Below are positions 1 through 64,000 of a stretch of DNA of 64,000 nt, piece after piece. A program made the translations under genes and the position numbers. The notes beneath the pieces are model-generated. The model was not told where the DNA came from and made no database searches. It was given only the letters and a program-made list of their open reading frames with translations. This DNA is from a virus (Duplodnaviria > Caudoviricetes). Within the stretch, counting starts at the first letter, position 1, and every line of letters starts with the position of its first letter. The stretch spans positions 1-64,000 of the IMG/VR virus record IMGVR_UViG_3300021255_002052; one strand, given 5' to 3'.

Positions 1-11
1 GCTTTGCCTTC

Positions 12-476
12 TCAAAAACAACCTTCACTCCGCATGGAAACATATCCGTCTCGGGAAACGATCAAATGATCGACGAGCGGAATGCAGAGAAGGTTTCCGG
101 CTTCAACGACCCGTTTTGTTATCATCACATCCTCTTTGCTAGGAGTAAGATCTCCGCTAGGATGGTTATGAGTTAATGCGATTTGCGTTGCGCCGATCTG
201 TAAGGATTTTAGGAAAATCTCTCTTGGCGTAACGAGAGCGGCATTGACGGTTCCGTGACTAAGCTCAAAACAGCCGATCAAGTGAAGCGCTGAGTCGAAA
301 CAAAGAACGTACATGAATTCCTCCGCGCAGTTCTGTATATCGATTCCCATTACGAAGTCCGCGATTTTCTCGGGAGTGTCAAAGCGTTTTCTGCCGTCTA
401 CCTTGTACGTCCGATCTTTTACCAGATATGGGTGCCCGGCTTCGTTTATCTTGCTAGCATAAGAGTAGACTTTCAT
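12..476 (-). CDS. RadC-like JAB/MPN domain protein
   Basis: EEFMYVLCFD, GTVNAALVTPREIF, HNHPSGDLTPSKED and DHLIV motifs of the RadC family. Confidence 0.9.
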   Translation of the reverse strand: MKVYSYASKINEAGHPYLVKDRTYKVDGRKRFDTPEKIADFVMGIDIQNCAEEFMYVLCFDSALHLIGCFELSHGTVNAALVTPREIFLKSLQIGATQIALTHNHPSGDLTPSKEDVMITKRVVEAGNLLCIPLVDHLIVSRDGYVSMRSEGCF

Positions 477-501
477 TTCGGTCTCCTTTCTCTTGGCGGA
501 G

Positions 502-708
502 TCAGTACTCTCCTACCTCCTCGTTTACCTGCTTTACCATGTTCGCGACGAACGCGGCCATTACCGGCGGCTCCGGACTGTTCGGGTTCTTCTGGTGATA
601 TTCATCGAACATCATACAAACAGAGCAGATAAATTCCTCGTAACTGAGACTATTCGTCGTTTTGCAGAGATTTTCCAGGGATTTCATGGCTTCAAAAATA
701 GTATTCAT
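502..708 (-). CDS. hypothetical protein
   Basis: 68-aa ORF with GGAG SD in the leftward early cluster. Confidence 0.7.
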   Translation of the reverse strand: MNTIFEAMKSLENLCKTTNSLSYEEFICSVCMMFDEYHQKNPNSPEPPVMAAFVANMVKQVNEEVGEY

Positions 709-730
709 AGTTATTTCTCCTCTCTTTCCT

Positions 731-1216
731 TTACCTTCTTCCGACGATGAGATTTCCTTTCCGGGTCACCCGGTATTCCGGAAGATATTTCGTGATTTCC
801 TCGACGTACGATTCCGTCCGCCGGTTCTCCTGCCAACAGTCTGCTTTGGTGATTCGACCTTTGCCGGTCTGGTCACCCTCGTAGACTGTCACGAGGATTA
901 TGGGAGCCTTGCTAGAAGCTAGCTGAAGCAGATCCCGCCGATCCTCGGGTTTCTGAATTACGTTGAGTACGTTAGAGATAACGGCGACATCGTAACTAGC
1001 AGATAAAGCCGCCGCGTTCTCTTCCGCCGGGCGATTCCAGGGATCGTACATGCCGACCTTACAGCCGAGTGATTCGGCGAATGCCTTGGCATTGTCGAAC
1101 TTGCCGCACCCGAGGTCGATCACGCGCTTTCCCTCGTAAATAGAACGAGCCGCCTTGCTCGTGTAGAGTTTCGGAAGCTTCGCGGAGTTTACGGAAGTGT
1201 TCCGGCTAGTAATCAT
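731..1216 (-). CDS. class I SAM-dependent methyltransferase
   Basis: VIDLGCGK SAM-binding motif, YDP, YDVAVISNVLNVI. Confidence 0.8.
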   Translation of the reverse strand: MITSRNTSVNSAKLPKLYTSKAARSIYEGKRVIDLGCGKFDNAKAFAESLGCKVGMYDPWNRPAEENAAALSASYDVAVISNVLNVIQKPEDRRDLLQLASSKAPIILVTVYEGDQTGKGRITKADCWQENRRTESYVEEITKYLPEYRVTRKGNLIVGRR

Positions 1217-1255
1217 AAAACTCCTTTCCCTAGTTAGAAAAAGCGAGCTGATTGC

Positions 1256-1516
1256 TCAGCCCGCCTTCTCAATAATCTTTTCAAATACAATTCGTTCGAA
1301 CGGATCCGTGAACCAGATCCGAGTTCCCTTCCGGTGACAGTCGAGAGGGGTAAAGCCGCCGAACTCGCTGGTGTCGTACGCTAACCACCGGAGACCCGGC
1401 ATACGGATAGCGGCGTCGACGAAGAAGAAGAACGAGTTTTCATTATCGAATAACACAGTCCAGTTCTCTTTATCGTCCTCGCACTGGACGACGGCGGAAA
1501 AGTTATTAGGTTTCAT
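1256..1516 (-). CDS. hypothetical protein
   Basis: 86-aa ORF with AAGGAG SD. Confidence 0.7.
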   Translation of the reverse strand: MKPNNFSAVVQCEDDKENWTVLFDNENSFFFFVDAAIRMPGLRWLAYDTSEFGGFTPLDCHRKGTRIWFTDPFERIVFEKIIEKAG

Positions 1517-1542
1517 AGGGATTCTCCTTTCTCTTGGCTGAT

Positions 1543-2433
1543 TTAAGTAAGTTCACTTAATACTTCTTCGGAAATCACGAATCCTTCCTTATACAGGACG
1601 ATCTTCCCCGCGATAAGGAGCTTATAGACAGTCCGGAGAAGCTCCGTCTTGTACTCGTAATCGCGGTTTTTACCGTAATCTTTGGCGATCCGGTCGCGAA
1701 TTCCGTTGATTGTTTTGCCGGTCGGGTACTTGTGAAACTCGCCGGTCGCGAGAATTTCCGGAGTTACCTTTACCTTGCGAGAAAGAGCGAACTCCGCCGG
1801 AATCGGGAACTGAGCCTTGGATCCGTGAATGATGAAATACACGTCGTACTCATCGGACAAGCACATCTGGCAGTTCTCGCAGTTTCCGCCGCAGTGCTTA
1901 TAGCCGTTTGCCTCGGTTGCTTCCAGATCGTAAATCGGAATTGCCTTGGCAACTTTGTAGTATTTCCTGATTTCCGCAGGGACGGTGAGCGGACCCCATT
2001 CGCTCAATCTCAGGTGGAAGTTAGGGAGTTTCCAGAACGGAAGCTCTTCCACGAAATCCCAGAGCACCCAGTTCTTGGTGAAGGTGAAGAACTCGATGTT
2101 CTGCCTTGCCTCGGCGAATTCGTAAAGCCGCTTCGCGAATTCCTTGTCGGGGAAATCGCCGCTTTCCGTTGGACGAACGACGCGTTCCCAGCGGGTTGCT
2201 TTGTCCAACTGATCAAAGAACCCGTCCGGATCTTCGCGGTAGAGATCCAGATTTTCCTGATGCGCTTCTAAAACCTGCGGATACTGTAATTCGTTCAGCC
2301 AAGCATAGCAGAACCCCAGTTTCGCACAGTCGCAGTTTGCCGCACAGGCTCCTGGACAGGTCTTAACCGCCGGGAATCCGAAATTGGCAAAACCGCATTT
2401 CGAATTTCCGTTGGAGATGTGTATTTTTTTCAT
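1543..2433 (-). CDS. GP88-like (radical-SAM-related) Cys-rich phage protein
   Basis: IHISNGNSK N-terminus, TCPGACAANCDC...CYA, SGDF, C-terminal CGGNCENCQMC; ATG at 2433 follows an AAGGAG SD. Confidence 0.65.
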   Translation of the reverse strand: MKKIHISNGNSKCGFANFGFPAVKTCPGACAANCDCAKLGFCYAWLNELQYPQVLEAHQENLDLYREDPDGFFDQLDKATRWERVVRPTESGDFPDKEFAKRLYEFAEARQNIEFFTFTKNWVLWDFVEELPFWKLPNFHLRLSEWGPLTVPAEIRKYYKVAKAIPIYDLEATEANGYKHCGGNCENCQMCLSDEYDVYFIIHGSKAQFPIPAEFALSRKVKVTPEILATGEFHKYPTGKTINGIRDRIAKDYGKNRDYEYKTELLRTVYKLLIAGKIVLYKEGFVISEEVLSELT

Positions 2434-2455
2434 AAGAGCTCCTTTCTGAGCAAAC

Positions 2456-2482
2456 AAAAAGACCCGGCGATTTGCCGAGTCT
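2456..2482 (-). terminator. intrinsic terminator
   Basis: Minus-strand AGACTCGGCAAATCGCCGGGTCT hairpin followed by a U-run. Confidence 0.65.
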
Positions 2483-2569
2483 GTTAACTAGTTAGCGGAG
2501 TAGCCAGAACCCTTGCGCAGAGGTAAGTTATCTAGCCACACAGACGCTTATTAGGTTGCCTTGAATAAT

Positions 2570-2905
2570 CTACTTGAGACAGTCTCCCACGAAGTCGGCG
2601 AGGAGACCGTTCAGCCGCTGATTTGCTTTCTCCCAGTCCGCTTCCTCTCTCCGGATCTTCTCCGCTGCGAGATCGTACTGACGGCAGAGGTCATAATCCG
2701 CCTTTACGTTGCCGAACGGCGCGTATCCAGTGACGATACAGACACCGTTTCCGCAGTCGTAGATATCGGCTCCCCAACCTTCGACGCGCTCGGTATGACC
2801 CCACACGGCGCGGTGATTGAGCAGATTCTGAAGATTGCAGTAACCGGTGTAGATTACCTTCCGGAAATACTGTTTCGTAAATTTCTGAGTTACCTTTGCA
2901 TTCAT
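2570..2905 (-). CDS. hypothetical phage protein (ends in TAG)
   Basis: 111-aa ORF with AAGGAGG SD; stop at 2570-2572 is TAG. Confidence 0.75.
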   Translation of the reverse strand: MNAKVTQKFTKQYFRKVIYTGYCNLQNLLNHRAVWGHTERVEGWGADIYDCGNGVCIVTGYAPFGNVKADYDLCRQYDLAAEKIRREEADWEKANQRLNGLLADFVGDCLK

Positions 2906-2989
2906 GGCATTTTCCTCCTTTTTAGGTTGACTTGGGTAATTCCCACTAGAAAAGGCCCGATCACTAGGATCAGGCCCTCATACTAGGAA

Positions 2990-3433
2990 TTACGCTGTCT
3001 CGTTCGAGAGCTGAGCGCGGAGCTTAGCTACCTCGGATTCGAGAGATACGATCTTTGCGCGGAGCTCCGGGTGTTCGATCTGGGGCAGGACTTCGTTTTC
3101 CCAGAAGATCCGGAACGCGGCTTTCTTCGCGCTCTTCTCGGGGGTCGGACGCGGGTCGCGCTTCCGGGCAAGAAGGATATCGACATCCTCTTTGGTAATG
3201 CCGAGCATGACATGGTTGCCGCGACCGCTAGTTCTCAGACGGTCGATCTCGCAAAGGCCCGGAAGAGTTTCAGTGACATGGGTTATACTGCTCTCACCAT
3301 ATCCCATCGCCAGGATAACGTCCTTAGCCACGAATACCGGAGCCGTATCGTTACCGGCGAAACGGATATGAAACTCGTTGTTGCTGAACTGATTGTTAAC
3401 TACGGAATAAGCTTTAAAAGTCGTCATGATCAA
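2990..3433 (-). CDS. Bro-N domain (antirepressor-like) protein
   Basis: IRF...PVFVAKDVILAMGY Bro-N signature and AAFRIFWENEVLPQI. Confidence 0.65.
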   Translation of the reverse strand: MIMTTFKAYSVVNNQFSNNEFHIRFAGNDTAPVFVAKDVILAMGYGESSITHVTETLPGLCEIDRLRTSGRGNHVMLGITKEDVDILLARKRDPRPTPEKSAKKAAFRIFWENEVLPQIEHPELRAKIVSLESEVAKLRAQLSNETA

Positions 3434-3678
3434 ATATCCTCCTCGATTAAAATCTTCTTATTATTGTCAATGATTCTATAACTAGCGATCGTGCTATCAT
3501 CTATAGCCTCGCTAGTGACGGACACCAGTACGTTGCCGCTATCCACGCGGTAATAGGTGTCCGAAAGATTATTATTCAGTTTTATTGAGAGCGCGTGACG
3601 CGCCCGGTCGACGGTTTCGTAAGTCCCGGCGTAGTGCCACCGGGAAATATTTCCCCTATACTTCACTAGCATCTTCAT
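3430..3678 (-). CDS. hypothetical protein
   Basis: 82-aa ORF, stop overlaps the next start, GGAGG SD. Confidence 0.7.
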   Translation of the reverse strand: MKMLVKYRGNISRWHYAGTYETVDRARHALSIKLNNNLSDTYYRVDSGNVLVSVTSEAIDDSTIASYRIIDNNKKILIEEDI

Positions 3679-3682
3679 AGCG

Positions 3683-3973
3683 TCATCCTCCGCTATCTAT
3701 GAAATAGAGAGGCTTAACGCCCCTCTCCTCGTATTTATCCCAGAAGTCGCCGTATCCGCCGTGTGTGGCGTTACGGATCTCCAGATCCTTCTCGCGCTCT
3801 GTAGCTTCACCGAACCAACCGTCGGTCAGGATCTCGTAGATCACGCTAGGAGCATCCGGGATCTGAAGGGCCCGGCAGATATCGCGGGCCAGACCCCTCG
3901 TTTTACGCGTCCGGTTAGTAACGAAAAACGGCCAGACACCCTTGTATCTGACCGTGTAGCCCTTATATGTCAT
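3683..3973 (-). CDS. hypothetical protein
   Basis: ORF with GGAGG SD before ATG at 3973. Confidence 0.65.
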   Translation of the reverse strand: MTYKGYTVRYKGVWPFFVTNRTRKTRGLARDICRALQIPDAPSVIYEILTDGWFGEATEREKDLEIRNATHGGYGDFWDKYEERGVKPLYFIDSGG

Positions 3974-4063
3974 ATTCAATTCCTCCCAACTTTAATAGAA
4001 AACCAGTCGTCCCCGCCGGATTCCTCATATTCGCGGCGGATCTTCTCCAGAATCTCGTCGTAG

Positions 4064-4333
4064 TCATTCATAGCGTCCCTCCCTCTTATTGCGCGGCTTC
4101 CAGAGCTTAGAATCCGGAAGCTCGGCGATTACCTGATAACCGGCGTAGATACACCAGATCTCGCCGTCTCTCTCCTGCTTCGCCCTCTTAAACCGGCGGG
4201 CGAGCTCCGTCTGTCGGTTGCGCTTCTTTGCGCGTTCAGCGGCCTCGCGGCGCTTCTGTCTGGTGCTGACGGTTGCTGTTACCGTGTCGATCTCGACCAT
4301 ATTAAGTAAATCGAATCTGTTATAGTTAGCCAT
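4064..4333 (-). CDS. hypothetical basic protein
   Basis: 89-aa ORF with AAGGAGG SD. Confidence 0.7.
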   Translation of the reverse strand: MANYNRFDLLNMVEIDTVTATVSTRQKRREAAERAKKRNRQTELARRFKRAKQERDGEIWCIYAGYQVIAELPDSKLWKPRNKREGRYE

Positions 4334-4358
4334 GGTAATTCCCCTCCTTAGTGATTAA

Positions 4359-4661
4359 TTAGCGGTAGATCTCGAAATCTACCACAGTGTCGTCAGTTAC
4401 TTCGCGCGTTCCCTGCCCGTCCAGGCAGATCACGACGCGGGATCCGGTCTTAAGGAACCGGCGACCACGCTTGGTCTGGTAGCTTACGCCATCCCAGAAC
4501 CAGACATGGCCGGTGCGGTCAACGAGAACCGTAAACCCGCCCTCGCGGTCTACGTCCTCGATGTAGCCGACGCGGGTATACTGGCCGGTCGGCGCGGCGG
4601 AAACGGTTCCGGAAATCAGCGTGATAGCGGCGACAGTGGCAACAAGAATTTTTCTGAACAT
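4359..4661 (-). CDS. secreted protein with signal peptide
   Basis: MFRKILVATVAAITLISGTVSA signal peptide; AAGGAG SD. Confidence 0.7.
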   Translation of the reverse strand: MFRKILVATVAAITLISGTVSAAPTGQYTRVGYIEDVDREGGFTVLVDRTGHVWFWDGVSYQTKRGRRFLKTGSRVVICLDGQGTREVTDDTVVDFEIYR

Positions 4662-4816
4662 GATATAGCTCCTTTCTTAGTGGCGGCCACCCTCGGTGAC
4701 CTGTATAATTAAGGCTCCCGTTAAACACGGGAGCCCGATGATTAGAGGGACGGCGGGAACTGTCTCGCCACAGAAACAGGCGATGATGCCCACCGTTGCT
4801 AGTAGCGCGGCCATAA

Positions 4817-4963
4817 TCAGACCGCGAAGTAATCGAGGAGAGCGTTGATATTCTCCTCGGTCTGGAACGGATACCAGTGACTGACTATTTCGTCATGCAG
4901 ATATTCATCTGTTACGTCTTTGTCCCTGTAAAGGGAATACAGGTACTTGAAATACTTTTTCAT
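4817..4963 (-). CDS. small hypothetical protein (48 aa, MKKYFKYLYSLY...)
   Basis: Manual translation; AGGAGG SD; below the ORF-track cutoff. Confidence 0.55.
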   Translation of the reverse strand: MKKYFKYLYSLYRDKDVTDEYLHDEIVSHWYPFQTEENINALLDYFAV

Positions 4964-5094
4964 TTTTCTATCCTCCTCTTTAGATTCTCCGTTCGTACGC
5001 TCTTAGTCCGTCCGACTATTCGGGCGAACATAGGAACGGGCGAGAGCAACAAAAAAGACCGGGGATTTCTCCCCGGCCGGGTCGGCATTTTCAG

Positions 5095-5871
5095 TTAGTC
5101 GGCGAAGTTATCCAGGCAATCCGCAAGGATAATCTCAGCGTCGCTCAGGCCGTACTGAGTCAGTACAGCCAGGCCGAGTTTATCCCTGTATGCATATGCC
5201 CAGTTTTTAATATTCCGGGCACAGTGATTGCGCACGTATCTGGAACAGTTGTCACGAATCCAGACACTTACAGTGTCCAGTTCGTCCCCGACTATCACGG
5301 GCTTGCGGGCGGTCTCAGCCGTCGCCTTCTTAACCCGTCCGCCAGTGCTATGCGGGCGTGCCAGAAGCGAAACCGCCTCATCAACAACCCGCTGATTGAA
5401 TAACGGGTTGTCGTCCCCGCTATTATTGATTTTGCGGAGACTATAGGCCGTCCCGTCAAACGGTACGTATTCCGCGACAACGCGACGTTCGCGGGGGATA
5501 TCCGCGTCGCGCTGAATCTGGCGGGTCATACGCTCAGAATCTATCCGCGCGGAAACGGCGGGCGTTCTGACCGCGTTTTTCGTGGCGGCCATTTTATCCC
5601 AGATTTTAGCGAAAATCTGAGACGTAAAACTAAAGGCCGCGTTTATCCACTGGCCGTGATACAAATAATCTATCCGGCCGGTATTATCGGTCCTCATACG
5701 GGACCACTTTTCGGGGTAAAAAACAAAACCCTGAATCAGCTTACGGCCACGCGTGAAAACGTGGCAAGAGTTAAAAACGAACTTGCCAGACGCGTCGTTA
5801 ACGTACGCGACACCAGACGGCACTTTTAACCCGTTCAGGGTTATAGGGTGAGACGTTGTTCTAATCTTCAT
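5095..5871 (-). CDS. hypothetical early protein
   Basis: 258-aa ORF flanked by terminator-like hairpins. Confidence 0.75.
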   Translation of the reverse strand: MKIRTTSHPITLNGLKVPSGVAYVNDASGKFVFNSCHVFTRGRKLIQGFVFYPEKWSRMRTDNTGRIDYLYHGQWINAAFSFTSQIFAKIWDKMAATKNAVRTPAVSARIDSERMTRQIQRDADIPRERRVVAEYVPFDGTAYSLRKINNSGDDNPLFNQRVVDEAVSLLARPHSTGGRVKKATAETARKPVIVGDELDTVSVWIRDNCSRYVRNHCARNIKNWAYAYRDKLGLAVLTQYGLSDAEIILADCLDNFAD

Positions 5872-5998
5872 GATATTTTCTCCAAATTAAAAAAGCCCTT
5901 AAAACGGGCGGTTTAGCGCAAATTAAAAGGGCCGGACGGCCCTGATTTTGAGTAATTAAAAGGGCCGGAATAAATCCGGCCCGAATACGGGAAAATGG

Positions 5999-6628
5999 TT
6001 AACGTACTTCCAGTGTTTCCCGCTTCACTAATTTAACCTGTGTTACGGTTTCCAAAAACTGACAGATTGCACGGTAAATCTGATTGTCAGACTTCGCGAC
6101 GATTTCGCGGTTTCCGGTTACCATTTTGCCCGTGCGGGCGTTGCTGTCAGACTTGTATTTTCCGATTAAGGAAACAAGTTTGTTTACGTGCCGGTTATCC
6201 GCGTGCCACTGATAACCGTCTTCACTGAAAAATTCATTTAATGTATGTTCTATCGCCTTCCGCGTGTTTTCTTTACTGACCTTGCTACTCTTTACCATGT
6301 GATACGTAATAGCGTTTTTCAGGTCTTTTAAGTCTGAACCGTCAAAACCGGCTACAACGATTTCACCGTCCGACTTTACAGTCTTGCGCGTCTTCGCGCC
6401 TTCAGCGAACGCGATAATGCACTTCCAGTTGTAAAGACCGTCGATTCCGTCCCCGTCCGTAATAAGTGCGGAGATATCGGAAACGGTTTCCGCGTTAAAA
6501 TTCACGTGATTGATTCTGTTAATCATCACACGGGAAATCGTCCCCGCGTCCGTCTCTTTTTCAAACAGGACATACTGATTGATGGTTTCAGTGCTATTAG
6601 CGTCAGAATCTACGAAGTACTTTTTCAT
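5999..6628 (-). CDS. hypothetical early protein (first leftward gene)
   Basis: ATG (MKKYFVDSD) at 6628 after GAGGGG SD. Confidence 0.75.
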   Translation of the reverse strand: MKKYFVDSDANSTETINQYVLFEKETDAGTISRVMINRINHVNFNAETVSDISALITDGDGIDGLYNWKCIIAFAEGAKTRKTVKSDGEIVVAGFDGSDLKDLKNAITYHMVKSSKVSKENTRKAIEHTLNEFFSEDGYQWHADNRHVNKLVSLIGKYKSDSNARTGKMVTGNREIVAKSDNQIYRAICQFLETVTQVKLVKRETLEVR

Positions 6629-6629
6629 G

Positions 6630-7820
6630 ATATTTACCCCTCTTTCGTGTGTTGAGTCGGCGTCGGAACTATTCCGGCACCCATGCCAACACACAAAAGC
6701 CGATAGAACATGATAGGTGAAAAGCACCTATTTCATATGAAATAAAGAAAAGATTTTAAATTTAAGAATCTGATTTCAGATTATTTTCCGATTTCGGAAA
6801 ACTTAAAATCTTTTTTTATTTTTTTGTCAAGATACGTACCAAAACGCGCTTGCGCTTGTTTTGATGATTTAACTATAGCACACTATTACGAATACGCAAT
6901 AGTAAATTTAAGTTTATTTTAGTGGGTGGGGGGTGTAAAAACTCAGAACGGCGGCGCGCCGCCCAGATTTATACAAGCCGCTAAACTCCCACACTTCCTT
7001 CGATTTTCGACCTCTGATTCCGAAAATTCTTCCATGCATCCCTGTCTCTTCCGAAAATATTCGTGGTATCTATCGAGTGATCACCCCTAGAAAATTTTAA
7101 AAAATCGGGATAACAAATAAATATTTTTTAAAAAATCCTACCCCGAAAATATAAGGTCGCACCGTAAAACTGGTATAGGCCAGCTCGGCTAATCGCGACC
7201 GCATCAAGACGGTTCGAAGAGGTCCTATTCTCTCGCTCTCGACTCGGTTCCGGGACGGCGACACTCTCCGCTATTTCCCCAAAATCGCGGCTTACGATAA
7301 ACTTTCCTATCCTAAACACCCCCTATAGGAGAACAGACTTCTCAATCTAGCTACCAAACGGAGATGAAACGAACTCCGAGCCTAGATACGCTATAGGGGA
7401 AGAGATACCATACGAGAGTTACTCCTTCGTACGGTCTGATCGGAGAAACTTCCTTAATATATAGAACGACCTTACGGGGCTTCCGAAGGAAGATCCGTAA
7501 CGGCGGGGGTGTTTAGAAGCGTTAGGAGAGAAAACTAAGTAAGCGAAGCGTATGAGGGGGCCGGACGCAGAGGCCCCCTACTTAAAAACCTAGGAATAAT
7601 CTCCATCTTCCTCTAGAAGTACCCTCTATAGGCCCTCTCCAAAAAAAACAAGGTTCTATACCTATCTCCTTTAAAAGGGTAAGGGGTCAAAACGTAAGGA
7701 ATTACTTACATGAATTTTTCAAAAAACAAGGTTTGGGGTCTGTGAACCTTGTGAGGGATAGAAACACTAAGCGAAAAGGCACTTTGCAGCTAGCCGTAAA
7801 CTCAGGAAGTCAAGAAAGGG
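6630..7820. other. divergent intergenic region; candidate genome end, packaging or replication control region
   Basis: Strand switch; AT-rich nested palindromes at 6748-6815; candidate leftward promoter TTGCGT-16-TATAGT at about 6872-6899; G-run at 6922-6935; inverted repeat CTAAACACCCCC/GGGGGTGTTTAG at 7312/7505. Confidence 0.45.
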
Positions 7821-7829
7821 GTGATAAAT

Positions 7830-9068
7830 ACGGAGAAAAAGTTCACTTGCCATGTCAAGGTCGTCGACGCGATGATGGGCACCGGCAAGACCAGCGCGGC
7901 CATCAACTATATAAATCGGAATCTCGGAGAGAAGCGCTTCCTATATATAACGCCGTATCTCGACGAGGTCGACCGCGTAAAGCGATCCTGTCCCGGCGCG
8001 AAATTCTATTCGCCGAAGCCGTTCACGAATACGCGCGGCGGTAAGTTTATAGATCTGAAAAAGCTTCTCCGGAAAGGCGAGAATATCTGTACCACCCACG
8101 CGCTTTTCCAGTTATTCGACCGCGAGTGTATCGACCTCTGTCTCTACCGGGATTACGTCCTGATCATGGACGAGGTCGCGGAGGTCGTTAGCGGCTACGA
8201 AATCGGCGAGAAGGACCTGGCGGGGTTATTAAAACTATACGCCTACGTCGAGCCGGAGACCGGGATCCTGCGCTGGCGGGACGACCAGGCCGACTACCGC
8301 GATCCGTACTATCAGAACGAGAAGCGGCTAATCGATCTAGAGTCCCTCTGCGTCTACGGATCCGACCTAACGCTCTGGCTCTTCCCGGTCGAGGCCTTCA
8401 ACGCGTTTTCGGAGATCTATATCCTGACCTATATGTTCGACGGTCAGATTCAGCGGTACTACTACGATTACTACGGCCTACCGTACGAGTATCTCTACGT
8501 TCGCGGCGATTCGACCGACACCTACGCGTTTTCTAGCGAACCGGGGCTCGAGAAGAAGTACGACTACCGCGCTCTCCTCGAGATTCTCGACAACGAGCGG
8601 ATGAATAAGATCGGCGACCCCGAATTCGCGCTTTCGAAGAACTGGTACGCCAGGAATCTCGACAATCCACAGATTAAGGAGTTAAAGAGCAACCTTTCTA
8701 ATTACTTTCAGAATATCCGCCGCTCTCCGACTTCCGACAATCTCTGGACGACTTTTAAGGACGCGAAGAAGCGCCTATCCGGCAACGGCTATACGCGCGG
8801 TTTCCTATCCTGTAACGCCCGCGCGACGAACCAGTATTCCGACCGTCATAATATCGCGTACCTGGTCAACCGCTATATCAATACGGTGGTCAAACAGTTT
8901 TTCGTAACCCACGGCGTCGAGGTCCTCGAAGATCGATTCGCGCTGTCCGAGATGGTTCAGTTTATCTGGAGATCCGCGATTCGGCGGGGAGAGCCGGTGT
9001 CCGTATACGTGCCGTCGAGCCGGATGCGGCGGTTACTCGAAACCTGGCTAGCCGAGGTATCCGCGTAA
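7830..9068 (+). CDS. SF2 (DEAD-like) helicase / replication protein, probable ACG start
   Basis: VVDAMMGTGKT Walker A, LIMDE Walker B, QFIWRSAIR motif VI-like; SD GAAAGGGGTGA precedes ACG at 7830. Confidence 0.7.
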   Translation, partial: TEKKFTCHVKVVDAMMGTGKTSAAINYINRNLGEKRFLYITPYLDEVDRVKRSCPGAKFYSPKPFTNTRGGKFIDLKKLLRKGENICTTHALFQLFDRECIDLCLYRDYVLIMDEVAEVVSGYEIGEKDLAGLLKLYAYVEPETGILRWRDDQADYRDPYYQNEKRLIDLESLCVYGSDLTLWLFPVEAFNAFSEIYILTYMFDGQIQRYYYDYYGLPYEYLYVRGDSTDTYAFSSEPGLEKKYDYRALLEILDNERMNKIGDPEFALSKNWYARNLDNPQIKELKSNLSNYFQNIRRSPTSDNLWTTFKDAKKRLSGNGYTRGFLSCNARATNQYSDRHNIAYLVNRYINTVVKQFFVTHGVEVLEDRFALSEMVQFIWRSAIRRGEPVSVYVPSSRMRRLLETWLAEVSA

Positions 9069-9126
9069 ATTCGGAATAGAGATCCGCGATTTTGAGAATA
9101 TAGATTATAGAAAGGAGGCGATACTT

Positions 9127-10161
9127 ACGGAATATATAAAAATCAGCGAATTAAAACCACATCCGCGAAACAAAGAATTCTTCGACGACATAACCGGCGA
9201 GAAGTGGGAGGAATTCAAGGAATCTATCCGCTCGATCGGCGTAGTCGAGCCGGTAGTCATAACGCCGGACAAGACTATAGTTTCCGGCCACCAGAGAGTC
9301 CGCGCGTGTAAGGAATTAGGGATCGACGAAGTTCTCTGCGATATGCGCAGCTACGATTCCGAGGATCAGGTACTACAGGCGTTAATCGAGACTAATATCC
9401 GACAACGCGGCGACATCGGCGGATCCGCGAAGAAGGTAGGGCGGAGAATCGTAGAATTGGAAAGGATTTACGAGATTAAGAACGGATCTACTGAATTTCA
9501 GGGTAACCAATACAAAGAGGTGGTACGAAAAAAATTCACACCACCTAAAACTCAAGAAGATGTGGCCGCCGAGATGGGTTTAGATCTTAGGACGTATCAG
9601 AATTACAAATGTTTAGCCGACATGATCCCCGAGCTAGAAGATTTAGTCGACACCGGGATTGTTAAAAAGACTACCGCCCTAGCCATAATGAGGGAACTCT
9701 CGCCTGAGGATCAGAAAGACTTTATAGAATCTCTCCCCGAAGTTGAGAAACTTACCGAGAAGAAAGCTCGCGAATTGATGGCGGAGTATAAGGACGAGCG
9801 CGATTCTTCGGAAAATAACGAAGAACTAAAGCAGAAATTGCGGGATGCGGAGAAAGAGCTCCGAATGACGGAAGAAGAAAGAAAAGAATTCAAGAAGAGA
9901 TATACAGAAGCCGCCGAGGAAGTAAAACGGCTCAAAGATACCGTCGGAAACAGTAAGACTTTACAGTCTGCGACTCTAGAGATTCAGTTACTAACCGCTG
10001 CGACTAATGAATATATCCGCCGACACGCCGGGAAGGTATGGGTTTTCAACGAATTTGATCAGCTAGATTCCTCGGTAAAGGAAGATTTCATTAAAGCGAT
10101 TAAAGCACTAGACGGATTTGCTCAACAGCTAATTATAAATTTAGGAGGTAACATTACATGA
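9127..10161 (+). CDS. ParB-N domain DNA-binding protein, ACG start
   Basis: In-frame extension upstream of the tracked ORF gives LKPHPRN...SIRSIGVVEPVVI...IVSGHQRVRACKELG; AAGGAGG lies 8 nt before ACG at 9127. Confidence 0.85.
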   Translation, partial: TEYIKISELKPHPRNKEFFDDITGEKWEEFKESIRSIGVVEPVVITPDKTIVSGHQRVRACKELGIDEVLCDMRSYDSEDQVLQALIETNIRQRGDIGGSAKKVGRRIVELERIYEIKNGSTEFQGNQYKEVVRKKFTPPKTQEDVAAEMGLDLRTYQNYKCLADMIPELEDLVDTGIVKKTTALAIMRELSPEDQKDFIESLPEVEKLTEKKARELMAEYKDERDSSENNEELKQKLRDAEKELRMTEEERKEFKKRYTEAAEEVKRLKDTVGNSKTLQSATLEIQLLTAATNEYIRRHAGKVWVFNEFDQLDSSVKEDFIKAIKALDGFAQQLIINLGGNIT

Positions 10162-10706
10162 GCGATACTAACGGTCTCGGAGTAAATTTCTTCGAGGAAT
10201 TCAGGCGAATGATGGAACACATCGCAAACCAGATCGAAGCTAATAAAGAGAATATCATCGTTGTTAGCACAAAGACTGACGCAGCAACCACGAACATCGG
10301 CATGTTGACCGATCGCGTCGAAAACGTCGAGAACGATGTCAAGACGATTAAAGAAACGGATCGGATCACTAGAAGTCAGAGAAGAAAGATAAAGGATACC
10401 CTCAAGAGTAGGGTCGGGCAACTCCTAAAGCTGAAATATGATGGAGGAGTCCTCGCGGATGAGTCGATCCCGGTTTCCAGGAAGTATAGCCGTGGCTTTA
10501 TCTCTAAGGCTTATTGTGACGCGAAACGCAAGGGTGTCATGGAAGATCCGGTGGAGGATACTCCGAAGAAGAATTTCCAGGATTGCATCGACTATCTCGA
10601 AGCCTGGACTCCGGAAGTCCGCGGAGGCACGGCGGGATACATGAGATATCTCGACAAACTGAAAGAGGTGGGCAAGAAGGCGAAACCGCGTAAGAAATCC
10701 CACTAA
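10158..10706 (+). CDS. ORF6C-like domain phage regulatory protein
   Basis: Coiled coil then ITRSQRRKIK...DTPKKNFQDCIDYLEAWTP, resembling ORF6C. Confidence 0.55.
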   Translation: MSDTNGLGVNFFEEFRRMMEHIANQIEANKENIIVVSTKTDAATTNIGMLTDRVENVENDVKTIKETDRITRSQRRKIKDTLKSRVGQLLKLKYDGGVLADESIPVSRKYSRGFISKAYCDAKRKGVMEDPVEDTPKKNFQDCIDYLEAWTPEVRGGTAGYMRYLDKLKEVGKKAKPRKKSH

Positions 10707-10773
10707 TCTAACCCCTATATAATAGGAAGAAACTCGTTCGCTTTCTAGAAGATATAACCGGGAGGTACCGAAA

Positions 10774-11106
10774 ATGACGAGAACGTTGTTCGTTCGAATT
10801 CTAGACGAGCTCCGCGACGGCGAAGACCTAGTCACGAAAATCGGGGCTCTGATTCAGAGTTACGACAGAAAATATAAGACAGATTTCCCCGAGCCTTATG
10901 GTCTGGTTGTAGAACACGAAGATATTATAGTGAAATTGTTAGAAGAGATTATGAGAGATCATGACGGCATGATCTCGTGGTGGTGTTTCGAGAAAGATTT
11001 CGGCCGGTCTTTCGAGTTCGGAGATGTCACGGATAACGGTCGGAATATCCCGCTATTCACTCCCGACGATCTTTGGACATATCTAACGGAAGGAACGAAT
11101 TCATGA
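10774..11106 (+). CDS. hypothetical phage protein
   Basis: GGAGGT SD; ISWWCFEKDFG motif. Confidence 0.7.
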   Translation: MTRTLFVRILDELRDGEDLVTKIGALIQSYDRKYKTDFPEPYGLVVEHEDIIVKLLEEIMRDHDGMISWWCFEKDFGRSFEFGDVTDNGRNIPLFTPDDLWTYLTEGTNS

Positions 11107-11585
11107 TAAGTCTAGAAGATATTTACGAAAGCGAGCTCCCGATCGGGTGGGTAAAAGCCTTCGGCGAAGATCTGGTTCGCGAAATTAACGCCGCAGATCC
11201 GGAAGTCGAGATTGTACAGGCGAAAGAAAAGTACGGTTCTCTCCGCTTCTATTATCATCCGTCGTCCGACGCTGTCGACGAGATCATTAGCAAATACGAG
11301 GCTCTTTCCGAACATATCTGTTTTCATTGCGGGAAACCGGATGTTCCGCGAACCGTTGCTGGCTGGATAGAACCGATATGCCGGGATTGTTATAAAAAGA
11401 TCGATTGTACCCTTTCATACGAGGAGGCCACTTCTTCTAGCAACCGAATGCCGGATTCGTACACGACGATGCGTTATACGCTATCCGGGAAGAAAGTAGT
11501 TAGGAAATACGATATTTCGGCGGACGCCGCGCGGATCCGAGCCAGATGGGAGGAAACTTATGGAAACGGTTCGAAGAGAGGTTAA
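11103..11585 (+). CDS. conserved phage protein with CxxC pairs
   Basis: QAKEKYGSLRFY motif, CFHC and CRDC. Confidence 0.7.
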   Translation: MISLEDIYESELPIGWVKAFGEDLVREINAADPEVEIVQAKEKYGSLRFYYHPSSDAVDEIISKYEALSEHICFHCGKPDVPRTVAGWIEPICRDCYKKIDCTLSYEEATSSSNRMPDSYTTMRYTLSGKKVVRKYDISADAARIRARWEETYGNGSKRG

Positions 11586-11757
11586 GACTTACCAGGTAGA
11601 ACTGGTATGCCCGAAATGCGGGAAAGGCCGGATGTCTCCTGATCTGTCCAACATCACTCTAGCCACCTATCCGCCGAAATACTTACATCTCTGCGACCTA
11701 TGCGGCTATGAAGAGCTCGTGACCGGAAAAATATATCCGTACCTCGAGTACGAATAA
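11560..11757 (+). CDS. small zinc-ribbon protein
   Basis: CPKC...CDLC; GGAGG SD. Confidence 0.7.
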   Translation: METVRREVKTYQVELVCPKCGKGRMSPDLSNITLATYPPKYLHLCDLCGYEELVTGKIYPYLEYE

Positions 11758-11806
11758 TTCCGGAATCCCTAACAACGAAAACGAGAAGTAAACAATAGGA
11801 GGCACC

Positions 11807-12190
11807 GTGGATAAAGTTAGCAGTTTCGAGTTCGTCTTCGAAAATGGCGAAAAACTGTCGATTCCAGCGAATCTAGTCGAGAGCTTCGGACTGTTCGGCG
11901 TGACCTGGAATGTTACCCAGAAATACGGCGAGGAAAAACCGGACATTTATCTAACAGTGAACGAATACTACATCATGATCAGTAACGAGGCGGATGAGCC
12001 GTACGTGGATGGCTCCGAACCCACCGTGAGTGAGAGACTCGAGGTCGGCGATATTACGGAGATCAGGCTCTACTACTCCCCCACTGAAAGATACGATACC
12101 TACTACGTCCAGTGGGATGAGGATGATGAAGAATTCGATAAATGGCAGAGTTTGGAGCGATTCGACGACATATTCGTACTAAGGAGGTGA
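11807..12190 (+). CDS. hypothetical acidic protein
   Basis: AGGAGG SD, GTG start, 127 aa. Confidence 0.7.
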   Translation: MDKVSSFEFVFENGEKLSIPANLVESFGLFGVTWNVTQKYGEEKPDIYLTVNEYYIMISNEADEPYVDGSEPTVSERLEVGDITEIRLYYSPTERYDTYYVQWDEDDEEFDKWQSLERFDDIFVLRR

Positions 12191-12195
12191 TTGTT

Positions 12196-12372
12196 ACGGC
12201 TGAAAATAGAACATTTCGAGACGGGATGAAGGCGGGAATCGTCTTATCTCTTAAAATGCTCGAAACGACACCGATCATGCAAGCAACGAAGAGCTTAACA
12301 GAAACGTACAAAAAACTGGAAACGCTCGTGGACGAGAACGGCGAATCTCTAACCGAGAAAAATCCGGAATAA
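12196..12372 (+). CDS. small hypothetical protein, probable ACG start
   Basis: AAGGAGGTGA SD then ACG GCT GAA AAT. Confidence 0.55.
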   Translation, partial: TAENRTFRDGMKAGIVLSLKMLETTPIMQATKSLTETYKKLETLVDENGESLTEKNPE

Positions 12373-12414
12373 GTTTATTAGGAATCAGGAAGTATTTATT
12401 AGGAGGAAACGATT

Positions 12415-13050
12415 ATGACGAAAGAAAGCATGACAGTACACCAGGCACTATGTGAACTGAAAGTCGCGGATAAGCGGATCAAGAAACTGATCGACGAGAC
12501 TTATTGCTATACCAGAAAAGCGAAGGAGACAAAGGTTTCCGGTCGCCCGGTCGAAGAAGTCGAGGACGAGATCAAGGCTAATTATCAGAAATTCGTCGAT
12601 CTCACGAATCGGGTAAACGCGATCAAGGCCGCGCTCAGCGATTCTAACGCGAAGACTGTGATCACGGTTGCCGGAAAACAGATGACGGTCGCCGAGGCAA
12701 TCTACCTCAACAACTACGGGGTTAGAAATAAGAAGGACTTCGTTGCCACGATTATGGCCGAGCTTTCCGTGTGCCAGGATAAGGTCGACGAAGCTAACGA
12801 GAAGCTCGAGGCTCGCTGCGACAAGGCCGTTGCCGATATGTACGGCACCGACGGAGCAAAGAAGAACTCGAAAGAAGCCGAGGAGTACCGGAATACGTTC
12901 TATAACCAGAACGCCCAGGTCCTCGTGGATCCGATCGGTATCATGGCGGTCGCTAAGAAGATCCAGGAAGAGATCGACGAGTTTGAGTCGACGGTAGACG
13001 CCGCGATTCAGATGTCCAACGCGACTACGACGATCGAGATCGAGTACTGA
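12415..13050 (+). CDS. long coiled-coil protein (DIP1984/septicolysin/DUF6847-like)
   Basis: MTVHQALCELKVADKRI, IKAALSDSNAKTVITVAGKQMTVAEAI and VDAAIQMSNATTTIEI fit the family pattern as I recall it. Confidence 0.6.
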   Translation: MTKESMTVHQALCELKVADKRIKKLIDETYCYTRKAKETKVSGRPVEEVEDEIKANYQKFVDLTNRVNAIKAALSDSNAKTVITVAGKQMTVAEAIYLNNYGVRNKKDFVATIMAELSVCQDKVDEANEKLEARCDKAVADMYGTDGAKKNSKEAEEYRNTFYNQNAQVLVDPIGIMAVAKKIQEEIDEFESTVDAAIQMSNATTTIEIEY

Positions 13051-13058
13051 TAAATCCT

Positions 13059-13393
13059 TTCCTTGCGTAACGAAAACTTCGAAATACGGGCTCTCGATTC
13101 GCTCGGCGGTTCCGAACGAGATTAAATAACAAAATAGACCGCCTCCTATACAAGAAGAAAAATAAGGAGGGCGTACAGGTTCTATAAAGAATGATAGAAC
13201 AGTACATCTTTGTTAAAGCCGGACTGGTTACTAGTTACTAGTTACTGACTATCGGTTACTTTTTACTCAGTATAAAACCAGTACTGTTTACGCCTTATTT
13301 CGTATTTTCTATTATTTCGGAAAATCTTCGGCACACAGTTCACGCTGCTGCTCGTATCTAGCGAAGAAATCTGCGAAGCTGTTACGTAAGGAA
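13059..13393 (+). ncRNA. putative ~335-nt structured RNA with GTTACT repeats in its apical loop
   Basis: 13-bp closing helix 13059-13071/13381-13393, at least six nested helices, a GGCGGT/ACCGCC pseudoknot, no credible ORF. Confidence 0.65.
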
Positions 13394-13419
13394 TTTCTAG
13401 CCGGGGTAATCCCCGATTA

Positions 13420-13501
13420 GCCGGCGTGGCGGAAATGGCAGACGCGCCAGATTTAGGATCTGGTGTCTAGCGACGCGCGGGTTCGAATCCCGCCACCGGC
13501 A
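13420..13501 (+). tRNA. tRNA-Leu (anticodon TAG)
   Basis: Cloverleaf; CCAGA-TTTAGGA-TCTGG anticodon arm, variable arm, GGTTCGAATCC. Confidence 0.9.
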
Positions 13502-13551
13502 CTTGCCCGACGAGGGCGCTTCGAGAGTCGACTCTCTTACTCAGGAGGAAC

Positions 13552-14310
13552 ATGGTAAAGAAGAAATTAAAAGAACAACAGGGAATACTCGTAAAGAATG
13601 TCGGCCAATGTACGAACTTCGGCGGCCTCGACATAGACGGTAAGACCCTGTATACGATCAAGACGAAGAAAACGAATGATCTATCCGCGATTTCGGTATA
13701 TCCGGATTACCAGAAAGCTAAGCGAACTAGTCACAAGTTCCGCAACTGCCTCAATCACGGAAACGATCTAGCGTATCACGACGGGAAACTGTACGTCGCG
13801 CCCTGTGATAGATTTTGCGGGGTTGTGGATACGAAGACCTGGGATTTCAGGCGGCTAGAGTGTCCGAACATTCAGATTTCTGGAATAACTTACTATAAAA
13901 ACGGGAAGTTTATAGTGTTGTCGGCCGCCTGGGGCGATTCGTACTGGCTTTCTATAATGAAGCCTCTCGGGGATAAGATTTCGCTCATCGCTTCCTGGGA
14001 AGTCGCGAATCCGATGGCGGCGCTCGGTTATACCACGTCACAGGGAATAACTTATTCCGCTAGTTACAAGGAAGTCTTCACGGTTTTCACTAACGTAGAT
14101 GGCCGGAGTAACGTGATCCTGAGATCCGGCATTCGGGCAACAGAGCCGGACTTTTGTTACACCAGTAAGCGGTCAGATAGCGGCCTATACGAGCTGGAAG
14201 GAATCTCCTTCGGCCCTAACAACGTCTTGGTTCTAGGATCTAATCTCCCGTCCGGTAAGGATTCTGTATTCACGTCCGACATTTTCAAACGGTCGCCTCT
14301 CGCGGCCTAA
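13552..14310 (+). CDS. probable beta-propeller protein
   Basis: Blade-like repeats HGNDLAYHDGKLYVA, ISGITY, SQGITY, ELEGISF. Confidence 0.55.
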   Translation: MVKKKLKEQQGILVKNVGQCTNFGGLDIDGKTLYTIKTKKTNDLSAISVYPDYQKAKRTSHKFRNCLNHGNDLAYHDGKLYVAPCDRFCGVVDTKTWDFRRLECPNIQISGITYYKNGKFIVLSAAWGDSYWLSIMKPLGDKISLIASWEVANPMAALGYTTSQGITYSASYKEVFTVFTNVDGRSNVILRSGIRATEPDFCYTSKRSDSGLYELEGISFGPNNVLVLGSNLPSGKDSVFTSDIFKRSPLAA

Positions 14311-14314
14311 TCTC

Positions 14315-14388
14315 GCGCCTGTAGCAGAACTGGAATATGCATGGGATTTAAGCTCCCAGATTTGTGGGTTCAACTCCCACCAGGCGTA
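14315..14388 (+). tRNA. tRNA-Leu (anticodon TAA), short variable loop
   Basis: GCGCCTG/CAGGCGT acceptor, TGGGA-TTTAAGC-TCCCA, GTGGG-TTCAACT-CCCAC. Confidence 0.8.
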
Positions 14389-14715
14389 TCGTTAGAAGCG
14401 ACAAGCCACATACTACCCTGGGCTGAGATACGGTGAAACGATATATCCCTCTCCTCTTCTAATGACTGACGCATCAGAAAATTAATACTTTGGACAACAG
14501 CTTACTGGAATCGGTTGACTGGTTTCGAATCTTGGTGCGTGAAGATTCTCCGGCTGTTGGGGGTGAAAACGGAACGAGTCAATGCGGCAAAACCGGTATC
14601 AGTTCAAAGCTTCGAAGATGAGGAGCGGACGAGGCAGATGGCGATGCAGACGAACCAACGGTGTCTAGGTGTCGAGTAATCTGAAGAAGTAGAGAATTGG
14701 TACCGGTTATTGTTA

Positions 14716-14788
14716 CCGAAGCTACCCAAGCGGTTATGGGGCAGGTCTTATAAACCTGTTGCGCTGTGTTCGACTCACAGGCTTCGGA
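14716..14788 (+). tRNA. tRNA-Ile (anticodon TAT)
   Basis: CCGAAGC/GCTTCGG acceptor, CAGGT-CTTATAA-ACCTG, CTGTG-TTCGACT-CACAG. Confidence 0.85.
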
Positions 14789-14792
14789 TTGT

Positions 14793-14977
14793 TCTCCGGT
14801 GGCGGAATAGGTAAACGCTTAGTGCATTGGGAAACTGGTGCAACATTGAAATTAGGAATCGAATTGCAGTCAGACTAAAAGTAGATGTATGAAGAGGAGT
14901 ACCAAACGGTAGTATGCAATGAAGTCCGTGGTATATTCAAACTCCCTCATGTGAGGTGCAAATCCTTACCTGGAGAA
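14793..14977 (+). ncRNA. tRNA-like RNA with a ~130-nt insert replacing the anticodon arm (class A, copy 1)
   Basis: Acceptor TCTCCGG/CTGGAGA, D arm GCGGAATAGGTAAACGC, T arm GTGAGG-TGCAAAT-CCTTAC. Confidence 0.65.
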
Positions 14978-14979
14978 TT

Positions 14980-15065
14980 GGCTCTATAGAATAATGGAAG
15001 TTAACTTAAGCCGGTAGTTCACTTCATGGTAAGAAGAGGTTCTGGTTCAATTCCAGATAGAGCCG
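14980..15065 (+). tRNA. tRNA-Thr (anticodon GGT) with enlarged D loop
   Basis: GGCTCTA/TAGAGCC acceptor, CTTC-ATGGTAA-GAAG, TCTGG-TTCAATT-CCAGA; about 14 extra nt in the D loop. Confidence 0.6.
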
Positions 15066-15294
15066 TTACAAGCGAAATAGCCGCTACGGGTACATAAGAC
15101 CTTCGTGCTGTATCTTTAATTAAAGTCAGGAGCAAATGCGAGGCGGCTTCTGCGGTAGCTTGTAAACGTGCATGGTATTAATCGGTGTACAACGATTGTT
15201 TTATGGATAAGCGGAGAGCCTATCCGACATGCATAAGACTGGTTTGTTAGTGAGCATTAAAGTGTGGTCGAAGGCCAAGACCACCGCCGGTTAT

Positions 15295-15378
15295 CGGAAC
15301 GTGATCAAATGGTAAGATACTGGAGGCAATGGTACGCCCATACCGCCGGAAATGTGGGTTCGAATCCTGCCGTTCTGA
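15295..15378 (+). ncRNA. tRNA-like RNA with extended anticodon arm (class B, copy 1)
   Basis: Acceptor CGGAACG/CGTTCTG, D arm, GGTTCGAATCC T loop; no canonical 7-nt anticodon loop. Confidence 0.55.
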
Positions 15379-15493
15379 TGGCTGCCGAGAGCAAATGATC
15401 CGCTTGCAGGGAAGTTACCATAGAGTAGAGCTTCAGAAGAGTGCGGGATGAGCGGTTGGTGGGAACCTGAACCACCATTATAGAATTTGACAT

Positions 15494-15648
15494 TATGCGG
15501 TGGCGGAACAGGTAGACGGGGTCAACAGGGAGAAGATGACTTGCGAGTAGGAACAGCTCGTTAAGAATAAGAGCTAACACGACCATTGCGATAACCCTGC
15601 ATTGAAAAAAATCATCTTCATGTAAGGTGCAAATCCTTACCCGCATAA
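15494..15648 (+). ncRNA. tRNA-like RNA with a ~100-nt insert (class A, copy 2)
   Basis: Acceptor TATGCGG/CCGCATA; shares GGTGGCGGAAYAGGTARACG and TCATGTRAGGTGCAAATCCTTACC with 14793-14977. Confidence 0.65.
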
Positions 15649-15876
15649 GCCGTGGTATCTTCCCACGATAAACCAGAGAGGTTTGCAGTTATCCTGAGAG
15701 CCTGCCTATCGGCATTATGCTAAGTAGAGCTTAACCCTTCATGAAGGGGATGCACGGCGGGAACAAACGAATCCTCCTCCTGTTGGTAGCCAGAAAACCA
15801 GTCGAGCGAGAAATCTGAAAACGCAGCGGTCTGGCAATGCGGAAGTAGGGCGCACCTTTGGGGATACGGTGCATAT

Positions 15877-15990
15877 CGGAATGTAGTTTAACTGGTTAAA
15901 ACGTACCCGCCGGATAGCGACCGTATGCCGGGAACAGTGACGAGTAAGCTGGTAACGGGTGAGAAGGGGGTTCAAGTCCTCCCGTTCCGA
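15877..15990 (+). ncRNA. tRNA-like RNA with a ~46-nt anticodon loop insert (class B, copy 2)
   Basis: Acceptor CGGAATG/CGTTCCG, D arm GTTT-AACTGGTTA-AAAC, anticodon stem ACCCG/CGGGT, T loop TTCAAGT. Confidence 0.6.
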
Positions 15991-16158
15991 AAATCCAAAG
16001 CTGGCAGCTTAGTATGGCAATGGCTGAAATGCTTATGTCTAGTCAGCAGGGACGAGCTAATCCGTCAACGAAAGCGGCCTCCGCCAGAGAGGTGGCAACG
16101 CGTGTATAGGGAAAAGCGCAAGGACAGTCGTTCGTAGGCTATACACATCTGGCGTTAT

Positions 16159-16230
16159 AGGGGCGTCGCCAAAGGGTAAGGCATGGGATTTTGGTTCCCA
16201 GATTTGCACGTTCGAGTCGTGTCGCCCTTG
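16159..16230 (+). tRNA. tRNA-Gln (anticodon TTG)
   Basis: AGGGGCG/CGCCCTT acceptor, TGGGA-TTTTGGT-TCCCA, G73. Confidence 0.9.
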
Positions 16231-16348
16231 TTTTGCGCAGTTACGTCACTGCGCCACATTCCCAGAAATGGAGAAGAAATTAATGGAGTCGCCATGGCAG
16301 ACGGCAAGTTCGCAATAGTCTGCCGCTTTTAACGAAAGGAGAAAGTGG

Positions 16349-17131
16349 ATGAGAGTCATTAGACGAAATTGCTTCGAGACAAATTCGAGTAGCCAACATT
16401 CCATCGTAGTAACGACCAACGACTGCCACGTAACAGCGGAAGAACTCACCGGTCGGGATGGTTACAACCCTGAATACGTATACGTCGACAGCCATGGTGC
16501 CATAGATCTGTACGAAGTTAGGGATGGTTATGAAAGATACCCATTTCAGATCTTGTCCACCTTCGAGGATAAACTACAGTACGCTCTCTGCGAATATCTG
16601 GGACGTAAGTATGTGGATGATCCGGAATATGACGAGATTTTTGAAGAATTCGAAAATATAACTAAAGAGGTTATCCCGGAATTTACACATTTCAGTATAG
16701 CTACTAGAGATGAAGATGCGTGGTTGACCCAGAACGGCGACACGATCCCTCACAAGTTCCTTATCTATGATGGCTGGGACGCGGAAAACGAGCGCGAGAT
16801 TTATACATATAAAGATAAGGATGGTAACATCCACCAGGCAATATTCGACGAAGAAAACTGTTACGAGGCGCCCGATATCGGGCAGATCGATCACCAGAGC
16901 GCGGGGATGTTAAAGAATTTCCTAAAAGATCGCGAGATTTCACTGAAGGAGTTTCTTACTAATAAGAAGTACGTGATCATAGTGGATGGGGATGAATACT
17001 GTGAGTGGGATAAATTCCTACATAGCGGCCTGGTAGATTTGGATAAAATAGTCGAGCAATACGCAGTAAGCGATGAAACAGCCAGATATCTTAAATGGAA
17101 GGAGGAACATCCAGATGAGAGCGATTCGTGA
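16349..17131 (+). CDS. ETNSS-motif protein 1
   Basis: N-terminus MRVIRRNCFETNSSSQHS; internal GQIDHQS. Confidence 0.8.
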   Translation: MRVIRRNCFETNSSSQHSIVVTTNDCHVTAEELTGRDGYNPEYVYVDSHGAIDLYEVRDGYERYPFQILSTFEDKLQYALCEYLGRKYVDDPEYDEIFEEFENITKEVIPEFTHFSIATRDEDAWLTQNGDTIPHKFLIYDGWDAENEREIYTYKDKDGNIHQAIFDEENCYEAPDIGQIDHQSAGMLKNFLKDREISLKEFLTNKKYVIIVDGDEYCEWDKFLHSGLVDLDKIVEQYAVSDETARYLKWKEEHPDESDS

Positions 17132-17621
17132 GAAAGTCTGGGAGACCAATAGTTCTAGCTCCCATACGGTAAGTATTAGGGGCAAGAAAGAGATCACAAA
17201 ATACGCATTTGTAGGAGACAGCAAATCATTAGTGGTTTATCTCGAAGAATACGGATGGAATGGTTATCCCTGTGACGACTTTATGTCGAAACTCGAATAC
17301 GCGATGTGCATGGTATTAATGACCGAATATCCGGATTTCAGGTACTGGGATGAGCATGACTTTACAGTAAATCAGACGGTTCTCGAATCCCTGGACGGAT
17401 ATCAGCTTCTTCTAAACGCAGTTAGGACTCAGTTTCCGGATTGTAAAGAAATCGTTATAAAGAAAAATGACGGGTATTATCCATACGGCTACATCGACCA
17501 TCAGTCCTGCGAGGGTTACTCTTCTCTTCGCGATTTTCTAGAAGACTGGAATTTGACCGCTGAGAGATACCTCTTTGACTACGGAGTGGTGGTTCATATC
17601 GACAACGACAATCATTATTAA
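17115..17621 (+). CDS. ETNSS-motif protein 2
   Basis: N-terminus MRAIREKVWETNSSSSHT; internal GYIDHQS; AAGGAGG SD. Confidence 0.8.
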   Translation: MRAIREKVWETNSSSSHTVSIRGKKEITKYAFVGDSKSLVVYLEEYGWNGYPCDDFMSKLEYAMCMVLMTEYPDFRYWDEHDFTVNQTVLESLDGYQLLLNAVRTQFPDCKEIVIKKNDGYYPYGYIDHQSCEGYSSLRDFLEDWNLTAERYLFDYGVVVHIDNDNHY

Positions 17622-17635
17622 GGAGGTGATCAATC

Positions 17636-18034
17636 ACGAAAGTAATCAGGCGAAAGATCTGGGAGACTAATAGCTCGATGACTCATAGCTGCGTCATCAT
17701 GACGGCAGAACAAAGTAAGAAATGGGAAGAAGAAGGACTGTACTATTATCCAGGGCATAATTATTGGGATCCATTTAAAGAATTAATGGAAGATGAGAAA
17801 CCAGTCCCGGGGGAGTTTTACACACAAGATGAGGTGATCGAGTTCCACAGACTCCAGGGATATATATATGATCCAAACGTAAGTGATAAAGAATCATTTA
17901 TTGAAGAGATGGGTGACTTTGTCACATATGATTCCTGGATGGAGGATGAGTATCTCGAAACAGATATTCATTCATATACAACTCCTAAAGGGGAAGAAAT
18001 CGTAGTTCTCTGCAAATACGGGAGGGACGGCTAA
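17636..18034 (+). CDS. ETNSS-motif protein 3, ACG start
   Basis: ACG-KVIRRKIWETNSSMTHS aligns with Met1 of both paralogs; AAGGAGGTGA SD. Confidence 0.8.
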   Translation, partial: TKVIRRKIWETNSSMTHSCVIMTAEQSKKWEEEGLYYYPGHNYWDPFKELMEDEKPVPGEFYTQDEVIEFHRLQGYIYDPNVSDKESFIEEMGDFVTYDSWMEDEYLETDIHSYTTPKGEEIVVLCKYGRDG

Positions 18035-18035
18035 T

Positions 18036-18932
18036 ATGGCATGGGGCGTGTATAAAAACGGCAACTCTATCTGCAAAATTAACCTTGACGACGGAACAAA
18101 AATCAGAGAGACAAATGATGATCATTGGGATCTTGAATTCCCGGAATCCCTGGATCTTAACATCGGTAATCGCTGTGATGGTGGATGCCCGTTCTGCTAC
18201 ATCAACGCGTCTCCTGACGGGATCGACGCCGATCTGCTAAACGTACCATTCATTGACACGCTCCGGCCATATACGGAAGTTGCGATCAACGGTAACTCCG
18301 TGGACCATCCACAGCTTATCCCCTTCCTCAAGAAACTCCGCGACCGGAAGATCCTGGCGAATATCACCGTCAATCAGAAGCATTTCGAGAGGCATGAAGA
18401 CCTTCTCTGGGGACTTTACTCCGACGAGCTAGTTAAAGGGATCGGTATTTCTCTAGTCAATCCTACGAATCACTTTATAGCTTCCGTTCAGAAGTTCCCG
18501 ACTGCGGTGATTCATACGATCAACGGGATTCTGACTAAAGAGGATGTCGAGAAGATGTCCGATTTCGGGTTGAAGATTCTGATTTTGGGATATAAGAATC
18601 TCGGGCGCGGTGTAAGTTACGGCAAGCATTATTACCAGAATATTGCGGATAATCAAATTTGGTTAAACGATCATCTCGCGGAGCTTCCGAATCATTTTAA
18701 GGTCGTATCATTCGACAACCTAGCTATAGAACAGCTCAATGTGCGGAGAATCCTCTCCGACGAAGAATGGGACAGCTTCTACCTGGGCGATGAAGGAACG
18801 GCTTCTATGTACGTCGACTTGGTAACCGGCAAATTCGGAGTCAGTTCTCTCTGCAAGGAGTCGGAAATGATGCCAATCATGCCGAGCATCGACGAGATGT
18901 TTGAAATAGTCAAAAGAAAGGCGGCAGCATGA
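18036..18932 (+). CDS. radical SAM enzyme
   Basis: PESLDLNIGNRCDGGCPFCY (CxxxCxxC). Confidence 0.9.
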   Translation: MAWGVYKNGNSICKINLDDGTKIRETNDDHWDLEFPESLDLNIGNRCDGGCPFCYINASPDGIDADLLNVPFIDTLRPYTEVAINGNSVDHPQLIPFLKKLRDRKILANITVNQKHFERHEDLLWGLYSDELVKGIGISLVNPTNHFIASVQKFPTAVIHTINGILTKEDVEKMSDFGLKILILGYKNLGRGVSYGKHYYQNIADNQIWLNDHLAELPNHFKVVSFDNLAIEQLNVRRILSDEEWDSFYLGDEGTASMYVDLVTGKFGVSSLCKESEMMPIMPSIDEMFEIVKRKAAA

Positions 18933-19027
18933 ACCTACCTAGATTTTATAAATGCCCACGGGTCATAGTTATCCGGTGGTTAGACTGGGAATGGATCATT
19001 CCGCGATTATTCCCGGAGGCTTGAGAT

Positions 19028-19567
19028 ATGAGTTCATATTCAGGAAAATATGATGTCGCAGATTATTTCGAAGGCTGCTCTGATGAGGAGCTGCGAAACT
19101 CGGACATCTATATAGGAGATAATCCAGTGCCGCTCCGCATTGAGAACCAACACGACTTAGCACCGTACTATCCTCACCTAATTACCATAGGGTCTTGGTG
19201 TGAAGGACGGGCTTCCTGTTGGATTACCGAACGTAGTTTCGTGGACTTTTCAGAGGAAGAACATCTTGGTTGGAAACTCCGCGATTTTCAGAGGTATTGG
19301 CGGCGTTGCAAGCGTAATAAGAAGGACTACATCGAAGAAGAGGCTATAGCCAAGATATGTTGGTTCGAGCCGACGGATGTAGACCGTGAGATTGCTCACC
19401 GAGTCGCGATATACGGCAATAAGGCTACTGTCGAAGGACTCCACGATGAGCTACACGAATTTTACCGTCGCGAACTTCTAGAAAAGATGGTCGAACTAGG
19501 CTGGGATGAAGGAAAGGCTAAAATCTGGATCTGGAAGGACTGGACAATCGTACAGAACAAGGAGTAA
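19028..19567 (+). CDS. hypothetical phage protein
   Basis: 179-aa ORF, GGAGG SD. Confidence 0.75.
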   Translation: MSSYSGKYDVADYFEGCSDEELRNSDIYIGDNPVPLRIENQHDLAPYYPHLITIGSWCEGRASCWITERSFVDFSEEEHLGWKLRDFQRYWRRCKRNKKDYIEEEAIAKICWFEPTDVDREIAHRVAIYGNKATVEGLHDELHEFYRRELLEKMVELGWDEGKAKIWIWKDWTIVQNKE

Positions 19568-19569
19568 CT

Positions 19570-20781
19570 GTGAATTATTTCGTAGACACTAATGTTTTAT
19601 TAAACCACTGGCATGAGTTGGCCGAGCCGTTCGGTCTATCTTCTGTCAGTATTCGAGAATTGGAAAACATAAAAACGTCTTCTACCAAGACAGAAACTGT
19701 CAGATATAACGCTCGACGGGCCGTGAGATTTCTAACCGAACACGAAGATTTGTATACGGTGATCCACACAGACCACTTCCCGGACGGGATGTCGAACGAT
19801 GAAAAGATAGTTAGGGATTGCCAGACTTATGTTAACGGACATCCTGACGCCCTGTTTTGGACGGAAGATCTTCTCTGTTACATAATCGCCAAGCAAGAGT
19901 TCCGGGTTCCCGTAAGGCCACCTTACGAAGAGCCTAAAGAAGAATACTCCGGTTTTAAAACCGTAGACCTTTCTGACGTCGATATGGCACGTCTTTACGA
20001 GAATCCTCGTGATAATTTCCTCAATCTAACAACAAATGAATATCTGGAAGTTCGAAATTCCGAGTCGACAACGACAGACGTTCTACGCTGGGATGGAGAA
20101 CAATACGTGAAGGTGAAGATTCCGAAGATAAAATCGAATATCTTCGGGGCGGTCAAGCCTTATAAAGGGGATGTCTATCAGACCATGGCGTTAGATTCTT
20201 TTGCTAATAACCAGGTCACGATGATAAAGGGTCATGCCGGAACTGGAAAATCATATTTGGCGATTGGATATCTCCTAGATCTTTTGGAGAAGCATAAGAT
20301 AGACCAGATTGTTGTTTTTGCAAATCCTGTGAGTGTTTCTGATGCTTGTAGGCTTGGGTTTTATCCCGGAACTAAAGACGATAAACTACTAGATTCCCAG
20401 GTCGGTAATATGCTAGCTGCTAAGATCGGCGACAAATACGGGTTACAGAGGATGATCGACAACGGAGACATTCTTCTGCTCCCGATGTCCGATATTCGTG
20501 GTTACGACACTTCTGGCAAGCGGGTGGGTGTTTATATTACCGAAGCACAAAACTTCTCTATCAACCTAATGAAGATCGGTCTCCAGAGGATTGGCGAGGA
20601 CGTTGTCTCAGTGATTATCGACGGAGATTATACCACTCAGGTAGACCGCCCGGAGTATGGCGGAAACAATAACGGGATGCGGAGAATGTCCGAGGTTTTC
20701 AGAGGGCAGCCGTTCTACGGAGAAGTTGAATTACGGAATATTTACAGGTCGATGATAGCGAAGGTCGCAGACGAGATGTGA
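19570..20781 (+). CDS. phoH: PIN-PhoH family protein
   Basis: N-terminal PIN (FVDTNVLL), GHAGTGKS Walker A, LGFYPG, IRG, EAQN, LQRIGE. Confidence 0.9.
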   Translation: MNYFVDTNVLLNHWHELAEPFGLSSVSIRELENIKTSSTKTETVRYNARRAVRFLTEHEDLYTVIHTDHFPDGMSNDEKIVRDCQTYVNGHPDALFWTEDLLCYIIAKQEFRVPVRPPYEEPKEEYSGFKTVDLSDVDMARLYENPRDNFLNLTTNEYLEVRNSESTTTDVLRWDGEQYVKVKIPKIKSNIFGAVKPYKGDVYQTMALDSFANNQVTMIKGHAGTGKSYLAIGYLLDLLEKHKIDQIVVFANPVSVSDACRLGFYPGTKDDKLLDSQVGNMLAAKIGDKYGLQRMIDNGDILLLPMSDIRGYDTSGKRVGVYITEAQNFSINLMKIGLQRIGEDVVSVIIDGDYTTQVDRPEYGGNNNGMRRMSEVFRGQPFYGEVELRNIYRSMIAKVADEM

Positions 20782-21041
20782 TGGAAAGAATCGAAGAATT
20801 ATTACTAGATAACGGACTAGAAGGAACGTCGTATTTCACGGGAGATGATTACGACACAGCTATACTGGGATACACGGATGACGGACGACTCGTCTATTCT
20901 TACGAGAAAATGATCGAGTGGCTCACAGAAAATGAGGAGATGACACAGGAAGATGCACAAGAATGGATCGACTATAACGTACTTCGCACGATCCCGTACA
21001 TGGGCGAGAAATCGCCGGTTGTCGTCTACACACTGTATTAA
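20781..21041 (+). CDS. conserved small phage protein
   Basis: YDTAILG...LVYSYEKMIE...DAQEWIDYN...MGEKSP. Confidence 0.75.
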   Translation: MERIEELLLDNGLEGTSYFTGDDYDTAILGYTDDGRLVYSYEKMIEWLTENEEMTQEDAQEWIDYNVLRTIPYMGEKSPVVVYTLY

Positions 21042-21054
21042 TAGGAGGAACAAA

Positions 21055-21522
21055 ATGGAAGAAGTTAAACTTGCACCACCCTGGATGATCTATTTTAGGA
21101 AGCTCGAGGCCTTCTTCAAAGAAGATCCCGATGTGAACCTCAAGTTAGATGATTTTGTGATCAAGGTCTATGTGAACGGCGAGAAAAAGGCTGATGCACT
21201 CCGCGAATTGCTGCCGTTGTCTAAATCATTCGGTAATATAAAGTTCAACGTTAACGTGATCCCGGCGAATCCGCTTGACATGTCCAAGATCTCCGTGCTT
21301 CAGAAAGCGCTCGAGGGTAACGAGGCACTCTCCCGGATTGAGACTGTTTCTGGTGTATCCAGTAACGATTTTAATTTTGTGGTTTTCCAGCCGAAGGTCG
21401 TTCAGTACTATAACGACGATCTCAGCGACATTAACGGGCTTTGCTCGACGCTTTATCAGGATCTCGCCAAGGATATCTTCGGGGAGAGCGATGGAATCTA
21501 TTTCTGCACGGAGAAGATCTGA
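21055..21522 (+). CDS. conserved phage protein
   Basis: AGGAGG SD before ATG at 21055; LAPPW...VVQYYNDDLSD...STLYQDLAKDIF. Confidence 0.75.
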   Translation: MEEVKLAPPWMIYFRKLEAFFKEDPDVNLKLDDFVIKVYVNGEKKADALRELLPLSKSFGNIKFNVNVIPANPLDMSKISVLQKALEGNEALSRIETVSGVSSNDFNFVVFQPKVVQYYNDDLSDINGLCSTLYQDLAKDIFGESDGIYFCTEKI

Positions 21523-21806
21523 TGTACGAGGCAGAGGGCAAGAACGATTTCGAAATCAAAAAGGACGATTATCTTTCTAGCAAGATCATCGTGCCTGATT
21601 TCTCGGCAATAAAGAATCGCAAGCCGGGAAAACCGCACATCCAGGATGAAAGCCAAATCTGCTCTCTCTGTGACTATTGTTGGGGGAAGTACACGGCTGA
21701 CGATTCTGGCCTCAACTACTGCCACAACCGCGACTCCCTCAAGTATAGGAAGAGGGTTAACGGGACTAGCTCCTGTCCCCTCTTTCTGAGGAAGGAAGGT
21801 GGTTAA
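21522..21806 (+). CDS. small Cys-containing hypothetical protein
   Basis: Start overlaps the previous stop; CSLCDYC. Confidence 0.55.
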   Translation: MYEAEGKNDFEIKKDDYLSSKIIVPDFSAIKNRKPGKPHIQDESQICSLCDYCWGKYTADDSGLNYCHNRDSLKYRKRVNGTSSCPLFLRKEGG

Positions 21807-21807
21807 T

Positions 21808-24549
21808 TTGGGCGAGTTTGGCCTTAAAATCAAAAATGTGTCTGCCGGTATGTTGTATGAGTGTAATTTAGGAATAAGGGATTATTGGACGTACTCGGAC
21901 GCGATGCTCAATAATTCCTTATTTTACTATTACATGCTCGAACATGGCCTAACGACTTATAAGGGAGAATCCACCAGAGATATCATCTGCTTGAAGTTCG
22001 ATTTCGGATCGAAAAGTTATAAAGAGGAGCGCAAACGCGTTCTGAAACTAATAAGCGATGCGAAAACTGATGAAGATCGTGAGTACGCCAAGAAGGTCTT
22101 GAAGAAAGTTGACGCGAACAAGAGCAAGTACCGGGAGTTAAGCCGCGAGGATATCCGCAAAAAGTTCTACGAAGAAGGTGTTGACGTCACCTACGACACT
22201 AGAGATAAGAAAACAGGTGAGATCATCAAGAAAGAAACGATCCACTATTCGATGCTCTACCGGACACCGGCGAAAGCGAAGCTGGGCGAGGTGATGTTCA
22301 TCAATTCCGATCTTTACGAAACCGCACACGACTGGTTAACAATGGGTATAAAACTACCCGAAAACAGAGCAAAAATAGTCGAGATGTCCGCCTATGCTCC
22401 CCTGACGACGTCGACAATAGTCGGGACGCTCCATGTGCCGGTCGAGAACGTGGTTATACTGAAAGACCAGGATTCGTTCTTTAAGGCGGTCGCCGAAATC
22501 GTTAGGGCCGAGGACTACGTAACTAGGAAGAACGAGACAAAGAAACGCTGTGTAGTAGATCATGCCGAGACCGAGGTGAAGAACACTATCTGGGATGGCA
22601 TGGGGCTGATCGAGACTACCGCTCTCCCCGGCTGGGTCAATGGTATGGCCCTCTTGCGGAATCATATGTTCAAGATGTGCGGATTCCGGACTCGGATGCA
22701 GGATTTCTTCCGCGATTGGTGCGAAAAGACCGGCAATGATTACGAAACCTATGAGATCGAGGATATGTTCGGTGAGAAGCATAGACTGAGGGACGTTGTC
22801 ATTCTAACTACCGACAACGCTATCAAATGGAAAAAGTTCCGGGATCTGATGGGTGAGAACCCCTACGAATACTGGAAGAATAAAATAAAGGCTGACGGAT
22901 GTAAGTGGGGGATCGTCAAAACTGATCATCCTAGTAAAATCGGAGACGGCCAGTTCCAACAGATGAGTTATCAGTTCTGTAATACACTCCCCTGCTCCAA
23001 AGAGGAATTCGGGGAAATTGCGAAGACCAGTACGGATTATGTGGAGAAGTTGAAGACGGATCCGGATGAGTTCGAACAGTTTCTGAGACATAACGCAAAC
23101 GAGATAAATCACTATCTGATGATGGCGGATCTGTATGACCATAACCACGATTTTGCGAATTCTAAGTGGTTTAGATATGAAAAAAGCAAAATCATCAATC
23201 AGTACATATACAAACTGAGAAATGGAAAAATATTCGTAAATGCGGATAATCTTACCCTTTGTGGCAACCCCTACGCTCTTCTACTCTACTCCGTTGGTGA
23301 GGATTGGCGACAGGATCCCACTTTACAACCAGAAGCCGGGACAATCCAGTGTTATGCCAAGCGGTTTTCTGACGGTGAATTCTTGGCCGGTTTCAGGTCT
23401 CCTCACAATTCTCCTAATAATCTCACGTATCTACACAACAGAATAACACCGGAAATGGAGAAATATTTCGAGTTTAGTGACAACATAATGGCCGTGAATT
23501 GCCTGGAAACGGATATCCAGTCGCGGGCAAACGGTTGCGATTTTGATTCAGATTTTATGTTTGTCACTAACCAATCACAGATCGTAGAGTCCGCTATGCG
23601 GGCTTACCGAGACTTTCCGACGATCGTCAATGATTTGAAAGAATCCGGGATCACCTACGACAATACGCTTTCTGACTATGCGCAGATGGATAATATGATG
23701 AGCCGCAGTCAGCTGGGGATTGGCTGGTCCTCTAATGCCGCTCAGCTTTGCATGAGTTATTACTGGACTGAGCTAGCTAAAGAAGAACCAGACACCGAAC
23801 TACTAAAGCATTATTATGATAACTTTATTATCCTCAGCGTACTCGCCCAGGTGATCATCGATGGTTGTAAACGCGTTTACGAGATCGACGGCTTAGACGA
23901 GATCAAACGCATAATGGATGAGCCGTGGATGCGTAAAGAATATGTGGATTCGAAAGGAAAAGCCCATAAGAAGGATTTTCCGATGTTTATGAAATACACG
24001 AGAACCGTTCCGCATACGAAAAATGGAGAAGAACTTCCTTATGATATAGTGAAGGGCAATAAAGAGAAAATAAGAGCTCGGGTAGACGAGTCCATTATTT
24101 GTCCGATGAACTGGCTACAGGAATACTTAGATAAGATCCAGGGCGCTAGTACTTCTGACTGCGTCCCGACGGAAGACTTCTTTATAGTAATGGATGGTGT
24201 CGTGCAATCCAATACTTCAAAAAAGATAATCGATATTATAGTGAATTATTCCAATTCTATTAAGAGAGAGATGACGAGCAGTGATTCTTCTGAAGAACTA
24301 GTTGAAGCGATGGTCCGCGAAATGGATAACACTATTAATAAACTAAAACATATAAAAATTAAAAACCTCAAGACGATCAATAAGATTATCGAAACAGCCC
24401 TAGATCTGGACGGAGCAGTATCTAAAGTCAACAAGGCGTATCAAAGGAACAACGTTAAATATTCCAGGCAGATTTTGAATTGTTTGTACAGGATGGACAA
24501 AGAAGTTTTCCTGAGTAATTTCTTGAGAAATACAGAATTTTCGTGTTGA
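21808..24549 (+). CDS. yonO: YonO-like single-subunit (two-barrel, RdRP-like) phage RNA polymerase
   Basis: About 913 aa; IWDG, LLRNHMFK, QQMSYQ, FRSPH and catalytic NGCDFDSD (DxDxD); directly upstream of the late genes as in SPbeta; no internal TAG. Confidence 0.8.
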   Translation: MGEFGLKIKNVSAGMLYECNLGIRDYWTYSDAMLNNSLFYYYMLEHGLTTYKGESTRDIICLKFDFGSKSYKEERKRVLKLISDAKTDEDREYAKKVLKKVDANKSKYRELSREDIRKKFYEEGVDVTYDTRDKKTGEIIKKETIHYSMLYRTPAKAKLGEVMFINSDLYETAHDWLTMGIKLPENRAKIVEMSAYAPLTTSTIVGTLHVPVENVVILKDQDSFFKAVAEIVRAEDYVTRKNETKKRCVVDHAETEVKNTIWDGMGLIETTALPGWVNGMALLRNHMFKMCGFRTRMQDFFRDWCEKTGNDYETYEIEDMFGEKHRLRDVVILTTDNAIKWKKFRDLMGENPYEYWKNKIKADGCKWGIVKTDHPSKIGDGQFQQMSYQFCNTLPCSKEEFGEIAKTSTDYVEKLKTDPDEFEQFLRHNANEINHYLMMADLYDHNHDFANSKWFRYEKSKIINQYIYKLRNGKIFVNADNLTLCGNPYALLLYSVGEDWRQDPTLQPEAGTIQCYAKRFSDGEFLAGFRSPHNSPNNLTYLHNRITPEMEKYFEFSDNIMAVNCLETDIQSRANGCDFDSDFMFVTNQSQIVESAMRAYRDFPTIVNDLKESGITYDNTLSDYAQMDNMMSRSQLGIGWSSNAAQLCMSYYWTELAKEEPDTELLKHYYDNFIILSVLAQVIIDGCKRVYEIDGLDEIKRIMDEPWMRKEYVDSKGKAHKKDFPMFMKYTRTVPHTKNGEELPYDIVKGNKEKIRARVDESIICPMNWLQEYLDKIQGASTSDCVPTEDFFIVMDGVVQSNTSKKIIDIIVNYSNSIKREMTSSDSSEELVEAMVREMDNTINKLKHIKIKNLKTINKIIETALDLDGAVSKVNKAYQRNNVKYSRQILNCLYRMDKEVFLSNFLRNTEFSC

Positions 24550-24670
24550 GCATCGATTTTTCGACGTGAAGAAAAAGCAAATAAAACCGACGTTTTCTTT
24601 ATGAGACTTAATTTCCGTAATATGGGGAGCCAGAAACTCCCCAAATTTATTATAGAAAGTGGTGAATATC

Positions 24671-24835
24671 ACGATCAAGATAACGAAAGATGAAGCAATG
24701 TACTTGTGTAACCAGGGCTTTCGCTGGCACGAACATTTGCTTCATACGTACACAAAGAACAAGCATTATTTCGCAGCAGAAAACAAGAAACTTCTCGCGG
24801 CGCTTAACGCGTACAGAGAAAGCAAAAAGGATTAA
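24671..24835 (+). CDS. small hypothetical protein, probable ACG start
   Basis: GAAAGTGGTGA SD then ACG-IKITKDEAMYL. Confidence 0.55.
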   Translation, partial: TIKITKDEAMYLCNQGFRWHEHLLHTYTKNKHYFAAENKKLLAALNAYRESKKD

Positions 24836-24846
24836 AAGGAGAACGA

Positions 24847-25200
24847 ATGGAACTGAAACAAATCTTTTCATAGGAAATCGCTAATACCCTAATCGAAAAG
24901 GGATATCCGGTCGTCAGGATTGACCAGACAACTAGCAAGAAGCCGATCTTCTGTTTCGAACAGACGGAAGCCCTGAGCGCCGATCTGGACGAGGTATTCG
25001 GGCCCAAGAGGGTCACGATCACCGATCCAAAAACTGTTAAGCGCTTACTGGATAAGGGTTTCCACATCGTCGATATTAAGCCGAACAGGTTCAACCACGA
25101 CAAGACGGTTTTCTTATTCGAGGATAGTGAACTACTCGAAACTGCACTGAAAGAAGTGACGGATCACCCGGATGACGAAAAAGTTCTGAAGGAGGCGTAA
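24847..25200 (+). CDS. hypothetical protein with a duplicated small domain; first gene with an in-frame TAG
   Basis: AAGGAG SD; MELKQIFS(TAG 24871)EIANTLIEKGYPVV...KRLLDKGFHIVDIKPN, open to TAA. Confidence 0.75.
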
Positions 25201-25202
25201 TA

Positions 25203-25841
25203 ATGGAAGGAATAGATGTCCTGACTTTACCAATTCTGGGGTCTGTCTCGGATCTCTGTCCTCTCCCGAGTCCGTCAGAAGTTACTTACTGGCAGAATCG
25301 TGGTTCTCGGATCTTCACAATCGACTATGAACTTGATGATGATTATAACGTAATGGACCTTCAGAAGGCGATCTTACAGATCAATTATGATGATATGAAT
25401 AAGCCGGAATCGGAACTTCAGCCCATTATCATTCAAATACATAGTTTTGGTGGAGATCTCCATCAGGCCTACGCTATAGCTGATACTATCCTTACTAGCA
25501 GAACTCCCGTGATTACGGTAGCTGCGTCAGTCGCGATGTCGGCTGGCTTCATTATTCTAATAGCCGGACATAAAAGGTACGCTCTTCCGCACTCCCAGGC
25601 ACTGGTACACGCTGGATACGCGGCTTTCGAAGGAACTGCTTCCGAAGTTGAACAGGCTCAGAAGAACTATAAGCGTATGCAGTCCGTGGATAAACAGTTT
25701 GTCCTGGAACAGACGGAGATCCCGGAATCTACCTATAATCGGCAGAAGAATAAGGATTGGTATCTGTCCGTCGATGATATGCTGAAATATAAGGTGATCG
25801 ACGGAGTGGTAGAAAAGATTACAGATATTTTCAAGATATAA
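25203..25841 (+). CDS. clpP: ClpP-like protease subunit
   Basis: PIIIQIHSFGGD, AMSAGFIILIAGHKRYALPHSQALVH, DWYLS. Confidence 0.85.
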   Translation: MEGIDVLTLPILGSVSDLCPLPSPSEVTYWQNRGSRIFTIDYELDDDYNVMDLQKAILQINYDDMNKPESELQPIIIQIHSFGGDLHQAYAIADTILTSRTPVITVAASVAMSAGFIILIAGHKRYALPHSQALVHAGYAAFEGTASEVEQAQKNYKRMQSVDKQFVLEQTEIPESTYNRQKNKDWYLSVDDMLKYKVIDGVVEKITDIFKI

Positions 25842-25860
25842 GGATCAAAAGGAGAAAACG

Positions 25861-26085
25861 ATGGCAGTTGCACCATTCAAGTACGTTAAAAGTACGAACA
25901 TCAACATGAAAGTCCACGGCGTTTACGATTCTGCTCTTGGCGTGATCGTGACGAAGGAGGAAGATAAAGACATTCCGAGGAAGATTCTCTCTCTCCTCTC
26001 CGAGTTCGACGGCAAAGAAATCGACCTGTCCGTGACGAATAAAGACTCCAAGAATCTTGAGGAGCCGGAGGAAGATGAAGATTGA
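25861..26085 (+). CDS. small hypothetical protein (YonK-like position)
   Basis: 74 aa, AAGGAG SD; synteny resembles SPbeta. Confidence 0.55.
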   Translation: MAVAPFKYVKSTNINMKVHGVYDSALGVIVTKEEDKDIPRKILSLLSEFDGKEIDLSVTNKDSKNLEEPEEDED

Positions 26086-27271
26086 ATATAAGCGGTTTCC
26101 CGGAGAAACTGACGACGAGCTGATCTACCGAGTCTGTAAAGATAAAGATAAGATAGGTTCGTGGGAGCTGGTGGCGGGCGTGCTGAACGCCCTGACCGGC
26201 AACAATTATTCCGAGGCTTGTTACCGTAAAAAGTATTAGTCATTTGTAAAGCTTTTTGAAGCTAATCGAAAAGTACTTGGGGAAACCGACAAAGAAATAT
26301 CCGCGATTCAGGAGCAACGGCGGTTGCTGGCTCAGGAAAAGATCGCGCTTAGAGATGAACGCGCGGCTTGGAATAAGCAGAACTACGTGGCTTCCAGAGT
26401 CGAGAGAAGGCTGGATTTACTCGAACAGAAACTAGAAGAAATCGGAAGAATCGATTTTCCTAGCTATCCGCCTTTCAAAGTAGAGTCCGATACGGATATG
26501 TTGATCATCCTCTCTGACTTTCACATAGGAGCTAGTTTTGATAACTCCTTCGGGAAATACAACTCTCAAATAGCTAAAGAACGGCTATTCTCCCTCTTTT
26601 CTGAAATATCCGAAATCCAGAGAAGGCACAGCTGCCGGAATTGTTATGTGTCGCTACAGGGCGATATTATCAACGGCAGTATTCATAAGAGTATTCAGCT
26701 GACCAATGCCGAGAATGTTGTCGAATAGATAAAGATAGCTTCGCAGCTAGTCGCTAACTTCTGTTACGCGTTATGCGGACTTTTCGAGAAAGTCGAGCTG
26801 CGGTCTGTGGTCGGGAATCATACCCGATTAGATAGGAAAGAAGACTCTCTTCACGATGAACGTCTGGACGATCTTGTCGCCTGGGCTGTGTCTAAGGAAC
26901 TGATAGACGTCGAGAACTTCCGATATATCTCTAATAATCTTGATAGCGGAATTGCCGCTTGGGAGATTAGAGGTAAGGAGTATGTCTCGGTCCACGGAGA
27001 TTATGACGACTACTCTTCTTCCGGAGTTCAGAAACTAACCGGATTGCTCGGATACGTACCATATGCTGTATTGTACGGGCATCTTCATAGTAACTCGTTC
27101 GATCAAAGTTCCGGCGGAGTCAAGATGATTCGAGGGGGTTCTCTCTGCGGATCTGGCGACCAGTATGCCGTCGAGCATAGATTGGCGGGTCCTCCGTCTC
27201 AGATGGTTTGTATATGCGATTCTTCAGGAGTTGTGGCGTACTATCCGGTAGAGTTAGGAGGCATGAGATGA
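26075..27271 (+). CDS. calcineurin-like metallophosphoesterase (TAG recoded)
   Basis: LSDFHIG, GDIING, GNH, HGD and GHLH motifs form one frame only when TAG at 26237 and 26726 are read through. Confidence 0.85.
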
Positions 27272-27777
27272 AAAATATAGTGAAATATGGAACTATTGAC
27301 GAATTCTGCACGACTATATAGGAATTGCTCGATCTTGGACATGATGTTGCAGTAATCGGACGTTACTAGTTTATTCTCGACACGATGAATTGTCTGGTCA
27401 AAGATTCCGATCTCGAGCTTTACTCGGTACAAATCGAGCATCCAGCCGTCGGTAATTACCAGGATTCTTGGGTTATGAATATCGATGGTGAGGGTAAGAT
27501 CTGGTGCGAAAAAGCCGTGAAGGACGGCAGATTTCTTGATACTTGGGGGATGATCACACTCGTAGATTGCGAGGCTGGTGAAAAAGTTATCGACTACTAC
27601 GATGATGCCTCTGTGATAAGTATCGATGAAGTAGAAGATCTGAAAAATGCTGAGGACGAAAACAATCTTTACTTTAGTCAGACGATGCCCAATGGATCGA
27701 GAGTAAGTGTTTCGTTATATTCGGATAATAACGAAATAATCAAAATGATAAAGGATTTATTCACAGAAAAACACTGA
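27268..27777 (+). CDS. hypothetical protein (TAG recoded)
   Basis: ATG at 27268 after AGGAGG; two in-frame TAGs precede the tracked fragment. Confidence 0.7.
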
Positions 27778-28214
27778 AATGGCTTTAGATACAAAAAGCC
27801 CGAGCGTGAACCCGGGCTTAAGGCGACAACGTATCGTGCTGGAGGCCAATAAAACTTTCGCTAATCTACTCATTGGATTGTCCTCCTTTGATAATCTCCC
27901 CGGTTATCCGCGTCCGAGTGAGATGGCCTCAACTCGGGGTGCGATTTAATTGTATCACGCTATTCGCAGGAAATCTAACGCCATTTCATTGATAAAAAAG
28001 AATAAACCGAGTCGGACTACAGCCGACCTGGTCTAGAAACTTATGTCTCGCGATGTCTCCTTATTTCATCATATTGCGAATAATTGTGTAAGCTATTGCT
28101 AGCTTTGCAAACTATCTGATCGTCTTAACAATAAGAGGGGTCAGTAATGACATACCCGAGACAAAACATTAGACACCATAATTTTAACACAGAACAAAAG
28201 GAGTAAAAGGAAAA

Positions 28215-28523
28215 ATGGATAAGAAAGAACTTATTATTGAAATCACTAAGAACGTAAATGAAGCTAGAGCTTCTGAGGGAAAGGCCCCCAACGCATCCAA
28301 GAAGGATTCTATGATGTATCTGGACGCAGTAGTGAATGCGCTCAAGACCGGAATGAAAAACGATGGCTCCGTTAAGCTTCATGGCTTCATGAATCTGTCC
28401 ACCAGCGTGGTAGATGCCCACATCGGACGTAACCCGAGCACCGGCGAGGATATCAAGATCCCGAAGAAGATCCGTGCAAAGGCTAAGTTCTCCAACAGCT
28501 TTAAGGATTTCCTTAACGCTTAA
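28215..28523 (+). CDS. HU-family DNA-binding protein
   Basis: MDKKELI...VKLHGF...GRNPSTGEDIKIP...KFS. Confidence 0.9.
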   Translation: MDKKELIIEITKNVNEARASEGKAPNASKKDSMMYLDAVVNALKTGMKNDGSVKLHGFMNLSTSVVDAHIGRNPSTGEDIKIPKKIRAKAKFSNSFKDFLNA

Positions 28524-28538
28524 TTAGGAACGTATATC

Positions 28539-28565
28539 GACCGCCGGTCACACGGCGGTCTTTAA
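28539..28565 (+). terminator. hairpin or terminator after HU
   Basis: GACCGCC-loop-GGCGGTC followed by TTT. Confidence 0.5.
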
Positions 28566-28566
28566 T

Positions 28567-39240: not shown

Positions 39241-39912
39241 ATGAAAATAGGTGAATTATCCAAAGAGCTAGGGGTCAAGAATAAGGACCTGATAACATAC
39301 CTGAGAGAGGCCGGGTTTTCCTCGGTCTCTTCTCATGTTCAGGCCGCGACAGAAGACATGATTGTCATGGCTCACAAACACTTTGATGCACTTGAGGAAA
39401 CTCCTAAATAGGAGGAACCTGCTGAGCAGCCGGTAGAGAAATCTTCCCAGAAGAGGCCGCTTAAACGGTTCGCTCTCGACGATATGATCCCGTGTCGGTC
39501 TGTGACACCTTACGGTCTCATCCTTGAATCTCCTGATAGGACACTGATCTACCGTTGGAGCAACTGGGGCGACGTAGAACTTGTCAGATACAAGGATCTC
39601 CAGTCATGGAGACGGAATCCGATCGTTACAGACCCGAAGATTCTGATCGAAGACGCTGATCTGGTCGAGCAGTGGAAACGCGATATCGGAGATGTCTATA
39701 AGCCGTTCATTGGGGTGGATTATCCGGAAGAACTGTTTGATCTGTCTGACGACGATTTTGAGAAGCTTCTTAGAACCGGGAATCGGACGGTTAAGCAGAT
39801 CATTGCGACCACAGCAATGTCGATGATCCGCGCCGAGAATTATCCAGACGTGAGGAAACTCAGGATCATTGACGACGTCCTCGGGACGATGCTGATGCAG
39901 GTCCTTAGGTAA
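39241..39912 (+). CDS. head-module protein with an IF2-N-like N-terminal domain (TAG recoded)
   Basis: MKIGELSKELGVKNKDLITYLREAGFSSVSSH joined in frame through TAG at 39409 to the tracked fragment. Confidence 0.65.
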
Positions 39913-39932
39913 TATAAAAAGGAGGAGGCTAA

Positions 39933-40379
39933 ATGGAATATGAAGTTATTTTCAATCGCTTCCTCTCCCGTATAAAAGATGTTTCTCTGCTTTCTCTAGA
40001 GGAAAGATACAGGAACGAAATGTTACAAGATTATCTAATCGGTGCGCTTGGTATTCCGTATGTGCGTAAGATCTTCTCTACCATAGAAACAGACGACGAC
40101 TACGGAGAGCTCTCTTACACTCTAGCGGACGATTTTACGACCGACGTAGATTCGGCTGATCGTTTCGTCCTGGAGGTTCTAGTTCAGGCGATGACAGTAG
40201 AGTGGCTGCGCCCACAGATAGATAACGCACTCAATCTCGCTATGGTAATTGGTGGTAAGGAAGAAAAAGTTCTTTAGAACAATTTGAAAGCCAACATGTA
40301 GCGTCTCCATGACGCGGAAATTCGGCTTCAAAAATATATTAGAGACCACGGCTACTATCAGGGAAACTATGAGTCTTAA
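39933..40379 (+). CDS. head-tail adaptor-like protein (TAG recoded)
   Basis: YEVIFNRFLSRIKD...EWLRPQI; position after the capsid gene. Confidence 0.65.
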
Positions 40380-40719
40380 ACACGAATACGGGGAATTTAC
40401 TTCGGAACAGGTCGCTAAAGAAAAGAAAGCGCTATAGAGTTCTATATTCTTCCTGCTCTTAGCGGTGGACCCTAAGACGGCAGACCGATATCCGAACGTA
40501 GATGTCGACAAGACGTTTACAAACTTGCTCAGGCGAATCTCCGGGCTTAACACTCTCCTCTTCTGCTAGCGAGAGCTGGTGGACGTGATGAGTTACCTGG
40601 AAGAGGCGAGAACTGAGTACAATAAAGATGATTTCGACTTCGGTTCGTATAGGAATTTAGTCCTTACGGCCGGGGCTGAAGTTATGAAGCTTAAGGAGGT
40701 GGATGATGGCCTCGCTTAA
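40369..40719 (+). CDS. hypothetical virion-module protein (TAG recoded)
   Basis: Open under code 15; overlaps both neighbours. Confidence 0.65.
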
Positions 40720-41944
40720 TGCTTTAACTAGTTTCTATGGTGCAGAACCTAAAATCGGTAAGCAATTAAAAACTATAGCAGATAGCGCTATGGAATAGAC
40801 ATTCTATAACGATATCACGACGCGAAGATGTTATATCTACGATTATTTTAGTGATGATCCTGAAACGGAAGATCTGGAAGTATTCGGAACGGACTACGTG
40901 CCGCCAGAGGGTTCCAAGAAGATTCCGGTCGATCTCAAGTTCATGATCAAAGGATATAGATCTCTCGCGAAGGATGATCCTGAGTACTACGTATAGTTCT
41001 TGCCATCGGAATGGAACAGAGTAGTCGAAGATCCGGAAAATCAGTAGATTATTCCGAATTACTTCCAGGATCGCTATGGTAAGTTCGGTGTCAGATATCC
41101 GGTAGGACTCTATATTGACGTACCCGACGATCGAGGTCGCTATCAGCGATGGTTGGTCGTATACGAGGATGTCGCTAACTAGTTCCCGAAGTTCGGCGTA
41201 CTTCGCTGTAACTATCAGTTGGACTGGGTTATAGACAAACCGGAAGGTAGATTTAAACGAAAAATGTGGGGAGTATAGAGAACACAGAGTTCGTACAACG
41301 CAGGAATTTATTCCTTCGATAAATCTACGGTAATGGAAAGTCAGTCTCGTTTCTGGCTTCCCTGGAACTCTATCTCTAGAGAGATTTTCTATAATCAGAG
41401 GATCATCCTATCCATGCCTATGGATATCCCCCTCTGTTGGCAAATTTCTAAAGCTCAGAACACCGAACCGCGCGGAGTACTTATGCTTACGCTATATTAG
41501 GATACTTACAATCCTGTTACCGATTATATAGATAAAACCAATCCCGACCATTGGCGGATGTATGCCGATTACTATAAGTTCCCCGCTACCCCGGAATTTT
41601 CGGAGAACGAGGAAACGGAAAACACTCCCACAGGAGAACTGCGTATAAGTAGCAACACGGCTCTGGTAAAGATCGGAGGATCTTATAAGACTCTGACGGC
41701 TACGATCTATAACGAAAAATCGGAAGAGATCACTTCTGACTACTCTTCTTTCTCGTGGTCCTTCGCCCTGGGCGACGGGACTGACGCTACGGATCTGGTT
41801 TCCACGTCGGAGGTTCCTGGTTCTGCTAATAAAATCAAAGTGAAATTCCTCGGAGACGAGTCGTATGTCGGTCAGCGATTAGTCGCTACTTGTACCGCAG
41901 ACGATCTAACTGACGAACATAGCTTTGACATCCTATTCATGTAA
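40706..41944 (+). CDS. head-closure/neck-like protein (TAG recoded)
   Basis: Single frame under code 15; YPVGLYIDVPD...WLVV; Ig-like C-terminus. Confidence 0.65.
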
Positions 41945-41954
41945 GGAGGGATAA

Positions 41955-42494
41955 GTGATGGATGCTGAACTCTCCGAACTGATAAAGTACAAAAAAGAAT
42001 TCGGTAAAGATAATATCCACTATAAGGAAATTATCAAACAAAAACTCATGAACAACCGAAAACTACTGGTTGCGTTAGACGCTGACGGCCTGGATCCAGA
42101 TGAGGACCCGGATGCTTATGTTGGCACACATCTAATCCCCTACTACGTGCTTCCCGACGTTAAAACTGAGGCACAAAATCTAGTCTGTTTCGAGACGGCC
42201 TTCACGGAAGTCCCTCGCTACAACGAAACCCGTCGCTACATGTAGATCATCTTCTATATTCTCTGTGATCCGAAAAATATCTATGATCGGAACACGGGCA
42301 TCGCCCGACACGATCTGATCGCGGCAATTATAGAAGACGAATTCAACTACTGTAACGATTTTGGGTACTAGTTGACTATAGTGTCAGACCGTCCATACGC
42401 CGTAGACTCGAATAAGTACGTTCTTCGGACTCTGACATTCGAGCAGATAGATATCCATAATATGCTAAGAGATGGAGCTCTCTATAACAAATGA
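41955..42494 (+). CDS. tail terminator-like protein (TAG recoded)
   Basis: TGIARHDLIAAII motif; position in the neck module. Confidence 0.6.
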
Positions 42495-43276
42495 CGAGCA
42501 CTAACTTAACCGAAAACGCCATTGAGTGCGGATTCGATAAATTGAAGATGTTCTTCGGAGAGACGTATGTTGTTAACGACGCGATTTCTATATACGAAGT
42601 GACGATACAAGAGATCGTCGATTTCGGAGAAGAACATTTCTTCGCCTGTATAGCGCCGTTCGTGAGCAATCCTACAACGTACAGACTCTAGCTCTGGGAC
42701 ATGGGTATCGACTGGTGTGAACTGTCAGATTTCGATCTATTCTGTATGCTAGCGCCGACTTTACAACCAGAAATTACCTGTATTTTGTTCGGCCGCTATG
42801 ATTTTACGAATCTCTAGTTGATGATGCGTAAAGATACGGAAGAACGTGTACTATACGATCCGACCACGGATACGGTAGTAGACAACGCTACCTATATTAT
42901 TATGCGCGAGTACATCCGTATGATGATGAACTAGTATCCGAGGAGGGAATTTACCCGAGGTAAACAGACTAAATTAGCATTGATAGACGAGGATAGGATA
43001 AATATACGCAACGCGGAAAGAAAGAGGAGAATCGAGGGCGGCCGGAAGGTCGAATCCTATCTCTTCTCTCTGATTTCTACTATGTTGATAACTCCGGGCT
43101 TCAAGTATAAGAAGAACGAACTAAGAGAAGTCAACATAGCGGAATTTATGATTAGTGTCGAGAAATTCCAGGTGTTTAAGGCGACAGAATCTCTGTTGCG
43201 GGGCATGTATTCCGGATTCTTAGACACTAGCAAAATAGATACCCAGAAAGAACTTAATTGGTTCAGGGAATCTTAA
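42491..43276 (+). CDS. conserved tail-module protein (TAG recoded)
   Basis: PTTYRL(TAG)LWDMGIDW...PGFKYKKNEL...GMYSGF in one frame. Confidence 0.7.
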
Positions 43277-43356
43277 TAAGGTAAAAATGGCGACCGTTTA
43301 TTGGTTGTCTTTTTTTATGTAAAAATCACATTCATATTTAAAAAGGAGGAATCCAC

Positions 43357-44172
43357 ATGTTCTAGATTAACGGTATTGTGGTCGATAGAATCCAGATTGC
43401 TGTAGCCGAGTCTCTTAAGGAAGCCGATTAGGGCGCTATCCTCTATACTCTGACTCAGCTCAACACCGCTTCTATTGAGACCACCGCAGACTCTACTGAC
43501 GCTGTTGACCAGAAGGGTAACCTCATCAAGCGCTTCTACAATGCGAAGAATGCTAGCTTCACGGCTACGAACGCATTCCTGGATCTGAACGCAATCGGCG
43601 GGCTGTCCGGTGATAACTCCACCACTATCGCTTCTGATGGTGCTGGCGCTTTCGTTGCTCCGAAGGTTGAGGTTGTTAAGGTTGCTGACGCTACCACTTT
43701 CGATATGACTGGCTACGTAGCTGGTACTGTCGCTGTAGCGGGTGTTAACAACCAGAACGCTGTTGTCGAGAAGTATACTCTTGGCACCGCTGCTGCCGAG
43801 AAGAAGTTCGCCATCGCGGAGAATCATTTCGTTCCGCCGACGGGACCGGATGCTAACGTTACCAAGTATCTGATCTCCTTCGATCGTACCGTCAACAACG
43901 GTATCAAGGTTATCAACAGCTCCAAGGACATCCCGTCCACGGTTAAGCTTGTTCTGAAGTGCCTCGCGATCGATCCGTGCCATCCGGGAGAACTGAAGGC
44001 TCTTTACGTGACCTTCCCGTCCTTCCAGCCGTCTCCGGAAGTAAGCTTCGACCTTGCTACCGACGCCACCTTCGATTACAGCGGTGACGCCCAGGTCGAT
44101 TACTGCGGCGAAGACCAGGCTCTTTACATCCTGACTTGGGCAGACGAGGATCAGGAAGATTCCACTTATTGA
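43357..44172 (+). CDS. major tail tube protein (TAG recoded; codon 3 is TAG)
   Basis: AAGGAGG SD; MF(TAG)INGIVVDRI...LYTLTQL...PSFQPSPE; terminator-like hairpins on both sides. Confidence 0.75.
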
Positions 44173-44246
44173 TTAAGTGATTCGGTCTAACTGATATTAA
44201 CGGGGGAGCTTAGGCTCCCCCTTCTGCTCGAAACACGGAGGTAATT

Positions 44247-44600
44247 ATGGAAAAAGGAAGAACTTGCCTAATCTGTGGCAAAAAGTATAAATTCTGCCGT
44301 TCTTGTACCGGCAAAGAACCTGCTTGGCGTACACTGTTTGACAGTGACAACTGCTACGCTATTTATGACGCTATTTCTAATGTAAAGATCGACAAGTTAA
44401 AAAGCTTAGACCTGTCGGAAGCGACTGAAGAAGTCCAGAATCAGGTTAAAGAAATGATCGCTCAGAGAGAGCCGAAGAAGACCGAAGAGGTCGAGAAAGC
44501 TGTTAATACGAATCATGAAACAGCTGCTAGTGTAGAGAAGCCGATAGATAATAAGTCGGTAGTCGCCAATAAGCGAAAATTTAATCATAAGGGTGACTGA
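44247..44600 (+). CDS. Cys-containing hypothetical protein
   Basis: RTCLICGKKYKFCRSC. Confidence 0.7.
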   Translation: MEKGRTCLICGKKYKFCRSCTGKEPAWRTLFDSDNCYAIYDAISNVKIDKLKSLDLSEATEEVQNQVKEMIAQREPKKTEEVEKAVNTNHETAASVEKPIDNKSVVANKRKFNHKGD

Positions 44601-44649
44601 CTCTAACTAGGGTTGGTCGCCCATTTTTTCGTTCTAAGGGAGGTAGCAT

Positions 44650-44901
44650 GTGGAAGCGATTACGAGCGGATTGACAGGAAAGACGTACGACCTGCGAAAA
44701 TTGGCAAGAGTGGCAGACCGTCGCCTCCAGACTTTATATATAAAGAACGGCATAATGCCTGTGGAGATGTATTGGTCCTAGGACCGAAACGAGCGAGACA
44801 TTATTATCATGCTCTTCCCCAAGAATAAGACGACCGAGCTGTATAAAGTCTGGAAAGCTAACAACCCCAAAAAAGGTGAGGCCGATGCGTTACATGACTA
44901 A
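44650..44901 (+). CDS. small hypothetical protein (TAG recoded)
   Basis: GGGAGGT SD, GTG start, frame open under code 15. Confidence 0.55.
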
Positions 44902-45277
44902 CCGCGAATTTTAGCGGGAATTGGAAAAGATCAAAAAGGATAATGAACAGAAGGAACTGCTGCGGGAGTTGCGTAGTGAACGTCATAGATTAGATGAACC
45001 TAAAAAGAAAATACCGACCAGCAAGAAGATTGTATGGTCATGTATCCTCCTAGTCCTTGAGATCGTGTTGTTTTCAGAATTTATGATGTGGCACACTGGG
45101 GACCTCTCCTCTCTTTATGTCTTAATAGGCCTAGTTGCGACACTAGCACCTATCATCGTCAAGTTCTATTCAAAGAGCCAGGCGGAAAACACTAAGGGAG
45201 GAATAGTTTATGACGCCGCTTTTGCTCCCGCCGACGAGGATTTAGACTTAGAAAGTGAGGCGGACGAGGATGCTTAA
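44885..45277 (+). CDS. two-TM membrane protein, holin-like (TAG recoded)
   Basis: Two hydrophobic segments, KSQAENTKGGIVYD; TAG at codon 10. Confidence 0.6.
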
Positions 45278-45662
45278 AGGATTACAGAATTTTCTGGAAT
45301 TCGTTAATAATAACTGGACTTCTATTCTGGTTATTATCGGTCTGATTATAGGCCTTTACAAGAAAATTGAATCATTCTGGAAACTGTCGACAGATCAGAA
45401 AGTAGCCATAGCCAAACACGAAATCGAGGAAGCTATGCTAAAGATGATTACGGACTCCGAACTGGAGTATGAAACCTGGAAGGAATCCGGCGAGATTAAG
45501 AGATCGCAGGTAATCAAACAGATTTACGCTGAATATCCGATCCTGGAGAAGGTCGCGGATCAGAATTCCGTGATCGCGTGGATAGATACGCAGATAGACA
45601 ACGCGCTAGTGACTTTACGTAAGGTGATCGAGGAAAATCGGACCACTAAGGAAGCTGAGTGA
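45270..45662 (+). CDS. single-TM holin-like protein
   Basis: NNWTSILVIIGLIIGLY...AMLKMITDSE...GEIKRSQV. Confidence 0.55.
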   Translation: MLKGLQNFLEFVNNNWTSILVIIGLIIGLYKKIESFWKLSTDQKVAIAKHEIEEAMLKMITDSELEYETWKESGEIKRSQVIKQIYAEYPILEKVADQNSVIAWIDTQIDNALVTLRKVIEENRTTKEAE

Positions 45663-45667
45663 TTCCG

Positions 45668-46183
45668 ATGGATAATTTAAGGGAATTACTACATCTTAGT
45701 TGGGGCAACTGGGTTATCTAGCTATTCGTTTTATGTGTCGCGGTCGTATTTATCTCGGACACGATCAAGAAGGCCTTCGCTGTGTTTAAGAAACCCGTCG
45801 ATCAATGGACTCAGATAGAGGAAAACGAGAAAGCGATCAAGTCCCTGGAGGGACGTGTTGACCGCTTAGAAGAACGTCTGGAGAAAGCCGTCGAGGAGTC
45901 CATCCATCACGACGAAAAGATCGAGTATTCGATTAAGCAGGTCGGAGACAAGATCGAGAAAATGAGCGAAGTCGCCGGGCGGCGCACAGTCGTCTCCCTG
46001 AGATCTGAACTCTATAAACTCCATCACGATTTTATGGAGCAGGGTTACGTAACAGAATCCGGGCTCCATACCTTTATGGAGATCTATAACATTTACGAAG
46101 AAGCGGGAGGCAACGACATAGCCAAAAAGAAGCTGCTGCCTGAGGTTTAGCAGTTAGAGCTTCGGCGGGATATGCCAGATTAA
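45668..46183 (+). CDS. membrane-anchored coiled-coil protein, lysis-module associated (TAG recoded)
   Basis: N-terminal TM segment, coiled coil, YEEAGGN. Confidence 0.6.
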
Positions 46184-46184
46184 T

Positions 46185-46646
46185 ATGGGTAAACGAAGTA
46201 AATACAAAGTGGACATGTCTAATTCCGCGAAGAAGAAACGCACGGTCCACGACGAGCATACCGGGAAGGATATCACTTTTGATAGTGCCATCGAAAAAAG
46301 GTACTATGACGAAGTTGTACTCCCCGGGTTTTTATCCGGTGAAATAGTCGACTACGATCTCTAGCGGCGGTACACTCTTCTACCCTCTTTCCGGAGGGAA
46401 AACGGAGAACTTGTAAGGGCTATTACCTATATAGCTGATTACGTGCTTAAGTTCGCTGACGGGCACGAAGAGATCAAAGATACGAAAGGTGCGGGTTATC
46501 TAGTCGACCCACTGGCTCGCATTAAGCGGAAATTATTTTATCACGCATTCCCAGATCTCGATCTTGAATGGATCACTTGGACTAAGGCTACGGGTTGGGT
46601 TAACTGGGATGATTTCATGAAGGAAAAGAGGAATAAAAGGACATGA
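46185..46646 (+). CDS. DUF1064-like PD-(D/E)XK endonuclease (TAG recoded)
   Basis: ITFDSAIE, L(TAG)RRYTL, ITYIADY, DTKG, IKRKLF. Confidence 0.75.
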
Positions 46647-47212
46647 CAGTAAAAGAATTTATAGGAAAATATCATACGGCAAAGAAGGTCCCGGGAGGGG
46701 TCGAAACTTTTCTGGAACAGAGTCTGGTGACCAGATACGTTCCTTACCTAACGAAAAAGGTTATTTGTCAGAAAATCGTTGACGCCACTTATTACGTGAC
46801 GGAGAAGAATGATGACGGTGTGGTCGTTAATCGGAGATTCCGTGTAGACTCCGCGAACACCTATCTCCTGTTCATCACTAGATTGATCGCGACGTATTAC
46901 GGATTAGAACTATCCGAGAATATCGCCGACGATTACGATCTATTGAATCAGGAAGGGCTGATAGCTCCGGAAGACGGAGAATCAGTGACTCTGATCACCA
47001 GCATCCCGGCAACGGAATATGCGGAGTTCAAAGCGTTGTTAGATATGGCTAAAGCTGATATCACGGCTAACGAATATGAGCCGGGTGCGTATATCTCCAA
47101 TAAGATCAACAATCTCGGACTCATTCTCGGAACTGCTATTCAACCGATTTTGGATGCGGCGGGGATCACTCCGGAGGATATCAGGACTTTATTATTGAAT
47201 TCGCGTAGTTAA
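46643..47212 (+). CDS. hypothetical protein (tail chaperone position)
   Basis: 189-aa ORF upstream of the tape measure gene. Confidence 0.65.
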   Translation: MTVKEFIGKYHTAKKVPGGVETFLEQSLVTRYVPYLTKKVICQKIVDATYYVTEKNDDGVVVNRRFRVDSANTYLLFITRLIATYYGLELSENIADDYDLLNQEGLIAPEDGESVTLITSIPATEYAEFKALLDMAKADITANEYEPGAYISNKINNLGLILGTAIQPILDAAGITPEDIRTLLLNSRS

Positions 47213-47220
47213 ACGCAGTC

Positions 47221-47256
47221 AGGCTCCCGTGGTGTCATAGCTACGGGGGCTTTTTA
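47221..47256 (+). terminator. intrinsic terminator
   Basis: GGCTCCCGTGG-loop-CTACGGGGGC followed by a T-run. Confidence 0.65.
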
Positions 47257-47270
47257 AAAGGAGGGGAAAT

Positions 47271-47855
47271 ATGAATTTAGCAGGTTGGGCTGCTCGGTTA
47301 GAATAGAGAATAGAGGCGGGAAAGAAAATCGCGAACAAGAAAACAATACAGCTCGCTGCGAAAAAATCTAAGATGTTCGCAAAATATGCGGCAAAGGAGT
47401 TTTATAGTTCTTATGATCCCCTCTTTTATGGTAGAACTTATGATTTTTACAATCGACTTTTCATTATTGAACCAAAAGAGGAAGAGATTTTTGTAAAGGC
47501 ATCTTCTGCCGGTCTATGGGGGCATAGGGTATCTGGCGATTATATTTTAGAAGTTGTCGCTAATCAAGGATATCATGGAGGAGCCATGAGTGGTCCATCA
47601 GATTTTCACGGTAATTCGCATCCGGCACCAGGAACACCGTATTGGCGTAAACCAGCTACAGAATATGACGGTATCCCTCCATATTCCCTCTGGGGAAGAC
47701 CCGCAGAGAAAACCGAGTCTCCAATAGAGATTTTTTTAAGGTATTTCCGTGCTGCTGAAAAGAGCGATTTTAGTGATTGCTGGAATAAGACTTTTTTGAA
47801 GTATGTGTATACAAAAAACTTTCAAGATTTCTTAAAGATTAAAATAGAGTTATAA
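47271..47855 (+). CDS. tail-module protein (TAG recoded)
   Basis: AAGGAGG SD; FYSSYDPLFYGRT, GYHGGA. Confidence 0.65.
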
Positions 47856-47872
47856 CCGAAGGAGGTGGTCTA

Positions 47873-50800
47873 ATGAGTGAAGAAATTAGTTTAGTTAAAG
47901 GTACAATAGAGATTGATTCTTCTAAATCCGTTGAAGCTACTAATGCGGTCGTTGGTGCATTGAAGGAAATGGCGGAACAAGCTGGCCAGACAAAGAGAGC
48001 TATCTCTGATGTATTTAAAACGCTCAACAACGCAGGGAATAGAAAAGGTATTACGGGATATGCCGAGTCTATGGAAAAGGCCTTAGAAGGTGTAGGAGAA
48101 ACGGCGAAAGATGCTCAGGATCAAATAAGAACATTAAATGATTTTATGAAGACCACTTCTAAGGGTGGGAAATTCCTAAAATCCAAAGAAGAATTAGCAG
48201 ATGTTATTGCCGGTAGCCTTATGCCGCAAGCTAAAGGTTTCGCCAAAAAAGAAGACCGGTCAGGGTTTGGCCGTACAGCGGATACGCTAGCTTAGTATGT
48301 GAACGCATACGTAGCCAAAGGTGGAACTTTGGACGATTCTGATAGTGTGCTGAAAAAGGCATTAAAGAAAAATGGTTTTGACCTTGATACTCTCATGGCG
48401 ATAAGCAATGAAGGGAACGCCGGAGATAAAACAGTCGAGAATTTACAAAATATCTACGGTATTGTAGATAAATTAGCCAGCACCAAACAGGTGGATCTAA
48501 GCGCAATTATCGATTCTAGTGCTTACCTTAAAGAGCTGCACATCATAGAGGCCGAAACTACGAGAACCATGGATAATATCATGGCAAAACTTGCAGGAAA
48601 AAGCAAAGGCCCTTCTGTCTAGAAAGATGATATCGCATCGAGCAAGACTTCATCACAGAGAAGTGCCGATATTAAAAGATTCGCTAAGACTCTTCTGAAT
48701 AGGGATATTCCTCTATCAGATGATGATAAAAAGTTGGCCGCGACATTATTAGGTGAAATTGAAGGTGAATTACGGTCAAGTGAAAATACCGATCTACGAA
48801 ATCAATTAAAGAATAAGCTTAAATTTAAAGGAAACTTCGAAGGCCCCGGGACTATGATGGACTTCTGGGATGCATTAAGAGAAAACGCGGGTGATGGGTC
48901 TATTGATGTAGAAGAAGCCATAAAATCTATAGATGTGAAATACACTCAAAGAAAAAAATAGGCATTAGACACGACGATCGCTAAGAAAGCTAAGAATGCC
49001 GCAGAAGAAGCTTTAAAGAGTGTTGATGGCTTAAACAAAGACCAGCTCAGATAGATGAGAGAAAAAATAAATGGCATGCTAGATGAATCGATCGCAAAGG
49101 AAATAGAAGAAGCATACGATGAAAAAATGAAAGATTTTGAGTGGCTGACGGACGAAGAGATCCAGGACAGATGGTTTAATGAACATACAGATGAGAGGGG
49201 AAAAGTCAAAGCTGGGCGCCGTAATGAAAGATTTGATGGCAGTAAAGGTGGCAAGAAAACGGAAAAAATTGGCGGAGATGCTGCGTATATCGATTATTTG
49301 ACTAGTAGAGGAATAGATCCGTATGCCAGGGAAGGCTTTACCGGTGATCTAACAGACGAAGAAACCAACAAAAGAGCATTAGAATTGATCAAGTCAAGAA
49401 AAACGCTTAGGGGGTTAGGTGAACAAGCATCGAAAGCGTACGCTGAGCAGGAAACGGAAGCGATTGAAAATCTTACGAATAGACTTCAAGAGGCAAACGA
49501 TAAGGTAGCTGAATTAAAACAGAATGCCGCAAAAATGTTAGATGGAGATGGGACAACAGAGGAAATCAAAAATATCATTAACGAATTAGATAATCTTAAA
49601 AGCGCTCTTGGAGAAATTTCTAAAGATGCATCAAGAGCCAAATTGACTGATCTGATCCCGGGATTTTATGATATAGATTCAACAAAGGATGACTTGTTAG
49701 ATTTAAGGTCTAACCTTAACAAAAGGTACGGAGAAGCTGAGAGAAAACAGCAGAGGGATGCTAATTTAAAGAAGGCTCGAGAAGCTTTCCAAAAAAACGC
49801 TAACATTGATCAATTCATGAAAGATGACGCATCTTTTGAAGATATCAAAAGAGCTATCAACGAAGAGAAAACGGCAATAGAAAATCTGAAGAATCTACAG
49901 AAGCAAAATGGAAAAGAAACATGGAAATTTACTCCGGAGGAGCTCGGTGGCGATATAGATGCAAAGATAACAGATTACACTCAAAATCTCTATACCCTAG
50001 CTGCCGCGCTAGATAAAGTTGCTACGGCCCAAGAAGAGGCTGCGGCAGAGACAGATAAAGCAGGGTCTTTCTATGGAGAAGCTAGTGATACGGTACTATC
50101 TGTAGCTGAGTAGCTTGGGGTTGCAAGGAAAGATAAGAACGGAAAACTATCTGTCGATGTTCGTGATATAGACAGGAATAGAGGGTTTTTAGCTGGTAAT
50201 GATTAGGCTGTCGCGTTTCTCGATATGCTAGAGAAATATGCGAGAAGGGATTCAGAGAAATTTGGATTCAAGGATTATACGGCAGACGACCTTAAAAAGA
50301 AAGTGTCCTCCGAAGAAAACGTTCGCGATGTACAGAATTATGTGGACGCCATCGAAAAAGGACTGGATCAATCTTCTGAAGAATTCCAGTAGATTCAAGA
50401 AGCTTATAAACGCGCGGTCGAGAGAATTCAGAAATTTGGTGAAGGACTGTCCCATTTCAAGATCGACGATTATTCGGACCCGAAACAAGTTCTGTCGGCT
50501 ATAACGGATAAGAATCTAGGCCTCTCAGATTACGACATTGAAAAAAATAGCCTTTTAGAAAGAACACACTCGCTCGCGGAGAGAAGGAAAGATATAGGGA
50601 AAACAGCAAGTGACCAAAGTGAAGAGAATATCCGGAACAGAATAAAAGCGTATAAGGAATTGCTACCCGAATACCAAGCGCTTCAAAAAGATCTCGACGC
50701 GTCCGAATTTAAGGACGATTTTCTTGCGCCAAAAGGCGGGATAAAAGAGTTTAAATACCTGGCCGGTGAAATTCAAGGCTTGATGGACCTCATCAAGAGG

Positions 50801-64000: not shown

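Follow-up and report, generated by a model that had tools for sequence, protein, structure and literature searches.

The window, which is the 64,000-nucleotide stretch of phage DNA analysed here, carries a real structured non-coding RNA with two pseudoknots at 13059-13393 on its plus strand. The RNA follows a protein-coding gene and belongs, as a divergent but full-length member, to a widespread and unpublished phage RNA family, of which Rfam lists only the 5´-terminal 86 nt as RAGATH-27. A protein-RNA particle is the most likely reading of this locus, ahead of the others: the RNA would be transcribed together with the gene, and its core would display a repeat array that is bound by a DIP1984-like dimer as an early-acting particle. 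We hold this reading tentatively, at a probability of roughly 45%; gene order alone is insufficient to show a protein-RNA complex. The locus comprises the following features.

12415-13050, plus strand: partner gene, an open reading frame of 211 codons (211 aa).
13059-13393, plus strand: full-length structured RNA of 335 nt, with the 5´ end from RF03100 and the 3´ end from model R1.
13059-71 with 13381-93, plus strand: closing helix P1, TTCCTTGCGTAAC with GTTACGTAAGGAA, from in-register pairs and covariation.
13072-13076, plus strand: junction GAAAA after P1, matching the RAGATH-27 consensus.
13077-13091, plus strand: 5´ strands of the second pseudoknot, CTTCG (13077-81) and ATACGGGC (13084-91), with the pairing kept in relatives.
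13092-13121, plus strand: hairpin H, TCTCG (13092-96) with CGAGA (13117-21), whose loop carries GGCGGT (13105-10).
13138-43, plus strand: 3´ strand of the first pseudoknot, ACCGCC, which pairs with GGCGGT (13105-10) and forms the sole pairing in the RAGATH-27 model.
13161-13226, plus strand: variable middle domain with a local hairpin, GTTCTAT (13179-85) with ATAGAAC (13194-200), from the minimum-energy fold only.
13227-13316, plus strand: heptad array of 7 + 5 UAY-centred units of the GUUACUN type, with a 4-nt slip at 13272-78.
13326-30 with 13374-78, plus strand: helix P2, CTTCG (5´ strand, after the conserved AAAAU) with CGAAG, from covariation.
13350-13366, plus strand: 3´ strands of the second pseudoknot within the P2 loop, GCTCGTAT (13350-57) and CGAAG (13362-66).
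13374-13393, plus strand: 3´ end segment, with the P2 3´ strand (13374-78), the conserved GCUG (13378-81) and the P1 3´ strand (13381-93).
13420-13502, plus strand: tRNA-Leu (anticodon UAG), the first of a tRNA array, from ARAGORN and Rfam.

The partner gene ends with a TGA codon at 13048-50, and the structured RNA begins at 13059. The 5´ end of the RNA is set by RF03100, which matches 13059-13144 with 28.9 bits and with E values that vary with the region searched (0.085, 0.016 and 0.003). At the other end, the RNA is delimited by model R1, which was built for the 3´ domain from 31 relatives with the window excluded, and whose match at 13310-13394 (27.6 bits, E 0.0036) is the only one in the 64 kb. 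Both ends of the RNA are thus fixed by two independent models. The features of the 3´ domain, AAAUC-P2 ... P2-CUG and a P2 loop that pairs with the post-P1 segment, are present in the window. Compared with shuffled sequences, the fold gives a z of -3.4 on the plus strand and -2.4 on the minus strand, and the plus strand is assigned because G-U pairs occur on one strand only.

RAGATH-27 (Rfam RF03100) is an orphan candidate sRNA of 86 positions. The whole model (positions 1-86 of 86) can be aligned to the 5´-terminal 86 nt of the window RNA, the first 30 nt are nearly identical to the consensus, and both share the conserved 5´ sequence UUC.UUG..UA.CGAAAACUU. The 7-bp loop-to-downstream pairing of RAGATH-27 is present in the window as GGCGG(U)/(A)CCGCC, with one non-standard end pair. 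The 28.9 bits of the window RNA fall far short of the Rfam gathering cut-off of 76.1 bits, so we class it as a divergent relative and do not count it as Rfam-grade; in Dulem virus 39, a relative exceeds this cut-off with 77.2 bits. The Rfam model covers approximately one quarter of the molecule and lacks P1, P2, the second pseudoknot, the heptad array and the partner gene. Rfam at gathering thresholds returns no match within the gap behind the partner gene, a DNA search of a phage collection with the locus returns the tRNA as its only match, and the exact triple GTTACT unit was not found in viral contigs. A literature search yielded no paper naming RAGATH-27, DUF6847 or PF20935, and nothing relevant for DIP1984.

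All of the helices, the pseudoknot and the repeats listed in the initial annotation occur in the sequence at or near the places it assigned to them, and P1, the hairpin, the GGCGGT/ACCGCC pseudoknot and the two inner helices show compensatory changes in relatives. P1 forms 12 of 12 in-register pairs in the window and likewise in 42 of 68 distinct loci, with many differing sequences; in-register pairing was used for this helix, RNAduplex on long segments being unsuited. RNAalifold predicts P1 with 14 pairs, 12 of which show double changes. As in the family, P1 is flanked by GAAA on the 5´ side and GCUG on the 3´ side, and among the 31 relatives the junction shows no variation at columns G14 and A16 and very little at A15 and A17. 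P2 is fully paired in the window (5/5) and in 46 of 48 RNAs, with 13 distinct pair sets; 99.4% of its cells are paired and 38 are double-changed, a result equalled by none of 500 shuffles. The presence of P2, which the initial annotation overlooked, means that two inner helices described there as nested in fact cross P2 and form the second pseudoknot. Both of these helices, one of 5 bp (13077-81/13362-66) and one of 8 bp (13084-91/13350-57), are kept in relatives, with ~29 and ~27 differing sequence pairs, respectively. RNAalifold on a MAFFT alignment of the 5´ domains returns zero pairs, as the strands of the pseudoknot do not line up from one row to the next, and a register-free helix test was used for the 5´-domain hairpin and the first pseudoknot. 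Hairpin H displays double changes at 4 of 4 predicted pairs and 35 distinct 5´ strands among relatives. For the first pseudoknot, a Watson-Crick helix of at least 6 bp forms in 24 of 46 relatives, compared with 11% for non-self partners.

The outer half of the fold proposed initially therefore holds, whereas its inner part does not. The four central-arm helices (AATAAGG/CCTTATT, GGCGTA/TACGCC, ACAGTAC/GTACTGT and ACTGGTT/AACCAGT) show a mutual 2-nt overlap and have no counterpart in relatives, and the second repeat block occupies what had been taken as the 3´ strand of this arm. The arm barely beats chance (z -1.6; family median -0.43), and it is unsupported since pairing between the middle domain and the array does not rise above shuffles. 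The middle domain itself is unalignable with relatives.

Conservation takes the form of base-pair covariation with G-U on one strand only, a pattern that neither a DNA element, such as an origin with iterons, nor a small protein gene would produce. The coding version draws on the fact that the phage reads TAG as sense in its late genes, and on a 73-codon frame with three TAGs (13188-13409) that crosses the array. No ribosome-binding site is visible by eye before this frame, and the median longest open frame in relatives is 37-42 codons; the frame was rejected since it is not conserved in them. That the region is something other than an RNA is very improbable.

The heptad array lies between the middle domain and P2, as in the family. 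Seven UAY triplets at 13229-13271 are exactly 7 nt apart, and five more follow at 13282-13310 beyond the slip, with successive spacings of 7,7,7,7,7,7,11,7,7,7,7. The five (G)TTACT units first described at 13227-13267 are present, but the array is larger, with twelve UAY units in two in-phase blocks; an automatic call in the window gives a 49-nt tract with the consensus GTTACTn. Across the family, periodicity peaks at a lag of 7 in 40 of 48 RNAs, and the repeat tracts average 94 nt, compared with 27 nt in shuffles. By prediction, the array is no more open than the remaining RNA (0.43 vs 0.39 unpaired, p 0.10). Read by eye, a U-type core (UAUU/UUAC) is found in all 13 rows of the protein clade of the window, and an A-type core (YAAAG) nearly everywhere else; the tracts were typed by motif, because typing by A/U base composition mislabels borderline cases (L027, L029 and L097). 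Common descent explains equally well that the repeat type follows the protein clade.

Multi-site single-stranded arrays are the hallmark of sponge RNAs such as CsrB/RsmZ, and phages use tRNA genes against tRNA-cutting defences. The array could accordingly be read as a decoy that titrates an RNA-binding protein or ribonuclease of the host, perhaps a nuclease used in defence, with the partner protein helping or regulating it. The resemblance to the arrays of known sponge RNAs, the position of the module among tRNA genes and an A-type core common to phages of very different hosts all fit such a decoy. No candidate host factor has emerged, and PADLOC gives no match and nothing toxin-like; moreover, the switch of the core to UAYU in one clade is more readily reconciled with a phage partner that co-evolves than with a host target common to all, which makes a sponge quite unlikely.

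The initial annotation had also suggested a type III antitoxin-like nuclease decoy or a template. Neither a type III toxin-antitoxin pair nor a polymerase template has anything in its favour beyond the tandem short repeats beside a protein gene. The type III systems (ToxIN, CptIN and TenpIN) likewise place tandem RNA repeats beside a protein gene in phage-related DNA. The repeats of their antitoxin arrays measure 34-45 nt and precede a ToxN/AbiQ-like endoribonuclease gene, whereas the 7-nt units of the window lie downstream of the gene, with no terminator between the parts, and the partner, a helical bundle, matches neither an endoribonuclease nor any PADLOC entry. Unit size, gene order, protein fold and the PADLOC result thus all stand against the type III reading. 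For a template, the 7-nt period is unable to encode a peptide repeat, and no reverse transcriptase domain (Pfam, PHROGs) was found among the ORF products tested from 7821-14310, so a template role would have nothing to act on. A toxin-antitoxin pair or a template is hardly credible here.

The 3´ flanks of homologous genes share the scaffold and carry variable repeats, and the pairing of gene and RNA is real and very widely conserved. In 12 of 12 hand-checked phages, which include T5-like, Bastille-like, Vibrio, Lactococcus, Pseudomonas, clostridial, Erwinia, Cronobacter and gut phages, the partner gene precedes an RNA of 295-455 nt whose ends are joined by a covarying helix. In all 12 annotated or hand-read loci, the RNA lies behind the partner gene within 345-1234 nt that hold no credible gene, and 48 of 68 distinct loci pass an automatic P1 test. 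The partner gene is detected by tblastn in 733 phage records. Adjacency, order and strand of the gene and the RNA are constant across phages of Proteobacteria and Bacillota at a protein identity of 27-39%.

This constancy bears on the possibility that the RNA works alone as a machine or scaffold, for example as a homo-oligomer, with the partner gene as a mere conserved neighbour whose messenger tail is the RNA. The core is closed by RNA-RNA contacts alone, and the window and its nearest relative, L021, keep the RNA (97% identical) while the genes diverge (76%), with the last 18 codons in common. The differences between the two RNAs fall, by reading, at unpaired places, except for one in a helix that turns G-C into G-U; three lie in the middle domain, all unpaired. 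ROOL and GOLLD, which are also large, heavily pseudoknotted phage RNAs located near tRNA islands, have no known protein partner and form RNA-only cages (PMC12286853). They measure ~580 nt and ~800 nt, compared with ~300-450 nt in the family described here, and lack both the phased heptad array and a reported fixed neighbour gene such as the upstream gene seen here. Their Rfam models have no match in 12900-13550 at E up to 10, nor in the flanks of relatives. Fixed adjacency, order and strand at such low protein identity are hard to explain without a functional tie, and an RNA acting alone appears unlikely. As judged from sequence, the contrast with L021 suggests that protein and RNA either fit each other loosely or do so through the common last 18 codons.

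The partner protein matches phrog_1491 over its full length (E 2.6e-47, PHROGs profile search), and its gene has no in-frame TAG in the ORF analysis. Databases annotate the gene as "tail fiber protein" and leave the RNA as empty space. The protein has no Pfam or NCBIfam match at E up to 0.1 or 1, and PADLOC finds no match and nothing toxin-like for it. The AF2 model (pLDDT 84.5) is helical with a small beta cap, and its best fold match is 3kdq_A/DIP1984 (Z 11.2, 150/152 residues, rmsd 6.2 Å; next entry, Z 7.2). Foldseek gives E 7e-3 against DIP1984, and an atlas structure cluster that is partly labelled DUF6847 matches at TM 0.57/0.68. The likeness to the DIP1984/DUF6847 family that was noted initially is thus borne out at the level of fold but not at that of sequence profiles, since PF20935 and the DIP1984-type NCBIfam profiles do not match the protein at E up to 0.1 and 1. 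DIP1984 (Corynebacterium diphtheriae, PDB 3KDQ; Pfam DUF6847, PF20935) shares the fold over its whole length at 16% identity, and the phage protein is ~60 residues longer. DIP1984 has no assigned role, so the likeness explains nothing yet about the phage protein.

A symmetric dimer of the partner protein is predicted. The homodimer prediction reaches an ipSAE of 0.63 (best of 3 controls, 0.00), a mark attained by 20 of 30 proteins solved as one-chain pairs and by 1 of 23 solved as single chains. The dimer runs agree in at least 94% of contacts, with a partner pLDDT of at least 87. This pass expresses the model's own confidence and may echo the likeness to the solved DIP1984 crystal.

The tRNA-Leu gene starts 26 nt past the end of the RNA. 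A same-strand tRNA lies within 100 nt past the RNA end in 18 of 32 relatives, often at 3-14 nt. The structure may therefore be thought to act only in cis, ending or protecting the upstream messenger or starting the processing of the tRNA precursor, with no role after release; its location between the gene and the tRNA array, with a 3´ end so close to the tRNA in many relatives, is what such an element would show. However, lengths of 335-455 nt, two covarying pseudoknots and a phased array exceed the needs of a terminator or stabiliser, and the loci of T5-like phages, Lactococcus 949 and a C. difficile phage have no tRNA behind the RNA. A promoter/terminator scan of the locus gives no excess over chance and no terminator-like site. 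A purely cis-acting element is decidedly improbable.

RNA-library contigs from three studies cover 12914-13381 and weakly suggest that the RNA is expressed, since such contigs have no power to prove transcription or to map ends. The contig depth on the RNA is 41, 9, 11 and 14.6, compared with 2-6 on neighbouring coding contigs, figures that are unusable for ranking expression. The contig starts at 12914-13009 coincide with a strain divergence point and are for this reason not read as the 5´ end of a transcript. These contigs leave parts of the partner gene uncovered, from which no inference is drawn.

The conserved pairing and the predicted dimer fit a two-component particle in which the repeats form a putative multi-site track; the two-component ribonucleoprotein proposed initially is to this extent supported, and its decoy and template alternatives gain no support. 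In the proposed protein-RNA particle, the RNA would share a transcript with the upstream gene, at the start of the phage tRNA array, and an RNase P cut at the downstream tRNA would most likely help to free its 3´ side. P1, the adjacent P2 and the base pairs between the P2 loop and the post-P1 segment lock both ends into a compact core. This core would hold out, presumably as a single strand, a track of ~90 nt with twelve units at exact 7-nt spacing. The DIP1984-like dimer would bind the RNA with one site per heptad or heptad pair, and the resulting phage particle would act early in infection. Because of its constant place beside tRNA genes, our best guess for its target is the sphere of tRNA and translation.

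Oligomeric proteins are known to act on multi-site RNAs, as TRAP does on RNA with (G/U)AG repeats and CsrA on CsrB/RsmZ. As in the mechanism proposed here, short and regularly spaced motifs are read in these systems by several identical sites. Neither shares protein or RNA homology with the window, where the unit is 7 nt with a 3-4-nt core, and the array of the window sits inside a knotted scaffold, whereas the targets of TRAP and CsrA are a leader or a row of hairpins.

A broader version of the protein-RNA particle, which we consider unlikely, would make it a module shared by nearly all large phages that carry tRNA genes, including T5. Within a doubly knotted RNA, a phased single-stranded track would be occupied by a DIP1984-like dimer; the 4-nt core of the track, which is AAAG in most lineages and UAYU in the rumen-phage clade of the window, would be rewritten together with the protein, and the particle would act on the tRNA/translation machinery or on tRNA-directed host defence. 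If this were true, the joint rewriting of core and protein would constitute a small, evolvable protein-RNA recognition code.

The gene-plus-RNA pair occurs in hundreds of sequenced phages, including relatives of T5 and phages of Bacillus, Vibrio, Lactococcus and clostridia. To this family the window adds a member with a UAY-based instead of an A-rich core, from a phage that reads TAG as sense, together with traces of the family RNA in rumen RNA libraries. The conserved knotted scaffold and the clade-varying core of the array provide a handle for testing whether the protein reads the heptads. Since members of the family occur in easy laboratory systems, the role of large phage RNAs near tRNA genes becomes directly testable.

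The RNA directly behind the partner gene (gene 12415-13050, RNA 13059-13393, both on the + strand) is genetically tied to one protein family over very distant phages. A tblastn search with the partner gene finds homologues in 733 phage records, which include T5-like Salmonella/Escherichia phages, phages of Vibrio, Pseudomonas, Bacillus, Klebsiella, Erwinia and Lactococcus, and others. Loci were read in Salmonella phage S131 (T5-like), Bacillus phages Hobo/BM15 and Bc431v3, Vibrio phage Brizo, Lactococcus phage 949, Pseudomonas phage UNO-G1W1, Clostridium phage D-1873, Clostridioides phage LIBA6276, Erwinia phage Ea35-70, Cronobacter phage GAP31, Dulem virus 39 and two gut contigs. All of them have at least 345 nt with no credible gene directly 3´ of the partner gene on the same strand, and all share one order: a long-range closing helix, a GAAA junction, a hairpin with a downstream-pairing loop, a tract of short repeats, an AAAUCC motif and a terminal GGCUG. 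The heptad core differs by lineage, so the homologous 3´ flanks hold the common scaffold with variable repeats for which the initial annotation had proposed to look. A coding reading is effectively excluded. In Rfam, the first 86 nt of the RNA correspond to RAGATH-27 (RF03100); the Dulem virus 39 RNA scores 77.2 bits, above the cut-off, and the window RNA matches the model over its full length but weakly (28.9 bits, E 0.003-0.016). No further Rfam family matches the window RNA or the flanks of its relatives, and a literature search turned up no publication on the complete RNA or its tie to the partner protein. The RNA may have a role of its own, without the protein, which would liken it to ROOL/GOLLD (PMC12286853).

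All complementary stretches listed in the initial annotation, and its five (G)TTACT units, are at the stated positions. The + strand of the RNA folds at -93.7 kcal/mol (z -3.4; none of 100 shuffles as good) and the - strand reaches z -2.4. Folding energy alone is modest evidence, and the relatives are decisive. Among 68 distinct flanks, the closing helix P1 (12 nt before GAAA against 12 nt after GCUG) is kept in register, with 12/12 pairs in 42 loci and at least 11/12 in 48, in many unrelated sequences; non-self partners give 12/12 in 6% of trials, all inside near-identical clusters. RNAalifold on 11 relatives of the window clade returns 23 pairs, 19 with double compensatory changes, and G-U pairs appear only when the + strand is read. 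A DNA-element reading is effectively excluded. A second helix, P2, is absent from the initial annotation; in it, the five nucleotides that follow AAAU(C) pair with the five that precede CUG. All five pairs form in 46 of 48 RNAs, which between them use 13 different pair sets. When 31 sequences are aligned, 99.4% of cells are paired and 38 carry double changes, compared with 0/500 shuffles as good and 32-45% in slid controls. A 3´-domain model built without the window has one match in the 64 kb, at 13310-13394 (E 0.0036). The helices CTTCG/CGAAG and ATACGGGC/GCTCGTAT, described initially as nested, do exist in the relatives, with ~29 and ~27 different sequence pairs, respectively, but their 3´ strands lie in the P2 loop; they therefore cross P2 and form a second pseudoknot. 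The hairpin TCTCG/CGAGA has 35 different 5´ strands in the relatives. For the first pseudoknot, 24 of 46 RNAs have GGCGGT/ACCGCC-type pairing of at least 6 Watson-Crick bp, compared with 11% for non-self partners.

The repeats are more numerous than the five units first counted. UAY triplets recur at 13229, 13236 and onward to 13271 (seven units in exact 7-nt steps) and, after a 4-nt slip, in five further units at 13282-13310, so that the window array comprises twelve units over ~90 nt. The best period is lag 7 in 40 of 48 family RNAs, whose repeat tracts average 94 nt (7-21 units), compared with 27 nt in shuffles. In most lineages the core is A-rich, YAAAGNU. In our reading, the protein clade that includes the window (13 rows) has U-type cores, UAUUG and UUACU, of which GUUACUN in the window is the sharpest version; UUAAG in Vibrio phage Brizo is a further type. 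The second block (13282-13310) coincides with the 3´ strand of the central arm, the four inner helices proposed around the repeats. This arm is unproven, because its pairing does not exceed that of shuffles (z -1.6) and the family at large shows no such feature (median -0.43). Thermodynamic prediction found no special openness of the array. Such an RNA may also be a sponge for a host factor.

The partner protein matches phrog_1491 over its full length (E 2.6e-47). The name of this family, 'tail fiber protein', has no visible basis, and neither the surroundings of the gene (early genes and tRNA genes) nor the helical, DIP1984-like fold of its product supports the name. Many RefSeq phage records (e.g. 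NC_048009.1, NC_020873.1 and NC_055800.1) annotate the gene in this way. The AlphaFold model (pLDDT 84.5) consists of long helices with a small-sheet cap. Only one known structure stands out as a match to it, DIP1984 from C. diphtheriae (3KDQ; Z 11.2 over 150/152 residues; runner-up 7.2), with a Foldseek E value of 7e-3, and an ESM Atlas match falls in a cluster labelled DUF6847 in part. The proposed DIP1984/DUF6847 likeness thus holds at the level of fold but was not recovered by profile searches. The type III toxin-antitoxin reading, in which the RNA is an antitoxin-like decoy, is effectively excluded, as is a template RNA, both of which the initial annotation had offered. Homodimer prediction scores 0.63, compared with 0.00 for the best of three controls. 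Of 30 proteins solved as one-chain pairs, 20 reached this mark; of 23 solved as single chains, one did. At least 94% of contacts agree between runs, with a partner pLDDT of 87 or more. The modelling supports dimerisation of the partner protein, although the score may partly echo the solved DIP1984 crystal.

The window is contained in a 109.8-kb IMG/VR viral contig from a habitat of bovine-gut type. Behind the partner gene, 369 bases without a gene precede an array of tRNAs. The neighbouring elements are as follows.
13401-13416, +: small G+C-rich hairpin CCGGGG taat CCCCG, in the 26-nt spacer between RNA and tRNA-Leu
13420-13502: tRNA-Leu, first tRNA of the array
15295-15378, +: tRNA-like gene (84 nt; Rfam tRNA, 41 bits; no ARAGORN call)
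15877-15990, +: tRNA-like gene (114 nt; Rfam tRNA, 41 bits; no ARAGORN call)
28566-28657, +: tRNA with anticodon CUA, called Pyl by ARAGORN, with a long variable arm
37366-37735, +: group I intron (RF00028, 61.9 bits, above the gathering score)
47843 to the window end (64000), +: giant frame, 5386 codons without TAA/TGA, 69 in-frame TAGs
The two tRNA-like genes are over-long, which points to intron-bearing or non-standard forms. TAG is a sense codon in the late genes: those at 29435-47855, after the CUA tRNA, carry 2-9 in-frame TAGs each, many late frames are broken by TAG only, and 47843-64000 is a giant gene readable only with TAG as sense. The block at ~7.8-25.8 kb, including the partner gene, has long frames without in-frame TAG, and stop-codon recoding looks restricted to the late genes.

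RNA-library contigs from three studies cover 12943-13318, 12914-13344, 13009-13381 and 13115-13330. Such libraries can hold DNA and the contigs give neither ends nor levels, so they lend weak support to expression. Their starts fall at a joint of strain divergence. Compared with a related contig (L021), DNA identity is 56-76% up to ~12990 and 95-100% from 12996 across the RNA, the tRNA and the following gene. Judged from this alignment, ~12990 is a recombination joint within the final 60 bases of the partner gene, and two protein variants (78% identical) thus serve the same RNA. In our reading, the sole helix change is C13291 to U opposite G13173, with pairing kept; the remaining differences affect loops, linkers or the array. 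A same-strand tRNA starts less than 100 nt from the RNA end in 18 of 32 representative loci, often after 3-14 nt. The next tRNA lies 3-7 nt past the closing helix in seven loci (L033, L058, L092, L103, L047, L013 and L031), where tRNA 5´ processing would free the RNA 3´ end. An RNase P cut at the downstream tRNA may define or trim this side, and the RNA may itself be a mere processing element. In one relative (L045), the RNA (2156-2600) contains an entire tRNA-Leu gene at 2283-2356, within its variable middle region.

The RNA is conserved, doubly pseudoknotted and carries a phased heptad array. We infer that the partner protein and the RNA would make a particle and that the array may serve as a multi-site track for the predicted protein dimers.
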